A stretch of DNA of 64,000 bases from Yuukianura sp. NJ FZ-2021 (lineage: Eukaryota), in contig CM102289.1 in the NCBI GenBank assembly GCA_046563655.1, forward strand, positions 7,936,001 to 8,000,000. Reading direction: 5' to 3'. The notes beneath the pieces were generated by a model. It was not told where the DNA came from. It did not search any database and saw nothing but the letters and a program-made list of their open reading frames with translations. Below, piece after piece: positions 1-64,000 of the stretch. How positions within the stretch are numbered: the stretch's first letter is position 1; each line of letters starts with the position of its first letter. The position numbers and the translations under genes are program-made.

Positions 1-532
1 TTAAGTGATCATTGTTGAATGAGGCAAGGAAATTTTTGAATCTGCAGAGGTGACCGTCATAGTAATCTTCATTTTTTTAAAAGATGAGCAAAGGTTACTC
101 CACAGAAAATCCAAAGTTGAAAATTGCAACTGGAAAATGTCAACTTCAAACTTGAAAAGTTGAATTTACTACGCCCCTGCATCTTGAAAAATTTTTAAAA
201 ACGACTTCCTCAATTCAAATTCAACAATAAAATTATTTCTTAACGCTGTTTGTTGTTAAAAATCAGCATGTGTGACGAGTTATACTTTTATAATTGAGAT
301 CGCATCTCACAAAATACTCGTTTCTCCTTACAAAACCACACCACAACTATTTTTTACCAAGGTTAACTGCCTAACCTAATGAAAAAAAAAGGATTTGGGA
401 AATTGAAATCAAACAAAACTCAACCAGGTTTAGTTTTTTGTGTGACAATCTCATTTCATTCCCCCAAAAACAGCAAAAGTAGTCACCACAAAATGCATTA
501 ACATTTTTTGTTAAGGTTGTTCAAGGACTTAC

Positions 533-3500
533 ATAATTCTGTAGTAAATCCGGGTGATTTGTTTGAATTCCATCATCCAATATAGACACAGTTACTCCTT
601 TGCCAGTAAATCCTTTCTTCCAGGCTGCTTGAACATTCATATCAAATCCGTCCTTGGAACCGCCGGTCTAAACAAAAGAAACCTTCATTTTACTTCTTTT
701 GTCACTTTCCAACTCAAAGTGAAAGTTTTTGGTCCTCAGAAACCAAAAAACCTCAACTTTTTTTGTGTTCGAACACGTAAATTTAAAATTAGAAAGTCAG
801 GCAAATCCAAGACAAAAGAAAATTTGAGCTCTAGGTCGTGACATTTGACAATTTTTTCAGTTTTGACAAAATTCAAATCTTTGATCTTTGAAAAAAATTT
901 TTTTTGATCTTTTTCTCAGAACTTTTATATTTCTTGAAGAAAAAAAATCCAGAAAATAATGACTTTTTGCCAACGCTCGTTAAATTTTTCCTGAAATTTG
1001 AACACAGCTTCAGTTAGAACTCTCATTAGAGTCGAAAAAACGTCAAAATTGCTCTTTTTAGCAAAAGTATATTGCATTTCTGGCCTCATTATTTCTTGTA
1101 ACCAAGAAACAGAAGATGAAAAATGATCTCTGCTCACCAAGTACCACTGTTCTGGGTACAGTGGATCTGCAAATGAATTTTGCGTCGCATGGCGTGGTGA
1201 TGGTTGCTGATGTTGCGGATGCTGTGACTGTGCTGCTGAGTAGAATCCTGATGGTGGTGGTCCAGGTTGGACATCAAAGTACGAAAAGTCACGTTTTACC
1301 CGCTTCTTTTGAACTTGTTGCTCAAACCACAAGACCTGAAAAAAAAAACATCAGAAAAATTAATTACACGGACAAAAACTGCCTGTTTCAATTTTAGGTT
1401 TTCCGTTAAAATGTTCTTGATTCTGACGTCAATTCAATGTAATTTGAGAGTTTCAATTTTCTTAGAATTTTTTTTTGCTAAATGCTTACGTCGTTTTCGT
1501 TTTCAAAGATTTCGTGATGTTCGTCATCCATTGAAGTTGATCTTTTCCGAACTCGACGAGCTTCAAATAAGTAGTACTCAGAAAGACTTCCAATCTAAAA
1601 TTAGGATAGAAAAAAATCAAAGTAAAAAGTTGCGCAATAATTGCAACGGGTAACATCAAACGTTAACGAAGCAATATTCTTTTAGCACTATACTTATCAT
1701 GTTACTCAAAATAAACCTCATCTTGAATCTCAGCATCTCTAGTTACGTCGGAACACCAATGATCAAAAGTGCATTGTGTGAAATTAGCAACATGCAATTT
1801 GTGCATGTAAAAGTGTTTTGCGCAACTTCAAGGATCTGCATGCCTCCGCCCTTAAGGCATCTCTATCGCAAATCTGTATAATAATGGAACTTTCCCTCAA
1901 TTATATTGATAGTCTTAGACTTCCCACTCAAAATGATCTTCAATTCCCATTTGGAATTTACATTAATCCCATTATGTACTACTTTAGATTTGCCACGAGC
2001 CACGATTTATATGTAACTGTTTTGCCATAAACACGACTTTGGCAAAGGTCACAGAGGTCACAACTCGATTTCTAGGAAATACAAGTACGAATACTCAAAA
2101 TTAATCTTTCTGCGCATGTCCATCCTCTGCTTAATGAGAAAATAAGATCAAAATGATCTTGACAAAAACCATGACTTGCTAAGATTAATTTTCATGAAAA
2201 ACAACAGTGCTCTTTTCATTCACTAAAAAAACAACAAATTTTCTTGAAACGGAAATTAACAAATGAAGAAGATTCTGTGATTGTGATCGATCAAGTGTGA
2301 AATGCTCAGCATTTTTTAGTCAACCTCTGTGAATACATTGTAAGTACCTATCAAAGGCACACACAAAATGTCAAACGAGAGTCGTTATGTGCAGAAAACG
2401 AAGATGTTTTCAAGTAAAAAACATCCAATTTTCCAATTTCCCCCACAAAGTCATCTTGAGCAGGGGATTTCCATTGAAGATGTGTGTAGGTTGAGTTATA
2501 ATGGGATTTGAGCATAAGAAAATGAACTCATCACAAGAAGCTTTAAAAATTGAAAACGACACGTCTTTTATAAGCAAAAAAAAATCCACTCTTTCATTCG
2601 CACAGCTCTGCCTTTTTAAGCATCAGAAAAATCTTTAGTAACACCTTTTTAACATAAAATTTTAGTGCTGCTTTAGCTAAACTTTTTGTGCTTTTTTTTT
2701 TCTAACACCCTGTAAAACTTTTTAACGAATTCGCCAATTTATCTTTGCAAAAAAAATCTCATCAAGGTTCCAGCAATCTCCAGAAGTGTTTGTGCTGGAA
2801 AACTAACTCCAGTGTTTGTAATTAATCAAAAAACGAAAAAAAAGTCGGATGCTGTGCTCTACCTTAGAAAATCCAATCTTCTAAATTAAATTCGCTCGAA
2901 GTGAATCAACGGCTCACTTCACACTCAAGCTTTTTAAGCGTCTGTCTACTCAAATGAAAAGCTTTGGAATATCTTTTTAAATTGAAATTGAAGTAGCATG
3001 GCAAAAATCTCATGAAATTTTATACCTTAAAAACGTACGACAGCGACAAAAACCAATTTAATTTAAACCTTCCTTTTCATTTCACAAGAAATTCAATCAA
3101 ACCTAAACCTAACTTTTTTAAAGTACTTTTAAACTCTCCATTAAATTGAAGCTTTAATGTTCTACTCAGCACTTGACTTCAATTACATTAATTTAAAATT
3201 CCTCTTTACTGCTGTTAATGAAGTTACATTCTACATTTCACACTTCAAATTCAATTGTCTCTCGAGGTAAACTGGTTATATAGAGGCTCTCCCTGTTCTG
3301 TTTGATGTCAAGGGTCAAGGACAAACGGACATAAAAATGCACACGCTTCAAAAGAAGTTTAGGATTGAGCAGTCAGTGTCAAATGAAAATAGATTTCTCA
3401 TTTTTCAAAACGAAAGCGTCCCTGAATTTGAATTTTGAAGGGTTGAACCAACAATATGACAAGTTTTCAAAATTTTGAAAAAAGGATTTTAGTGTTTAGC

Positions 3501-5489
3501 GGTAGATTTCGTGGGGATTAGTAGATTTTAAGGGGGCACATACAGTGTCCGTTACCAATTGTCTATCTGTCATCACTTTTACTTTTGTCCGAGACCTTGT
3601 GCATTCTTGTAACAAAAATTTTGCTACAAAAAGAAAACTAAAACTCTTGAGAACGAATCAAGCACTTTCGATTTCTAGATTTCAGAAATTTTGGCCAAGG
3701 TTTTTCGAATAAATCTTTAAAATTCGATAATTGAAATTGAGAGAACCTGCTCAAGCTCAAATCAAAATTTCAGATTAAATTTTGGAAAATCTCTTCCAGA
3801 AAAATTGAGTTGAGATTTCACAATTGTTAGAGTGTTTGCGAATTTTAGAATTGCATGTGTAGGAGACACACTAATGGAAAATGTCCTCTGTCAGCATCGT
3901 TTCGGTAGGAAAAATGGAGGTCAAATGAAAAGGAAGTTTTAAAAATAATGTCATGTTCTAATTATTTTAAACATTTAAGATTGAAATTTTCAAGGTTAAT
4001 CCAAGTCATCCAAAACGAAAAATTGACGTTAGGTGTGGCTAACCTCAGGAACGTATGCTGTTTACCCTACCCAAACGGATGTCAATTAAACGCAATGGGG
4101 AAGCAGTTTATAAATTAACAGCGTTGACCAACCCACAGTGGTAATACTATGCATTTACCCTCCCTTTTAATGTCCTTCCTCTAAAAAAACAATTATTATA
4201 CGCCAAGTAAATTATTATTTATATTCACAGTCTACAATTCCACTTGCTTTCAGGCTGTACCTAATAGTTGGATTCCTTTTTAACACAGGAGAAAGCGAAT
4301 TCAAGGTTAGTTTACTTTGAGTCACACAGTTTGAATCGTGATAAATTGTAGTAATCGTGACGGTGGAAAAAATTTAGCACAGAAAATTTCTCGAAACCAA
4401 AAAATCTCTTTTAAAATGGATAAATCACAACTCAAATTACTTCGTCACGATACCATGAAAAAAAAATATCAAGATCAGACTAATTTTTTTTCATTATAAA
4501 AAAAATCTGAAAACGTTCACACGACGAAAGTTCAATTTTGTACCATTACATTGTTAGATAGAAAAATTGCTGCAAAAAGTCAATTATGGTAACGGTTTTT
4601 TTCACATTTGAAGTAAATTTTGACCGTACCAGTACTAGTTACAACAATCAAAAGGATGATTTCAATGTAATACGAAATGCTGTTTTGTTGTAACTAATTT
4701 CATGGTAAAAGAAACAAGCAAAATGGCAGAAAGGAAATGATCAAGTGCCATGACTGCAGGAAATGGAGGCAGTTTAACTGGATTTTTCCCTGTGTCTAAA
4801 AATCCAATGCTAAGACGAGTTGGGTTAGGTTACTGCAAAAAATGGCAAGGTTACAATTTGGGAACAGAATAAATCTAGTCAAAAATTTAATTATTTATGG
4901 GATTTATGACCCGCCCGTCATTCACTCGATCATGGTTTAGCATTCAATGACTAAAAGCGGATGTTATAAGAGGAAATTCTCTTCATTAAATTCAGTGAAT
5001 AGAGAAAAATTACAACCATAAAACATAAACTGCTAATTTCGAATATTTGCCGTCGGTACTTGAGTATACCTACTTTTTTAGCACCTAAAAATAATGTTGT
5101 CTTTTTTACTTTACCTGTCCGAGGTTGTCGCAATTGTGTTTCTTCGCAATTTCATCGGCCCTTTGGTCCCCTGCTGGAATATGTACTGCAAATTGATTAG
5201 AGAACACATGCTGTCTTCCTGAAATTAGTGTCAACAGACTCGAAAAAATTAAGAACGTTCCTAATATCACAGTCACTAGAGAGAATGACTTTCTTCTTTT
5301 GCAAATAGACATCACGGAGGAGGTGTCAATGCCAAATTCTTGGAATTGTTTTTCTTGACGACAAGTCCTCAATGGTTCACTGATACGTCTTCGTTTTGCA
5401 AACATTGGTTTTTCCGTGACACTTTCTGTAGTGCTAAGTAATGTTTCATCTTCATTGACACTGAAATTCGGTTCGTAGACTGTCGTCAT
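533..5489 (-). CDS. Fur2: Furin-like proprotein convertase (Fur2 type), 5' part only; continues beyond window start
   Basis: Four phase-0 GT-AG exons: 5489-5115 (N-terminal extension, hydrophobic segment, pro-domain start FSNQFAVHIPAG...NLGQ), 1594-1490 (IGSLSEYYLFEARRVRKRS...), 1335-1138 (VLWFEQQVQKKRVKR/D...DPLYPEQWYL, with the autocatalytic RVKR site) and 667-533 (TGGSKDGFDMNVQAAWKKGFTGKGVTVSILDDGIQTNHPDLLQNY, the subtilisin catalytic Asp motif). The GxxDGxDMNV and ILDDGIQTNHPDL pattern is recalled as Fur2-like. Confidence 0.93.
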
Positions 5490-5866
5490 TCTCCGACTAG
5501 GCTTTCAGCCAGGGACGAACAGTGAATTCAGGATTCGGAGAGGTTAGTGCTGCGGACGGCGGCCTTCTTTAGCTACACGTATACCGCGATATGCCACTTT
5601 ACTCCATGACTGGCTCTGGTTTGGTTTAGGCTTCTTCTAGATAGTAACCCCAACTGATTTGAACATGAAGAAATCCAGTGAACTCTTCTTTCAATTTCTT
5701 CTTCTTCTATCAATTTCTTCTGCGCCTTTCCTGCAAACAAACAAAACCGTTCTGAATTAGAACAGAAAATTAAGTAAGTTTTTAGCACAAACCGAGTGCA
5801 AAAACAAGACTTAAGGCTTATATAAATGTTATTTTGAAATGAGATGATAAAATCTGCAACTTTAAC

Positions 5867-5943
5867 CTGTAAGTTGACTTTTCTCAAGAAACTTGACGAG
5901 ACAACGAGCGACATAGAGAATATTCGCAACGCAGTATGACTGA
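5867..5943 (-). promoter_or_regulatory. Putative initiator and first non-coding exon of the furin gene
   Basis: TCAGTC (arthropod Inr consensus TCAGTY) at 5943-5938. A candidate donor CAG|gttaaa lies at 5866, and a good acceptor ttgtttgcag lies before 5730, upstream of the ATG exon. Confidence 0.4.
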
Positions 5944-7317
5944 TAAGAAACCAGCGAAATCTTAACTTACTAGCCTAAAAAAATCAAATTGTGAGAATTA
6001 GTTTAACGATTAATTTGGCACTGAACCTTGAGAATAGTAAAGAGAGTTACCAAAAAGTAAGTCTTGGTCGTCCCCCAATCCCAATTTAACGGAATTCGTG
6101 TCTTGGGGTACTGTAAACGCAAAGACTGGTGGTGTAGTTGGCTCCGTTGTACTTAAGTTGATCAACTGCTAAAGAATCATACCTCAAAACTTGTTCACTG
6201 TTGAATTAGTAATTGAAAACAAGTTTAGTTGTATGGATAGTACAGAGAGAGTTATCGACCACCTCACAGAGCAACCTCTCTCACTCAACTGAAGTGACAC
6301 ATGCACCAAACTCCTTGGAATCCCCACCACAAACAACTGATTTCCCTTGCTCCCTTACCATACAACGCCTGCCTCTACAATTACAATTAACACCTCAATT
6401 AAACTAACATTCAAACATTCAACTCGATTTGGAAACACTTTTGACCTAGGGACATGTTTTAAGTCGTTCCTATTTTCATAATCTTAACTTGTGTTGTGTA
6501 AAACCGAAATAAATCTAAAGATGAGTGGGAATGTGGCAGTACAAGGGTTTAAATTTTTCCGCGCTTGCGCAAAGCCCACTAATTTGGAAGCGCGAACCAA
6601 ATTTCGCCATCTTCTGAGTAACTGCGCTAGTGGTCACCTTACTCCACATGCTATTTTAGGTTACCTTGAACAAAGCTTAATTTGTTAAATTTTAATAATT
6701 AAGTAATTTTAGAACTTGTGTGGTAATTTTTATGGTTTCTTTGTATAAGTATTCCATATGTTTACTTTGTCATTCCATTATCATTAAGCGGGAGTTTCAA
6801 ATTACGTTTGAAATTACCAAAAAAAAATCAAATTAATTTTTTGTAGTAAATTATTCGGTTGAACAAATATTATGACATTGAAGTTTCAGGAATACCTAAA
6901 ATTTTTACTGTGTGAAATCTTGCTAAGTCCCATGAATACCTAAAATTTCTTTTTGATGAAATCTAGCTGTCTGTGAAACTTACTGAAAGGTTTAATGTGA
7001 ATGTTCAGCAGAAGCACAGAAGTCTGCACATAGACATCATGTTTTAGTGTAAAAGCGGAAATTTTAAACATTTGAAGACGTGAAAATTGCAGAAACCATT
7101 TGTAATTTCCCAAATTTTGTTTTTGGCTGCCAGGGGTAATGTTAATCCTTCCGTCACAATAATAAGCATTTGTTTTTGACCGAAGCGTTCATTAGAAGTC
7201 GCGCATGAATTTTCTTGATTTCGTTTGAAAAACAGTAAAAACCTAAGAAAACCAAGGTAGAAATGAGTAAAAATACTTTGGAATTCTAAAACGGAACAAA
7301 GTAATTTACCACAGCTC

Positions 7318-7953
7318 AACAAATTCACTACTGTGATCCTAAATTTAAAAGGTTCCAGAATATTGATTTTTGAAAACAGCATCACACCTTTTAACTTTCT
7401 ACAGAAGGACTTTTGGAAAAAGTCAGGATTAGGCTAACAAATTCACTACTGTGCATTTTCCTTTTTTATGGAAATTTAAAAAATTCCAGAATATTGATTT
7501 TTGAAAACAGCATCACACCTTTTAACTTTCTACAGAAGGACTTTTGGAAAAAGTCAGGATTAGGCTAACAAATTCACTACTGTGCATTGTCCTTTTTTAT
7601 GGAAATTTAAAAAATTCCAGAATATTGATTTTTGAAAACAGCATCACACCTTTTAACTTTCTACAGAAGGACTTTTGGAAAAAGTCAGGATTAGGCTAAC
7701 AAATTCACTACTGTGCATTTTCCTTTTTTATGGAAATTTAAAAAATTCCAGAATACTGATTTTTGAAAACAGCATCACACCTTTTAACTTTCTACAGAAG
7801 GACTTTTGGAAAGAGTCAGGATTAGGCTAACAAATTCACTACTGTGCATTTTCCTTTTTTATGGAAATTTAAAAAATTCCAGAATATTGATTCTTAAAAA
7901 CAGCATCACACCTTGTAACTTTCTACAGAAGGACTTTTGGAAATAGTCAGGAT
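7318..7953. repeat. 131-bp tandem repeat (minisatellite), ~4.9 copies
   Basis: CAGCATCACACC recurs at 7377, 7508, 7639, 7770 and 7901, an exact 131-bp period. Copies are nearly identical; the first is shortened. Confidence 0.97.
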
Positions 7954-9022
7954 CCATCAACACTGATGAAAAAATCTAACGGTTTCTCAAGCCGAAATCT
8001 GTAAATCGTTTTTTTTTCAAACCCATGTTTACCTCTTCAAAATTTTAAAATAACGTGTTATCCTGTTCTAAGCCCAGTTTTGCTGGCTATCCCCTGTTTC
8101 AGCATTTTGTCCAGGTTATATCCACTGGATAAATGGTTTCATCCGGTTTAGTAATTAAAATTTAGTAAGAACCAATTCAAAACTGTCAAGTTATTCATCA
8201 GATGCAAAATCATACGTTCGAAACCCACTTTTTTTACGTCGAAAGGCATACCGTAATGTTAACTACCCTACAGCTGGATTGAAAATTCAAAAAAGTATTT
8301 AATTTATTGATACTAATTACATTATTTTACTTACAACTAATTCATACCTAATGAAAAAAATTTACTTTATTATTTACTATTTAGTAAAGAAAGTGTTAAC
8401 ATTTGAAAACATAGTAATACATAAAACAATATTTGACTGACAAAAATTTGAAATTTTGGTATCGAATTTTTAAACAAAACTTTTGGTTTTTAAAACATCA
8501 GAACACATTACACTTAACATCAAACTGAACAAATGGACTAGATGTTTGGAAAAGTGAACAAAAAATTGTATTTCGTTCATGCAGATTTGCAATAGATATT
8601 TGAATGTTTAATATTTCGAGTTGTAGAAGAAACTAAAACTAAAACAATCTGTTACTGGTGACTAATTGCATTTTATTTAAACATTGTGTGTGTATAGTAC
8701 TCAACATTTTGTATTAACTTTTAGGCTTAGGTTAGCCGAACAATAATTTTGGTTTGTAGATTTGAGCGAACATGTTGCAACTTTTTCAAAAATGATGATT
8801 TCAAAAAATCTTCATAACTAACAAAGTTGGCTTACATTAGCTTAAAGCAAGCGAAAATTGAATTTCGAACAATTAAACAAACATAAAACCTAGCAAATTT
8901 CTACGTGATATTCGCATTTCCCGAAAAGTGATGACAAAGTTTTTCAAAATTTCTGTTTGACTTGCATCCAGCGTCCGATCTTGCGTAAAAAGCACCTTAA
9001 CCTTTACTGTGCGTCTTTTCTG

Positions 9023-9042
9023 AGGTCATTGACCTTTGAACT
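9023..9042. promoter_or_regulatory. Perfect IR1 nuclear-receptor palindrome (EcRE-type) with overlapping DR1
   Basis: AGGTCA-T-TGACCT at 9023-9035, followed by T-TGAACT; lies just 3' of PDZ gene A's stop codon. Confidence 0.5.
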
Positions 9043-9177
9043 TGTAATTTGAACGAGCCATTTGAGCTACATTGTACATTCGGCAAATGTATCAAAATAA
9101 TCCAATGATCTTCGTTTATTTTCAAAACGGCATAGCTTGATTGTGATCTTCATTTTCTAAATTTTCGAAATTGAACT

Positions 9178-12100
9178 TCATTTCACTGCGTCGTCGGATG
9201 CTGTATTGATTTTTTCTAAATCGTCGCATGACTTGGATTTTGGAGATCTGCTACTGCAATACCAAAAAAAAATTATTACTAATTTGAAAAAGAATTCGAA
9301 ATTTTTTCCCAGTTTTTTGAAAAATTATACCTTGACTTCCTGGCTACAATTCGTCGAGTGACTGTGATAAGAACATCTCCATTTTTGATTTTCTTAAAGA
9401 CAGCTACAGCTTCTGCGTGTGACAATCCTTGAAGTGGAGATCCATTTACTGTCAAAATTTCATCACCTAGAAAAAATTGAACAAAAAAAAAGTTTAGCTG
9501 AAGTTCAAAATTCACTTTTTCAAAAACCATTTTTCAAAATTCCATTCAAGTCGCCACAGACTGCCACTTAAACCAAAATCCCAGTAGCTGCGACACTCAA
9601 CATTTTCTAGATTTTAATACCCACTTCAAAAATTTTGAAGTGATCCTTGTGCCAACCTACGCCGTTTCCACAGTTACGTCTGGAAGGATTTCCCTTGCGA
9701 AGGAAGGATAAGAGGAAATCATAAATAGAAGTGTCAATATTTTCTCTTTTGAAAGACGAAACCTAACCTAACTTTAAGCCTGCCAAAAAGCTTCTTCTTC
9801 TCCCCCATGCCAAGGAATGTCACGTCTCATCATTATTTGCCTCCTCGTTCCGCACGTGGAAATAATCTAATCCAAGAACTTTCTCCTCCTTTCACTTCCA
9901 TAGACAAAATTAGAGTAATTGTCAAGTCTAAAGAGAAAGTCACTACACAACTACTATGCTACGGTGTAGTCTCAAAACTAATTTCATCTGAATAAGATAT
10001 CTAATCCTGAAATCTAAATGTAAAATTTAGAAATTCAAGGAGCTAGAGCATCTCGAGAATTCTGAAAACTAGGTTCCATTCATCACTTACCGTAAAAATT
10101 CTCATACAAGCCCAGGTTTCTATTCATTTTCTAAGTAAATTTTGTGCTCTACCTCCGGCTTCTATTGAACTGGAGACTCGGTTTCTATTGTAAAGCGGCC
10201 TTATTGGAACTTTTACGGTAAAAACTTACTCTTGCTGCCTTATGAATTAAGTATAGCACTTTGTACTGCCATGGCGTTTCTCATTACATTAATAACCTAA
10301 CCTACGCAAAAGCTTCTAACATAACCTAGTTCCAATTTAAAGTTTTCCTTTTCCTTAGTTGGAAACTGGAAATTTACAATTTCACAACCAATTTTAGTCA
10401 CTGCAAATAATCATAAGGAAAAAACCAAATTTTAGAAATAGTAGTTTGCACATCCAATTCCAAAAATGTCAAAAATGGTGGTTTAGATTTTGAACTCTCG
10501 AAAATTTTAGTGTAATGTTTAGTTTGGTGGAAAATTTTCCAAAATGTGTTGCAGCGTCGTCGTTCAATTTTCATAAAATTTAACTTTTTCCACCATGCAT
10601 AACATAATTTTTAACATAACTTTTTTCTCAAAATGAAAGTAAAAATAAAATTTTACCTTCATAGAGAGATCCCATTTCGGCTGCTTGTCCATTCGGAAAA
10701 ATCGTTTTGACGAAAATGCCCATGTGACCTTTAGGTGAATCTCTGCCGCCTACAATTGAAAATCCAAGGCCTTTCTTTCCCGCTCCTTTTTCAAAGGCAA
10801 TGACATGTGACTTGTAAAAGTAAGAAGAAGAGGAAGATGTCGAAGATGAAGTTGAGCCAGAACTTCCAGAAGATGAATTACTTCCAGAAGAAGAAGTAGA
10901 AGATGACTTTGGTTTTCTTGGTAGAGTACAGAGATTAGTCGTAATGTAATTGTAATTAGGACTTCCATTATTTTCAAATTGAACTCTGGAAGAGGCTGGA
11001 GCGTGAAATCGATTTTGACTTTGGATTACAGCATCTGCATCGACATTGTAATACGTGAGTGTAGAATGGCGTCTGTTCCGTTTAGACGATCCAACAGTCG
11101 CAGTTCCGCTGGAAACCAAGTGACCTCCAGGCGTGACCCCACCGATATTTCCTGGATGCAGAAACTGATGATCAGAGCAAGCTTCTGGATGCTCAGTGAC
11201 GGGTGACGGATGTTCGCTACTTGCACTTCGACGGTAGATTACCGGAACTTTCTTCCTCAAAGAACTTCGGTCTCCGTCACAGTGATCTTCTCCTGGAGAA
11301 TTCTCCAGGAGGGGGAGACTGAAAGTAAATGACGGTGGAATTGAACTTTTCCGTTGTACATTTGTCTGTTTTTTCAAAAATGGTAAATCTAGGGTGTAGG
11401 GAGGCTGGTGATGATTGGAGGTCACAAAAGCGTCGTCTTCTTGGAACGTTTCGACTTCAGCGATTGTGTCATGTGAAATGGAGATACCGCGTGACCGAGG
11501 TTGCAATTGGTCTGACTTTTTAGTATTCATCGTCCAGTCTGGTCCTAACAAGTCACGTTCTTCCAGTCCACCAGTTCTTGTCCTATTGAGCACTGCGATG
11601 TAGTCAGCTTCTGATGGAGGGAGACTTGTAGGGTGACTACGCGGAAGTTGATTTGTCGTTGTTGTGGTTGAGTCGAAGTTGGTAAAAATTTCGTGCGTTC
11701 CGGCCCTGGCGATTAGTAAGTCCAATTGAGCACAATTAATTGCAGTAACTTGAAGCATTAGATTGACTTCGGTTGGACTCAGACCGCGCAGGCGCTTGCC
11801 GTTGACGTTCATCAGCACATCTCCAGTCTCCAGTCGCCCATCTCTGTAAAAAAAAAATAGATTGAAAAATAAGTTAGAAAAAATTGTCCAAAAAAGTAGA
11901 AAAATGATATCAAACTCTCGTTAGAAACTTCCGCCAGCCGCCATCTATATGCTGAGTACAATTTTCCAAAAGTAGTTCGCACGACTCCATATGCATTAAA
12001 TTCTCATAAAAATCAACTTAAAAAAGAACTTCTTCAGAACATGACTTTTTTTTAGAACATACTGCTGAAATACTCCGTAGTTCCTTAAATTTTTTCTTTT

Positions 12101-15100
12101 TTGAAATAACTGTCAAAAACTTTTTTAAAAGTCGTACAACTCCCGCTTCAGCAACGATCCGTGAGCATAAAATTCCAATTTGCATTGAATTGCGTAACCT
12201 CCGCATAAGTTTGCTTTACGGGTTCGTTTGACTCCCTAACTTTTCGTTCACTTTTGGTCGTAAATATTTCCTCATAAAAAATTCGCATATTGCAAAAAGT
12301 TTACTTTTGGCGTTCTGAGTCATAAAATTGGCAAAGTAGGGTTCGGGTGATGCTTATGTTTGCTTTTTTTGAAACAAGCTGCCGGCAATATGTTATTCAT
12401 AGTGACTCCTATGCGTAATGTAAATATTGCGCAATATGTAAACTTTCAAATAAAGTGACAAAAAGTTTGAGTAGTTTCAAAAGAATGATCAAACATATCT
12501 TTTTATAAGCCTTCCAGAAAAAGCCCAACTACATAAATCATGAATTTTCAACGACAAGGGCACGCACGACGGCAAAACTTGAATTTCAAAGAACGTGAAT
12601 CTCAAAGACGCGTGCTTTTAGTTGCGGACATTTCAAGCACGTCGAACCATGAAAACGTTTTCGTTTTTTATAATAGTGCGGTTGTTAAAAAATTTTGGAA
12701 AGTTTATTCAGTGTATCGTAAGAATTATGTATGTAGAATTATCGGCTGTTCTTTTTTTGTGTATTTTTCCATTTGATATAAAATAAAATTGTGGAATCGT
12801 TTGTTTGCTGACGAATTTTTTTTGGACACTGAAAAGCGGCAAAATTTCAACAAATAAAAAGTTGAGCAACGCAGAAGTTTGACAAGCGTCTGCAGGAGCG
12901 TCACTTTTTATGAAAATTTGAACATGACATGAAAAACTTGCCCGCTCTCCCGCTTTCTCTTGTCCACTTTCTCCTACATCCTTGAATGTATTATTCAAAA
13001 ACCGGTTTTTCATATTTTAGTTTACATTTTTTGTTACCTTTGAGCTGGAGATCCACTTGCAACTGCTTGTACAACGTGTTCCAAAATCCCCTTGTCATCC
13101 AACTGACTCTGAATAGAAATTCCAAGGGACTCGTCCAAGGCCTTCCGAATATGGAACAAGTGAAATCGTCTTTTGGAGGACATGACTTGTGGTGGTGGGG
13201 TTGGTGGTGGCTCAAGGTGGCTCACTTGGCTTGAATCTTGCCCCGCCGCCAATAGTGACGGTGGTGACTCAGTCAGAAATGGAGATGGACTTGTGTCAGA
13301 CTTTGTACAGATTCTGAAAATCTCACGACTTTCGAGACATGGGATTCTATTTTTTCCCAAGACTGAGATGGGTCTGGCATAAATTGGTCTAGTACTCAAA
13401 TTACTATCAGTTTCAGTAGTTTCCTTTGGAGTCATCATGACACCAATGTTAGGGTGAGGGGACATAAAGTTAGTTTTTGGTGACACGATATCACTCTTGC
13501 GTCTTACTAGAGCCGTTTTGGACTTGTTCACTTGAAAACTAGTTTCAAAAGACAGGATTCGAGCTCCAACGCCATTTCCTGACCCCTCATCATCCCACTG
13601 TTCTGACTTCATTTTGACTTCATCTAACAAAACTTCAACACTTTTTGGTTTTTTCATATTCAAAGAACCAAGGCTCTGGTCGTCTAGATTTTTTAAACTG
13701 TCAGAGTCATATCCCGATTCATTAGATGAAATGTAACTGGATCCTGCCGTTTGCAGAGGGTTCAAGGGTAGGGGGCCCTTCGTCACCAGTTGATTCTGGA
13801 AAGAGGGTCTCTCCATCCTGTCAAGCATTTCACAACTGCTGCTAGCACTTTTGACTGTTCTGGGATTTCGACTAGATTCTACCCGGATTCGGGCATTACG
13901 GTCTCCCCCTCCTGCATTTCCCGGGAGATTTGAACTGATTTTCATACCTGAAGTATCACTAGCAGTTGTGGGGTAGCTGGCTCTCGAACTGGGACTGTTG
14001 CTTCGAGCTCTTTTGTTTCTTTTCACAACCAAAACTTGACTGTTCTCAGTAGCCTCGGAAGTACTTCTTGAGAAACTTGGAGGTAGATCCAGTCCGTCGC
14101 TACTTTGAGAACTGACGAGAGTCGTAATGGAACTGAGTCCTTTTGAGGGTAGTTGTTGTGATTGTGCTTCCTCAGGCAATACACAAAGTTTTGAACGGAT
14201 GAAGCCATGAGGAAAACCGAATTTTTTAGTCGATGGGGTGCAGGGAGTCGAAAAACCTTCGACGTCACTTCCTCCGCCGATGGTCGACACGAGGTTATCA
14301 AGGCTCTGGGCCTTCTTGGACGAAGGGGGCCCTTGGGGAGGGCCCTTATTGTTAGTATAGTTAGGATTAGTCATAGCATTATGCACTTGTTCCTGTCCCA
14401 CGCTAGTCTCAAAGGCTATAGTATGGGAATCATTTGTCATCGTGAGGCCATTAGTCATAGACTGACCACCGGGCCTCTTAGGAGAAACCGCAGAGTCCAA
14501 ATCTGTGGCTGGGTCATCTCCGGCCACGTAAGACGGCAGAGTTGACGTGGAACAGCTTCTAAAAAGTGGTGAACTCTTGACACCGTGGCGGTTGAAGTAC
14601 GGATGCTGCGACTGCGCAGAGTTTTGGTCACGCTTGGACACTCTAGCGGGACTTTTGGAACGACTGGAAGGTCGAAGCGTTCTGAACAAAATTTTTTCTT
14701 TGATTGACTCTACTCGATTGACTGCAGAAGACAAGCTTTGACCGTGGTGACCCACCGTGGGTTTCATCGTGGCACTTTTCCGGACACAGTGACCTTTGAA
14801 GTTAAGGTAAAACTCGTCTTGGGAAATGCTTGACATGCGCTGTGGAGTTCCTAATGTACAGGAACCAACAGGAGTTCTACTGCGACTGCGACATTTGTCT
14901 CCAAGGTTCTCCTCAGAAGCAAATGGTTTTCTATAGATTTGTGAATTTTTGACCTTTTGACCCTGAAAATGACCTTGAAACGAGTCGCGGTCACGCGTGG
15001 CTGCTCCTGAAGATGGTTTTTGCCTAAGGTCATCATCTGGCGTGACGAAGCCTTGTTTCGGTGGTTCTTCTGAGTAACTGCGATAATCATCTGTACTTTT

Positions 15101-18100
15101 GCTGGTTGTTAAGGAAAAACGCCATTGACGTTGCAAAGTTTTCGAATTTGAAGATTTTGAACTGACGGGAGACGGAATTTCGGAAAAATCCGAACTACAA
15201 CGAATGTCACTTCCATGCTTGAAATGGTTCCAAGTTTTGCCCATTTTCTTGCTCCAAGTTGCAAAACCTATAAAAAAGTAAAAAAAAAAACTAAAATAAC
15301 AAATTCCGCGTCAAAAAGTTTAAAAAGATTTTAATTACGAAATTTTTGTGGTCCAAATTTTTTAAACAGCAGTGCAAGTCCGAAACTGGAAAATGTTCAG
15401 CCCAAGCTTTTCTTTTCGTCAATTTTTTTTTGTAACTGGCATTTTTTTCCCAAATTTTTTTTTCTGCTTGGCGTGTCTAATTACTATTCCAAAAGGGTAA
15501 AAAATGAAAACGGAAAAAGGCTCAGCTTATTAATTTTTTGTTCTAAAAACTTTTTTGTCTCGTACAGCTTCCATTTTTGAATTTTTGAACAGCCGCTTTT
15601 TTAAAATTGCAACGAAGAGTGGAATTTCTTATTCAGCAAGACAACAACAACATAGGCTTAAGCATTAGCCCTCCTCCTGTGCCTGAATCCGCAAACAAGA
15701 TTAAGTTGTCTCATTTGCAATTTTCCTTGTCAGTGACTCCTTCACTTTGGCGTTTCATTTAAAGTCAAGGGCTCTTCTGGGAACATTCGTTACTTCACTG
15801 CTCCGAGCGAACATTCTGCGCCGACATCTTATCTCTGTGCAAAAAGTTGAAGAAAGTTCTATCTTTAGATCTTCTTGTTCCCATATGTCATGACGAAAAT
15901 TCCTAAGGACTTAGGCATAACATTAGTTCCACTTTGTCGTCACGAACAAAAATTCCCGCTAAAGGAAACCTTAAACCTAACACTTTTAGGTTCAAACAAA
16001 AACCCGGGAAGATTTGTGTTCAAAAGATTCTTCAATTTCAAACAACGAGACAGCTTAAGATCAGTTCAAATGATACTTTGAACAAAGGAATGAAAATAAC
16101 AATGGAAGGAAGATTCGAACCCATGACACATCTATCATTAGATTCAATCATCCATGATCTCCCAAACAGAACAATAAACAGATATGGGAAAATGGTCACC
16201 GTTTTTTTGTTCGTATTGTTAAAAAGTTTGTTTGATAATTTTGAAATTTTGAATTTGAAAAAAATGGAACCTAAAGAAAGTCATGGTTCGAATCTTAAGG
16301 GCGCGGCGGCTCTTTTTGTCTGAAAAGCGTGACGATAAGTCTAGCACGGCTTTTTCCCAAGGAATCGACCGCAGACTAAACAACAAAAAAATTCCATGAT
16401 TTTGCTTTCTAAAAAAAATGCAAAAATTTTTTTTTTGAAAACAAAATTATGGATCGGTGCTGTTTTTTTCTTTCAAATTCAGGCGGTAGCGCTCATCGCT
16501 GATATTGATCAGGACTAGAAAAGACGAGCTCAATAACAAGGAGTATTTAGGAAACAATGGAGCGCGTGCCGTATGAATTTCGGCCTGACTAGTTTGAATA
16601 CCGTGCCATATAATTTGAATTTCCCTCCAAAGATCAGAATCAGTTAGGACTCATCTGCGCACGATCATGCTTAAACATGCAAACGTCGTTTGCCAAATCA
16701 ACCGACAAGAACAATGGAATAATGCTAAAAAACGGAAACAGTTTTGAATTTTTTACTTTTTAAAAAAAAATTTGGTGGGGAATTTTCTGGTATGAACTGA
16801 TGATTTGAACAGATCAAGTTTTTTTTTGCTAAAAAATGCTATGTTGATTACTATTGCCGTCAAAACTGTCATGAAATTAAAGTTTTATGGTGCACGGGTT
16901 GTAAAACGTGTTTCAAAAATTCAAAATTGCAGTTTTTCAAAAAGAAATAAAATGCATGCGATTTCCAAAAATTTCCCATTTTGTTCTTGTTGCTAACCGG
17001 GTTCCTTTGAAGACTATGCGTCACACCAACAATTTTTAGAACTTTGTTTTTTTAACTTTGAGGTATCTTGAAATACGTGAATAGATATCCGTTGTTTTTC
17101 AAAAGTGAGTCATTTCCGTTTATTGGCTCCAAAAATAAAACAGGATGAATTTATGATTCAAAATATTTTGGTTGTTCAAGGAAGTGGCAAGTTGCGTACA
17201 CAAAACAATGACGACAAACTGTGGTGAGTGGTGAATAATACAACTCTGGATGTTGTGAGCTTAAAAGCTGAACTAAATTTTTGAAAAAAGGAAAGGAAAA
17301 AAAATTAGAAAACTTTTAGTTGATGGAATTGATGGAATGGTAAGAATTGTATTCCGTTGTTATCAGAAAATCCAAAAATAATAAAAACTTTCCCGAATTC
17401 TTTTCTTTTGTTTTGTCCGCTTTTTCTGCGTAACTTTCTCCCCCAATTTTCATTTTAGCTTTGGCTCAGAATTTATGGTGTGCCACCAAAGCCAAAAGTT
17501 CCTACGCCCATATCCCTCGTTATGAAGCAGAACTTTATCTACTACGAAATGACAAAAGACCGAAACCAAATTAAAACGCTCAAGAAAGTTTTTCATTCCT
17601 TTAATATGAAAAGAAATTCATCTCTTTTTACTTTCAAAACAAACCATTAAAATTTTCCAAATTTATTAACCTTCATTTTCTAATGATCGGATGCAAAAGT
17701 TTCAAATTTAATAGCTTTCCTGAACTTTCTCTTCCAATTTTTATTTTAATAGATTTCACATTGGCATATAACTGTTTTAAATAATAAAAAAAAAGCGCGT
17801 TAAAACTCATAATTTTTGTTTTCTTACAACGGCAAAAAACTTGTTACGAAAAATTCAAAAGTTTTCAAAATTCCATATTTCAAAACAATAGTTTTTGACG
17901 AAAATTATTTGAAAAGTGTTGCAATTAACTGTTTTGTGAATACCAGGAAAAGTTATTTTTCAATAGCAAGGAAATGAACGAGGCCTTGAACGTTTTAATT
18001 AAAAGTTTTACCGCCAAAACTTTTTGGTTTTCAATTAAATGTTTCTGAAAAAGGCCGTTTAAATTGCAACTTTGAACTTTCGTGCTGCCTTTAATGTGTG

Positions 18101-19111
18101 GAGGGTAAAGATCAAGGTCTGAAAAGTTTGAGTTTCAGTTCCATTCAATTAAAAACGTCAATGAAATTGATACGGTCTTGGATGATGCATGATGCATGCA
18201 ACTTTTTCAATTCCGTGTTTCCTATTGTGGATTGACGAGGGATTTGGAGCGTCAAATTAAATTGTTTCCAAAATTGCAAGTTCATCATATTTTCATTGTT
18301 CCAGGAAGATCAAAACAAAAACTCTCAGAACAAAACTTTTCAAAAGGAACATTTTTTAAACAAAAGCTGTCGATTATGACCTAGAAAAAACATGAGATTT
18401 ATGATTTGGATTTAAAAAAATTTAAGCTGATCAAAAAGTTTTAAATTCTAATTAACGTGGGATTAAATTTTAAATTAAAATTTAAAAGTATTGTCAAGGG
18501 TGAGATTATTCACACCTCTCGGAATAAATCTCATGAGCTCAAAATTTTCATTATGAAAAAGTTCTATTGAAATGTTAAAATCTCTGGGAGCTTAAAATTT
18601 CAATGAAAATGCTACTCTCACCCAATTCAAACCGAATCATCATCATCAACAAAACATTAAACTTTGTCCAAAAGTTATAAATTATAAAATATATAAAGTT
18701 TATAGTTAAATCTACATTAGGATTTGAGGAGTTATTAGAGGCGTGTATGATTTATGAACCCTAAAGTTGAATTATGGTACTCATTTGAAGCCTTATAAAG
18801 TAAAAAGTTATTGAGTTACCTTTGCGAATGGGCGTTTTGGGACTTGAGCTCGATGCACCTTCACTTTGTCGATTGTTAGCTTTTAAGTTGAGATTGAGTT
18901 TGTTTGGTCTGATGACGGCAGGATTAGCGGCTGGCGGGAAATTTGAATTGGCGGAAGTATTTGAAACTGCGGGGTCAACGACCTCTGATGCTGTCTGACC
19001 AGCACCCAGCACACAACCAGCATCTTCCAACTGTCCACTGTCAATGGGTGACAACTTGACGAGGCACGGCGTAGTCGGGACACGATCTGACTTGCGTCGA
19101 AACAGTCGCAT
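9178..19111 (-). CDS. Two-PDZ-domain scaffold protein A (arc / PDZD2 / pro-IL-16-like), ~1306 aa
   Basis: Exons 19111-18820, 15267-13038, 11843-10657, 9466-9331 and 9253-9178; intron phases 1,2,1,2 all join in frame (3921 nt). PDZ1 is FHLFHIRK...LGISI...[27 protein letters not shown]2 is [55 protein letters not shown]...[11 protein letters not shown]. The linkers are long, Ser-rich and likely disordered. Confidence 0.9.
10090..10218. mobile_element. Tc1/mariner(pogo)-type MITE in intron 3 of PDZ gene A
   Basis: TA|CCGTAAAAATTC...GAACTTTTACGG|TA: imperfect ~24-bp TIRs with a TA duplication. Confidence 0.65.
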
Positions 19112-19891
19112 CTTTTCAGTAGTCTTCACTTAGCAAGAACAAGATGACTGCGAAACAACAATTACCAAACAAGTTGTAAACATTTTGTAATACTAACAAA
19201 GTTTTTTGACTGTTGAGCATGACTGTTTAAAAGTAACACGACAAGGCGACAAGAACAACAAGCCAGTTGTCAATGACCACACAGTTCCTTGACTTAAATT
19301 TGAACGATAAGTGGCGGATATCCTTCAAGTACACTCTTTAATGTGGACTTTGGGATAAGAACAACTTGACTCATCCTGTGTCCAAACTTGGACTGACAAC
19401 AACGATAGGAACAATGATGAGACTGAATAACGTTAACTTCTATTTTGGATGCCCAACAGAGTTGCTCTCCCTCTGAGGGTAGTTTTGTTCTTTTGCTTCT
19501 CATCAAATGTAGATTTTGAGGGTTGATATTTTAAAAAAGAATTTTTTAGTATTGGGCCAATGACTTCCAAAGTCAGGGGGTGTAAAAGTGTTCTCATGTA
19601 ATTACATCATTCCAATTTTTTTGTAGGGCAAGGTGTGCATCATGTCGTGTCATTGTCCCCCTCTGCTCCCTTGACAATGGACCAGACGGAACCCTTCGCA
19701 CTTAAGTGCTCCATAAAAATCCAATCAATTCATAAAATTACTCCCCGCGGCTTTTGTGTAAACAATTCTTCAAAACCTCAGCATGAGGAATTTAATTGAC
19801 AAAATTTATTTATAGCTCATTATAAATTACTACGTTTGTTTTCAATTTTTGATGCATCTATTATGTACAGTATAAGCCAAAAAATTGAAAG

Positions 19892-20032
19892 TGACCTTTG
19901 ACCTGCAAAAATGAAAAGTGACCTCTGACATGTAGAAGTGCATCTTGTTTTGACGTGCACGTACTACAGAAAATGTAAACAAGGCTACGGTATTGCTTGG
20001 ACTAAAAAACGTGACTTGATGACCTCTGACCT
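19892..20032. promoter_or_regulatory. Cluster of DR1 nuclear-receptor sites upstream of PDZ gene A
   Basis: TGACCT-T-TGACCT (19892), TGACCT-C-TGACAT (19919) and TGACCT-C-TGACCT (20020), about 0.8-0.9 kb 5' of the ATG. Confidence 0.45.
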
Positions 20033-23000
20033 TTGATGTAATTTGTATGCATTAGATAAACTGTGTTAAAGAGCATGATTTTGTTCTGCTATGCATTGCA
20101 TAAGGTGTGAAAAGTGGTTAAGTTAAGTGATGCTCACACGATGGATGATCATGAAGATTTCAAATCACGTGCGCGTGCCTTTCAGCGCCTCAGAGTCTGT
20201 ACAGATAATGTCCATTTTTGTGCTTTGCGCAACAAAGTTGAATAGAAGATTCATTGACCTCAATTGAGCAGGAATCAATTACATTCACAAAGTGAAATGA
20301 TAGTTGACATTACTAAACTTTTTGAAAGCATTCAATTATAAGTTTGAAGCGTCCTTCTATCATAAAACGTTACACCTTGAGAATTTCTAAGTTAGTCTAA
20401 CCTAACGGAAAAAATTTGATGAATGAGCAAAGACACTTTGTGTTTTCCTTGAAATGGAGATGAGAATGTGATGCCATACCTGTTTTTATATACTATTTTT
20501 ATTACTTTGTTGTACTATTTATTATTGTCAGTTAAACATTTCGACAATAAGCAGGAAGTGCTGAGCAGACAAGATCATAAGATCAAGATGGCAAAATACT
20601 TTTATAGACTGCTCAGACAGAGATAAACGATTGAAATTGATGCGCGAGATGTCGAATTCTGATAAAAATTTTACACAAAAAATGTTTTGGGTTTTTTATT
20701 TTCATTTTTTAAGCCGGAAATATCCAAAGGTAGATTATAAATTTCCGTAGATTTCTACAAGCAGATAGAAGTTCCAAAAGTTAACGGCCTTTTGCAAAAT
20801 AACTAGCCCTTCAACTGTCACTTTTTTGTCTGTTTCAAATCTATTCAAAATCTACTTTTTTGGAAAATTTTAATTTAAAATTTTTGTCTGCCTCGAAATT
20901 TGAAGTGTCAAATTTCCTTTTTGGTAAAGCTGCTCCAATTAGAAAATCAACCAAAAGTTTACACCTACTCATCATCTCTTGTTGTGTGTTGCATAATTTG
21001 AAGTGCTAAAAAGTCCACTTCACTTTCAATGTTCAATTTACACGTACAGCAAAAATACAAGTTTGGAAAGTAAAAAAGATGAGATCTTATTCAAGATTAC
21101 AAAAAGTGAGCATTTCCAGTCCGGTTTTTAAATTTCAAAATTTAAAAAACTCGTTTTTAAAACACTTTCTGCACCACAAACAGGTCCAGTTACAGTTATC
21201 TCAAAAAGGAAACGGAAGCAAAGTGATAGATCTACTTTTCAAACAGACTGCGCACACATGTTGCGCAAAAGTCCAAAACAAAAACTAAAGTCCAGAATAA
21301 GTAATTTGGTTACCATTATAAACAAATTGTGAGATCAAAAGTTGTTCATCTTTAGCCGTTGAAGATGCTAGAAGAAGATACAAGTATGGTCATAGGGTGA
21401 TTATGTTAGGTTAGACTAACATATTTCTACCTTGGCTATTAAAAGTAACAGCGAAGTTTTTGGCTAATGACTGAGCATCACATTACAAAGTATGGAGATG
21501 GTTTAGTTTAAAAGAGTAGTTTATGGTCTAAATGGCTATTAGCCACAACGATGTTCACTGATGCCAAGTGACCTAAGCCATTCAGATCGTGTTTCAGCAC
21601 GGAGGGAGTAACTATGAGCAGGATCAAATTTACTAATAACCACTTCTTGGTTGGGTAATGAACTTTAGGCAGAGAATTGTTAGTCGTTCATGGTCTGAAT
21701 AGTTAGCACAAAAGCTTTTTTTTGGCTTTTGTCTAAACTAGCATGTAATTTAAGGGCTCTAATGTTACCGTGCAGAGGCGAAGCACAGGAAAATTTAGGA
21801 GAAGAAATTAGTTTAAAATTGGGTCAATTTGTCACCGTGCCAAAACCAACTAAATTTTAAAACCAGCGCAGTAACGCCGTTCCGAATCGACATTTCTGCT
21901 TCAGAGTGTCTTTGGAGCCAAAACTTTGAGAAAAATTTGAAGCTGAAATTGACAAAAGTGTTTGAAACGGTGTAGAATTTTGTACAGTTCGGATGTATAA
22001 GCTTCTAAATTGAAAATTTCAGAAAAAGCTTGAGAAAATTTTAGAACTTCAATTTAGAAACGTCTGGTACTCTTTTGTTATGATGAAGACGCGGAAAGTT
22101 TATTTATACCAGAAAAGGACGGATCTGTGTTCAAATTTTCCCACGGGAAAAGGGAGACCTTTTTTTCAAAATTTGGAGCCTTTTGGCTTTTTTTCTACAC
22201 AAACCGAAAACTGCTCTTCCAGATTTCAGCCCAATTATTTCTGAGAGTTTCAATTCAAAACAAACGTAAAAACCATAACCAAAACTAAAACTTTGCTTAT
22301 TAGAGGCGGCTTGACTTTTGAAATTTGAAACGCCAAAAAAAGTGATTTAAAAAACGTTTTTAAAAAGAGTGCTTAAACGGAGTAATTTTCAATAAACTTT
22401 TGAACTGTTCGCGAGGCACATTAAGGAAACTTTTAGCATTGGTTTATTATCTTAAAATTAAAAACAATAAATCAGCAGGTTTCTACAACTTACAAGTGAA
22501 TCGGCAAAACTTGAATTGAAATTTGTAATTTTACAATTGTAGAACGCGTAAGTACTGGAAGTAACAGATCCCTTAAGACATTTAAGGGAGGACTTAAGGG
22601 CCTATATTTTAAATTTCAAAAACTACACAGGAGGGTAAGACGTAATTCTTTTTCAAGGTTCTCCCCTGCTGTAATGAAGTATAATTTTCTTCATTTTTTT
22701 TCAGAGTTAGGTGTACCCTTAAACCTTAAGATCCAGAAACCAGAGCCCTTAGCAGGTTCACTTCCAGGAGGTTTCAATGTACCCTTGAAACAGCCTGAGG
22801 CTAAACCAGAGATTTTTAATTTAAAAACATAATCATCCCCCGGGGTTCATCCCCCATTACAGTAATTTCTGTTTCAGAATTGTTATTTTTCTTTCTTTAA
22901 AAAAAAACAATCCCTTCAAAGTTTCTACACACGAAGATATTTTTTAAAACAAAGCCGCTTTTTTCATCTTCCCTTGTTTTTTCAAAATGCTTTCTAATTT

Positions 23001-26000
23001 GAAACTAATGAATAATTCCAGTAGCATTTGAACATCATTCATCACGCAGAGCTTTCTCTTCCTAAGATGTCAAAAACTGTTGATCTTTGTAAAATTACTG
23101 GACCGTATTTTCTTGCACACTTCAGCAGAACTGTAAAGAATGACTTGACATCTTTCAAACACGTTTGCATTTTGTTTTGCAAAATTAGATCTTTGTTAAT
23201 TTTAAAATTCCCGCCTTTTCCTAATCTTTCATCTTCCCAGACAAGGTCTTGTCATGTGTCAACTGTCGCGTAAGTCATTTGACGCCCTTAACCTCCCAGA
23301 CTCTCCCCTCTTCTTACAATATCTCCGAAATCTTTATAAACTTTTTTCAAAAAATCCTGTTTTGTTTATGGTAATTCACTTTTTTAAACAAAGTACAACT
23401 CCTTTTCTTTGTTTTCAAACAACAATCTCTTTCAAATGTCAAATTCTAAACAACCAAGCGTTTATTGCCTAACAATGCCTCGAAAAATCTGTCCCCTTTG
23501 TGTTCAAATCAACGTTTTTTCACCTCCTTTTGGAAAAAACAAATCTAAATTGCAAACTAGAATGCTGTACAAAGAGCATGAGAATTTAAAATTTGAAAAA
23601 ACGCGGGAAATTAACGTTTTAAAACAGTTGGCCCCACTCTGTGTTCAGTAGGCCACAACGGGTGCTCTTTGTCATTGTTCTATGAACCAGTTTCCGTAAA
23701 GTGTTTTTAGAGTAGTGATAATACAGAGCCAAAAAAAAAAAGAAGTTAGGCTAATATTACGTATGTACCCATACGGGTTTTTAATGCTTTTTTAAAAAGT
23801 GGAGGGAATGATTTAGTACGGAGGCTGGAAAGACATTATCAAAATACAATATGGAGACAGACTTCCGCCCCACGCCTCTTCCATTTTTTTTAAACTAAAG
23901 AAGAAGCAGCAGGGAGATTCAATTCTTAATCGGAAAATAATGGCAAAAAAGCTCCAGAGGAAAACTGGAAAGTTACCAGCAGCGAAAAGCAGCAGCAGTT
24001 TACGTGAACGGAAACTTTTTTGTTCAAACTGTCAAGCCAAAAAAAGTCGAACTTAAAAAACATCAGAATGAATGATTTGTGATTTCAAATTTCCTTTTGC
24101 GTACATAGCGCTACATTTTGAAGTTTTTTGAAAACATAAAAAAGTATAGTTGTGCACATGTCTAAACTAAAGCTGGATTAGAATAGTAGTTCTATTCGAA
24201 AATTTTGAACAAAAAAATTTTTTGAAGTCATAAGTTGTGTACTCAATGGTGTAAACAAACATATACAAGGCAGTTTGTCAGAAAGTTCAAATTCGAAAAA
24301 AAAACTGCCATTTAAAAAATTCTAAAATTGTACAAAAAATTTGTGTCAAAAAGATGAAAATAGTTCGCTTCTTTCTCCAAGCTGACATAGTTCAAAGAAG
24401 CATAAATTTTTAATTGATCTTTAATTACAAATTATTTGAAACACGCATCAAGCGTTTTAGTTTAATGACGCGTTCATTTTTTTGATACGCTCAAACAAAT
24501 AAGCACCTTTATGCCAGCTAATGAAGGTTTTTACCCTAATTACTTTTTTTTTCAAAAGCGATTATATACCCCAAAAAATGTCCATTTCATTTTTTTCTCT
24601 TTTCGTACTAACTAAGGTAGTTTACCTTTGATGTTGAATTTGGCACACAGCGAAAATGTACTTTTGGCGTGCAAAAATACCATCATTGAATTAGCCTCAC
24701 TCAATTAATTTGGATCAAATTTCAAATTTACTTGAGTGATGAAGATCATAAATTACCTCGCTTTCCAAGTAACACATATTAATAGTAGCTTACCAAAAAT
24801 AGTAGACTTGTACATGCAATGGTAACTGACGTGAGAATTTAGGCCACCAAAATTCAAAAGTAGCTCAGTAGTGTTTCAATTCACGCGCCAAAAATAACGT
24901 ATGACTGAACAATAATTTGTTATAAACAATCCATCTTCACTGACAATGGCTAACTGCGTGTCTCAAAACAATTGACGGCAATTAAACACCAAAAATGGCA
25001 ATGTGTGTTGCCAAATGTTCGCACTTTTGATTGTTTTCTTTTTATATTGTTGATACAGACGTTTTCTTACAATGTACAAAAGAACTATATCCGTTGTACA
25101 CACAAATTAATTTTGTGTTACTAAAATGTATCCCGGGAGGCTACTTTGTAAAGCCGTAGGATTAGGATCCGAAGTTACTTTAGAAATTAGGATTAGACGG
25201 CCCAGGGGAACTTAGCTTATGCTTTTGATCCAAGGAAATTTCTACTTTCAGTGAAAACGTAAGTAGCTTATGATCGCAGATGCAATTATTAATTCAGGAG
25301 TTATGTAATCCCCAAGACATTTACGGTTTTACTTTATCTTATTTTTCTTGCAGAACTTGTTAGGAACGTTACGTTGCGTGTAGTTTACTGACAATTTATG
25401 TCAGATCGTCCATAAACTGTCATGAAACAAAAACTTCGGAGTAAGGGGAATATGATACTGTCAAAATTCCATTTGTGATTACCTTTTTCGGAGGCATCCG
25501 CTCATTCATTTCATTCATTTAAATTTTTGAATTTTGGCGCTTCAAAAAATTTTTTAGTGCCACATGTCGGTATGAAATCGATCATCTTAGTTTCACAACC
25601 GTCGCAGTTCAAGGGCAATTTATTTTGAAACCAATTTTAAACTTTTTTGCGTAAGCATAAGAATTTTATGGCGTTATTTCAAAACGGATGCAACAAAGTA
25701 GCGAAAACGTGAAAATTTTAACATGGTGAACACCATTTTCTTAAGATTTCTGTGAGTTTTACAAATTTTTCCACAAAAATTTTTTGAAAAACTTTCCAAA
25801 GTTATATTTTTCGGCACTATGACGTACAACAAGTTCGTCCAGAGTATGATATACGAGAAGCGCTTTGTTTTAGCAGTTGGTGGACAGACGGACAGAGTGA
25901 CATTGTCAAATGACTTTTAGCCTTGGTGAAGATGAATCGGAACCGAAAAATATGGATGGCGTGTGTGAAGATTGTTCATTTTTTTCAACCGACAAAAAGA

Positions 26001-27756
26001 CAAGGAAGCATGCTACATTTACTTTGTTCAAACCAAAACCAATACCGGAACAAGCCAAGGAATCTGCGGATTACAAAAAATTAATAATTTCAAATTTTTC
26101 CTGTACACCGCGCCATCACCGTTGTTGGGTCGATTGTGGCAGGAATTCTAGCAAATGGTTTCTGACGCCTGGCACACAGCAGCAGCATCCCAAGATGAAG
26201 AAAAAAAGTGGACCAAATCCCTGGCGTAACGGATTGGGTCTTAGCCTGCCAGGCTTTGCTTGAAGAAGCAAAGACATGGCTCCGTCGCTTTATTTTTTGG
26301 AAAAATGGTTCCAATCTTCTGGATTCGAATGGATCTGATTCCCTTTGAGGTGCAGAACGCACTAGGTTAGGTTAGAGATGAAGATCCAAAAAGGACAAAG
26401 CGATTGGAGATGAGGCTGGAAAGGTGATTCAGAAGAATCGACAAAATAAAAAGCATGTCGTATACTCAAACAGTTTCAAAAAGACTGTTCGAAATGTCCT
26501 CGTAACATACCTTTTGAAAAAAACTCCACTTCCAGAACCACATCTTCCAATTTCAGAATGGGTGTTCTGTTGAGATCAAAATTTTATAACAAAGATCTGG
26601 TCCATTTTTTTTTCTTTTTGAGGACGTGGGGATTCGATCTCAGGTACTCCGTACCTTTTCGAATTCGAATGAAACTGCGATGTATTTTTCCTGAATTGAA
26701 ATTGGTTCTGATCCAGTTGGGACGAGTTCTTTGAAAATCGGTGACAAGGCAATAGTTTGAATTTGAAGACCTATAGTCCTGTCACGCCAAAAAAAAACGC
26801 GGGCTTGAAATTTTGAAGAAATTGACACAACACTTTAAATTTTTGACGCCATTGTTTTCTCGGATGCTGTCAAAATGACTTTTGAACAATGTTGGTCCTT
26901 AGTGTATACCGCTAACATTACCGTAACTTTTGGTGCAATTTCTCACGCATGCGCAACAGAATTTTGCACTGAGCAGCGTATCTCCCCTCATACCAACCCT
27001 AATTGAAATTTTGAATTTTAGTATATTCAGTAAAACGAAATTGACTCCGAAAGCCTGAATTTTAATAAACGTCGGTTGTCAAGTAATGCAAACCAATTTA
27101 GTGACTTTTTTTCAAGACTTGTTAAAAAATTCAACAAAAAAGTCTGGAATTGAAAAGCTCAGTTTTCAAAAACCAGAAAAAGAGGACATTGAGCAGATGA
27201 GGTTTCGGCGCTAAAGTTTCAATTCCTCCTCAAAGCTTTCCTTTCTGGTTTGACTAACCAATAAACCTAAGCTTGAAAACGATCGTAAGGCTTAAGCTTG
27301 GACATAAGTTTCAACCATAAAACAAATGCAATGTAGAAAGCCACTTTTTTCTTGTTAGATTTTTTGTCCTGTTACGTTTAAGCACCAAAAAGGTGTCTAA
27401 AGAAAGTGGATTTTTGGATCTTCCTTCACTGTAGGATCCAAGGAGAAAAAAAACTAAAAGAAAGCAGTTTTTTGGATTTATTCTTGCGGAAATATTTCGT
27501 TGGTGAAATGGTCCACCAAAACGTACCCAAGTTATTACGAATGTTATGGGACATTGGGTCATATTTCACACTAGGAAGTCTCTCCTTTTAGTTCTACGCT
27601 TAGGTTAGAGTGAATCCAAAAGGAAATCGTTCACACCCTGTCCATTGTCCTCCAGAACATAAATTATGGTCCACACTAGACACTTTTACAAGTGATTAAC
27701 ATACTTTTAGAGAAGATCTTCTCAGTCGTGTACAACTGTGAAGATTTTGTGAGTCC

Positions 27757-27829
27757 AACCTAACGTAAACCTAATGTACTCTGGCCTAAACCTAACGTAA
27801 ACCTAATGTCGTGTCGTCTAAACCTAACC
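27757..27829. repeat. Short CCTAA-rich 32-bp tandem repeat (~2.3 copies)
   Basis: AACCTAACGTAAACCTAATGT at 27757 and 27789, plus a partial third copy. Confidence 0.6.
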
Positions 27830-30800
27830 GGAAGGCAAAAGGAAGCGCTGGCACGGAATTTTACATTAGGGAATTAAAGTCAATTGGAAAATTGTTAGGT
27901 TAGGGTGCGTACGCGCATGTTGGCAGATTAAAAGTGGGATGCGGCGTATAATTTTGTGTTTCTTTTTATACAAATGTAGAACAGGAGCCGGCGATTGTTG
28001 GATAGTTACGGTATTAAGTCCAATTTTTCATTGTGCTAAAAGCCACACCACCCTACAATCTTTTTCATTTTAGTTTAATCTCCGTTGCACACTTTTGAAT
28101 CTCTTTTGAAGTTTGCAACTTTTTAATGTAAAGAATCTTTGATTCCAAGCTCTTTTTGTGTTATATTAGGCTATGTTTGAATTATAGGTTAGGTTTTAAG
28201 CTATATTTGGACAATGTGGCACACCTAATTATGGCTTAGCACCTGAAATTGATCCAAAGTGTGATTGACCTAGTTTGACTCAAAGCGTAATGTTGAATAT
28301 GCACTGCATGGATCTCTATACTTAGTTTAATCTCTTGGCACATCTTCTCTTTTGAACATTGAAGTGTTTGTTAATTACAAGGTGTTAAGGGCAGAGAGAT
28401 GATGAGAAGTAAGTCTCAGAGGATTGAATGATTGCCTTAATAGAGCTTCTAATTTAGCAGCTTCCGATGGACCAGAGATAAATTTAAGCCACACGGTGGT
28501 GGTAAAGGGCTTTGCTCACCTTTGAAATTATAGTGGCACGGGGTAATTAACCACACTAGTTTCTAATCCTGAAAATTAAAGTTTCTCTTGTTACATCTTC
28601 CTCCTGGCTCAAATACACTCGAATGTAACGTGGATACCTTAATTTACTAAAGTTCTGGAGCCAAGTTTCTAATTTTGAAACTTGATGCTCAGCAAGCAGA
28701 TAGCAGTGGCCAAGAGACCTTTTGTGCACAGACGCTGTACTGTAGTACTTTCCCAGGGAAAATCCAATAAACAGAAACTCATCACATTAAACTTTGTTTA
28801 TTTCTCTTTCGAAGCGTCGGTGAAAGCGAGACTTCCAAAAAACTGCCTTCAAATGTACACAAACTTCAATTTTTAACATTTTCATATGTAGACGATAGTT
28901 TCAATTTTGTACTAAAAAACCTCTTAACCTGAAACATTAGTTTTTTTTTTGAATTTTCAATCCATATTATCTTATATAAATTTTTCGAAACTTTTCGAAA
29001 TTCATAGTAAAACGTAGAAACTGGCACAGTTACACTAGCATACCAGAAGGATTTGCTCAACTTTTCGGAAAGTAAGTTTAGATTTTTGGTTAGGTTAGAT
29101 TTTTTGCAAAACTAGCAATCCAAATTCAATTAAGTTTCAAACATGCAAGGTTAGCAAAGTTATCTTTGTTCACGTTCGAACTTGGTTTCACTTTACTTTT
29201 TGAACAAAAAAAAATCAACCTAGAAAGCAAATTTTGGTTTGACATGGCGATCCACCCCTTTTAAGTCCAAAACTAAAAAGTGAAAGCCAGTTTCTGGAAC
29301 TGGATTTTTTTAACTTGAAATTTTTCTTCCCCCAAACCTTGAAACCTAATGGACCGCGACATGAGCATTTCCCTGAGTAGAGTTTCGTTCCTGATGAAAA
29401 CACGGTTGAAATGGACACCAAAGCGACCACACCCAAAACCGGGTGAAAACGTGAAGACAGGAGAATATTTCAGGAAGGGAGTTTTGGACATGAATTGACA
29501 TGGAACCAACTTTACAAACCTCCTTTACGGAAATTGGATGAAGGAAAATAATGGTGATTTCGGTGGCAAAGTCTCAGTATCTGGACCTATCTTCCCAAAA
29601 CAGAACTCCAGAACAATACAATTACGTAATATGTGAATGGGTATACATTACATGTTATAAGGTAGGGACGAAAGGATTACGCCTGGCTTAACTTGATTAC
29701 TTTCATGCATGAGATCATTCCATCCAATGCACATCCAAAGTCCTTTCGCCATTCTCCACTTCCAACCTTCACATTACTTCTACTTTCACCTTTCAAACTT
29801 TCCCGCCTTGCTCATTTGAATGTTTCTTCTTTAGAAAGTGAAAGGCGACAGAGAAAGTAATTTTATGAAACACACTTTCTAAGAATAGAGAATCTGACGA
29901 AAAAGAAAATGGGATTTCTAAAAAACAGTGTCGCAGAGTATTAAAACTTGTGTTCTAAAAGTTCTTGTTCAAAAAATGTTAAACAAGTTCAAACAAGAAA
30001 CTTTGACAATTTGGAGTTTCTTGAACTCGTGCTAGTTGAATGAGTTTTTGACACTTTCTCCTACAGTTTTTGAAATTGTAGTCACAACTTACACAAATGC
30101 ATAAAAGAAAACTTTGAAATTAAAAAAAAATCTGTTCAATTGCCTTTTGTTCTTTTAAAATTATTTTGGACATGCAAATGGAACTGAATTAAAATGAAGA
30201 CAAGTCATGCAATATATTCATAAATTGTTTAGTCAATAAATTTTGAAACCGTCACAAATTCGAACAAATGCACTCGTAAAAAACGGTTTTTATAAAATAA
30301 ATAATTTAAAAAACATTGTTTGAAATTACTCTGTATCAAAATTCATGTTCAAAATTCCGCAGTTTTATGGATTTCATTACATACCTAGGTGAAAACTTTA
30401 CAAAATTTCTTCATTTCTAAATCCTGATTCAATTTGCTTGATTGAAATGAAAAAAAGTTGGACGAAATTTGAGTAATTCCAATCAACTTCTCCGCCACTT
30501 TCTTTTCAACATGCATCTTCTTGTTCGTGCATTTTGTGGTTTCTATTTTCACTATCGATCAAACTGAGTCTTCTGCGTCTATTGAAAATGCAGAGGAAAC
30601 AGGAGAAAGTGCCATGAATTTCTTTGTTAAGGTTTAGCCCTTAAGGACTTTAGACCACACTAAAAGAAGTTGAAGTTGATTCGATTTGAAGGTAATGCTG
30701 CTTTTATGCCTCCATTTCCATTTAGTATCCAAATTCTTCCACATCCCACGTCCTTCTACTGTGTATAATACCCGGTTGGCATTTTATCCTCTCCGCTCTA

Positions 30801-31991
30801 AAAAAAAAGTGAAGACGCGCAGTGCTCTCCCGCTTTTTCTTTTTGCCGGGTGAAAGTGGAGAAAGTTTCTTCCCCGGCGGATACTTTGTCTATTGACTCT
30901 TTCCGGGAAAGTAAACAGAGAAGTAAATCGTGGTGCAGGAAATGGCTTTTATTGATTCACTGATTAGGTGCACTGTGCCCCCTTTGGCTCAGGTTAATAA
31001 CACTTTCGGGTCAGCCCCTTAAGTGCCATAAGTAATAACCCACAAAGTGTCTCATCAACTGCTAAAACACTTTAGTGTAAAAGCCTAAAGTAAGTTAGAG
31101 TAAAGTTAACTTAGGATAATAGATTAGGTTAGTTAGGCTAACAGGCTGAGTCAGGTGGTACATGTTAGGCTATTAGACAGAAGTTCCTAAACTGTATATT
31201 TTCAAGATGAAACAATGTAATTGACGCCTTCCAGAATTTTGTTTATGCAACCACGCCTATTCGATTTGCGAGAGTGGAAACCAGTTCTGGAAACGATAGG
31301 AATACATTTACATTGTTTTTTAAAACTAAACAAAATGTTGAATTTGTTTTAATATTATTTAAAATGAAATTTCAAAGGGTGGTGATGTTAAATTTTTGAA
31401 TTTAAGAATTCAAAATAGAATGCTTTTCCGGTTCCAAGTTTTCGAAAAAGCGGAAATTCTATTGTTCTCCTTTCGAAAGAAGTTGCAGAGATGAGAAATG
31501 GAAGGTCTCAAATTTCGTTGAATTATATTATTCCAAGGTTATCTACACAAAGGAAATTTTGAGAATTGTGAGACAACTATAGGCTTTATAACCCCAAAAA
31601 TTTTGAGAATGCATGATAGATACGCCTGGAGACAGAAAATGAAATATATAAGGTCACATTACGTTTTTCCCAAATTCAAAGGCCTCTCTTTCCTAATTCA
31701 ACTTTTGCCTTTGGGTTCAAAAACTTGAAAAGCTTGGTTTTTTGAAATACTTTTTGAGGGGAAAAGTTTGAAGCTACTTTTCCAGTGACTTGTTCTTTCC
31801 CCTTTGCTTCCTTTCCTATTAAAATCTCCCTTCGTTTCATCTTCAGGAAGGAAGATGCATTTCCAAGTGCAGTGATATGAAAATAAAGAAGGTTCTTTCA
31901 TAAATGTTAACTGGATCTAGTACAAACTTCTATTGCCCAGTTGCCAATGGAGTGCCTAAAGTTAGTCGAGTCGTAAACCACAAACGGAGTA

Positions 31992-32194
31992 CCGTAAAAC
32001 GTCCAAAAACTGACACCTAACACTATCTTTCTCAAAAAGAGAAAACAAGACGAGTACCGCGAACCTTCCAGAAAGCGGCCGGTTTTAATCACCTCTTTTT
32101 TGAATTAAGAAATTTCACTTTATGCATATAAGCCGAGTCTGAATATTTTTCAATGGGAGGAATTTCAGAAGGAAAGTTTTGGTGTGCTTTACGG
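31992..32194. mobile_element. Tc1/mariner(pogo)-type MITE
   Basis: TA|CCGTAAAACGTCCAAAAACT...AGTTTTGGTGTGCTTTACGG|TA; imperfect TIRs with TA flanks. Confidence 0.55.
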
Positions 32195-35100
32195 TAAAGT
32201 TATATTTGAAGTTTTACGGTAAGGTCATAAACCAGATTTAAAAAAATCAGAGCTACCTGTATCTGTCATTTCCTACCCGGGAGCACTTAAAACCTTTTTA
32301 CTTTCTCCGCAATCACAATGTTAAGCTCTCGTCGTAAAAATTTCGGTTCAGAAAAAAAGTTGTTAACCAAAGACTTTGACTTTTACGCACTTTATTATAC
32401 TTTTTTTTTAAAACTTACCAAACACATTGCGTTCAGCCGGCGGCCCAAGTTGACACGCGAGGTCACAAAGCCCTTCTTCCAGTTTTTACTGCCCCAAAAC
32501 TTCCTTTTGTACTTATTAATTCACTTCCAAGTTTTATGGCTTCCAGAGCGACACCGTGTCAACTCAATTTCACTTCCACTTTCTGGTTTTCTGTATTTTC
32601 AAATTGTGTGTTTTCAAAATGACACTTTCCAATTCCATTGTTTCCTACTTACAGTCTGCATGGACGTCCTGTTTTATTGTTTTAGGAGACTCGCTAGAAC
32701 ACTAATTAATTTTACAAATGTTTCCATACAACTTTCTACACTCCAAAATGCAACTGCTTTCGGTGACATGCTGGAACTACAAAATGAAAACCAGAACGTT
32801 CGAGTTACTTTTCACCCCGACTAAAAGTTGTGTGTCTTATAGGCTTCCAACTGCTTCAAAGTCTCAGCGACGACTGAAGGCTCAGAGGAAAAGGCTTGGT
32901 TCAGTTCACGTTTTGTGAAGCACTTGAGAAGGCAGAGATGAAGCAGCCGAAGTCCTCACAGACTCCGAATCTCACCAAGTTCGAAGGAAAACCTAGGGGA
33001 ATTCTTAGGTTATGTTGCAGAAGTCTACCGTTGAAGCCCTTGGAAGTTGCACAACATCTCTTGAGCAGCAAGCATTCTTGATTTGGATTCAGAAACAGGA
33101 ACCGGTGCAAGAGATCTAATTGTATTGGCCTCCCTTGCTTTTAGGGAAGGAAAGTTACAATTATTCCACTACCCTTCCAAGATCTCAAAAGAGAGCAGAA
33201 GAGGCAAGGAATAGGAAAAGAGGAACAATGGACTTCTAAATTGGTGTTTAAATTTTAAATTGTAGCGCCTGTTTCCAGTGCCACTCAACTTCAGCGGTGA
33301 CGTTTTGTGGTTTTTTTCTCTAGGTTCTTGTCTTTCCTAATTCTGAGAAATGCGGGCGCTGTAGCAAAGAGCAAGTTGTTCGTTTTTTTCTTAATTTTCG
33401 AATTTAGATTCCAAAAAGTTGGCGCCCAACAGAACTTTTTTTTGTTCCAAAATTTTAATGCTGTACACATCGATACTTACTGTACTGAACTACGGACAAC
33501 TTTTAACTTCTCGCACCGACAACCAAAATCAACGGTTATAAAAAACGCATTAAAAATATGCTACTTGTTCAAAAATTTTAGAAAAGTCCTAAATTAGCTA
33601 TGAAGCGTTTTTTTTTGTTGCCCATTTTCCAAAAAAAAAATAACGTTTTTATTCTGCTTTTTGTAGAATTTTGGCATGACCAAAAATATTGCTAGCTTCC
33701 TTTGGAGTAGAAATTGAATGTTTGACAAAATTGATTTAATAATATAAAAAGTTGCTTTTTTAATTGATGACAATTTTGTGCTTTTTTGCTTGAAGTTCAC
33801 AAACAATTTGGTTTAAAAATTTAAAATTTTTGTGCGAGTTGATCTCTGGAGACTTAGAAGATGATAGTCTCGTGATTGGTTGTAAAGACGTCTGTTTCTT
33901 CTACCGAAAAAGTGTTCCTTGGAGAACTTAAAGTTGAAAATCTAGTAGTGCTTTCTTCCATAAGGACAAGCGAAGAGCTTTCGGTTGTCCCAAGAGTCCT
34001 TGTAGGAATTTTCCAAGTTGTTGTGAAGCCTCTTTAAAGTGGAGGAGGCAGTAGGGATACTTGGTTTTTAGGAAAAATACTTTTGGTTCTAGCCTAAAAC
34101 TTCCCCAGTATTTGAAAATACTTTTAGAGACTGTGAAACTAGGGAGAGGGAAGGAGGTTCAAGTTGAAAAACGGTTAAAAATCTTTCTTCAGTGTTGCAC
34201 AGATTTCGGTTAAATCGGACTTTTCGAGTGGAGTGGAGTGTGGAGGAGTGAAAAACATTTCTTTTCTTCCGTTTCCATTTTATTTCCGTTTTCTTAGTTC
34301 CAGAAAAAACGAAAAGGTAAAGGTAGTGAAACGGGCCTGTCTTTGGAGATTTTTCATGCTGGACTCCATTTTGCGTGGTTTTTGTGTCAGACACATTCAT
34401 TTCCTTTTCCCACTTCCCGAACAAACCTTTCTTTTAAAACATCCAGTTCCGTTCTGAATTTTTTGAAAAACTACATGGATTTTTTTGTTATAAAATGAAA
34501 AGGAATTGTTGAAGGAGAGAGATGTTTCGCTTTTGAACAAAAACCTTTAAAGCGTCTCTGTACCTTTAAAAGGAAGCGCGTGTCAGAAAACGCCCAAACG
34601 TACAACTTTTCTAATGATTTGGGACAACACAAAACGATGTGATTTATAAAGCGGTTCAAATTTTGGAGCCATTTTTTCTCCTGTGCTAACGAGTCGCCAA
34701 ACGACTGATTTATGGGCAGGTCCAATTAAACCGAACACTTTGGTCGTTACACATTAAACAAGAAAAATTTGAAATTCAAACAGTCATTTTTGAATTCGAA
34801 CCAAAATCTTTGAAATTTCGAGTGTAAATTGGACTTTTTTTTTATTAAATCTTTGAAGTGAAAACCGCTGCCTTATGAATGCCATTCGTAGTGTCCCGAG
34901 CGGATCAAAATGATTCTTTATAACTCAATTTGTCCCGCCGTTTTTTCCAAAAATTTGAACAAGCCGGACTAAAGAATGGTCCAGTTGGATTGAATTTTCA
35001 GGAATGAAAAGGCGGGTTTTTTCGGGTCGAACTCCCCCGCTGAATTGAATTTGACCAAATCCCTTCTGGCCTTACAGAACTTTTGAAACCTTGGATTAGT

Positions 35101-35619
35101 TCTATTGTCAACGCCAACATATAGGTAGTACTTTTTCAATACGTTTTTTTGGCAAAGTTTTTGGTCTTGAACATTTTGAGAAAGGTGGTGCTGTCAAAAT
35201 TTCAATTTGGATTGTTCGTCTTGTATGCATTAAGGGGTTTCCTTTTGGTTCGTTTGGTGGAAGACTAATTTCCTGTGAATTTTTGAAACATCAAAAGAAA
35301 AGCAGCGGTGGAGGAGAAAGCTCAGAGGGAAGAAATGAGAAATTCTCGTTTGATTTTACTTTCACTTTCCCAAAATTGAACTTTAGATGCCGAAGTGACT
35401 GTGAACGCTACGGTGACAATTTTCACTGGCTTTCCACTCTCGTTTGATCATCTCCCCTGGATATTTTCTAGTTTAACGAAAATGTACAGTTTTACACTTG
35501 TTTTTTGGCTTTACGTTTTAGTACCTGTAAAATGTCTTAAAAACTGTTTGTGAATACTAATTTTGACTTTATTCACAAACATCATTTGAACCATTCCCTA
35601 CCACGCTAATAAGAAAAAT

Positions 35620-35745
35620 GTAAGTTTACTCAAGCTCCGGAACAACATGTCTTTCGGAGCAATTTACCTTTCGGACTAACTGGTTTCGTGACAATACCTT
35701 CGGAGAAATGCGTTTTGGAGCAATTCATTTGGAGCAATGACTTGC
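35620..35745. repeat. Degenerate 14-17 bp tandem array (TTYGGAGCAAT core), likely a MITE remnant
   Basis: About seven units such as ttcggagcaat, ttcggagaaat and tttggagcaat. The ends gtaagtttactc / gagcaatgacttgc are weakly inverted. Confidence 0.5.
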
Positions 35746-36089
35746 TACTATTAATTGAAATTAATTATGCCTTGTTCTGTTAAAATTAGTTAAAATTACG
35801 AATTACTGTATGTGGGTTTCTTAATTCATTCGAATTAGTGCTCCCCCTTTTCGGAATCTTGTGTCCTTTCCAAAATGAGCACAGCATGATACAATTTCGG
35901 TTTTTATTCTTGTCACACATCAGTCAGCATGACATTTTTCTTTAAGGGAGACGTTTGCCTTATTGCATAAAACCCATAGTAATTCCATATACAACAGGAT
36001 TTAGAAAAAATGGAGCCAATGTGAGAGACCCCCAGAGTAGGAATAAATTAAGGTAGTTTTTGTATTATGTATGAGAATTTATGCACCAT

Positions 36090-38280
36090 TTATTCGTCTG
36101 GGTCAAGGGAACAAGGCCGAGTAAACATGTTTTCGTTGACATGCGTCCACTTCGTAGCTATCCATTTGTAACCAAATTTTGGTGGACATGCGCCATGGAG
36201 CATCCTGTTGTCAATTTCGCCATTGCGCAAAGAGTCGTACCAAAGAATAGCTGATCCTTTCACTGGTTCTACAAAGGTATCCAAAATGGGAAACGCCGTG
36301 TAACCTCCAGAAGCAACATCGTTCAGCTATGAAAAAAAACGAATTTCAAAAATATTATTTTCCGAATTACAAATAAAAATTCATTTCACTCAAAATTTTG
36401 ATTCTTACGTAAATAAGAAATGTCGTAGCTCTATCTCCGCGTTCATCAGCGTCTTCGCCTAGGGAATCTACATGGTTTGCCACGTGACCACCGAAGATGT
36501 ACGAAGCAATTTGAAGTGCAGTTGATGCGTCTTCGCCTCTAACGTTAAGGCCTGTTACGAATTCGATTCTGCGTGATAGATCTGCTTCTGGAATTTCTGA
36601 GTCGTTGAGCCATGCGTACGCAGCAGTTCGTGGAGTTGCGTAGGCTGAAGGTGTTGGCGGGGCATTTGAAATTGGAGTAGCCTTTTCTATTAAGTAGTCG
36701 ATCCACTTTTGTCCAATAAAGTCATACATTTGGATCAGTGGTGGATCGACGTTTAAAACTTCAGTTTTTAGTGGATTGATGTACCAGTATGGATTCTTTT
36801 TCTGTTCGTAGTAGCAGTACAAATCGGAACTGAAAGATGGAGGCTTTTGACAAAAAAAAAAATAATATTAGGATGCCAAAATTCGAAATTTGTCATTAAT
36901 TTTTGCTTAACTTTTGACTCACCCTTAACTTTACGCCGTTACATAGTGAGACATATGCATAGTGTGACCTCTGCGCCTGCTCAGAGTCAGAGATTTCGTC
37001 CAGCTCTGATTCATCTATTGGTTTTTTCATCAGTGCTTTCAACCCAGCCTCCCTTTTCCTCGGAGGTAGCTGACTTCCATTGATTTTTGCCTCAAACGTG
37101 TACAAGTTTCCACTGTTGATAATTTGGTCAAATTCGGAATTGTGCTATTTAAACCATAAAATTTTGAAATTGGCTCGCATCATTTTAATGTATTGAAATA
37201 CAAAGCATACTTTTTCAACGGTATGACGATACGCCAAAGCTAAAGTGTTTGCGCCAACGTCGTTACGTCCTTCTTCCGTCGTATTTTTTATTTTCCACGT
37301 CGTGACACCTAGCCAGTCGAGTGCTAAAGTGTAAAATTCAGCGTACGATGCAAATTTTGCTATGTGGAACGACTGCTTAGCTGTCAGCCCAATGTCTGTC
37401 TCGATGCCGCCAATTTTTCCACTGGTTAACTACAAAACAAAGTGGAAGTAAAAACAGAATTGGAAATTTTTCAAAATTTAAGTGTTATTTGATATTGAAT
37501 TTTGAAACTCTAACCTCCTTGAGGTCAAGGTCGTAGACATACTGAAGCCTCAACAGAGCATCCATGGCAGACTCGTGGTCACCTTTAGTGGGCCATGGTT
37601 GACCTTCCATCATTTCTGTCACTGTTTTTCGTAATTCTGAAAAAAAAGATAGGAGAAGATTTTCAAGCACTTTTTTTTAAATATACTTTTACGGTAAACT
37701 TAAAATTTGTGTACTTTTGAAAGTTTTCAAATTTACCTTTCTCAACGTCCATGCCTAAATCCTTGCCCAGCGCATCAATTTCACTAGCGAATCTGCGAAT
37801 CAGTCTGTATGACATGAGCGGATGAGCGGCAATGACAGACGCTTTGGCAAGTGGACAGTCATCATTAGTGATGTGCTTCGTACCACGGATGCTACTGTCT
37901 TCATAGTCTTTAACATAACTAAAAATATTTATAACACAAAATATAATGAAAATTATCTTCATATTACAAATATTTCCGTGTTCAAAATTAAATTTCAAAA
38001 AAATTAAATGCAGGACTTACTTGGACACAATTTTGAGCCTTGATTTGAGCACATTTTCATAATTTTGTAAAATTTTGTACAGTTCTTCCTCAACTTTCGC
38101 CAAGTGTCGAATATACACATAGGACAGAGCGTAGGGTGGCGGTGGAATGGCATCTTTCGGCTTGCCTCTACCGGTCACTTCTTGTTCGTCACTTTGACCT
38201 TTGACCTCTGGCGTTGCAGCACCAATCCCATTCCAGGTTATGAGTAAAGAGAAAGCCACGAAATAATTTTTGCAAATCAT
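36090..38280 (-). CDS. P4HA: Prolyl 4-hydroxylase alpha subunit-like (2OG-Fe(II) dioxygenase), ~558 aa, secreted/ER
   Basis: Seven in-frame exons: 38280-38021, 37918-37737, 37636-37515, 37429-37211, 37144-36923, 36843-36409 and 36326-36090 (1677 nt). It has a signal peptide, the P4H N-terminal motifs HPLMSYRLIRRF and WPTxxDxxxAxxALLRLQxVYDL, the segment LCNG...LYCYY...PLKTEVLNVDP, Fe ligands HVD and LHGAC, the 2OG-binding KWIATKW, and C-terminal FTRPC. Confidence 0.93.
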
Positions 38281-39324
38281 GACTGTGAATGGAACACAAT
38301 GCACAATAGGAACCAAATGGGCTAACAGGTGACGGAGGAAGTAACTACTAAATAATTTAGAAACGAAAAATCAATGTAAAATGGATTGGAAATGAAAAGC
38401 AAAACACAATAGTCTAATATTACTGCTTACGAGTCTACCTTAACACTCTAATTTGTTATGTCCCTTATGTTATGCTGATACCAAAATCTTATGAACCAAA
38501 ACGTCAAGTTCATCTTCAGTGGACCTAAGAAGATCATGGAATTGTTCCATAAACTGCCTCTGGCAACATGCAACCAAAGCATTTTGAAACAACCTGAGGA
38601 AACCGGTTGGCTACGTCCACGGTGCATTATAAAAGCAAAAGAATAATGGCCGGATTCAAGGCTAAACTTTGTCTAACTCTACTGTAAAGCTTCTAATAAG
38701 GCTTTGAATTAGACGCCTGCATTAACAGGGATGAAAGCTAAAAGCTGCAGAGTTTATTTTGATGGAAGTCTATTTGAAAAGTCGAAAAAACTCAATTTTT
38801 TTTTATTGATTTATAAACAATTTCGAGGATTGCGTACAGTCAACCTAAGTTTCGAAATATTATACCTCTGCATTATTTAAGCCTCATAGTTCGATTGTAA
38901 TAAAAAGAATTTAAGTGATAAAACATGGCTACTCTTTTTGAATAAAAATAAAGTAAAATGATACAAACTAGTTTTTAATTATTATAACGCTAGAATTGAC
39001 ACATTTGACATGGAACACAACAGTATATTCTCAGCCGAAAATTTTCATTCTTCTGTATTACCGTCACTCATATTTTTTAAATCTTTTAATAATTGATCAA
39101 TTTAAATGTAATCTGTGTTCCGTTGATGTTGTTTTATCAAACTTTTTCAAAGCCGTTCAAGGCGCATGGCGGTTCGATGTTCATTAATTTGGCACAGAGG
39201 TTGCTCTCCGAGCTTCCACTGCTGCCACTTTTTGTTTTGTGTTTCCCGCATCTTTTTAAAATGCCAACAAAGATGGGATGGAGTAACTTTCCCTGCGATT
39301 AAGTTCGTAGTTCCGTTGTGGTTC

Positions 39325-42300
39325 TCAAGCATCAATAAGATTGTCACATGACTGTGACTTGAGAGTGCGGTCCTTGGATTTCTTGGTGCGGCGACTCACA
39401 GTGACAACGACGCTGCCAACTTTTACTTTTTTGAATAACGTCAAAGCCTCAAGGTGTGTCAGACCATCCACCGGAGTTCCATTAATGGCCAAAACTTCAT
39501 CTCCTGTAAAAAGAAAAAAAGTAAATAAAACAACTATTTTACAATTTAACACCAGAAAAAGTCAAGTACATCAAAGAAAGTGAAGACAATGGAGTCACTT
39601 TCACCCGAAAGTGAAACTGAATCAGGAAAGCAATTTCGACCCTTGTCGCTACTTTTTAGACAAAAGTATCTCAATTATTTTGTTTTCTTTAAAAAAAGAA
39701 GTCTTCCATGTTAGGGCACCTTCAGAGAAAGTAGAAACTTTCTCTGTTACTTTTTACAAAGGAAAAGCTAGCTGACCAAAATATTGATCCAGAAAACCTT
39801 TGGTGAAAACCCTATGTCAAATAACTATTATTTATAGTTTCAGCGGGAAAACACCGGTTGGTAGTAATGTGGTCCAGCGCCCACGGAACAGCATAGAATT
39901 CCAAAAGAGAAAGTTTCAAAAACAGGCTGAAATGGGAACCGCAATGCCATTATTTTACTGATCTCTGACTTCCTGCAACTTCTTTGATTCCAAAACCCAA
40001 AGTAATCCAAAACTTTGTTTAAAAAAAACTTTTCAAAAAAAACTTTCAGCATAATGCTATATGCACCGTATATAGTATGCTGCACTATTTTCTGATCCTA
40101 CTTTTGTTCAAAGTTGAGTGACCTTTTCAAAAATTGTGGTCGTAAATGTAATAGCCACCGAATTTAGTTTTACCTGTTACGCTTCCAGACAGAAGTCTGG
40201 AGCCCAAATCTTGTCTGAATCCAAACTTCAGAAAACTAAGAAAAGTTTTATTGATTTAAGAGCATTTTAGGTTTGTATTGATTTTGGAGCCAGAAGCCTT
40301 AACCTGTCACTACCTCACAATCCTCCGAACAGTAATTACTAACCTAAGGTGACAGGTTAGCAGGTAACAAAAAAAAAGTTAGGCTAGGTTTGTGACCTGT
40401 CGTCGCCAAAGAACCTAAAAAAACTTGAAGTGGATTTCTCACCTTCGTGGAGCCGTCCATCATCCAGGGCTTGGCCATTAGGCAGAATACTTTTGACGAA
40501 GATGCCCATGTCCCCTTTGGGTGAATCCTTTCCTCCGACGACTGTAAATCCCAAGGGCTTCTTTCCTGGGCCCTTTTCATAAACTATCGTCATAGAAGTA
40601 ACTAGAGAGGACTTGGGTCTGCGCGGAAGTGTACAGAAAGAAGGTGAATCGTCTTTTTCAACTCTACTGACAGTAGCTTCTGTAGCTGGTGAGTCCAGGG
40701 CTAGGAAGGCCGTTGATGAACTAGATTCCATGAGCAGATGAGGTCTGTGATGAGAATGAGGTCGATGATGACCACTGTGGTCACCAAAGTGAGGTCGACT
40801 AGAACTGGATGAAGGGCGGTCAAGCAGGTCAGCTCGACTGAGTTCCTCGGTGGACATTTTGGCAAAAGCGATTTTCTTCCTTGGCCGAGCTTTGATTGTA
40901 CTGCTGAGGTCATCTTCGTAGCCTCCAGAACCAACAGGTCCATCATCGTTGTATGAAATCTTGATGATCGTTTTATTTGTAGCATCCTGAACGATTGAGG
41001 ATGATGAGGATGCTGAGGATGAAGATCTAATTGAGCCTGATCCGGTTGATCTTGGTCCAGAAGGAGGCCTGAGCACGACCAAATCCATGTCCCGCTTGAG
41101 CACTGATTTCAACTGCGAAGCAACTTCGACTGGAGACAATCCACGAACGAACTTTCCATTGATGCTGATGATTTCATCTCCAAGTTGAAGCTCTCCTTGA
41201 CTGCAAACCAAAAAAGTCAAAGTTAGATAAACTTAGGTTATGCCTAAAAATAACTAAGGTTAGGGTAAACAAATTCTCAAAATTTTGATTTCTCAGAATT
41301 TTGATTTGTTTGCAGAGTTATAAAGAGATAGAATAAGTAAATGGTTAGGTTAGGTGACGTCTCCAACGATAAGTGCATTTTGTACTTAGAAAGCCCAACC
41401 TTCTAGAAAAAGACTTTCTACTTTTGAAAATGGGCATGACAGTTCACGTGGAAAAGATTCAGTAGTTGACCCGTTAAGTTTCAAAAGTGAAGGTAAACTG
41501 GCAATATAGAGCACAAGGGATTGTAATAAATTGTAACAACTTTTCTTATGCTTTTTGAACAATGGGTTTTACAAATAATAAAATTTTATTAACTTTGAAA
41601 AACTGAATGTCGCAGGAGTAGAAAGCACAAGGCAACTGAGTGCTTCTGACGCAAATTTCTAAGAATTGAGACAATTCGTTCCAGAGAAAGTCGTTTTTGC
41701 TTTTCCCTGGAAAATGTCAAATGTCAATAAACATGAATTTGAAATTGGCATTGTCAGGAGTCATTTTCCTGGAAAAGGTAAATATTGAAATGGTCCTTGA
41801 TACAAATAAAAAGTTGTTCAAATAATTCAACTTTTAGAAAACAAGGCAATGCTAAAAAGAAAAAGTAAACAAGAGCTTGTGCATTAGTTTGTGCCCTTTA
41901 TGCCTTCAAGGAATAGAAACTTTTCGTTTTTGAAAAGATGGAAACTTTTAACTTTTAAAAAATTGGAAACTGCTTTTGTTAAATTCAAAGTTTGAGGGAA
42001 ACTATTGTGTGAAGAAGTGACTGGAAATGGGATTGTCGCCTTTTGCTATCGAGTAACTTTTCCATTTAGGTGACACAGAATTGCATTTAAAAAAAGTTAA
42101 GTTTGAAAATCGTATTATATCCTACCCCGATTATCTTCAAAACGGAACAAACTTTTTTTGAAAAAAACACGAACAAAAAGTTTCAGTTACTTTGGAACCT
42201 CTTAAGAGACTTTCAAAGCGTCAGCAAAAATGTTCTGCTTTCACTTTGAAACGAAAGTGAAAATTTTGAAAATTTGTTAACCTTCAACATTTTTGAACAG

Positions 42301-45300
42301 TTAAGCTTAACGTTTCCCCACAAAAAACTTCTATCTCGCATATGAAAATTTGTGGATTTTTCTTTTTCTTTTTCACCGCTAAAGAAGCGCATCTTTTTTT
42401 TAAGTACGGGTAATTGTAAACCAATTAATTTTTTCTGAAGAATTTAAAAATGAACCTGAAAATTGTTGGATTTTGAATGCTTTACATATGTTGGTTGAGA
42501 AAACTGTTCATGAAGGAATGTGGGTCGTGTATTTTTATTATATCGTTTGAGTGTTGCATTGCCTTGTTCTAGATTTGAAAACGGTGCTGGGATCTTTTTC
42601 AAATTTTTTTTTTCGAATCTTGGCTACTCGCATTCCTTCATGATTTCTTAAAGCTACACTTATTCCTCTAATCACATTGTTCATCAACCCTCAAAATTTT
42701 TTAAAAATTGTTTACAAATATTTCTGAGGACTAAAAAATTTCCAAAATTTTTGATTCCGAAAATCTCACCTTGCAATTGGCGATTCTGGATGAATAGTTT
42801 TGACAACATAGCCACACGCTGAAGCTTCATCTAAATTCTTATCCAGCGTTACTCCCAGCTCCAGCGTCGATGAAGTGCTAACCTCCAGCGCAGTTCCACC
42901 AAAAAAGCTCTTGGATTTTAAAAATGGGTGTTGAAATGGCGCCACTTTTCGAATTCGTACTAACTTATACTCTCCATGAGCATTTGAAGTTGGAGCTGCC
43001 GATAAAGTGTTACTAAAATTCTTGGATCTGACTGGTGTATTTGGACGTACGAGGGCCTTTGACCCACCGCGCCATGAGTTCCACCTTTCGGTGGGGCCGC
43101 TGCTGCCACCATGGTGGCTCGCTTCTGAATCTTGAAACAGGGAGCTGCTATCCAAAGTTTCGTTGACTATTCCACTGTCTCCGTCAGAATTATTACTAGC
43201 CGAACCTGATCCACTACCAAGTCGGTGGTCAAAGTCATCCAAGGTCACTCCAACGATGTCCACGGGGGTACTTGTACATAGGGGGCCCTCAGATTCGTAC
43301 AAAGGATTTGCTCTGAGGTCAAAGGTCGTCTCACCTTCTTCATCATCATCAAACATAACATTGTTAGGTTGAGACGGAATTTCACCAAAACTTAAGCTCC
43401 TCATCTTTCTCAAACTTGAATCCACCTCATCTTCGGAACAACCTTCATCTTGCTTTCTTTGTTGTTGTGAGGCCTCGTTTTTGTAAAATCTTGAAAAAAT
43501 TTTAAGCTTTGATTTCGGAGTTGGATGAGAGGCAGACGAGTTTTTGTTGTTATTGGAAAAGCATTTGTCTGAAACTTCTTTGAGCTTCAATTTGAGTTGT
43601 TCATAGGAAGATTCTTTGGAAGAAGACGATGCAGAGGAGCCTTTTGGAAGTGGAGGAAGACCAAACACTTTTCGTTCCCGTTCTGACTCAAGGGACAGGG
43701 TACTTGGTCTGGAAATCCTTTTCATGCAAGGACTACTTCCACTGATCATGGAATGATTCAAAGAATATTCTGAACCCGTCTCTGATCGAACAGACTCTCG
43801 TCGGTCTGACATGGAGTAATTGTTAGTGTTGACCTTCTTGTACCCCTTAGGAATTGGTTGAAATTCGTTAAGTCCGTTGCTACTCCAACCAATACCGGAA
43901 CTTCCATTTGATTGACGACCATATTTTTCATCCAAGCCAAGCAGGTCAAAGGGGTCAGACGGCATCGACAGCGTCCGTTCACTTCGAAACCGATTTCTTG
44001 AAATCTTTGAAGCTTCGTCAGCTTTAGTTGAACATGGTTGTGGTGGAGGTTGGACTTGAGGCAGAGGAGTTCTTCTTGGTGATTGGCCATAAGAAGAATA
44101 CGTATAAGCCCCGGAGTTTGTTAGGTTAAGGGACGGGGGTACTTCGGTGGATTCTGGCACAGGGTCGGTGGGTACTGGCGGGGGTGACCAGGGACGAATT
44201 CTGCCGGCATAGGACATGTGACCTTGAGGTTGACGATACTTGTGATTTGACGGAACAGTGAATTGGTGATTGTAGGCGGAAGAGGATGACGAGAGGTAGT
44301 CGTCACGGTTGTCATCAAGTCGACTACTCCGCTGCTGTGACTGTTCTTCTTCAATTGAATCTTGGCGCAGTTTTCTTCTCAACCATGGCGAAATGCCTTT
44401 TCAAAAAAAAAACAAGAAAAAACATTAATCACACAAATCGAGCTCAGCGAACAAAGAAAATAGATTTTTGGAGCACAAATTTGGGCAATGGAGCAATTTA
44501 ATTTTCCGAAAAAGTTTGGGACAAAAAAGTTTTTTTCTTCGAGATGGTCATGACCGTTTCAAAACCAAAGTTATAAACCCAAAATTTTGTGCAGCAAAAC
44601 ATATGGACTCGAAATTACAACAAAAACAGAGCCTTTTTTAACATTTTTGTAAAAACTTCCGAAAAAAAATTACGAGTTCTCACAAAATTGGATTTACTTC
44701 TGAATTTTGTTTTTGGAAGAATTGCAAAATTTTGAAAATTGTCAGCGCCATTGTTAAATTAACTTTCACTTTTTTTGCTAATTAAGTTAATGAATTATTA
44801 ATTACCAGTATTTTTCTGAATGAACATGAAAGCTGAATCATGAAATTAAAATTTTTTAATATTTCAAAAATTACTTTGCATTTTCCTTTCACTTGAGTTT
44901 CAAAATTGCATAAAAATGTGAAAGTAAAAACAATGAGTTACAACTAAAGTATAAACACAAAGAAAAATAAAATGACAATGGACAAATTATTTAAAATTAG
45001 GACCCAAGGAAAGACAAATTAACTTTTTTGGAATTTGACATATATGAGCATAAGGTGTGGACAACTCAAGGGAATTTCAAATTATGAAAAAATTACTCAT
45101 TTTTGAAAAATTGCTCTCGCAGACGCGCCTTTAATTTCACTTTCTACAAGAAATCTTCCGAGCCATTGTACTTGAGCCGAAACTTTGCAAAAATTTTGAG
45201 CGTCGCATCATTCACAAAATTTAACATCAAAAATTTTCGTGAATGATGATGAGCGATGAATCACAGTATTTTTGTGTCCTTTTCTACAGGAAATGGAATC

Positions 45301-48300
45301 AGCCAACCCAAAACAACTTGTTCATCGTTCTCACGAAATTGCTTTTCCTGTGCAAAAATTACTTTTGTCTTTTAAAAATCATCTTCAAGACAAATTTTCC
45401 ACTTTTTCAAGAAAAATTCTGGAGCATGACGTAATTTCAAAAATGGGTGACCATAATTGTCCATTTAAAATGAGTTCATTATTAAAAAAACAGACTAAAG
45501 TAAAAATTGAAAAGTGACAAAAATTGACACTGCAGGCTCCAAAGGTATGTTAGACAAATTTCCTTGAAAATAAAAAATAAAGTTGAGGGGTCAGAAAAGT
45601 TCAAAAAAGTGGAACTTGCAAATTTTTTGGAACAATTGAAATCGTGCCGCAAGGAGAAGCAGGCGAGGCCAAAAAAATATGTTAGACGGAGTAATGTCGG
45701 TCGTAAGTCAATTGAAATTCACTCGGTAGAAAACTAGTAGCTGGTTGCAGAATTGATTAAAAGGAAACTCAAATGCTGACGTGCTTGCTCGAAGGAACAA
45801 TTGTTCATTTTCTTCCGCCATTTTCCAAATAAATTATTCCAAAAACTACTCACCTCAGCTTTACAGCTTTACTTTTCAACCTCGTACAAAACATAACTTT
45901 CTGGGTTGAATCAAAATCACAAAATCCTTGGACTAAAAACTTTTGGTTGATTAAACTCAATTTGAGGAGTAAATCCGAAATTGGTAAACTCTAAACTGCT
46001 TCTGAATTAATATGACTTCCTCTCCGGTTGATTTTGTAATTTTACTTTAAGATGGGATACATGAATCATCCAAAAATCAATTATTCCTGAGCAGATTTTG
46101 TTCCAAGTAAAGCGTAAACTATTTTAACACTGTGTAGGAAATTGAGCATAAAAATTCCTTATCGAAAATAGCACGCCTCAAATTTTTCCACTAAAATTAT
46201 TCCGTTGGAATCATTCCAGGAAACATTTAAAGAAACCAAGAATTTTGAAGATGTCACTATTTTTTGTTCCACACTGAATTTATTATATTTCAAAATTTTG
46301 TAAATTGAGGCAGTCGCGGTTCATTTCATTTCGTTTAAAATACTTTTCAAGAAATAAGCATTTCATTTCTCAAATTTTTTTCAAACTGTCATAATCAAAA
46401 TTTTACGTCGTGAATTCTTGCTTCCCTTGAAGTTTTTAATACTTTTGCATTTAGAGCTTGACACTCCCTAATCCTCATAAATTGCAAATTTGAATTAGCA
46501 AAGTTGCTAATATTTGCGAAAAATGACAGCTTTTACTGTGACCTCACATTTTGGAAATTAAAGCTCAAGGTGACGTTTGAAAATTTAAATTCTTGAAACG
46601 ATGACTCAACTTCTTCCTTCATACTTATAAAAGTGAATTTAAAATTACAAAACTCAAAGAAACTCACCTAACCTATTTTCAAAATTTGAAATTTGAACCA
46701 AAATTTCATATCTGTAAGCTTCACATGGAATTCTAAGCATAAACTAATCCTGAAGGTACTTGAAAAATTAAAAATGGAAATTTCGATTTTGTTTTCCACT
46801 TAAATTCTCCTTGATTTCAGAATTCTAATTAGTATTCTGGAAGATGCGTCTTTCCTAATCTAAACTCTGCTGGTGACAATACGTGGAAGCTCGCTTTCGC
46901 TCTACCCCGGGGGACATGCATCGATCAACAACTTGGTTCAGGTTGAAGCTGCTTCAAAATGGAAGTTGTTCATTACATTTTTTTATATTCCAACTGCTCC
47001 ATGAAAAACAATCGTAGTGTTGAGAATAATAACTACTGACAAGATGAAGAAAAAACGAAACAAAAAGTCATTTGTGATAATGCTCTTCATCTTCATGGAA
47101 TGCCGATTTTTTGTGACTTCAAATCAAAAGTAAAAAACAAACCATTAATTTGAGTCCGCTCCAAGTACATTTCCTTTTTCAAATTTCAAAATTTCAGAAG
47201 TTATAACAATGTATGGATAATGCAAATAGTAGGAGTCACCTTGCTTGCTACCTGACAGGTGAGTGACACTTTGAATTAGTAAGGAAACAGGTAAATTTAC
47301 TTTTTGAAATTTTCAAAATTTTGTTCCGTTTCTGGCAGTGGGACAAGAGGGGCCCTTAACACCCTTCCTCATGCATTCTACTGGTTTCGGGAAGTTCAAA
47401 AACAGGTCTTAAGGGCTACTGGTTCCAAAATTTGAAAACTCCCCCTGTTAACTACATTTAATTGTCTTGTCTATTCCAAACTACTTCTAGTCTAAACTAC
47501 TTCCAGTGCAAAACAAAGCAATTTTGATTCTGTCAGGACTTCAGGATGGTTTAGGCGAAAAACATGCAAATATTTCGGAAAAGTGAATTTTAAAGTGATT
47601 TCAAGTAAACGCAAGGGCTCCTACGCTTGAATTTCAATTTGGATGCGAAAGTAGACGAAATGAACGGAATGGCAAGTCATGATTTTGTGGGGATTCTGAG
47701 AATGTGCTCTAAAAGCCTTTTGGTGTCACTTCCTAATTAAAACCTAATGTGTGTCGCTTAAATGTTTTTGAAATTGCCAAAATTTACACCCATCACGAAA
47801 GTTTGAGTGTGCAAATTCTTGATTCTCAAAAGAGCTTCAGTTTATGTTGGTTCAGAAACTATGGTTAACAAAACTCACAAGATCTATTTAAACCTCACTT
47901 TTGAATTTTATAGACTTTACAATTACACGCGATCCTCAAAAAATCGCACGACTGTGTGAAATGTTCACGCCAGATACTAATCGCATTTTTTGTATAACTT
48001 TTTCTGCTACGTTTTGCTAGTTTTTAAACTTTTTTACCTCGAGATTCATGATACAGTCAAGTTAATTTTCTTTTTAAATTTTGAGAAAAAAGTAACAAAA
48101 AGTGTAAATAGTTAATGAAATTCGATTTCAAAAAGTACAAATGAAAAAAAAATCACTCTATCCGCATCAAAATCTGATACAAGAAAATTGTATGTCAAAA
48201 TTTGAAATTGTAAATTCATACGTCAGCCAAAAGCTACAACTTCCACGTCTAACCTGTTTTTCCATTTTTTTCGAACTTGCTTCTTGTTTTTCATTTTACT

Positions 48301-48524
48301 TCAACTTAAATTATTCATATAAAAATCCTCAACACTGTTATTTGCTTACTTCTTCCTCGTGTCCTCCGTTTGGGCGTTGAAGGGGCCGAGACGCAGTTAC
48401 TTGGTCCAAAAAACCCGCCATCGGATCCATGCCCATCAAAGTCATCATCAAGTGTCAACGGAGACAGGCTGAGCAGTTGTGGTCCACTGCCCTCCTGCGT
48501 CCCACGACTCCCGAACCACTTCAT
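39325..48524 (-). CDS. Two-PDZ-domain scaffold protein B (paralogue of gene A), ~912 aa
   Basis: Exons 48524-48350, 44396-42770, 41200-40443 and 39503-39325; phases 1,2,1 in frame (2739 nt), at positions equivalent to gene A's first three introns. PDZ1 is ...LGVTL...[32 protein letters not shown]2 is [55 protein letters not shown]. The N-terminus MKWF...QLLSLSPL matches MRLF...CLVKLSPI of gene A. Confidence 0.88.
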
Positions 48525-49122
48525 CACTTCAATTGGCGGCGGGGGCAGCGGAACTACCCGGGTAACGCGGTGATGGTGGTGACCTCTGTGTGAGGTCAAA
48601 GTCGGATGGTTATGACTTCTATGCTGCACAAATCCACTTTTTCCGTAAGCGTGTCCGCAGCACCCAAGTCCAAAGGATGGTCGATTATGTCCACTTCCTC
48701 CTGCTTGGAGCAAATAATCAAGATTTGGCCATGATTAATTACAACTTCTATTGTTACTGCACTTGCTCAAGAAAAATACACACATTCGCACATTGCACGT
48801 CGTGTGTGAACTGGCCAACACGGATAGTGAGTTTGATACTTCGCAACAGGGAGTTTCTTGGCAACAATATAGACAACAATGGGGAATAGGGAGTTAGAAC
48901 AACAATGGACCCCTCGGTGTACTTCCAAGTACTGAGAGAAGGGGGATGCTTAGCTTATGTGTTTCTAGGTACCCTGCCTAAGCCTTAAACCTTAGCCAAG
49001 GGATGATCCTTAGAACAATCTGAAAAGAAACTGAAAACGTTCCCAGGGAAAAACGAAAAAAGAGAGACAGGTAAGAAAAACCTGAAAAAAAAACCAATTG
49101 TTCCACCTGTTGTCTATTCTTA

Positions 49123-49370
49123 GGCCATCCGAGAAAGATTTCCGGGCGTTTTTGGACGGCGGATTATGGACAGTTTTGTCCGCGGATTTAATTTTACTAA
49201 CCGAGATTTCACGGAAATCTAAATCTGAAGATTCCTTAAGTTAGGTCTAAGTTATGCTATTTACATTTGCATTTTTTTCCGTCCATGGACGTATGTTCAT
49301 GGACAGATTCGTCCTTGTGTGACCGTCCATAGTTGACAGGTCACGTGGTCTGTCCGCTAAGAAGATGGCC
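49123..49370. mobile_element. Possible degraded GGCC-ended (PIF/Harbinger-like) MITE upstream of PDZ gene B
   Basis: GGCCATC...GATGGCC termini with many internal GGAC/GTCC motifs; no clean TSD. Confidence 0.3.
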
Positions 49371-52300
49371 GTTTGCACTTCCATTAAGAAGTTCCAAAGA
49401 AACCGCTTCTGGCAGTTTGAAAATTGAGCAAATTCATCATTCCAGGCGCAAACAAAAGCCACGAAACCTTTGAAATTTTAATTTCAAAGGTAAAATTTTA
49501 ATTTGAAATTCAAAGTGTTTACCTTTTGCTTTTCGGCTTACCAATTTAGGTTAATTTATACACAAAAGTTTGCTAACTGCTTTAAAATTTTTAACTTTAC
49601 CAAGATAATTGTTTTGAAGGCAACAAAATTTACGACGCTCAAAGTCACTTTACATTTCTAGTTCTGCAACGCGACTGGAAAAGTTGAAGATCATTGTTCC
49701 ACGAAGCAGCCATTACGTAATGATGGAAGTACTACAAAAAATTGTTAAGCGAGTTTCTGTAAACTTTTTCTTCACGTTTTCCCATGATCTTCTAGTTAGG
49801 ACGTACCTATGTACTTAAGTGTGAATCTTTAGACGACCTCTGTCCCTTGTTACATAAGTTTTACCTTTTGGATTGATTTAATATTTTCACATGGAAGATT
49901 TCAATGCAGAGTCAATTTTTTTGTTGTTCGAATCCCATGCCATAACAAAAGCCTTCGACGTTGTCCTTTTAACAAGGAAAAATTTTACAATGAGGAAAAA
50001 AACAGCCTCAGTTTCCAATGCCAAAACGATGTCATCTTCCCACCAAATTAATTTCGAATCACTGGAACATAAATCACGAAAAATTCGAAATGGCATTGTA
50101 AGATTTTGTCGAATGACAAGAAATATGAAGCACAACAACGACATAGAAAGGTTGTGCATGTTTTTTTCAAGTGCTTATTTGAAATTATCGAAATTTAATA
50201 TGTAAATTTAGTAAATGATTTACGAACTTACGCTTTTTTGCAAAATGTTTGCAAAATATTACTCCAATGTTGAATGAAAAGTGATTATGAAAATAATAGG
50301 TCAGGAAATGTGGAGTTAGGACTACAAAATTGGCGTGTAGGAGTGGAATTTTTTTTACATAAAAGTTGAATAAAAAACATCAAAACATTTTGGTCAACAA
50401 ATGAGTAATTGCAATGAGCTAATATTGGTGGACAACAAACAAAAGAATGAGTTTCGGCTAAACAGCGGAAAACCACAACCATTTTACGGATTTTTCTCCA
50501 AGCGATTCAGTACAATTAGTGGTTTTTTAGAATTGGCAAAACTTGAAATTTGGTTATTACAGACGTGTCTTATGTCTCAATATTGTCCACTAAAAACAAT
50601 AGAAAACAATATTTAAAAAGTAAAATTAGATTGTGAATCAGTTGTAAGAAGGCGAGCTATCCAGCACAACTTTATACGCTAAACGGCTCAATGTTTTAAG
50701 AATTTGCATTAAAATGAACGGCCTAAAAATTGCTCAATCTACAAGTGTTTTTGTAAACCTAATATAAAAACTATCAGCAACTATATACTCTTTTGGCAGA
50801 AGAAAAATTTAAATCACTCCGCATTGCTTGTGAAATTTAGAATCTTCGATAATAAAAATGAACAGTATTATGATAAAAACAAAAGCTGAAGCATTTAAAC
50901 TCTCAAAGGGAATGCTTAGGTTTATCAACTTCAGAATGAGTTGAAATAAAATTTCGAATAAATTATGGTTTGATTATGTCGAAATTCTTTGAACTAGTCT
51001 CTCATCTTGTATTTGTGCTTAAATGGAGGTGTTGGACAGTCATTTAATGGATCTGACACCAAGGGCACGCTTAAGACCAAATGAGTCGTACATGGGAGGA
51101 GATGCTTCAAAAAACAAAAGATTTAGGATGAATCAAAATGTCTCAATTTTCTTCCTTTGTGCCCATCTAAGGAAACTGCTCTCCTCATTGATTTTAATAT
51201 CCTTTTTGCACGCAAAAGTGCGAAGATCAACTCAAGAGCGGTTTGGAACAAAGTAAATACTATGACCATTAAGTAAATGTAGGCGTTCAAAGGCACTGAG
51301 GGGGCCCTTTTCTTTGGATTTTGGATATCTCAAGTGTCAAGTGCACTTTGCAAAACCTAGAACACAATACACAAGGAAACTATCTGTTTTATGGTGAGTT
51401 AGAAAATGGAAAGACCTGATCCCTCCAGGATATTTGATTGGGGCTTGCCATTTTTGGTAAATCAGACAATTTGATGCTGCTGATACAAGAGATGTTCAAT
51501 TCAGAGGCTTGTCACTACCAATCATGTTTCCAACTATCCTAACCAAAATCCAAAAGCCTAAAGCTAGAAACTGAAAATGAACTAAATCACCCATGGCACA
51601 TCTGAATTTGATGACAAAAAAGGAATTTGGCAAATCATTAATTCCGGTTTGCAATTGATGATGAAATTGGCAAAAAAAAAATTCTTAAAATTCCTTTCGT
51701 ATCATTTGCCAAAAGCTATGCAGGCATTTAAATTAATGGAATCCAAAGTGCTTTTTAGTTAATTGTTAATTAATTACTTCCCCTGTTCTGGATGATGCAT
51801 GTTTGTTTCAACGAAAACAATTTCCCAAATTTTTTACTAATTTTTTCTTGAGAAGTTTTTCAAAAAGACAAGTTTGTGTGAAAACCGTAAAGTGGTAGCT
51901 AGAGAGGAGAACACGAAGTTTGGCAGTTCACGAATTCTTTTCATTTGCAAATTAAGTTAGGTACTTACTTTTTTTCAAAAAGTAAACCTGTGACTTCAAA
52001 AAATAATGAGGTTTTACAAAAACTACGTCCAAATCAGGATGAATGCCACTCAAAATTAAGGTTTTGGCCCAAGGAACCTTACATATGCACAATCAAGTTG
52101 GTTTCGCAATTTGCAAAAATCTAGAATAACAAAAAAACAACCAGTACTCTATGCTCTACAGTAAAGGAATTGTTCCCACAATTTCTGTCACTTTTTCTGC
52201 ACACATTCTTTCTATACACAAAAAAATTTGCAATCAGTTCCTCACGACTCTTCACTTTACTTTCTCTGCTCATCCTCACGATTTTGTGTCCATAATTGTT

Positions 52301-54946
52301 AGTTATGAATCTATAGTTGTATGAGTTACTTTACTTTGGTAAATCAAGACAAACCGTGTAGTGGTGGTCAGTAGTGATATTGCAATTATAAGTTGCAAAA
52401 AATTGCAAATTTGCATTCATGCCCATCCTGCAAGATTACAGTGACAAAAGTAAACCAAAGACAATAGTACACGGTCTATCCGAAATCGCATATGCCAAAT
52501 TTTTGCAAAAATGAGCCCAATTCAAAAATAGCACAAGAAAGACACATCAACTCCACTTATAAAAATTAGGCCTCAAAGTTTGAAAATAACCGCTAATTTT
52601 GTTTTTAACATTCCACATGCCGTTTTGCAAATTCATGAAACACATCGCTGCGGTGTCCAATTTTAACAATTTACCAAAACATCAGCATGAAAACAAATCA
52701 AAGTTAACGGTTAATTTTTTTCAACACAGTAGAGCATCTTTACAGGTGTAAAACTGTGGCAATTGAAAAATGCAAATTGGAACTTACTGTACAATTTGTA
52801 CAGAAGTGTATAAATTATTAGATACTAAATTTTTGTATTGTTTTTTGGAAGTTTGGTTTGTGCTATCATGTAATTTTTTGCAAAAGTCCAACTATTCTGC
52901 GGTCACACTTTTTTTTAAATTGTCAAAAAATATTTTACAGTTTTGCAAAGCGGATCAAAAGTGGTTTTTATGTTCCGCAAAACCGAAATGATCCAAATAA
53001 GAATTTAAATTAGTAGTTTTTTATTACCTTTTGCAAAGCGGTGAAAATCCGACAGAGAAATAAACCGTTGTGCGAACAACTTTTACCGCATGACTCAAAC
53101 TGTCAAATCTGCACTTTTAGCACATCCAATTCTATTGTTTTTGCAAAAGCAGAGATTTGCCAATTTGAGCAAATCCTGCCACTTTTGTATGTGTTGTTCA
53201 ACAGACTGAATATGAAAATTTACAACTGGAGAGTTCAAATGCTGGTGGGTAAACAGTGCCATGACAGTGATGAAACTGTACGCCTGGCATTTGGCATGCG
53301 ATGTGATGTGAAACTGAATTGAATTTGCGTTGCTTAATTTTGTTTAATGCCAAGGTTAATTTTTGTGGGAGCAGAGAAGGATATAATAGGTCTGGTAGAA
53401 TGTTATTGAAGGTTTTGATGGTAACGTAGGTGTGTGACCTTACCTGTCACAATAGACGAACATTATGAAATATAATAGGTGGGTTTTGGTTTGTTCAGAT
53501 TTTCAAAACAGTCAGGGCCTGCGCAATTTGCACAAATTTTGGACCTCGTCTGAGTAACGTGATACATGGCATCACTTTTTGGCAGAAAACTGTTTTCTAA
53601 ATTTGAGATTTTGTAAACATGTAATTCCATCTTACCGGAACCGGATGTACCCTCCCGGTTCACAGTCCAAAATTGGTGGTAATTTGTGAAACCAATTTGT
53701 CAAATATGAAATTTTGAAAACTCCTTTGAAATTTGAGTTTGACAGGTTATACAAAACTTATTATGGGAATTGACGTGTGGAGTATTAAAAATGGCGGCAT
53801 TGACGTTTAGTCAGTTTGAATTATTGCGAGATTCATAAACGACAAGTTAGCTTTTCCTTTCACTGAAAGATGACAATGGTATTTAGAAACCTTGGTAGCC
53901 ATTAAATTTAAATTAGAAACTATGAATTGCACAAAAATTGACTCAAAATACAATAAATTATAACGTCCTCAAAAGTTACAACAATAATTTCATCACAAAA
54001 CTTCATCTGAAAAGGGATAAATGAACATCAAAAAATTAAAATGGAAAATAATTTCTGTACAATTAATTTATAATAGTCGTTTAATAAAAGTGAAGAAAAT
54101 CTTGAACGCATGCGCATACTCGTCACGTAAAAAGGAAAGGCGTGTTTTTTAAATTTTATGCGTAAGTATCAAGCAATAAAAAACGTCGTCAAAAACCCAG
54201 CCTTTGAATACAGTGAACTTTCTAAATGCATAAATTTTTACGTTTTCTAACATGATTACTGCAGTGATGTAACAACAAAAATTTAGCAAAATGTAAAAAC
54301 TGCTTTAAATTTTGTGTGTCTCTTGAAAAGAACAATTGAAAGAAATTTTAAAAGTGAAAAGCACTCAAATCATTCACATCACTTTGGCGGTCTTTTTCAA
54401 AAACTTTCAGGGTGACACAACATGTCACGAAATTTGAAAGTTCCAATCAAACATGTTCGTGTCAACTCGTAAGGTCACGTGGTACTAAAATCATATTTGA
54501 GTGCCTGCAAACCACATTTCATAACGTTTTGACCCAGAGGTAAGCAATTTTCATAACAAGCCAATTATTTTGACGAGCAATTTTTTTGTACATTTGAAAT
54601 TTAAATGCTCGCATTGTCTTCCGCTTTGATTCCTCTAGAATTTCTGTCGTGTAAGAGTTGAAGTGGTACATAAATTATTTTAGTTCATTAAAAATATCTG
54701 CATCAAACTAACACCTTCCTTCATTAACAATCCAATCAGGCCAGTTTTTGTTTTCAAAAAACGAGAAAAAAATCACCAATTTTTGCCTCAGAAATTGGAA
54801 ATTTATGTAAGCAGAATTTTAATTTGAAATTACGCAATTTTAGGCCTAAATTAACTTGTATCTCGCACCCACAATTTCCGCAACTTTTAATTCCTGAAAC
54901 AAAACGGCTTTTATTAAGCCGAACCTGACAAAATTTCGTAATTCAT

Positions 54947-54959
54947 AGGTCAATGACCT
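54947..54959. promoter_or_regulatory. Perfect IR1 palindrome (EcRE-type)
   Basis: AGGTCA-A-TGACCT in the gene-free region upstream of PDZ gene B. Confidence 0.5.
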
Positions 54960-57317
54960 CTCAAACTTTTGCTAAATTTCAGGCAATGCATTTTTTCAGA
55001 CACAAGTCATGTAGTGCCTTGCAAAATATTTGGCTAACCAGAAGGGAGGTTAGGTACAGAAGGCAATTCTAGGCAATTAGGCATCTAATGATGGCATAAG
55101 TGCTATGGGAATTAGGCAATGTTTTGCCAACGAAGATGAATGGATATGTTTCCATTTAGGCATTTTTTGTACTAAAGTGACTCTAACCTTCAAATACGTA
55201 AAGATCTCGCAAAAAATAAGTACGTGTTTGCGAAAAATGTGCAAAAAATGGCATGCAAATTCTGGAGGTTAAACTAAATATAGCGTCGGCGTCATCCTGC
55301 AGCCCGCCGTCAACTGGATCTCCAAAGTCACGCATCAGAGTGACTCATTTCACTTAAAATTTTTGCAACTTGCAATTTTCCAGTTCCGTGGCCCCTTATG
55401 TGAACATTTGCACAATGCAACGAATGGTTATTTGCAACGATTATTTGCTCACCAAGGCATGAAATGAGCGAAAGAAGCTTTTGTTTATTAGAAAGGTTTA
55501 TGACTCCTTTGTACGTTGCACATTGCACTTCACAATTTCAAAATCTAAATTGGGAGACTGTAAATCATTTATGAGGAGGAGGAGGAAGCACACGTAACGA
55601 GTGAATGTCGTCATCGAGCGGCAAACTTTAAAAATAATCTTGCTGTTACGTCTAAGTACGTGCAAAATTGGACTTTACGGTTTCCCAGAATTTTCAAATG
55701 TACAAAAAGACAATGGAGCGAAAAAGCAAACAAGTTTTAAAAAAATGATTAACGACTTTTTAATAAAATGGACGCTGTAATTATCTTTACAGTGTAATCA
55801 ACCTAGTTAATCATTCTCGACTGGTGACTTCTAAATAAAAGTAAGGTGTGCTAAGATGGTCGTTGTGTGCTAAAATGCACACAGTCTACAAAGATGTGCC
55901 AAAAAATTGCAACTTGTACGTGCTGGTTGATCAAAGCCAATGTTTGCAAAAACTGCATTTCTGCAATGACTTGAAAACCTTGATTCTATAAAAACATTCT
56001 GGAATTAAGAGTTAATTAAATTCGTCTCTACTCACCTTGATTCTAATCAAAATTCTTTGTTCCAGCTCAAAGATGTCACAACATAGTAATTAAATTGGGC
56101 GTGGAACTTACTGTCGGAAGGAATCACTATGCTAGCTTAGGTGTAATTTGTGGTTTTTGCAAAAAGTTTGCAACAACGTCAACACAACTGTTTTTGCAAA
56201 AACTATAAACTAAAAAAACGCAAAGAACAGACATGCCATTTGGCGAAAACCGGAATAAAAACAGAAATGAACGACTTTGGAAAGGTTTTTGTGCCAAATA
56301 TAAAAATTTGATATACACTGATGATGTCAGTTTAAAAATATCAGATGAATAGTTATTTTCAATTTGAAATTTAGTAGTTTGTAATTTTTCATTAACTTGA
56401 AATGTCATACCTCTGCGTCGATTCCTCGGAGGACTTCTTGGCACTATTTTCAACATTATTTTTGGCAACCGGCTCAAACCACGTTAATTCACAAAAAGCT
56501 AAATCAATATTGGTTATAAAAGGTTCAAATTTTCAAATGTTTGATTTTCTTGTTGAGAAATGTTGTTCACTATTTCAAAATTGACTCGAAAGTGTGATAT
56601 TGGCAAGCACTTGACCAAACTTTCGTCAACACCGTCTCGACTTGATCTGAAGTGCCAAGAATTGATAACTTTGAAAGAAATGTTTGTTTGTTGCCCTTTG
56701 GATAAAAACAAACGTTCTGTTGAAATAATTGTCCTCTATTTGTCCACTTCTTGTAAAATTGTCAAAAATGCGGAAACTGACAAAATTTATAGGAATAACT
56801 GCATTTCACAATGGATTGTCCAAGTATCCAACTGCTGATTGAAGAGACTTGTAAAAACGTCCCATGCCACAATTTGTACAATCTATACACAGTCGATATG
56901 GCCCCTCACTTTTGGCACAATTCCAAATCCCCATCAACCAACAACCAAATGTCTAACTTCAAAGTGAAGATGAGTCCACTTGGAAGTAACAGTGACACGG
57001 GGGACGATTAAGAAGAAGGTTTTTTGTTTGTGCAAAACAATAAGGGGATGAGTCTGAAACGCCAATTTGCAAACATGTGCAAAAAATTAATGTTTCACCT
57101 ATCTCCTTCCCTGAAATTTTTGAATTGGCCCGAGTGAAATCTTGGACTGATGGTTGGCCGATCCTTAACAGCCACTTTTGCATGCGGAACTTAACTTACA
57201 CTTAAAATTAATGGAAATTAGACACAATGAGTTAAAGATGAAACGAACTCTGAACATCAGTATTAGTATAGGGATGGACGTATGGAGGAGGGAGATGCAG
57301 AGATACTAAAGGTAGTA

Positions 57318-57434
57318 CCGTAATTTTCCGAATAACACGCCTGTTCAAAGTAATCACCATGTTTTAGTAGTACATTGTCCACCAAAACCTTAAAACGAGT
57401 TAGGAGTCTTGGCCTACTATTTGAATCTTTACGG
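57318..57434. mobile_element. Tc1/mariner(pogo)-type MITE
   Basis: TA|CCGTAATTTTCCGAATAACACGCC...GGCCTACTATTTGAATCTTTACGG|TA; degenerate TIRs with TA flanks. Confidence 0.5.
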
Positions 57435-59877
57435 TAACAAAGAATTCAGGATGTGACTTTTGGACAGGGCTGTAACCACCGCCGGGTAAAAACGGTCTAC
57501 TTGTTTCAACTTTGCAAATTTATTCCAAAAACCAAAACCAAATTCAAATTTTTCCACTCTTAGCCATTTTGGCAAACCTCGTAAAAACTGAAGCATGGCT
57601 TTTGAGGGGGAGGGGGATGACTCTTTTCAGTTTTAGCATTTGTAGTTTTTTGTACTTCTAAAAACTTTGTTAGTACAAACATAAACTCCAAAAATAGTGT
57701 TTTGCGCATCATCTCTAAAATTCTGTGCAAAAGTGTGTCCTTTGAACACATGATGCGAAAGATGACAATGAAAATGATGATTGCCATTCCATTTCAATTC
57801 AAGGTTTCCGTGTTTGAGGTTGTAAAAAAACACTTTTCCCAGAAGTCATACCTGAAGTGTAGTACAAAGTAAGTAGTGCAAGAATCTCTGCTTTTTAATT
57901 AAAAAAAAAGCCTCCCCTGACCATCTCATCTTCATTTTGTTCAAAAACAAGATTTATAAAACATAAAAAGTTTTCAAAAGATCAACCACTGCGTTGTTGT
58001 TTCCTAAACGAACCTAAATTGTTACAAAGACAATGAAATCGAGAGACAATGTTGAAAACAATTTGGCAAATGAGGATCAAAACAATGAAATAGTTTTGGT
58101 AATTGCAAGATGCTGCTGCGCCCTCTGTGACAAAAATTTCAAGAACGCTTTAAGGAGTGACCAAACAAAAGATGACATCGATACATAAATATAACCTACA
58201 AAAAATTTTAGTACTGTGCAAAGCGTGTTTTGTAAAATGTAGAAAAAAAGTAAATTTTTGATGACATGTTGAATTACAGTGGAAAAGTACGTCTGACTGT
58301 TCTTTTCATTGTTACTACTTCGTTTCGTTTTCAAAAGAATAAAAGTAAGTCTCTTCAATTTCAAAATGTAACCAAACTAGTTTTAGTGGAATGTTGGCGT
58401 CGGTGTTGTTTTTCTGTACACTGATCCTATGACCAATTCCTTCCTTTACTACTTAAAAGTAATTCAAAACAAAGACCAGCTTTTAAATAATTACCCTGAA
58501 ACTGAAATATGAACTACGAAATACTTGGGAATTACGAACTACTTAAATATTTCAGACCACAGTTGCAACAGAATCAGATAACAAAAATAAGAGGATTCAA
58601 CAGATACTTATTATTCAACGCGTCACTTTGGCCTCAGACGTAGCGTGTTACCGAAGTACAATGATCGGGTTCATGTGGCTCACGGCGGCAAACGGTTCAA
58701 AATGTTTGCGAACACAGTTCAAAATTACTGTCTGTGCAATGTACATGTGTCTGTTTCTATGTACTGCCTGCTTCTGCGCATGCGGTTGATGAATAGTGTT
58801 AAAAACTTCCGTGTTGGCTTTTTTTTCGCAGATGACGAATTCAACTTTTATAGAATTTTTTCTTTAGTAACTCGGATGCAAAAGTGCGTGTTTAGTGCAG
58901 GATGCGTGCACAATTTTTTCATAGGAAATTGGATTTCAATAATTTGAGTTCAATTATTGTAAAAACTGGGGCTAACAATTATTGATATGTATTGATTTGG
59001 ATTTGGCTTAAACACATTGTTTTCCACCAATATTACAAATGTCAGCAACACACCAACACACGATTGAATTTTTTAACCAAAATTCCTGATTTTTAAAACT
59101 ATTTCAAATTTTCCGTAAAAATTGTGAAGTTCTAAACGTAAAACTTACTTGTTTTAGTGAATGGTGTTTCCACAGATTCGAAATTGTCCAAAATTTGGAA
59201 AAACGGAGATGACTATGTTCTTTTGAGTTCTGTGAGGATAATGATGGCCTTCACTGATGATTCAGCTTAGTTACCATAACTAGTACGTAATTTGCGGTTA
59301 ATTGCAGTACGGAATCGGCAACAGTTAGGAAATTAAAGCTGCAAATTGATGACTTCTCCGCAGCAACTTTTCCAAAAAGCACAAACGGTTTGCGCAAACA
59401 ATTCAACCAAAATGGCAAACTTGTTGCAAAAAGTTGTGGTTTTCGAACAAACTAAAATTACACTTTTGACCTTTTGCACCAAAAGTTGAATTTGAAATCC
59501 TTGATCAAATTATGCAGTTATGTTTCAAGTATTTTTTGATGTTTTTCTGTAGCTGGATTCCCTTGCCTCACTTACTTAAAGGCCGCCTAGCTTCTCACTG
59601 CGGCCAGGGTTCCCAGATTCAGTCACTGGACATTTCAGTCGTCCGCCCGAAAGCGGCTTTTGGACGTTTCGGTCCAACCCCTTTCAGTCGACCGAAATGA
59701 CCGAAACGTATTTCCACCAAAATTGGGCGCGAAACTATTTGAATTTGAGGGTACAGAATTAGAAAATTAGTCAGGAAAATAGTAAATTAGTAGAAACTGG
59801 TCAAAACAACTGTACAAAGCACTTATTTTGAGTTTCAGGATAATTCTGACCTCAATCAAAGGTGAAGGGAGCAGTGG

Positions 59878-59923
59878 ACTTGGTTTGTCAGTGCCTGAGA
59901 AATCAGTGTCAGCGCAGCCAAGT
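59878..59923 (+). ncRNA. Putative structured RNA/ssDNA motif, copy 1
   Basis: ACTTGGTT-TGTCAGTGC-CTGA(GAAA)TCAG-TGTCAGCGC-AGCCAAGT. Confidence 0.5.
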
Positions 59924-60202
59924 TAATTATTTTCCTAAAATTGGGAGAGTTGTAGTTACAGAATTGAAATTATAAAGACCCTCCAGTGTTTTTCAATTCA
60001 GCAGTGACATAATTATTAAGTACTACATCTTCATGTCGTCTTCAGTTTGTGTAAACTCAGGGTAGTGTCAAGTGCCATAGCAGTACTTTAATCGGGCGGA
60101 AAGGAAGAGTAGGATATATATCGTTTAGCTTTAATTTTGAACAACTTCCGGTAACTTACTTATCCTAGTTTCACGATAATCCTGACCTCAATCAAGGGTT
60201 GA

Positions 60203-60271
60203 CGGAACAGTGGACTTGCCTTGTCAGTGCCTGAGAAATCAGTGTCAGCGCGGGCAAGTACTTCTGTTCCG
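60203..60271 (+). ncRNA. Putative structured RNA/ssDNA motif, copy 2
   Basis: CGGAACAG..ACTTGCCT-TGTCAGTGC-CTGA(GAAA)TCAG-TGTCAGCGC-GGGCAAGT..CTGTTCCG; compensatory stem changes relative to copy 1. Confidence 0.5.
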
Positions 60272-60523
60272 AAAATTGGGGAGAGTAGGAGTTTATAGCT
60301 TAAATTACAAAGACTCGTGTACTTCTCAATTAGCCAGTGACATATTTATTAGTGAATCGTCATTGTCATTGTTGCTATCAATCGGTGCAGGCAGGGATTT
60401 GTAGATTGTAATCAAACCAGTGCTTGTTTCAACCAAGGATCAGACGAAGTGACAAAGAAGGGTTACGTTTTGTAATGTTTATGTTCGTTTTTTATTTTCA
60501 ATAAATACAAATTTCCTTTATTG

Positions 60524-60582
60524 CCTTACCCAAATGGCGCTGACATTGTCCAGTGACAAGCACTGACACATTTGGGTTAAGG
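60524..60582 (-). ncRNA. Putative structured RNA/ssDNA motif, copy 3 (opposite strand)
   Basis: The minus strand reads CCTTAACCCAAATG-TGTCAGTGC-TTGTC(ACTG)GACAA-TGTCAGCGC-CATTTGGGTAAGG: the same two 9-mers with largely different but fully paired stems. Confidence 0.5.
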
Positions 60583-61857
60583 TCAGGTCAGGCGGCAATT
60601 GTAAGAGATACTTCAACTATGATCAGTTCACTTAAGAGTATTTTTTACAAAAAAGAATAAAGTGATGTTTACTTTGCTTTTGTGTTTGATCTGTTTAAGG
60701 AATGGAAGTAGGAATTGATGATATGAACCTTATTTTAAGTGTAGTTGGCAGTAAACCAACTAATCGAATTAATTTCCAAATTAATTCGAGTTTTTGACTA
60801 AATTAGGTATTGGAAATTGAAACAGCTGAGCATGTAAACAAGAAAAATAGAACCAAAAAGAAAGTTTGGATTTGAAATTTTCGAGTTTCGCGCCCCGCGC
60901 ATGCGCAAAGCGCATTGTGACTTTTGGTCGGACATTTCGGTCGTTTCAGTCATTTTGGACATTTAAGACCAAAATTTCAAAAAGTGACCGAAACTGGGAA
61001 CACTGACTGCGGCATTTCCAAAAAATCAGGAATCCTAGGCTTCAGGAAGGTGACTCATAAAGTGAATTGCACACAAAGTGGAAGATGTCTATTGTCTTTT
61101 CCAAGTCGTCCTGGTACACCTTGCCCTCCCTCGCCTCTGACGGCGTCCAATTTGCAGATGACCATCACGTCACACCAAGATGACAAACTTGACCGCTCCC
61201 TGTGTATGGCGCTCTTGCGTCTATGTTAACGTCACCAATTTGCGACAATTCGCACTCACTTTTATTTTGAGGTCACTTGTTCATTCACAAAAAAAATTGG
61301 GACCAACTTTGGTTCTCCAAATATTTGCTCAGTTTCGCCAAAAACGTTATCAAGCAAGTAATAATCAGTGCAAAATAGGAAATGAGGTCATGTCAACACT
61401 GTTTGACGGGAAGTTTTGAATTGTGTCCTGGATTGGATCCAGCATTTTTGTAGGTTTTGTTATGATGTTACGCAACATTTGCGTCCTTCTGAATTTAAAA
61501 TTTCGAAAAGCAGGTGTAGTTGGGCGAAATTTTTCGAACAAAAGATTTAAAAAAAATTTTTTTTTAGACTGATGAGGGTTGAATTAATCGATACGCAACT
61601 TGTCAGTTTTTACATGAATTGTTTTGTATCGTTGCAAAGTTAAAAAAAATGGAAGTTGTGAGCTGTACACCTTTGCATGTTTTTGTGTTAGCGTTTATAT
61701 GAAAGCTCGTGAGGGTGACAGGTGGTTTAAATTGGCATTGTGAGTCATCCTGTACATTTCAACTTTAATGGTGTTCAGAAGTTAGCTAAATTTCAACTAA
61801 CTTCAAATTCATCATGACGATTATTATAATAGCGAAGCTATTATGATAAAAGTGGTT

Positions 61858-61902
61858 TGTCTGTCTGTCTGTCTGTCCGTCTGTCTGTCCGTCTGTCTGT
61901 CC
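61858..61902. repeat. (TGTC/CGTC)n tetranucleotide microsatellite
   Basis: tgtctgtctgtctgtctgtccgtctgtctgtccgtctgtctgtcc. Confidence 0.95.
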
Positions 61903-62301
61903 AGATTAATTATCTCGGAAACTACTGGTCCGATTAGATTCCGGTTTTCACCAGTGACCATGTCATGACCCGGACTAGGTCACTATTGAATATGACCCCC
62001 GGGTGTCAACTCCTTCCGGGTCAAAGGTCAAGGTCAACCGGTTTTATCCCTGGTAACCGGGAAAATGACCTCTACAAAAGTTGTTCATCTCATCGAGGGG
62101 AACAACTTTTGTGTGTAATGTGTGACCCTAGGTCACCTGCTTCCGGGTCAAAATCGATTTCAAAGGTCATTTGTAATGCAAGTGTGTGTAAGAAAAACTC
62201 TGCTTGTGAGACTGGAAAGGCAATTGGCATGGGACTTGGTTCTCTGCTTAGCAAAAAATCTATTACGCAGTTGACATATACACTTTACACACTCATGCAC
62301 T

Positions 62302-62672
62302 GTGTCCACCGGGTGTCACCTGTCACTTGCCGGGTGTCACCTGTCACCTGTTAATTGCCGGGTGTCACCTGTCACATACCGCATGTCACCTATCACTTGC
62401 CGGATACCGGGTGTCACCTGTCACTTGCCGGGTGTCACCTGTCACGTGCCGCGTGTCACCTGTCACACTCACGTGTCACTTGCCGCGTGTCACCTGTCAC
62501 CCTCACGTGTCACTTGCCGCGTGTCACCTGTCACCCTCACGTGACACTTGGCGCGTGTCACCTGTCACACTCACGTGTCACCTGTCACCCTCACGTGTCA
62601 CTTGCCGGGTGTCACCTGTCACGTCTCACCTGTCACCTGTCACGCCTCAGCTGTCACGTCTCACATGTCAAC
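62302..62672. repeat. TGTCAC-based minisatellite (7-bp subunits, ~21-bp unit GGGTGTCACCTGTCACTTGCC)
   Basis: Dozens of TGTCAC cores with variable higher-order units; central repeat of the Helentron-like element. Confidence 0.95.
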
Positions 62673-62905
62673 ACCCCCTGGGGGGGGGCGGGAAAGTTGG
62701 AGGAACACACCCCCGCTCACCTTTGGAGGGGGGGGGGGCTTCAGTGTGATTTACAAAACTTCCCTATTCTTCGCTGTTATCATTATGGGCGGTACAACCG
62801 GTTTATTAGAAAGTATCAAGTGTCACAAAACTTTTCAAAACTCATAATTTATAAAAGCAAATAAAAAACATAGCGGACGGAACTAAATGGCAACACAAGC
62901 TGTCA

Positions 62906-62911
62906 TTTATT
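62906..62911 (-). terminator. Putative polyadenylation signal of the Gly/His-rich gene
   Basis: AATAAA on the minus strand ~60 nt downstream of the stop codon. Confidence 0.55.
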
Positions 62912-62969
62912 TTGATAAAAAAGAGACAAGTTGAGGTTGCATTGTACTGTCTCTGTTAACATAACAAAT

Positions 62970-63981
62970 TTAATAATAACCACCGTAGTTACTGTAAGTT
63001 GGCCCAGCGTAACCGTAGCCACGCCCCTTCCCAGCTCCTCCAATGGCTCCACGTCGATAAAGTCCGCCACCGTATCCACCACCATAACCACCATGACCAC
63101 CACCGTAACCGCCATGACCACCGCCATAGCCACCATGACCACCACCAAACGGTTTTCCGTGGCCGTGGCCACCGTGGCCACCGTAACGTTGCGCATGTCC
63201 GTACTGTGGTCTCCATCCTTGCTGTCTCCAGCCACCGCCATGTCCATGGTTTCCGTGGTGGCTACCGTGTCCGTGCCCTTGATTTCGCTTAAAATGGTTT
63301 CCAAGTTTCCCACAGGCTCCGCTTACGTAATGCTCATGTTCAAGTCCTGGTCCTGGAGGGGCACCTAGACCGTGAAAAATCAAAAATTTGAACTGAATTT
63401 CAAAATTTCGATTATTTTTTTTGAAACTTACCGAAAGTTCCCGAGTGGCAACCTTTGTGGTCCCGGTAGTACCACCATCCGCCTTGACCCCAGCCACCAT
63501 AGCCTTTCTTTTTGCCGCGACCTTGTCTAGTGTAAGTGACATAGAGTTGTACTGGCTTAGCCTTTACTTGATACTCTTCATCTTCGTAACTCGACACAGC
63601 ATCAGCATAGTTGTCGTAACCTTGGATACTGGCGTGGGAACTCGGGTAAACTGGCACAGGATGATGGAGATCTTCGTAGTTTCTATGTGAATACTGTCCA
63701 TCAGTGACTACCGCAAGAACGCCAATCAACAGCACAGAACCCTAAGATGAAATTTCGAAAACACAATTTTTAAAAACTTTATTCAAAATATGTTTAAAAA
63801 AAACAAGTGTAGTTGGGTAAAATTTCAATTTGGTTGAAGAATTTGGCAAAGGTCATTGACCTCTTCGTTTTCCCTACGGCGAGTAACGCGTTTTATGTGT
63901 TGGCCGTAAATTTTTTACTAAAAAATTTTGGAATTGCTAATTTTATAGGTTTGAACTTGAACTTACCAGAAATACTTGCAT
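62970..63981 (-). CDS. Secreted Gly/His/Tyr-rich protein (cuticular-protein-like or Gly-rich antimicrobial precursor), ~239 aa
   Basis: Exons 63981-63967 (MQVFL|gtaagt), 63741-63432 and 63364-62970 join in frame (720 nt). Signal peptide MQVFLGSVLLIGVLAVVTDG, an acidic segment, basic RQGRGKKK, two Cys, then GHGHG and (GGYGGGH)n repeats. Confidence 0.85.
63850..63862. promoter_or_regulatory. Perfect IR1 palindrome (EcRE-type) in the intron after the ATG exon of the Gly/His-rich gene
   Basis: AGGTCA-T-TGACCT. Confidence 0.55.
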
Positions 63982-64000
63982 GTTGACTGAGCTCTGAAAG

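Follow-up and report, generated by a model that had tools for sequence, protein, structure and literature searches.

A pseudo-symmetric hairpin with two invariant 9-mers in a hAT-type transposon and in a eukaryotic coding exon: a candidate RNA motif linked to an RNase_T-like gene family

Members of the hAT superfamily of DNA transposons are characterized by an 8-bp target-site duplication and short terminal inverted repeats (TIRs), and they move by double-strand cut-and-paste transposition with no known single-stranded intermediate. DNA transposons also capture gene fragments (transduplication), as exemplified by Pack-MULEs. Integron attC sites represent folded single-strand palindromes with freely varying stems, in which a few unpaired bases and the overall geometry are kept, and they are bound by two protein monomers. 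At the RNA level, bulge-helix-bulge (BHB) motifs, the substrates of tRNA-splicing endonucleases with a three-nucleotide bulge on each side of a 4-bp central helix, occur in archaeal mRNAs as well as in tRNAs, and a BHB within an mRNA was cut by a eukaryotic enzyme in vitro, as outlined in PMC10485636. The constitutive transport element (CTE) of D-type retroviruses, an export element, comprises two internal loops in two-fold symmetry, each with the sequence AAGACA, and binds NXF1 (PMC4330393). In XBP1/HAC1 mRNA, each IRE1 splice site consists of a stem of about five pairs capped by a seven-residue loop with the consensus CNGNNGN (PMC3149027). Moreover, template switching is able to create and maintain hairpins (10.1101/2021.04.15.439925). 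A description of the motif reported here was not found in searches of the literature on both 9-mers, bulge-helix-bulge, template switching and the CTE.

Within the window, i.e., the whole stretch of 64 kb of DNA that was analyzed, three motif copies were identified (59878-59923 and 60214-60259 on the plus strand, 60529-60576 on the minus strand). Every copy contains the exact 9-mers TGTCAGTGC and TGTCAGCGC, set between an outer stem and an inner hairpin, and the stem letters vary from copy to copy with pairing being kept. The outer stems read ACTTGGTT/AGCCAAGT in copy 1, ACTTGCCT/GGGCAAGT plus CGGAACAG/CTGTTCCG in copy 2 and CCCAAATG/CATTTGGG in copy 3; the inner stems are CTGA/TCAG and TTGTC/GACAA, and the spacing from 9-mer to 9-mer in copy 3 is 23 nt. 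Copies 1 and 2 represent one tandem duplication of 336 bp and are thus not independent, the 30-nt core being identical at 30/30 positions between units 1 and 2 and the remainder of the unit at 114/163. Pairs of a second hairpin survive one-sided and two-sided changes between these units (RNAalifold, two sequences only). Furthermore, the block CAGTGACA, described in the earlier note as conserved and nearly complementary to the first 9-mer, is indeed present and kept between the units, and its near-complementarity shows no variation from which pairing could be judged. Coordinates of all features are summarized in Table 1.

Table 1. Features of the transposon and of the motif copies it carries (positions refer to the window).
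Feature	Position	Strand	Remarks
Left target-site duplication ACTGCGGC	59597..59604	.	identical to 61006-61013
Left TIR (starts CAGGGTTCCCAG) and subterminal region	59605..59724	+	alignable to the reverse-complemented right end for only roughly the first 120 nt
Motif copy 1	59867..59936	+	basal stem 59867-59871 with 59932-59936; outer stem 59878-59885 with 59916-59923
Motif copy 1 loops	9-mers 59886-59894, 59907-59915; inner hairpin 59895-59906	+	covariance model 71.9 bits
Second hairpin, unit 1	59939..59998	+	10-bp stem with G-U pairs; RNAalifold, units 1 and 2
CAGTGACA block, unit 1	60002..60009	+	kept between units; holds the exact complement of the 5-nt bulge UGUCA
Motif copy 2	60203..60271	+	basal stem 60203-60210 with 60264-60271; outer stem 60214-60221 with 60252-60259
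Motif copy 2 loops	9-mers 60222-60230, 60243-60251; inner hairpin 60231-60242	+	covariance model 69.5 bits
Second hairpin, unit 2	60274..60331	+	RNAalifold; folding of the 135-nt unit
CAGTGACA block, unit 2	60335..60342	+	kept between units
Motif copy 3	60524..60582	-	stems 60524-60528 and 60529-60536 pair with 60569-60576 and 60578-60582
Motif copy 3 loops	9-mers 60560-60568, 60537-60545 (minus-strand sense); inner hairpin 60546-60559	-	covariance model 62.3 bits
Right subterminal region and TIR (CAGTGTTCCCAG on minus strand)	60885..61005	-	alignable with the left end over about 120 nt only
Right target-site duplication	61006..61013	.	identical to left copy; empty-site contigs

The pattern TGTCAGYGC occurs seven times in the window versus 0.45 expected occurrences, and none of 100 shuffles reached this count; six of the seven occurrences constitute the three pairs. 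Outside the pairs, the exact 9-mer was observed once in 64 kb, which corresponds to chance level. The paired 9-mer pattern was counted three times (0.00 expected), and neither a mismatch-tolerant scan nor a covariance-model scan with filters off revealed a further copy in 64 kb. Rfam 15, whose models include the hammerhead, hairpin, twister, pistol, hatchet and HDV-like ribozymes as well as snoRNAs and miRNAs, returned no match at gathering score in 64 kb, in line with the earlier statement that no known family was recognized; up to E = 10, the region 59500-61100 gave five weak matches (four miRNA, one renin cis-regulatory), all located outside the motif. A ribozyme, previously offered as one possible function, is not borne out, since no Rfam ribozyme match was obtained to E = 10 and no core is conserved beyond the 9-mers. 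ARAGORN predicted no tRNA, and a sigma-70/terminator scan remained at chance level, its model being bacterial and the host eukaryotic.

In order to find the motif elsewhere, sequence collections were scanned for the two-9-mer pattern, which was present at no fewer than 119 metagenome loci, 30 viral loci and at least 120 prokaryote loci. Both stems were detected in one of the 274 pattern matches listed (269 loci), namely on metagenome contig L045 (outer 6 plus inner 10), where this fourth DNA instance lies within a coding exon of a eukaryotic intron-containing gene. The next-best stem sum among the matches listed is 7, and the other matches listed are hexamer repeats or chance. Stem counts were used as criterion because the covariance model gives the long inner stem no credit; scored on 100 of 268 control loci, the model did not separate L045 (28.6 bits) from the best pre-selected control (27.1 bits). 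The L045 9-mers encode V-S-V-(P) and V-S-A-(P), and a perfect 11-bp inner palindrome adjoins a decayed tandem copy. No longer relatives of exon 3 were found by word-index search and no Pfam family was assigned to it, nor did the L045 exons match RNase_T (Pfam). Similarity of 60-nt flanks was not significant between L045 and the transposon copies (best p = 0.089), and comparisons of such flanks including copy 3 versus copies 1/2 were not significant overall (p 0.046 to 0.98); therefore, it is only the core that speaks for a capture and for its direction. The view of the motif as a device of this transposon family is not supported, since the same motif resides in the L045 coding exon and the 9-mers are codons of a family peptide. 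Judged from these sequences, the motif is not transposon-specific.

A structural alignment was built from four sequences, i.e., the three window copies and L045. In this alignment, 96.7% of 60 cells are paired and nine of 15 pairs changed on both sides, in a sample of only four DNA instances of which two derive from one tandem duplication. None of 500 shuffles matched any of five covariation measures, and slid controls paired at 28-39%. These results confirm the earlier claim that invariant 9-mers are embedded in covarying stems in three copies. In contrast to the copies 1 and 2, which carry the GNRA (GAAA) loop listed in the earlier note, copy 3 and L045 have other loops, so that this element is not conserved. 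Further candidate identities were rejected on inspection by eye: a hammerhead (CUGA and GAAA in copies 1-2 only), an iron-responsive element (CAGUGC is not an apical loop), an H/ACA snoRNA (no H box, upper stem of 4 bp), a miRNA precursor (4-nt loop, conservation mid-arm), a nested MITE (stems without target duplication and differing from each other), a hAT excision footprint (inner sequence not the complement of the 9-mer ends), a very short GT-AG intron (its 40 nt in L045 would not keep the frame) and translational bypass (gap without stop).

Regarding the loop itself, two folds have to be considered. The 9-mers can be read as a 5-nt bulge (UGUCA) followed by a 4-bp helix (GUGC/GCGC), resulting in a bulge-helix-bulge-like 5-4-5 fold, and this pairing is possible in all four instances (100% of cells) with one conserved G-U. 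The alternative proposed in the earlier note is a 2-bp/4x4 loop/2-bp arrangement, which differs from the 5-4-5 fold by no more than 1 kcal/mol in the RNA model. The 5-4-5 fold represents the minimum free energy (MFE) structure of copies 2 and 3 as well as the RNAalifold consensus, and the MFE of copy 1 is a competing fold. Applying DNA parameters, it is the MFE structure of copy 2 and L045, with DNA-model energies of just -5 to -13 kcal/mol. Since the central 4-bp helix is invariant in the four instances, covariation is silent on it. Either fold would present two identical unpaired faces. A folded, two-fold symmetric single-strand motif, as proposed in the earlier note, is supported by the analysis. 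Folding z-scores amounted to -5.05 for copy 2 and -3.60 for copy 3. For the 135-nt units 1 and 2, values of -2.95 and -4.74 were calculated on the plus strand versus -0.04 and -2.76 on the minus strand, agreeing with the G-U pairs that had been taken to favor the plus strand for copies 1-2. G-U pairs are absent from copy 3 and L045, both strands of which fold about equally.

The transposon that carries the three copies is a non-autonomous element of hAT type, 1.4 kb in length and flanked by an 8-bp target duplication; both this duplication and short TIRs are present, as expected for hAT membership. Contigs from public runs (X1, X6) represent the empty site, joining 59596 to 61006 with 8 letters shared. 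The TIR 12-mer is confined to the two element ends, the left and right arms are alignable over about 120 nt only, and summed contig depth peaks at the left end (59605..59724). No ORF of at least 150 aa was found in the element. The motif copies lie 270-670 nt from the element ends in both orientations. Shorter relatives from runs X1, X2 and X6 join 59747 to 60167 and 60257 to 60509, and have retained the copy-2 module and copy 3.

The peptide V-[SP]-[VA]-P, occurring twice, is the hallmark of a divergent RNase_T-like protein family, for which 35 proteins were collected at E <= 0.001 (P0001-P0035); seven of these are long repetitive proteins and were set aside. Both units are present in the 24-sequence family alignment (consensus VSVP...SVSVP) and persist among members sharing as little as about 30% identity. 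When translated, the 'GNRA hairpin' of copies 1-2 gives P-E-K-S, which is the most frequent inter-unit linker of the family, and the translated transposon core SVPEKSVSA matches nine identical residues in member P0005. Moreover, L045 and the transposon use the same six V/S/A codons in the 9-mers, the chance of this codon choice by usage alone being 1e-3 (L045) to 1e-4 (window ORFs). Among the six members scanned against Pfam RNase_T (PF00929), one passes the gathering score (P0008, 25.2 bits versus a cut-off of 24), and ESM Atlas provided a lead to RNase_T clusters (score 0.91, 178 shared features). A tblastx match (STSVPKI/STSEPKI) has an E-value of 8, and the family proteins gave no other match in the window.

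Codon-level complementarity was also observed in the family. As predicted from the DNA fold, the codon bases of the residue preceding unit 1 are Watson-Crick-compatible with those of the residue that follows unit 2 in 14 of 19 neighboring unit pairs (background 0.11; none of 20000 shuffles reached 14). Six pair types were compatible, namely S/D, S/E, C/Q, T/V, A/A and F/N. The types S/D, S/E and C/Q are not independent evidence, because S before and D/E after a unit belong to the repeat unit. For T/V, A/A and F/N the outer residue matches the far partner and not the near one, corresponding to a nested architecture. After collapsing related rows and dropping S/D, S/E and C/Q, four of nine lineages remained compatible (p = 0.012). 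Compatibility of the second outer-stem layer is limited to 3/19 unit pairs, and the stem is accordingly short in genes (about 4-6 bp versus 8-13 bp in the transposon). The inner pairing is nearly always [DE] with S and is supplied by the repeat unit; in P0001 the inner-stem residue changed from E to K with the partner Ser unchanged, i.e., one change is uncompensated. The unit-to-unit distance is seven residues in 10/19 unit pairs and always in frame in genes.

Compared with described systems, the motif resembles attC sites in having variable stems with kept unpaired bases; however, attC sites serve recombination in bacteria at the DNA level only, with conserved boxes that are mutually complementary and not direct repeats. 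A likeness to capture of the Pack-MULE type is given by a non-autonomous TIR element with target duplication that holds duplicated, decayed exon pieces in both orientations, whereas only about 50 nt, equal to the folding part, are recognizable here, the loops being perfect and all else diverged. The two opposite-strand bulges and the 4-bp helix between two further helices are BHB-like, being pseudo-two-fold symmetric and suited to a symmetric enzyme. In contrast to BHB motifs, the UGUCA bulges comprise 5 nt and not three in all four instances, and both bulges and central helix are sequence-invariant, while BHB recognition is backbone-driven according to the text of PMC10485636; furthermore, the host is a eukaryote with spliceosomal introns. 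Two-fold symmetry is shared with the CTE, which is much larger, features AAGACA that is absent from the sense-strand loops observed here, and differs in that the motif described here is carried by a DNA transposon and also serves as coding sequence. Similar to IRE1 sites, two like-sequenced unpaired sites are found in a coding region, from which a dimeric nuclease could excise a short piece, but the 9-mers occupy an internal loop, or bulges, between two helices and no 7-mer within them fits CNGNNGN.

The most serious rival, doubtful as it is, holds that the fold is without function: a coding tandem repeat of the 7-residue unit S-V-[SP]-[VA]-P-[ED]-x with self-complementary codons (S-V reads TCNG, P-[ED] reads CNGA) would be reshaped by template switching during replication, with the peptide conserving the 9-mers. 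Template switching in quasi-palindromes creates, extends and 'corrects' inverted repeats, and captured palindromes would have grown in the transposon. The conservation of the peptide units across the family, the inner [DE]/S pairing that comes from the repeat unit itself, the L045 palindrome with its decayed tandem neighbor, a configuration expected after a recent template switch, the uncompensated change in P0001 and the occurrence of the longest stems where coding constraint is absent (transposon) are all consistent with it. However, correction should yield complementary 9-mers, whereas in all four instances the 9 + 9 letters have stayed non-complementary, with one and the same T/C asymmetry, and the identical synonymous codon choice is unlikely by usage. 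In addition, T/V, A/A and F/N at the same two positions in separate lineages would then require repeated events at fixed borders, and the plus-strand bias of units 1-2 is unexpected from a DNA-only process. A further, rather improbable possibility is a non-canonical BHB-type processing site, at which a dimeric endonuclease would cut each UGUCA bulge and ligation would drop the inner hairpin and one 9-mer (21 to 33 nt, in frame in genes). Opposite-strand bulges exactly 4 bp apart with variable flanking helices match BHB geometry as described in PMC10485636 save for bulge size, the 5-4-5 fold is obtained as the MFE structure of two copies (2 and 3) and as the RNAalifold consensus, and the seven-residue unit distance keeps the frame. 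These points are offset by the bulge size, by the invariance of the bulges, given that BHB recognition is sequence-independent in the cited text (PMC10485636), by the fact that any coding repeat forces in-frame spacing, by the 23-nt spacing of copy 3 and by the equal stability of the alternative loop fold. An extended version, for which we see very little chance, assumes a spliceosome-independent site of a novel 5-4-5 BHB type, either simply cleaved or acting as an in-frame mini-intron, that hAT elements spread to host transcripts in either orientation; a dimeric endonuclease would then cut both UGUCA bulges in exonuclease-family mRNAs, with the loss of 7-11 codons or, as feedback, the destruction of the message.

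Three explanations at the DNA or transcript level were likewise weighed. The 9-mers may be double-stranded sites for a transposase domain or a host factor reading TGTCA, the palindromic flanks being incidental. Of the 20 TGTCASYG occurrences in the window (5.65 expected), nine indeed fall within the 1.4-kb element, on both strands, the 21- and 33-bp spacings are near whole helical turns and a TGTCAC-rich array lies 1.3 kb away. This possibility, named in the earlier note, is weakened and now appears unlikely, as it leaves unexplained the nested stems (four of four instances versus 0/273 other pattern matches listed), the codon-level complementarity of the gene family and the strand asymmetry; moreover, a transposase site is unexpected in a host coding exon, and single exact 9-mers are at chance level. 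It is very unlikely that the motif serves as a single-stranded DNA element acting in cis for transposition or replication, its two orientations allowing either strand to fold. The location of the copies relative to the element ends, the retention of the copy-2 module and copy 3 in shorter relatives and the DNA-parameter MFE of copy 2 and L045 speak for such a role, but hAT cut-and-paste is a double-strand process, a host-type gene family contains the motif as well, G-T pairing is weak in DNA and the energies from the DNA model are small. Finally, units 1 and 2 (about 59831-60020 and 60167-60353) are most unlikely to be transposon-borne genes for a two-hairpin small RNA: the block of about 190 nt conserved between the units, the two covarying hairpins and the plus-strand bias would fit, whereas Rfam and tRNA searches were negative, no H box was seen by eye, a T-run is present in unit 1 only, and copy 3 and L045 have the first hairpin alone.

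Based on these considerations, we lean, with somewhat less than even confidence, towards a conserved pseudo-symmetric hairpin, likely of RNA, whose home is a linker exon of a gene family and whose transposon copies are captured, decayed exon fragments. The folded molecule is most likely RNA rather than single-stranded DNA, and the motif probably has its home in the exon that encodes the linker in a divergent RNase_T-like exonuclease gene family. According to this proposal, a variable outer helix and a variable inner hairpin would hold two UGUCAGYGC copies face to face, and either loop fold would expose its identical unpaired faces related by a dyad, the arrangement being a candidate docking site at which a dimer, or one protein in two copies, could bind. 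The partner could possibly be the gene's own product, the motif acting as a feedback site. In the gene, the 9-mers would double as codons for V-S-V-P and V-S-A-P. The transposon copies look like captured, decayed and non-coding gene fragments, and transfer from gene to transposon appears to be the direction; the hAT-type element would carry exon pieces in which the loops were retained and the stems were retained and even lengthened.

Should the template-switching explanation be right, the case would illustrate how a self-complementary coding repeat together with template switching can imitate RNA covariation, including at the level of protein. A functional fold would place one short sequence under two codes, specifying RNA loops as well as the codons for V-S-V/V-S-A, and flanking amino acids would be forced into codon-complementary pair changes. 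The motif would then represent a new two-fold symmetric eukaryotic RNA motif with BHB-like geometry and sequence-specific bulges, and a DNA transposon would be able to copy such a signal away from its gene.

Screening of the window sequence returned the three motif copies at the positions and with the sequences described in the earlier note. The invariant 9-mer TGTCAGYGC, which separates the outer stem from the inner hairpin on both sides, was found seven times as compared to 0.45 expected occurrences, and none of 100 shuffles reached this count. Six of the seven matches form three pairs, a paired pattern expected 0.00 times, and the remaining one is a singleton at chance level. Further copies were detected neither by a mismatch-tolerant scan of the 64 kb nor by a covariance model built on the three copies and run over the same sequence with filters off, the next match scoring 13 bits (E = 0.42). 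Copies 1 and 2 are located within one 336-bp tandem duplication (family D3) and are therefore not independent. When aligned locally, the flanks of copy 3 and copy 2 gave p = 0.046. Rfam yielded no match, in agreement with the earlier note, which recognised no known family, and a description of it was not found in the literature searched.

Coordinates of the motif copies, their host element and neighbouring features in the window
Feature	Position	Strand	Description
Transposable element	59605 to 61005		1409 bp; houses all three motif copies; terminal inverted repeats CAGGGTTCCCAG and CAGTGTTCCCAG
Unit 1	~59831-60020		holds copy 1
Copy 1	59878-59923	+	hairpin motif
Unit 2	~60167-60353		holds copy 2
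Copy 2	60214-60259	+	hairpin motif
Copy 3	60529-60576	-	hairpin motif
Upstream blocks	59839-59865, 60175-60201, 60583-60600	third block minus	contain CTGACCT; upstream of all three copies
Palindrome	60890-60913		GC-rich (GCGCCCCGCGCATGCGCAAAGCGC), in the element's right subterminal region; also flagged as terminator-like hairpin
Single 9-mer	44740		seventh TGTCAGYGC match
Inverted repeats	58831-59499		19 nt, 631 nt apart
Short matches	59021, 59096		several, to the element's left subterminal region
Microsatellite	61855-61902		(GTCT)n type
Tandem array	62303-62660		GC-rich, 21- and 28-bp units, TGTCAC-rich (CCGGGTGTCACCTGTCAC...), 1.3 kb past the element
Long open exons	10628-15244, 40384-44382	-	two with PDZ domains (E 2e-5, 5e-14)

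The host element is flanked on both sides by the identical 8-mer ACTGCGGC; an 8-bp duplication together with terminal inverted repeats of this kind fits the hAT superfamily. Contigs of sequencing runs X1 and X6, originating from two organisms, represent the empty site, joining 59596 to 61006 and sharing 8 letters, and the insertion is therefore polymorphic or recent. Since no ORF of at least 150 aa was found within the element, it is considered non-autonomous. Its left and right arms are alignable over approximately the first 120 nt only. Summed contig depth in 54-nt bins, which does not equal copy number, peaks at the ends of the element and again in the bins holding copies 2 and 3, with X1 values of 3183 and 2158 versus 375-830 in adjacent bins; X2 and X6 show a like distribution. 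This is only a hint that more contigs share the bins of copies 2 and 3 than share their flanks. Furthermore, contigs with the junctions 59747/60167 and 60257/60509 occur in X1, X2 and X6; they are shorter relatives that retained the copy-2 module and copy 3. In a soil-metagenome run, two low-depth 151-letter contigs matched the element interior with one and four differing letters, the second also being gapped.

The window is eukaryotic, as deduced from its GC content of 33-40% and from long ORFs representing PDZ-domain exons, and the element may be located in an intron of a PDZ gene or beside the gene. The inverted repeats and short matches just upstream may represent a second small element. 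The tandem array, which has the TGTCA core in common with the 9-mers, may be a satellite or may belong to another element as its subterminal repeats.

In metagenome contigs, two 9-mers spaced 8-24 nt apart were found at no fewer than 119 loci. Among the matches listed, contig L045 features the full motif architecture with wholly different stems, namely AGTCCG/CGGACT as outer stem and an 11-bp perfect palindrome as inner stem. The control set comprised 274 listed pattern matches at 269 metagenome, viral and prokaryote loci. Among these listed matches, L045 alone combined an outer stem of at least 4 with an inner stem of at least 3, save one marginal 4 + 3 case, and its stem sum was 16 as compared to 7 for the next best. 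In a structural alignment of four instances (copies 1-3, of which copies 1 and 2 are duplicates, and L045), which was fitted to the model and thus favours structure, 96.7% of 60 cells are paired and 9 of 15 pairs changed on both sides. None of 500 shuffles matched any of five measures, and sliding the partner by 1-3 columns lowered pairing to 28-39%. The stems are, however, already visible in the unaligned sequence. Four outer-stem changes separate copy 1 from copy 2 (G-C to C-G, U-G to C-G, U-A to U-G), with 8/8 pairs retained. These values bear out the claim that the stems vary among copies yet remain paired.

L045 represents part of an intron-containing gene, in which GT..AG borders delimit two exons that are open over 135 and 123 codons. 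The motif is located in frame in exon 2, where the 9-mers read (G)TG TCA GTG C, encoding V-S-V-(P), and (G)TG TCA GCG C, encoding V-S-A-(P). A decayed in-frame tandem copy (L045 404-454, peptide ..SEPKIDVCTFVSAPD) directly follows the intact motif; it keeps six of nine letters of the first 9-mer, 8 of 11 inner-palindrome pairs and an intact second 9-mer. Relatives of the exon protein obtained by word-index search were P0001 (86% identical) and P0002 (30%), and 35 proteins were retrieved at E <= 0.001 when 1.84 billion representatives were searched with a profile. All family matches originate from metagenome or Logan assemblies. Seven proteins (P0004, P0020, P0021, P0023, P0027, P0031, P0033) were set aside because they are long, repetitive and matched in their low-complexity part only; they comprise 1292-6460 aa and matched the profile's linker part in 6-16 stretches each, so that similar S/V/P-rich repeats exist in giant repetitive proteins.

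Family members begin with a conserved N-terminal part, followed by a variable linker and the start of a putative exonuclease domain. The Pfam model RNase_T was passed by one of six members scanned (P0008, 25.2 bits, cut-off 24), for L045 exon 3 the ESM Atlas offered a lead to RNase_T clusters, and a Pfam search of the L045 exons gave no match. In nearly every member the linker carries two V-[SP]-[VA]-P units, with P-[ED]-x-S connecting them and frequently a spacing of 7 residues. Translated in the same frame, the core of copies 1-2 gives SVPEKSVSA, nine residues identical to P0005, with stops in the surrounding frames; copy 3 gives NVSV.. and ..MSAPFG in two separate frames. Judged by these translations, the transposon copies look like decayed fragments of the family exon. 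The earlier note's reading of the motif as a device of the transposon family is not supported, as the motif is also coding sequence of the L045 gene. The GNRA hairpin described for copies 1-2 corresponds to codons for P-E-K-S.

The fold is partly a by-product of the peptide. Codons for S-V (TCN G) are complementary to those for P-[ED] (C CN GA), and an inner stem of 4 bp is therefore provided by the repeat unit at no cost. The DNA fold predicts that the residue before the first peptide unit and the residue after the second are complementary at their first and second codon bases; scored on residues, this is an indirect proxy for nucleotide covariation. Such complementarity was found in 14 of the 19 pairs of neighbouring units (types S/D, S/E, C/Q, T/V, A/A, F/N), with a codon-complementarity background of 0.11, a shuffled mean of 4.3 and none of 20000 shuffles reaching 14. 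S/D, S/E and C/Q are inherent in the repeat unit, and some rows represent closely related proteins; with lineages counted once and these types dropped, 4 of 9 are compatible (p = 0.012), the incompatible lineages being P/E, L/I, T/G, S/V and R/E. In T/V (twice), A/A and F/N, the outer residue misfits its near partner and fits the far one, which is a nested architecture. Against the prediction stand the five incompatible lineages, the layer further out, where only 3 of 19 pairs are compatible, and P0001, whose inner stem carries a single change left uncompensated. The six V/S/A codons are identical in L045 and all transposon copies, a choice with a chance by codon usage alone of 1e-3 (L045 exons) or 1e-4 (window ORFs). 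Between DNA units 1 and 2, the 30-nt core is identical at 30/30 positions versus 114/163 in the remainder of the unit.

Folding z-scores were -2.95 (plus strand) versus -0.04 (complement) for the 135-nt unit 1 and -4.74 versus -2.76 for the 135-nt unit 2; both fold far better on the plus strand because many pairs are G-U. The proposal that G-U pairs point to plus-strand RNA is thus favoured with regard to strand in copies 1-2, whereas copy 3, like L045, contains Watson-Crick pairs throughout and is uninformative in this respect. Within the loop, the last four letters of the first 9-mer (GUGC) can alternatively pair with those of the second (GCGC), in which case the one letter (T or C) that distinguishes the 9-mers results in a G-U pair. 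The order is then outer helix, 5-nt UGUCA bulge, 4-bp helix, 5-nt UGUCA bulge on the opposite strand and inner helix, a predicted bulge-helix-bulge (BHB) geometry. This fold is the MFE structure of copies 2 and 3 (ViennaRNA) and the consensus of units 1-2 (RNAalifold). The fold proposed previously (4x4 loop flanked on each side by 2 bp and a bulged U) lies within 1 kcal/mol of it under RNA parameters, and covariation has no power to choose between them because the four central pairs never vary. The two-fold symmetry claimed for the loop holds in both.

Template switching on the self-complementary coding repeat, which would make and extend palindromes without function, is the strongest rival explanation. 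It accounts for the long perfect stems as well as for the decayed neighbouring copy in L045, but leaves unexplained that the 9 + 9 non-complementary letters were never 'corrected' and that synonymous codons are fixed. A BHB-type cleavage site is a weaker rival. According to PMC10485636, the BHB motif is a 4-bp helix between 3-nt bulges and is recognized independently of sequence; the candidate fold has the same geometry, but its bulges are 5 nt long and its sequence dependence differs. Likewise weaker are readings of the motif as a small RNA gene, of the 9-mers as duplex DNA sites, and of the hairpin as a single-stranded DNA element for transposition. DNA parameters rate the BHB-like fold better than the previously proposed one, and the plus-strand bias of copies 1-2 favours RNA over DNA.

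IRE1 sites, described in PMC3149027 as a ~5-bp stem with the 7-residue loop CNGNNGN, were rejected as a candidate, as the 9-mers are placed between two helices and contain no 7-mer matching that loop. The nearest functional analogue would be the retroviral constitutive transport element, in which, according to PMC4330393, internal loops in two-fold symmetry each bind one export-factor unit; its sequences and size differ from those of the motif.

The motif is most likely a conserved single-strand fold that presents, about a dyad, a pair of identical unpaired faces, and this fold is most likely common to the gene-family exon and to copies captured by a hAT-type element. As the favoured mode of action, a dimeric factor would dock on the RNA hairpin; as one concrete possibility, the putative nuclease encoded by the gene may use the hairpin for feedback on its own expression.

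Follow-up and report, generated by a model that had tools for sequence, protein, structure and literature searches.

Hairpin modules with two invariant boxes in the arms of a non-autonomous hAT-like transposon of Yuukianura sp., candidate cis-acting DNA sites

The hAT transposons move by the action of a transposase that has BED finger, DDE and hATC domains, and their terminal inverted repeats (TIRs) begin with the consensus YARNG. Transposase-binding repeats lie in the subterminal regions of these elements; examples are the AAACGG hexamers of maize Ac and the repeats of Hermes, the latter bound by the BED domain. Folded nucleic acids are read in other systems. The attC sites of integrons and the end hairpins of IS200/IS605 are folded DNA read by a dimeric enzyme, and in the bulge-helix-bulge (BHB) substrates of the archaeal and eukaryal tRNA-splicing endonucleases a 4-bp helix is set between two bulges on opposite strands and flanked by an outer and an inner helix. 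Transposon-derived hairpins are also a known source of miRNAs. Here we describe a hairpin motif with partial likeness to these systems, carried by a transposon in a window of 64,000 nucleotides (the whole stretch of DNA that was analysed) of the Yuukianura sp. NJ FZ-2021 genome.

The host element is a bona fide non-autonomous hAT-like transposon of 1401 bp (Table 1). A scan for target site duplications and TIRs gave a single solution, with a perfect 8-bp duplication, the length typical of hAT elements, and short hAT-type TIRs identical at 11 of 12 positions. In an empty-site contig, position 59596 is joined to 61006, with 8 letters in common at the joint. The open reading frame lists hold no frame of 150 or more residues within the element, and many contigs of the same genome match the element ends and carry internal-deletion joints. 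The word GACCGAAA occurs five times in the element, whereas 0.02 occurrences are expected from the remaining window. CAGTG, the start of the right TIR, is present in 14 copies against about 2 expected.

Table 1 Coordinates of the transposon, its ends and its hairpin modules in the window
Feature	Position	Strand	Evidence
Left target site duplication ACTGCGGC	59597..59604	.	Identical 8-mer on both sides; empty-site contig
Non-autonomous hAT-like transposon, 1401 bp	59605..61005	+	TSD/TIR scan, ORF lists, same-genome contigs
Left TIR CAGGGTTCCCAG, 12 bp	59605..59616	+	TSD/TIR scan
Left subterminal region, five TTTCRGTC (59633+, 59667+, 59682+, 59697-, 59706-)	59617..59710	.	Repeat counts
Tandem unit 1 (hairpin copy 1, second hairpin, CAGTGACA)	59831..60018	+	Direct-repeat families D1, D3; alignment A1
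Hairpin copy 1, ACTTGGTT / TGTCAGTGC / CTGA-GAAA-TCAG / TGTCAGCGC / AGCCAAGT	59878..59923	+	Model R1, 67.9 bits
Second predicted hairpin, unit 1, AATTGGGAGA ... TTTTTCAATT	59938..59998	+	RNAalifold; weak
CAGTGACA box	60002..60009; also 60335-60342, and 60551-60558 inside hairpin 3	+	Word search
Tandem unit 2 (hairpin copy 2, second hairpin, CAGTGACA)	60167..60351	+	Direct repeats; alignment
Hairpin copy 2, core 60214-60259 and basal stem CGGAACAG/CTGTTCCG	60203..60271	+	Model R1, 67.6 bits
Second predicted hairpin, unit 2, AATTGGGGAG ... CTTCTCAATT	60274..60331	+	RNAalifold
Hairpin copy 3, core 60529-60576, CCCAAATG / TGTCAGTGC / TTGTC-ACTG-GACAA / TGTCAGCGC / CATTTGGG	60518..60588	-	Model R1, 59.2 bits
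Right subterminal region, TTTCRGTC (60935+, 60944+, 60993-)	60917..60993	.	Repeat counts
Right TIR CAGTGTTCCCAG, 12 bp	60994..61005	-	11/12 vs left TIR
Right target site duplication ACTGCGGC	61006..61013	.	TSD/TIR scan

Three modules of one plan are located in the element, each reading outer stem, TGTCAGTGC, inner hairpin, TGTCAGCGC and outer stem. TGTCAGTGC lies at 59886, 60222 and, on the minus strand, 60568-60560, and TGTCAGCGC at 59907, 60243 and, on the minus strand, 60545-60537. The original prediction had placed three such modules on both strands of a transposon, and their boxes and stems are as it described; the transposon can now be named as the hAT-like element. The motif core spans 46 nt, with outer stems of 8 bp and inner stems of 4-5 bp. 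Copy 1 has no long stem, while the hairpins of copies 2 and 3 reach 69 and 71 nt. The stem letters given earlier for copy 3 are correct, but its limits of 60524-60582 are replaced by those in Table 1; the stem extends beyond the core to CCTTAACCCAAATG/CATTTGGGTAAGG (14 nt against 13, with one bulged A). TGTCAGYGC has seven exact matches in the window against 0.45 expected, a number reached in none of 100 shuffles, and the seventh match, at 44740, is solitary, with neither partner box nor stems. A covariance model of the module (R1), run unfiltered over the whole window, recovered no more than the three copies; the best remaining match scored 11.7 bits (E = 1.6).

Since copies 1 and 2 lie on the plus strand in the left half of the element and copy 3 lies on the minus strand in the right half, all modules face inward: read from the nearer end, 270-620 bp away in this copy, every module presents TGTCAGTGC and then TGTCAGCGC. 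The modules resemble hAT subterminal repeats as short boxes in both arms, inside the TIRs, in mirror orientation and kept in non-autonomous derivatives. Unlike those repeats, which are simple duplex sites in both orientations, the boxes here are direct repeats within a nested, covarying palindrome, hundreds of base pairs from the ends. Furthermore, the ordinary subterminal repeats that the element also carries (TTTCRGTC) are distinct in sequence, and the boxes match them at only 5-6 of 9 positions.

The earlier claim of invariant 9-mers in covarying stems is borne out by the three-copy alignment, where standard pairs occupy all 45 stem cells and 8 of the 15 pairs are altered on both sides. The observed covariation score was reached by none of 500 shuffles, and sliding the stem partners lowers pairing to 29-44%, in a test of three sequences, two of which are paralogues. 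Left and right modules have the boxes in common but stem sequences that are unrelated and yet fully paired, which indicates long-term constraint within the transposon lineage. Copies 1 and 2 sit in 336-bp tandem units (direct repeats); their central 30 nt are identical (30/30) compared with 120/170 positions elsewhere in the unit (P ~3e-5), and their outer stems differ at 4 of 16 positions. The predicted RNA fold of copy 2 has -34.7 kcal/mol and lies below its shuffles (z = -3.75), as does that of copy 3 (z = -2.5). With DNA parameters, the folds are also below shuffles for copy 2 (z = -4.54), copy 3 (z = -3.95) and the metagenome module L049 described below (z = -4.7).

The G-U pairs that had been taken to favour a plus-strand RNA are a weak argument, as the two in the main stems of copies 1 and 2 are copy-specific or rest on single transitions. 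Position 60252, a G in the window (T-G pair), is an A (T-A pair) in 18 same-genome contigs among the differences listed, A being the letter in the majority of family copies, and copy 3 and L049 have Watson-Crick pairs only. The proposed second hairpin of the tandem units is predicted by RNAalifold from two sequences, weakly, with 10 pairs of which several are G-U on the plus strand. The word CAGTGACA, noted as conserved in copies 1 and 2, is so, and it also occurs at 60551, making three occurrences against 0.09 expected.

Family members in the same genome, seen as short contigs whose differences and joints are those listed, retain the hairpins. Deletion joints among those listed (59747>60207, 59728>60210, 60257>60509 and 60593>60980) lie within about 10 nt of hairpin borders. 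Summed contig depth, which is not copy number, is 2837 at hairpin 2 against 448-766 beside it, and 1187-1522 at hairpin 3 against 327-400.

Outside the window, the two-box pattern has 139 distinct matches in metagenome and viral DNA. An outer stem of at least 6 bp together with an inner stem of at least 4 bp is found in one of these 139 matches, the metagenome contig L049, and in 3/3 window copies. L049 keeps the module architecture with stems unrelated to those of the window (outer 6 bp, inner 11 bp, both perfect) inside an open frame, in sense orientation, and a neighbouring tandem repeat in it is decayed and, read from the sequence, carries one compensatory change from G-C to A-T. L049 has neither transposon ends nor flanks homologous to the window (flank alignments at chance, p 0.15-0.98). 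At the protein level tblastn against the window units gave no homology (best E 1.9, elsewhere in the window), and for the reading frame neither a Pfam family (at the cut-off) nor a homologue among longer proteins was detected. A second contig, L108, has both boxes exact and weak stems. It is probably a distant relative of the element, as judged from diagnostic words of the element that it shares (TGACCGAAA, AAAATTGGG, CAGCAGTGAC, CAGTCACTG and TTTGAATTTGA), in all 22 shared non-motif 9-mers, where 200 shuffles gave 11 on average and 23 at most; BLAST detected no similarity to the element beyond the boxes. Two further matches are attributed to chance: in L098 an outer stem of 7 bp forms only if offsets of 5 and 2 nt are allowed, and the inner stem has 2 bp, while in L109 the outer stem, of 6 bp, lies in GC-rich DNA and the inner stem has 3 bp.

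The twin-box motif is real and belongs to no described family, in agreement with the original prediction. The whole window gave no match to Rfam release 15 at the gathering score, and at E values up to 10, no match within 58500-62000 overlapped any hairpin. A literature search returned no paper containing the two 9-mers together. The suggestion of a ribozyme fares poorly, as no Rfam ribozyme family matched at E values up to 10. Several known structures were considered and rejected. Tandem units might point to a spliced-leader or snRNA gene, but the hairpins have no conserved Sm-like site between them and the context of copy 3 differs. An H/ACA pocket, as commonly defined, would be followed by an H or ACA box, and neither follows any copy. 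By eye, the modules lack the core sequences of SECIS, IRE and hairpin or hammerhead ribozymes, and none of these families gave an Rfam match. The loop consensus of IRE1-type sites is not matched here, and the module topology is nested and not side by side. A kink-turn is a 3-nt bulge directly followed by tandem sheared G-A and A-G pairs, whereas UGU is followed here by C, not G-A, on either strand. A tiny nested transposon with a 9-bp target duplication is ruled out because all instances have the same 'duplication', the same T/C difference and differing stems.

The two boxes admit an alternative to the 4x4 internal loop. In 3/3 window copies they can pair as GUGC:GCGC, forming a 4-bp GYGC helix flanked on opposite strands by 5-nt UGUCA bulges. 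This double-bulge fold is within 0.5 kcal/mol of the 4x4 loop in RNA and better under DNA parameters. The four pairs never vary, and therefore covariation is uninformative on this helix. Its T-G (U-G) wobble is invariant in every instance seen, although in L049 and L108 the T/C difference is imposed by the search pattern. Such an invariant wobble is more typical of RNA motifs and is a point against a DNA site. The previously proposed site for a dimeric protein, taken as pseudo-two-fold, is compatible with both candidate folds. If formed, the double bulge would resemble BHB in its order of helices and bulges, with flanking outer and inner helices (h and h' of BHB) present in the modules, in its pseudo-two-fold symmetry and in a dispensable, variable sequence between the bulges. 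It differs from BHB, in which the bulges have 3 nt and recognition is mainly by shape, in its 5-nt UGUCA bulges, its invariant boxes and its host, an animal DNA transposon. A literature search combining bulge-helix-bulge and transposon returned nothing on animal transposons in the portions of the papers available.

We consider that the modules may be a cis-acting, protein-binding part of the transposon arms that acts on DNA, with a probability of roughly 0.4. Each half of an element would carry at least one module facing inward, and the boxes would be putative binding sites for the family transposase or a recruited host protein. Their binding would add to the TTTCRGTC subterminal repeats and aid end recognition or pairing of the ends; that one protein binds both boxes and repeats is a guess. 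The palindromic frame could fold back, in supercoiled DNA as a cruciform or, where a replication fork exposes single-stranded DNA, as a hairpin, and would set the two boxes face to face with a pseudo-two-fold symmetry that would suit a protein dimer. A point against this is that no single-stranded stage is known for cut-and-paste hAT transposition. In their variable paired stems and short conserved unpaired or extrahelical bases that would give specificity, the modules are like attC and the IS200/IS605 hairpins. Unlike these bacterial systems, which use tyrosine or HUH enzymes and single-strand movement, hAT elements cut and paste duplex DNA. Inward-facing modules at both ends are expected of a cis-acting DNA site in the arms and not of one transcript, and their mirror orientation is the symmetry expected of DNA sites read by a protein that treats both ends alike. 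The DNA reading is also favoured by the identical core of copies 1 and 2, the hairpins retained in family members, the Watson-Crick pairs of copy 3 and L049, and the DNA folds below shuffles. We infer that a protein binds the modules, and its identity and the form it would recognise, folded or duplex, belong to the same inference. The earlier alternative of duplex sites acting regardless of the stems is favoured by L108, with its exact boxes and poor stems, and disfavoured by the covarying window stems: duplex boxes alone leave the covariation unexplained, while a required fold makes the weak L108 stems awkward. A pure transposition signal does not explain the L049 module in an open frame without transposon ends.

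A serious rival to the DNA site, although in our view unlikely, is a structured RNA element on the box-sense strand, whose pseudo-two-fold loop or double bulge would recruit a dimeric RNA-binding protein with a role in stability, localisation or export and which the transposon would have spread into host transcripts, with use in at least one mRNA. Stems covarying around invariant unpaired boxes are the classic signature of an RNA motif, and L049 has its module sense to an open frame, with perfect stems and the compensatory change in its neighbour. The constant U-G wobble of the GYGC helix, the GAAA tetraloop of copies 1 and 2, the second-hairpin G-U pairs of units 1 and 2, which would be A-C on the other strand, and the RNA folds below shuffles point the same way. 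However, a non-autonomous DNA transposon has no evident need of an RNA signal, and the modules are oppositely oriented in the two arms, so that any one transcript has only some of them in sense. The lack of an Rfam match, the copy-specific main-stem G-U pairs, the loops that vary among copies (GAAA, ACTG, GT) and the L108 boxes kept without convincing stems also speak against it. It is highly unlikely that the modules are mini-introns resembling BHB, in which a dimeric RNA endonuclease cuts once per UGUCA bulge and a ligase rejoins the ends, removing 21, 23 or 33 nt and leaving one box in a hairpin loop. This reading draws on the h-B-H-B-h' topology of the possible GUGC:GCGC helix with its opposite bulges, on the energy of the double-bulge fold, close to that of the 4x4 loop in RNA and better in DNA, and on the direct repeat of the boxes, which a substrate of this symmetry must have. 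The L049 module has a box-to-box distance of 33 nt, and removal of that length would preserve the frame, an outcome with a chance of one in three anyway. Against it, the bulges have 5 nt and not the defining 3, the 4-bp helix is invariant and without covariation support, the listed joints include no DNA contig with the 21-nt segment deleted, and the IRE1 loop consensus is unmatched; the animal tRNA-splicing enzyme has no known substrates of this kind.

That the modules have no function of their own appears quite unlikely. The palindromes would then have arisen as side products of repair, of replication slippage or of transposase-linked hairpin processing, with boxes conserved for no other reason than the youth of the copies. 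Deletions are known to end preferentially at palindromes, and the family joints do fall at hairpin borders; copies 1 and 2 are recent tandem paralogues, and the CAGTG richness hints at transposase-related sequence turnover. On the other hand, a simple inverted duplication cannot set boxes in direct orientation within a palindrome, and left and right modules without common stem sequence nevertheless have exact boxes and full pairing. The identical core of copies 1 and 2 amid diverged flanks and the architecture repeated in the unrelated context of L049, alone among the background matches, are likewise at odds with by-products. Transposon-derived precursors of small RNAs, miRNA-like or hairpin-RNA-like, seem very improbable. 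Copies 2 and 3 fall within the size and energy range of arthropod pre-miRNAs, in all copies the 3' arm would begin with UGUCAGCGC, and MITE-derived precursors are similarly hairpins of 60-70 nt on non-autonomous DNA transposons. Unlike in those precursors, conservation peaks at the largely unpaired hairpin centre while the arms vary (unrelated in copy 3), the reverse of miRNA families; the facing boxes would make poor Dicer products, copy 1 is without a long stem, and no miRNA family matched. A broader proposal, which we regard as distinctly improbable, is that soil arthropods have a new nucleic-acid motif of pseudo-two-fold symmetry, with two UGUCA bulges round a GYGC helix or the equivalent symmetric loop, that is read in folded form by a dimeric protein, is carried and spread by a hAT family and also works in host transcripts. 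There it could act, for example, as a BHB-like site at which 21-33 nt would be excised independently of the spliceosome, something that the in-frame copy in L049 would permit.

A literature search on hAT elements and MITEs in Collembola returned, in the portions available, only papers on ecology and on mites. The motif is compact and sharply defined and hence easy to test under either a DNA or an RNA reading. If the RNA reading were true, a DNA transposon would be carrying a new RNA module, protein-binding or self-excising, across an animal genome and into its coding sequence, which would be a new route for transcript rewiring. Should the modules prove to be cis-acting sites, the element would represent, to our knowledge after a limited literature check, the first hAT family with structure-dependent arm signals in covarying stems, and it would allow one to test whether cut-and-paste transposases read folded DNA.

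The consensus TGTCAGYGC has seven exact matches in the 64-kb window, where 0.45 are expected, and none of 100 shuffles reached seven. Six of the seven matches form three pairs, each reading TGTCAGTGC (hereafter T-box) and then TGTCAGCGC (C-box) on its own strand; an outer stem surrounds every pair, with a small hairpin between the two boxes. At the seventh match (44740), a partner box and stems were looked for and neither was found. The sequence of the region agrees with the original description, and the coordinates of copy 3 are the sole correction.

Coordinates of the twin-box hairpins, neighboring words and deletion joints (window positions)
Feature	Position	Strand	Details
Copy 1, hairpin	59878-59923	+	outer stem ACTTGGTT ... 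AGCCAAGT; inner hairpin CTGA-GAAA-TCAG
Copy 1, T-box/C-box	59886/59907	+	
Copy 2, hairpin	60203-60271	+	outer stem ACTTGCCT ... GGGCAAGT; additional basal stem CGGAACAG/CTGTTCCG; inner hairpin as copy 1
Copy 2, T-box/C-box	60222/60243	+	
Copy 3, core	60529-60576	-	outer stem CCCAAATG ... CATTTGGG; inner hairpin TTGTC-ACTG-GACAA
Copy 3, continued stem	~60518-60588	-	continues to CCTTAACCCAAATG/CATTTGGGTAAGG
Copy 3, T-box/C-box	60568/60545	-	
(C)TGACCT, copies 1-2	59847-59852, 60183-60188		31 nt ahead of the hairpin
(C)TGACCT, copy 3	60580-60590		doubled, directly ahead of the hairpin
Joints just ahead of hairpin 2	59747>60207, 59746>60207, 59728>60210		
Joint, end of hairpin 2 to just ahead of hairpin 3	60257>60509		
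Joints just past hairpin 3	60577>60822, 60593>60980		

In the three-copy alignment, all 45 stem cells hold standard pairs, both sides are altered in 8 of the 15 pairs, and the observed covariation score was reached by 0 of 500 shuffles. Pairing falls to 29-44% when the partners are slid by 1-3 columns. The original prediction of stems covarying around invariant boxes thus holds for these copies. The covariation count is suggestive rather than formal proof, since it comes from just three sequences, two of which (copies 1 and 2) are paralogues within 336-bp tandem units. Between copies 1 and 2, the central 30 nt are identical, and the remainder of the unit agrees at 120 of 170 positions (P ~3e-5).

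As a background control, the pattern TGTCAGTGC-N8-26-TGTCAGCGC was scanned over metagenome (at least 120 loci) and viral contigs. It gave at least 139 distinct two-box matches, of which the majority are tandemly repeated hexamers of GC-rich DNA. Most matches in GC-rich contigs are (CAGYGY)n arrays (L004-L010, L022, L031-L034, L083, L091 and others), a repeat class unrelated to the twin-box hairpins. Among the matches listed, the best Watson-Crick stems usually measure 2-4 bp (outer) and 1-2 bp (inner), and 1 of 139 combines an outer stem of at least 6 bp with an inner stem of at least 4 bp; by the same outer/inner measure, the window copies have (6,4), (7,4) and (9,5).

The single match is in metagenome contig L049 (40% GC, with intron-like stretches), which reads AGTCCG / TGTCAGTGC / CAGAAGTAGAC-GT-GTCTACTTCTG / TGTCAGCGC / CGGACT. 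It has the architecture of the window modules with a box-to-box distance of 33 nt, and 17 of 17 stem pairs are Watson-Crick, in stem sequences unrelated to those of the window. The module lies in sense orientation within a 137-codon open frame, for which there was no Pfam family (E <=0.1) and no homologue among longer proteins. From its sequence, a neighboring tandem repeat is a degraded copy whose inner stem has one compensatory change (G-C to A-T). Transposon ends were looked for in L049 and none was found, and its flanks do not significantly resemble the units of the window. In L049 (625-993 and 500-545), the frame 3' of the hairpin bears, by eye, DEDD-exonuclease-like motifs (AIDVE ... SEDFSSLD).

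In a second contig, L108 (38% GC), both boxes are exact, with a 9-nt spacer and an outer stem of only ~4 bp; the T/C difference between the boxes in L049 and L108 is set by the search pattern. L108 shares with the window transposon the characteristic words TGACCGAAA, AAAATTGGG, CAGCAGTGAC, CAGTCACTG and TTTGAATTTGA, contains degenerate pairs of boxes on each of its strands, and has 22 9-mers in common with it besides the motif (200 shuffles: mean 11, maximum 23). We tentatively consider L108 to be distantly related to this transposon family.

A 1401-bp element (59605-61005) contains all three hairpins; its ends, CAGGGTTCCCAG and CAGTGTTCCCAG, agree in 11 of 12 letters. On either side stands a perfect 8-bp duplication, ACTGCGGC, eight copies of TTTCRGTC in both orientations lie within ~100 bp of the two ends, and the ORF listing has no long ORF within the element. 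The hallmarks of hAT transposons are an 8-bp duplication, short terminal inverted repeats starting with CAG, and subterminal repeats. Since these are seen here, we call the element, from its sequence, non-autonomous and hAT-like. Evidence on the family comes from short contigs of the same organism's public DNA runs, the best-matching of which may be the source sample. One contig fuses 59596 to 61006 with 8 letters shared, an empty site, and many contigs match the termini or carry internal-deletion joints; the element is therefore one member of a multi-copy family, and it is either polymorphic or heterozygous.

The left half contains copies 1 and 2 on the plus strand and the right half copy 3 on the minus strand, so every module reads T-box and then C-box inward from the nearer end. 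Among the family-member joints listed, several are within ~10 nt of hairpin borders, with the hairpins retained. Summed contig depth, which is not copy number, is 2837 at hairpin 2 against 448 and 766 alongside, and 1187-1522 at hairpin 3 against 327 and 400. Conservation of the boxes is read among the differences and joints listed, and we make no claim of family-wide invariance.

Other words recur in the element. The (C)TGACCT word, whose other strand (AGGTCA) has the shape of a nuclear-receptor half-site, is present upstream of all three hairpins, each time in the orientation of the hairpin, and AGGTCAGG occurs 3 times (0.02 expected). The 11-mer GTCACTGGACA at 59621-59631, 17 nt inside the left end, returns at 60547-60557 (-), where it forms the inner hairpin of copy 3, and CAGTGGAC is immediately ahead of copies 1 and 2. 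The element contains 14 occurrences of CAGTG/CACTG (~2 expected). In the spacer between the tandem units, TGTCAAGTGCC (60066-60076) matches the first box except for an additional A; since it is without partner box or stems, it may be a decayed box. The left subterminal region (59709-59770) repeats the post-hairpin part of the tandem unit (59927-59975), TTCC-AAAATTGGG then ...ACAGAATT, and the array of units apparently begins within the arm.

Elsewhere in the window, a tandem array with a 131-bp period spans 7341-7995 (copies 85-98% alike). A GC-rich minisatellite of TGTCAC/GTCACC words (62295-62670, periods 21-34 bp) lies a short way upstream of an ORF rich in glycine and histidine (62970-63563, -). 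Two sets of long exons (10628-15310 and 40384-44400, both -) code for PDZ-domain proteins that are rich in serine and resemble each other in their PDZ segments, and they look like paralogous neighboring genes; the closest named homologue of one PDZ exon is a collembolan PDZ protein (39% identity). The window is animal DNA: besides these PDZ-protein exons, the ORF listing has no long bacterial-type ORFs.

The boxes can be folded in two registers, both pseudo-two-fold. In the originally predicted one, a U is bulged, G-C and U-G pairs form, and tandem A-G lies in a 4x4 loop; the second forms a 4-bp helix, GUGC:GCGC, with a 5-nt bulge, UGUCA, per strand. They are at most 0.5 kcal/mol apart with RNA parameters, and the second is better with DNA parameters. 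Since the four pairs of the second register are invariant in the three-copy alignment, covariation cannot choose between them. The hairpins have no Rfam match, in agreement with the claim of no known family, and the literature search found no paper with both 9-mers. Closest in function are the subterminal repeats of hAT elements; in shape, the hairpins most resemble the bulge-helix-bulge motif and the integron and IS200/IS605 folded recombination sites. The topology of the second register is like that of the bulge-helix-bulge motif, but the defining bulges of that motif are 3 nt rather than 5 nt, and integrons and IS200/IS605 are bacterial and use different enzymes and single-strand transfer. 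The twin-box motif thus fits none of these systems as a family.

Between the left and right modules the stems have fully diverged, yet the boxes and the palindromic frame persist, which, at the level of sequence, points to a constraint acting within the transposon lineage. A purely mutational origin of the hairpins is distinctly unlikely, as it leaves unexplained both why boxes in direct orientation lie within palindromes and why they recur with stems of unrelated sequence. The principal competing reading is an RNA motif, with which the invariant U-G wobble and the sense-strand, in-frame and perfectly paired L049 copy, outside any visible transposon, are consistent. G-U pairs had also been taken to favor plus-strand RNA, an argument that is weakened for the copy 2 pair at 60252: because 18 contigs read A where the window has G, this T-G pair is private to the window copy. 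We consider an RNA motif serving as a protein-binding element unlikely, and one serving as a bulge-helix-bulge-like excision site or as a small-RNA precursor, in either case, very improbable.

In a non-autonomous DNA transposon, the obvious target of constraint would be cis-acting sites that are recognized by the transposase or a recruited host factor. Such sites show the symmetry seen here, with modules facing inward in both arms, and we therefore favor, at a probability of about 0.4, a DNA-level cis-acting module in which the two boxes are putative protein contacts. The form recognized would be duplex or folded, as a cruciform or a hairpin on replicating DNA; the covarying stems in four of the five instances argue for the fold as a possible target, and L108 argues that the boxes alone may be recognized. 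We group the twin-box motif, as a variant, with transposon arm signals; that it is instead a novel structured nucleic-acid motif with uses outside the transposon seems quite improbable.

Follow-up and report, generated by a model that had tools for sequence, protein, structure and literature searches.

Hairpins with an invariant loop sequence and covarying stems in three copies on both strands of a small hAT-like transposon

The window, by which we mean the whole 64,000-nt stretch of animal DNA analysed, contains a small, recent, non-coding and non-autonomous hAT-like DNA transposon of 1401 bp; its inverted ends are 22 bp long and its target duplication 8 bp (Table 1). Terminal inverted repeats of hAT elements are short and have YARNG at the start, as do the two 22-nt termini here (CAGGGTTCCCAG... 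and CAGTGTTCCCAG...), and the two copies of ACTGCGGC provide the 8-bp target-site duplication of that class. A degenerate pattern for the terminal repeat matched only twice in the window, at the two ends of the element (expected by chance 0), and had no match in the viral contigs searched. Contigs from the public DNA runs X1 and X6, the latter from a second organism, contain the empty site as a joint 59596->61006 with 8 shared letters. The inverted ends, the target duplication and the empty-site contig thus establish that the hairpins described below are hosted by a transposon, as had been proposed from the sequence. Since an empty-site contig exists, the insertion is polymorphic, and it is recent; conservation of a motif inside it would therefore reflect the transposon lineage, not a host gene. 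No long open reading frame was found in the element, where no stop-free frame of more than 76 aa lies mostly inside. As a weak hint of lineage, the highest-ranking named protein cluster (score 0.94) is 88% Eukaryota and most frequently Arthropoda, a phylum being assigned to just 8 of its members. The subterminal repeats are likely ordinary transposase-binding repeats.

Three hairpins lie 270-670 bp inside the element. Each is built from an outer stem enclosing TGTCAGTGC, an inner hairpin and TGTCAGCGC. The outer stem is ACTTGGTT/AGCCAAGT in copy 1, ACTTGCCT/GGGCAAGT plus a further CGGAACAG/CTGTTCCG in copy 2, and CCCAAATG/CATTTGGG in copy 3, and the inner hairpins are CTGA-GAAA-TCAG and TTGTC-ACTG-GACAA, all as the sequence-only reading had described them. 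Outer stems of the window copies have 8-9 pairs and inner stems 4-5 pairs; in copy 3, the 8-bp core is extended by a CCTTA/TAAGG stem with one bulge. Copies 1 and 2 belong to two tandem units that start 336 nt apart and share ~81% identity over their conserved part, about 190-210 nt long with two hairpins, and the spacer behind it aligns poorly. The second hairpin and the conserved CAGTGACA, also noted earlier for copies 1 and 2, are present in both units; the second hairpin has 10 pairs in each, with one double-sided change between the units. Copy 3 consists of the hairpin without the remainder of the tandem unit and lies outside the tandem context. Copies 1 and 2 point inward from the left end of the element and copy 3 points inward from the right end. 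In cut-and-paste transposons, the sites that proteins bind at and near the termini are mirrored with respect to the two ends in the same way.

Table 1. Features of the transposon and its hairpins, by position in the window; bit scores under covariance model R1 are those of the model's own training copies.
Feature	Position	Strand	Sequence or parts	Evidence
Target-site duplication, left copy	59597..59604	.	ACTGCGGC	read from sequence
Terminal inverted repeat, left	59605..59626	+	CAGGGTTCCCAGATTCAGTCAC	degenerate pattern match
Subterminal repeat, left	59689..59704	.	CGACCGAAATGACCGA; partner 60928-60943, inverted	pair I2, 16 nt, 94% complementary
Tandem unit 1	59831..60018	+	conserved leader, then hairpin 1, the second hairpin and a tail with CAGTGACA	repeat families D1, D2
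Hairpin copy 1 with outermost G-U-rich extension	59867..59936	+	GGGAG/UUCCU	alignment columns 37-41 with 102-106
Hairpin copy 1, core	59878..59923	+	ACTTGGTT, TGTCAGTGC (59886-59894), CTGAGAAATCAG (59895-59906), TGTCAGCGC (59907-59915), AGCCAAGT	R1, 90.2 bits
Second hairpin of unit 1	59939..59998	+	AATTGGGAGA ... TTTTTCAATT	10 pairs, several G-U
Conserved tail motif of unit 1	60002..60009	+	CAGTGACA; minus strand TGTCACTG	repeat family D2
Tandem unit 2	60167..60350	+	both edges (60167, 60350) coincide with breakpoints of shorter members of the family	repeat families; joints
Hairpin copy 2 with CGGAACAG/CTGTTCCG extension	60203..60271	+	core 60214-60259; 9-mers 60222-60230, 60243-60251	R1, 88.4 bits
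Second hairpin of unit 2	60274..60331	+	AATTGGGGAG ... CTTCTCAATT	10 pairs; also in 841-nt fold centroid
Conserved tail motif of unit 2	60335..60342	+	CAGTGACA	unit alignment
Hairpin copy 3	60524..60582	-	core 60529-60576; TGTCAGTGC 60560-60568; inner hairpin TTGTCACTGGACAA 60546-60559; TGTCAGCGC 60537-60545	R1, 78.5 bits
Terminal inverted repeat, right	60984..61005	-	CAGTGTTCCCAGTTTCGGTCAC	degenerate pattern match
Target-site duplication, right copy	61006..61013	.	ACTGCGGC, same 8 letters	read from sequence; empty-site joint

We counted the 9-mers of the loops across the window. The pattern TGTCAGYGC occurs 7 times, compared with 0.45 expected, a count that none of 100 shuffles attained. Three ordered pairs (59886/59907 on the plus strand, 60222/60243 on the plus strand and 60560/60537 on the minus strand) account for six of these matches, and the seventh, at 44740, is unpaired with any other. 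The arms of the inner hairpins are themselves similar to the 9-mers (TCAGTG in copies 1 and 2, TGTCACTG in copy 3). The relaxed pattern TGTCA[GC][TC]G is found 9 times in the 1.4 kb of the element and 11 times in the other 62.6 kb, a ~35-fold enrichment; both features are what duplex binding sites set in an array would look like.

We assessed whether the stems are maintained. In an alignment of the three copies (A2), 33 of 33 stem cells are standard pairs and 8 of the 11 stem pairs are altered on both sides, counts made on the same sequences from which the structure was derived and to which the three copies contribute in effect two covarying lineages, since the tandem copies 1 and 2 are closely related paralogues, although a G-C pair of one is swapped to C-G in the other. 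None of 500 shuffles matched the observed pairing or covariation score, and sliding the partner by 1-3 columns left only 21-48% paired. All 18 loop positions are the same in the three copies, whereas copy 3 departs from copies 1 and 2 at almost all stem positions. The sequence-only reading, which had claimed invariant 9-mers within stems that change yet stay paired, is confirmed by these counts. Because divergent stems flank untouched 9-mers, selection would appear to act on both the loop sequence and the pairing, provided that copy 3 and copies 1 and 2 share ancestry. The upkeep of the stems points to a fold, because a site bound as duplex has no use for stems.

We searched for the 9-mer pair elsewhere and applied a stem test (an outer stem of ≥ 4 pairs plus an inner stem of ≥ 3 pairs) to its co-occurrences. 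The 30 viral-contig loci all proved to be chance occurrences by this test, as did, among the matches listed, the 122 matches from at least 120 metagenome loci, so that both stems were present in 0 of the 152 listed. A stricter pattern that included inner-stem bases had no matches in the prokaryotic genome contigs. Run on the window with filters off, the covariance model R1 retrieved only its three training copies, and the next best match scored 13.2 bits (E 0.18). The motif is confirmed as real and not due to chance: an invariant loop sequence in covarying stems on both strands of a transposon.

RNA folding was better for the motif-sense strand than for its complement in all three copies (-14.5 vs -10.8, -16.8 vs -13.1 and -16.6 vs -15.3 kcal/mol), and G-U pairs are present in the outer stems of hairpins 1 and 2 and in the second hairpin. 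From these G-U pairs we lean towards a plus-strand fold, a preference already voiced for copies 1 and 2. Hairpin 2 folds at -34.7 kcal/mol (z -3.75) and hairpin 3 at -24.8 kcal/mol (z -2.98); hairpin 2 persists in both the MFE and the centroid of an 841-nt fold, and its partner hairpin is present in the centroid. According to nearest-neighbour energies, two registers of the loop are nearly isoenergetic and three lie within about 2 kcal/mol. The first is symmetric, with a bulged U and tandem A-G/G-A, and the second is a 4-bp GUGC:GCGC helix between two staggered UGUCA bulges. The earlier interpretation stands in part: the non-chance motif is upheld, the two-fold symmetric loop with tandem A-G/G-A and a bulged U is a possible register, but one of two, and the functions put forward with it (a site for a dimeric protein, an element for localisation or stability, a ribozyme) would be candidates.

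The public DNA runs contain shorter family members. Four of their joints (59747->60167, 60257->60509, 60350->60524 and 60593->60980) keep the hairpins and have lost the intervening DNA, a further joint (59780->60167) ends at the edge of unit 2, and at least five fall at or a few bases from hairpin edges (59747->60207, 60257->60509, 60350->60524, 60577->60822 and 60593->60980). Position 60524 is a homology boundary, marked by the joint 60350->60524 and by a loose end before 60524. A variant lineage departs inside the 3' arm of the outer stem of hairpin 2, where a loose end lies behind 60255 (three records in X1, one in X6); given this loose end, on the 3' arm side that was seen, the outer stem of hairpin 2 may not always be kept. 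Depth summed over contigs, which is distinct from copy number, was higher in the hairpin 2 bin than in its neighbours (X1, 3183 vs 540/719; X2, 871 vs 294/293; X6, 18.6 vs 9.2/6.4) and likewise in the hairpin 3 bin (X1, 2157 vs 375/828; X2, 1211 vs 340/173; X6, 19.4 vs 5.0/3.8), where X1 and X2 may be the sample behind the window assembly and X6 is the second organism. The hairpins are retained in shorter family members and in this second organism. Breakpoints at hairpin edges could also arise mechanically, by fold-back of the nascent strand in gap repair, with no function needed.

We compared the locus with known RNA families. Rfam 15 gave no match in the whole window at the gathering score; in 59500-61100, at E up to 10, it gave five weak matches to miRNA or REN-SRE models (13.8-18.3 bits), none of them on the hairpins, in agreement with the original impression that the motif belongs to no recognised family. 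The weak miRNA-model matches sit on the subterminal repeats. In the same interval and at the same threshold, there was no match to twister-sister, hammerhead, hairpin, pistol, hatchet or HDV-like ribozymes. We rejected a hammerhead retrozyme or satellite ribozyme repeat, for which the two-unit 336-nt tandem is present without a hammerhead match at E up to 10, and a pre-miRNA or a hairpin RNA derived from a MITE, which should have an almost uninterrupted stem over ~60-70 nt, since the 9x9 internal region breaks the stem. A tRNA or tRNA-derived SINE was set aside because ARAGORN finds 0 genes in 59400-61200. The canonical Sm site is A U4-6 G between stem-loops; the inter-hairpin stretch AAAAUUGGG of both units has two U only and thus no canonical Sm site, which led us to reject a spliced-leader or Sm-class RNA. 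The consensus of the H/ACA hinge box is ANANNA, and no such box was seen by eye. Recognition by THAP, MEIS or nuclear-receptor proteins was also rejected: the matches to what we take to be their consensus sites are partial and not common to all copies. Literature searches with the 9-mer strings returned, among the matches listed, what were apparently primers or unrelated sequence, and searches on hAT and stem-loops, MITEs and satellites, and abortive gap repair and hairpins returned, in titles or abstracts, analogies only and no conserved-loop hairpin with covarying stems in a hAT element.

To our knowledge, animal cut-and-paste DNA transposons are thought to be recognised only via duplex terminal and subterminal repeats, and we know of no functional nucleic-acid fold for eukaryotic cut-and-paste transposons; folded signals are so far known to us from retroelements, bacterial integrons and IS200/IS605 elements. 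The explanation that we tentatively prefer is that the hairpins form a folded single-strand element (RNA or ssDNA), with a near-symmetric loop bound by a factor, that is kept by the transposon family. We infer each of its parts, namely the fold in vivo, the recognition by a protein, the benefit to the transposon and the RNA or DNA nature. The three hairpins would each represent one cis-acting element that belongs to a non-autonomous hAT-like family, and this element would act not as a plain duplex but in folded, single-stranded form, either as RNA or as DNA that has become single-stranded. The variable outer and inner stems would hold two UGUCAGYGC copies face to face in a loop that is near two-fold symmetric because the same sequence is on both of its strands. 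Two folds would be open to it: G-C/U-G pairs that enclose a 4x4 CAGY loop with a bulged U, or a GYGC:GCGC mini-helix with two staggered UGUCA bulges. Such a geometry might suit a dimeric, sequence- and shape-specific binding protein. Because copies 1 and 2 face inward from the left and copy 3 inward from the right, a strand read inward from either end would meet a sense copy.

The ssDNA version of this preferred reading would work like integron attC sites and the subterminal hairpins of IS200/IS605, which are conserved sequences in imperfect hairpins, with stems that vary yet pair and with unpaired bases that the enzyme reads. Those systems differ in being bacterial, in using tyrosine or HUH enzymes and in lying at element ends, whereas the motif lies well inside a eukaryotic element and its sequences are unrelated; moreover, the hAT-type cut-and-paste superfamily is not known to us to use folded DNA sites. 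An RNA counterpart is the conserved 3' tail hairpin that the LINE UnaL2 shares with its SINE partner; its stem contains an internal loop, and it is needed in cis for mobilisation and read as folded RNA, although that report concerns a retrotransposon RNA read by reverse transcriptase, and the host here is a DNA transposon without an RNA intermediate (PMC1636434). If true, the preferred reading would be the first sign of a cut-and-paste element that relies also on a folded RNA or ssDNA signal, and it would enlarge the catalogue of RNA motifs by one that is compact, symmetric and either bound by protein or catalytic.

A less likely but serious alternative, which the sequence-only reading had itself named, is that the 9-mers are instead double-stranded sites for the transposase or for an accessory or host factor reading TGTCA(G/C)YG, laid out as inner sites mirrored between the two ends in the manner of the inner direct repeats of IR/DR transposons and with incidental stems; what we describe would then be no more than another, new family of hAT MITEs, and routine. 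The enrichment of TGTCA[GC][TC]G in the element is consistent with such sites, as are the three sites per module (two sense TGTCAGYG and one TGTCACTG) and the spacing of the paired 9-mers, which are repeated in the same direction at a distance of 21 or 23 bp, close to two turns of the helix. The left and right copies are mutually inverted, as terminal repeats are, the CAGTG/CAGCG within the 9-mers has the same form as the element tips CAGGG/CAGTG, and retention in deletion derivatives fits any site required in cis. In IR/DR transposons of the Tc1/mariner group such as Sleeping Beauty, extra mirror-oriented inner sites are likewise kept by non-autonomous copies (PMC5224488). The inner sites described in that report are, however, duplex, related to the outer sites and free of hairpins (PMC5224488), whereas the 9-mers here differ from the terminal and subterminal repeats of their own element and are embedded in covarying stems. 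Duplex recognition leaves unexplained the perfect pairing of differing stems and the lack of stems in the chance 9-mer pairs among the matches listed. In addition, the evident subterminal repeats of the element are of another motif (GACCGAAA-type), and stand-alone 9-mers are not above chance in the window (1 lone match vs 0.45 expected).

A second serious alternative, somewhat less likely again, is that the hairpins are a functionless palindromic module, that is, a selfish or neutral passenger (an old inverted duplication or nested mini-palindrome) spread in amplifying deletion derivatives, with breakpoints caused by nascent-strand fold-back that aborts gap repair. The joints at or near hairpin edges, the non-coding nature of the element and its recent insertion are compatible with a passenger, and MITEs with tandem repeats are common in invertebrates (PMC3879986). 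One of these, DTC84 of the clam Donax, is similarly a non-autonomous inverted-repeat element with a short internal tandem array, here represented by two 336-bp units; its repeats are satellite-like, and the abstract gives no hairpin with an invariant loop and covarying stems (PMC3879986). Neutral decay would not spare every loop position while nearly all stem positions differ between copy 3 and copies 1 and 2. Palindrome-perfecting mutation should yield complementary 9-mers, whereas direct repeats are observed, and gene conversion limited to two 9-base tracts seems implausible.

A bolder form of the folded-element idea is quite improbable: in it, a eukaryotic cut-and-paste transposon would possess, in this hairpin, a nucleic-acid fold with a function, either as a new lantern-shaped minimal self-cleaving ribozyme that cuts tandem-unit transcripts or through loops that pair left-to-right. 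In one read-through strand, both 9-mers in the left hairpins are exactly complementary to the two 9-mers that the right hairpin has on its other strand (60537-60545 and 60560-60568). Open loops could then pair across from left to right over 2 x 9 bp and bring the two halves of the element close to each other, and the differing stems would prevent a plain long duplex.

Taken by itself as a rival, a small self-cleaving ribozyme is very improbable. It would either form a class of its own or be distantly related to the lantern ribozymes of twister-sister-like type, with the loop as catalytic core, a scissile C-A step and tandem transcripts cut to 336-nt monomers in the manner of retrozymes or satellite hammerheads. 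As described in the report on them, the LINE-1 and OR4K15 lantern ribozymes (LINE-1-rbz as well as OR4K15-rbz) have two covarying stems, a highly conserved internal loop of 6+5 nt (G-C-U-C-A-A / G-C-U-A-G) and a sequence-indifferent apical stem-loop (PMC11620745). The hairpins share this layout of stem, internal loop, stem and dispensable apical loop in shape only, together with the covarying stems around a conserved loop, carriage by a mobile element (LINE-1 in the published case) and a C-A step in the loop, and units 1 and 2 follow each other in tandem, with a period of 336 nt. In one register, the 5' U-G-U-C-A-G aligns with G7-C8-U9-C10-A11-A12 and the 3' G-C-G-C with G36-C37-(U38)-A39-G40, which preserves the residues U, C, A, G and C as well as the A.C contact and, in swapped form, one Watson-Crick pair. 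Against the published catalytic loop, however, the loops here are 9+9 nt and near-identical on both strands, 5 of 11 residues match in the best register (by eye), G7 (by U), A12 and A39 are replaced, and U38 has no counterpart. Most single loop mutations reduce the published ribozymes to <0.2 relative activity (PMC11620745). The twister-sister-like register is moreover 1.3-2.2 kcal/mol less stable than the best register of each copy, the ribozyme models listed above had no match at E up to 10, and copy 3 lies outside the tandem context.

Finally, we give little credence to the suggestion that the transposon carries, in units 1 and 2, genes for small RNAs of a spliced-leader-like, snRNA-like, H/ACA-like or SINE-like kind: the ~190-210 nt conserved unit with two hairpins and a poorly aligned spacer, the GT after the conserved leader (AAAG|GTGAAG, AAGG|GTTGAC), the A/U-rich single-stranded stretch between the hairpins and the ACA in the tail would suit such genes, but there is no Rfam match, tRNA-like gene, canonical Sm site in AAAAUUGGG (two U only) or, by eye, ANANNA box in the searches described above, copy 3 is a hairpin without the rest of the unit, and the joints 59728->60210 and 59747->60207 show that some family members retain the hairpin alone.

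Where 0.45 occurrences of the 9-mer TGTCAGYGC would be expected, the 64 kb contains seven, a count that none of 100 shuffles attained. Six of the seven sites form three ordered pairs, TGTCAGTGC first and TGTCAGCGC second, each framed by an outer stem of 8 bp and enclosing an inner stem of 4 or 5 bp closed by a 4-nt loop. Copy 1 has a G-U-rich counterpart, five pairs long, of the additional stem of copy 2, and copy 3 is extended by CCTTA/TAAGG. When the window was re-read, this layout agreed with the three-copy motif described in the sequence-only reading. The range assigned there to copy 3 does contain the hairpin but also spans its extension, so the 8-bp core is shorter.

Positions in the window of the hairpins, their parts and their host element
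Feature	Position	Strand	Detail
Host element	59605-61005		1401 bp, carries all three hairpins
Unit 1	59831-60018	+	
Unit 2	60167-60350	+	start-to-start 336 from unit 1
Hairpin 1	59878-59923	+	
Hairpin 2	60203-60271	+	
Hairpin 3	60524-60582	-	range includes extension
9-mer pair, copy 1	59886/59907	+	starts 21 bp apart
9-mer pair, copy 2	60222/60243	+	starts 21 bp apart
9-mer pair, copy 3	60560/60537	-	starts 23 bp apart
Additional stem, copy 2	60203-60210 with 60264-60271	+	perfect, 8 bp
8-bp core, copy 3	60529-60576	-	

The stems had also been said to vary while staying paired, and the alignment of the three copies over 11 stem pairs bears this out. Standard pairs fill 33 of 33 cells and both sides have changed in 8 of 11 pairs, counts that use a structure drawn from the same three sequences. 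The observed pairing or covariation score was reached by 0 of 500 column shuffles, and pairing fell to 21-48% when the 3' partner was shifted by 1-3 columns. As a tandem pair of paralogues, copies 1 and 2 count in effect as one lineage, so the covariation represents two; between these two copies, one outer-stem pair is swapped from G-C to C-G. As an outside control, public collections were scanned for both 9-mers at similar spacing, yielding 30 viral matches and at least 122 metagenome matches in at least 120 loci. None of the 152 control matches listed had 4 or more outer-stem pairs and 3 or more inner-stem pairs at once; outer stems reached 4 pairs at best in the viral set and 6 in the metagenome set, and inner stems 6 and 4, respectively. 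The window copies have 8-9 outer and 4-5 inner pairs under the same test, a comparison that draws on three copies, all within the window.

We tentatively interpret the hairpins as a folded single-strand element with a near-symmetric loop that would be read by a putative factor, retained by the transposon family. Such an element would fold in vivo, engage a binding partner and benefit its transposon. As RNA, each of the three cores is more stable in the motif sense than as its complement (copy 1, -14.5 vs -10.8 kcal/mol; copy 2, -16.8 vs -13.1; copy 3, -16.6 vs -15.3), and with DNA parameters the same is true of copies 1 and 2 but not of copy 3 (-6.9 vs -4.7, -8.1 vs -6.8 and -10.0 vs -10.1). 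Because of the G-U pairs and this strand asymmetry, RNA is somewhat favoured over ssDNA. The symmetric loop proposed earlier (U bulge, G-C, U-G, 4x4 loop) is among the two best registers by predicted RNA energy (-14.5, -16.2 and -16.2 for copies 1, 2 and 3), but a staggered model, with GUGC:GCGC and a 5-nt UGUCA bulge on each strand, is about as stable (-14.2, -16.6, -15.9), and nearest-neighbour energies do not separate the two. Both have near two-fold symmetry. An open 9x9 loop scores -11.6, -14.0 and -13.3, and the 9-mers may thus pair with each other rather than remain open.

Hairpins 1 and 2 lie in tandem units with ~81% identity in their conserved part and poor alignment beyond it. The second hairpin ascribed to these copies reappears in the consensus fold of the units as 10 bp, several of them G-U, with a single double-sided change. 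Folding 841 nt of the plus strand retains hairpin 2 together with its partner hairpin in both the MFE and centroid structures, and hairpin 1 in the centroid.

All three hairpins reside in a hAT-like element. hAT elements are characterised by 8-bp duplications and YARNG-type ends; here, 22-nt inverted ends, CAGGGTTCCCAGATTCAGTCAC and CAGTGTTCCCAGTTTCGGTCAC, have their sole two matches in the window at the element, and ACTGCGGC stands on either side of it as the 8-bp duplication. No stop-free frame longer than 76 aa lies mostly within the element. Its subterminal repeats are inverted, with a motif unlike the 9-mers: GACCGAAA/TTTCGGTC- and TTTCAGTC-type motifs recur in inverted orientation at 59628-59706 and 60928-60953, and are probably ordinary transposase-binding repeats distinct from the 9-mers. 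Two more palindromes, at 60757-60796 and 60890-60913, comprise one AT-rich 19-nt pair and one GC-rich, centred on GCGCATGCGC.

Read as duplex, the 9-mers would be an array of sites bound by a transposase or by a factor of the host. The 1.4-kb element has nine occurrences of TGTCA[GC][TC]G and the remaining 62.6 kb has 11, each module holds two sense TGTCAGYG and one TGTCACTG, the inner hairpin arms themselves contain 9-mer-like sequence, and the left and right copies are mirrored, like protein sites at transposon ends. Such an array leaves the stems unexplained, and we regard it as a serious but doubtful contender.

Retention of the hairpins was assessed in public DNA runs, six of which cover part of the stretch; the matching sequences compared are contigs, none recorded as RNA. 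The window may itself derive from the sample of runs X1 and X2, and X6 is a different organism from a different study. The insertion is polymorphic or recent, because contigs of X1 and X6 show the empty site, joining 59596 to 61006 with 8 shared letters. Summed contig depths, which are not copy numbers, are maximal on the terminal 100 bp and inside the element peak at the hairpin bins. Hairpin 2 exceeds its two neighbours in X1 (3183 vs 540 and 719), X2 (871 vs 294 and 293) and X6 (18.6 vs 9.2 and 6.4), as does hairpin 3 (2157 vs 375 and 828; 1211 vs 340 and 173; 19.4 vs 5.0 and 3.8), with a weak peak at hairpin 1 (915 vs 654 and 292 in X1). Shorter family members keep hairpins 2 and 3 and have lost the intervening DNA, with joints 59747->60167 and 60257->60509 in all three runs and further joints at 60350->60524, 60593->60980, 59728->60210 and 59746/59747->60207; some are without the conserved leader of unit 2. 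The hairpins could also form a palindromic module that has no function and at whose edges deletions break, which we consider unlikely. A variant lineage (three records in X1, one in X6) diverges after 60255, in the 3' arm of the hairpin 2 outer stem, and is a possible counter-example to stem retention, seen in that arm only. In a soil-metagenome run (X5), two 151-nt contigs at depth 2 match 60421-60571 and 60637-60783 with 1 and 4 differences; soil is a probable habitat of the organism or of a near relative.

The hairpins had been said to belong to no known family, and Rfam 15 returned no match at gathering score across the window and, for 59500-61100 at E up to 10, five weak hits only, all off the hairpins. 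The nearest published shape found is the twister-sister-like lantern ribozyme, in which two covarying stems are combined with a conserved loop of 6+5 nt, cleaved at C10-A11, and a dispensable apical loop (PMC11620745). Against the loop as given there, only 5 of 11 residues recur in the best register and one extruded residue is without a counterpart, so the hairpins are not members (PMC11620745). That register is predicted at -12.7, -14.4 and -14.9 for copies 1, 2 and 3, and a ribozyme is very improbable. A carried small-RNA gene is equally remote: ARAGORN found no tRNA. Spliced-leader, H/ACA, SINE and miRNA readings were rejected on their defining boxes or shape.

The window is eukaryotic, carries PDZ-domain exons and gives a weak lead to arthropods. 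Two similar gene pieces, at 10628-15310 and 40384-44400 (minus strand), look like tandem paralogues, each joining a long serine-rich open frame without a Pfam match to one PDZ-domain exon (PF00595 in Pfam; E 1.3e-09 and 4.8e-14). A glycine/histidine/tyrosine-rich open frame with GGHGGYGGG repeats (62970-63563, minus strand) has no Pfam match and contains a 21-nt tandem repeat at 63076-63147. Between the element and this frame, about 0.85-1.3 kb beyond the right end of the element, lie (TGTC)x11 and a long TGTCACC-type array (61858-61902 and 62309-62670), the array having period 7 with 37.7 copies and also periods 21, 34, 49 and 54. TGTCAC is common to these repeats and the hairpin modules, by coincidence or as a common binding motif.
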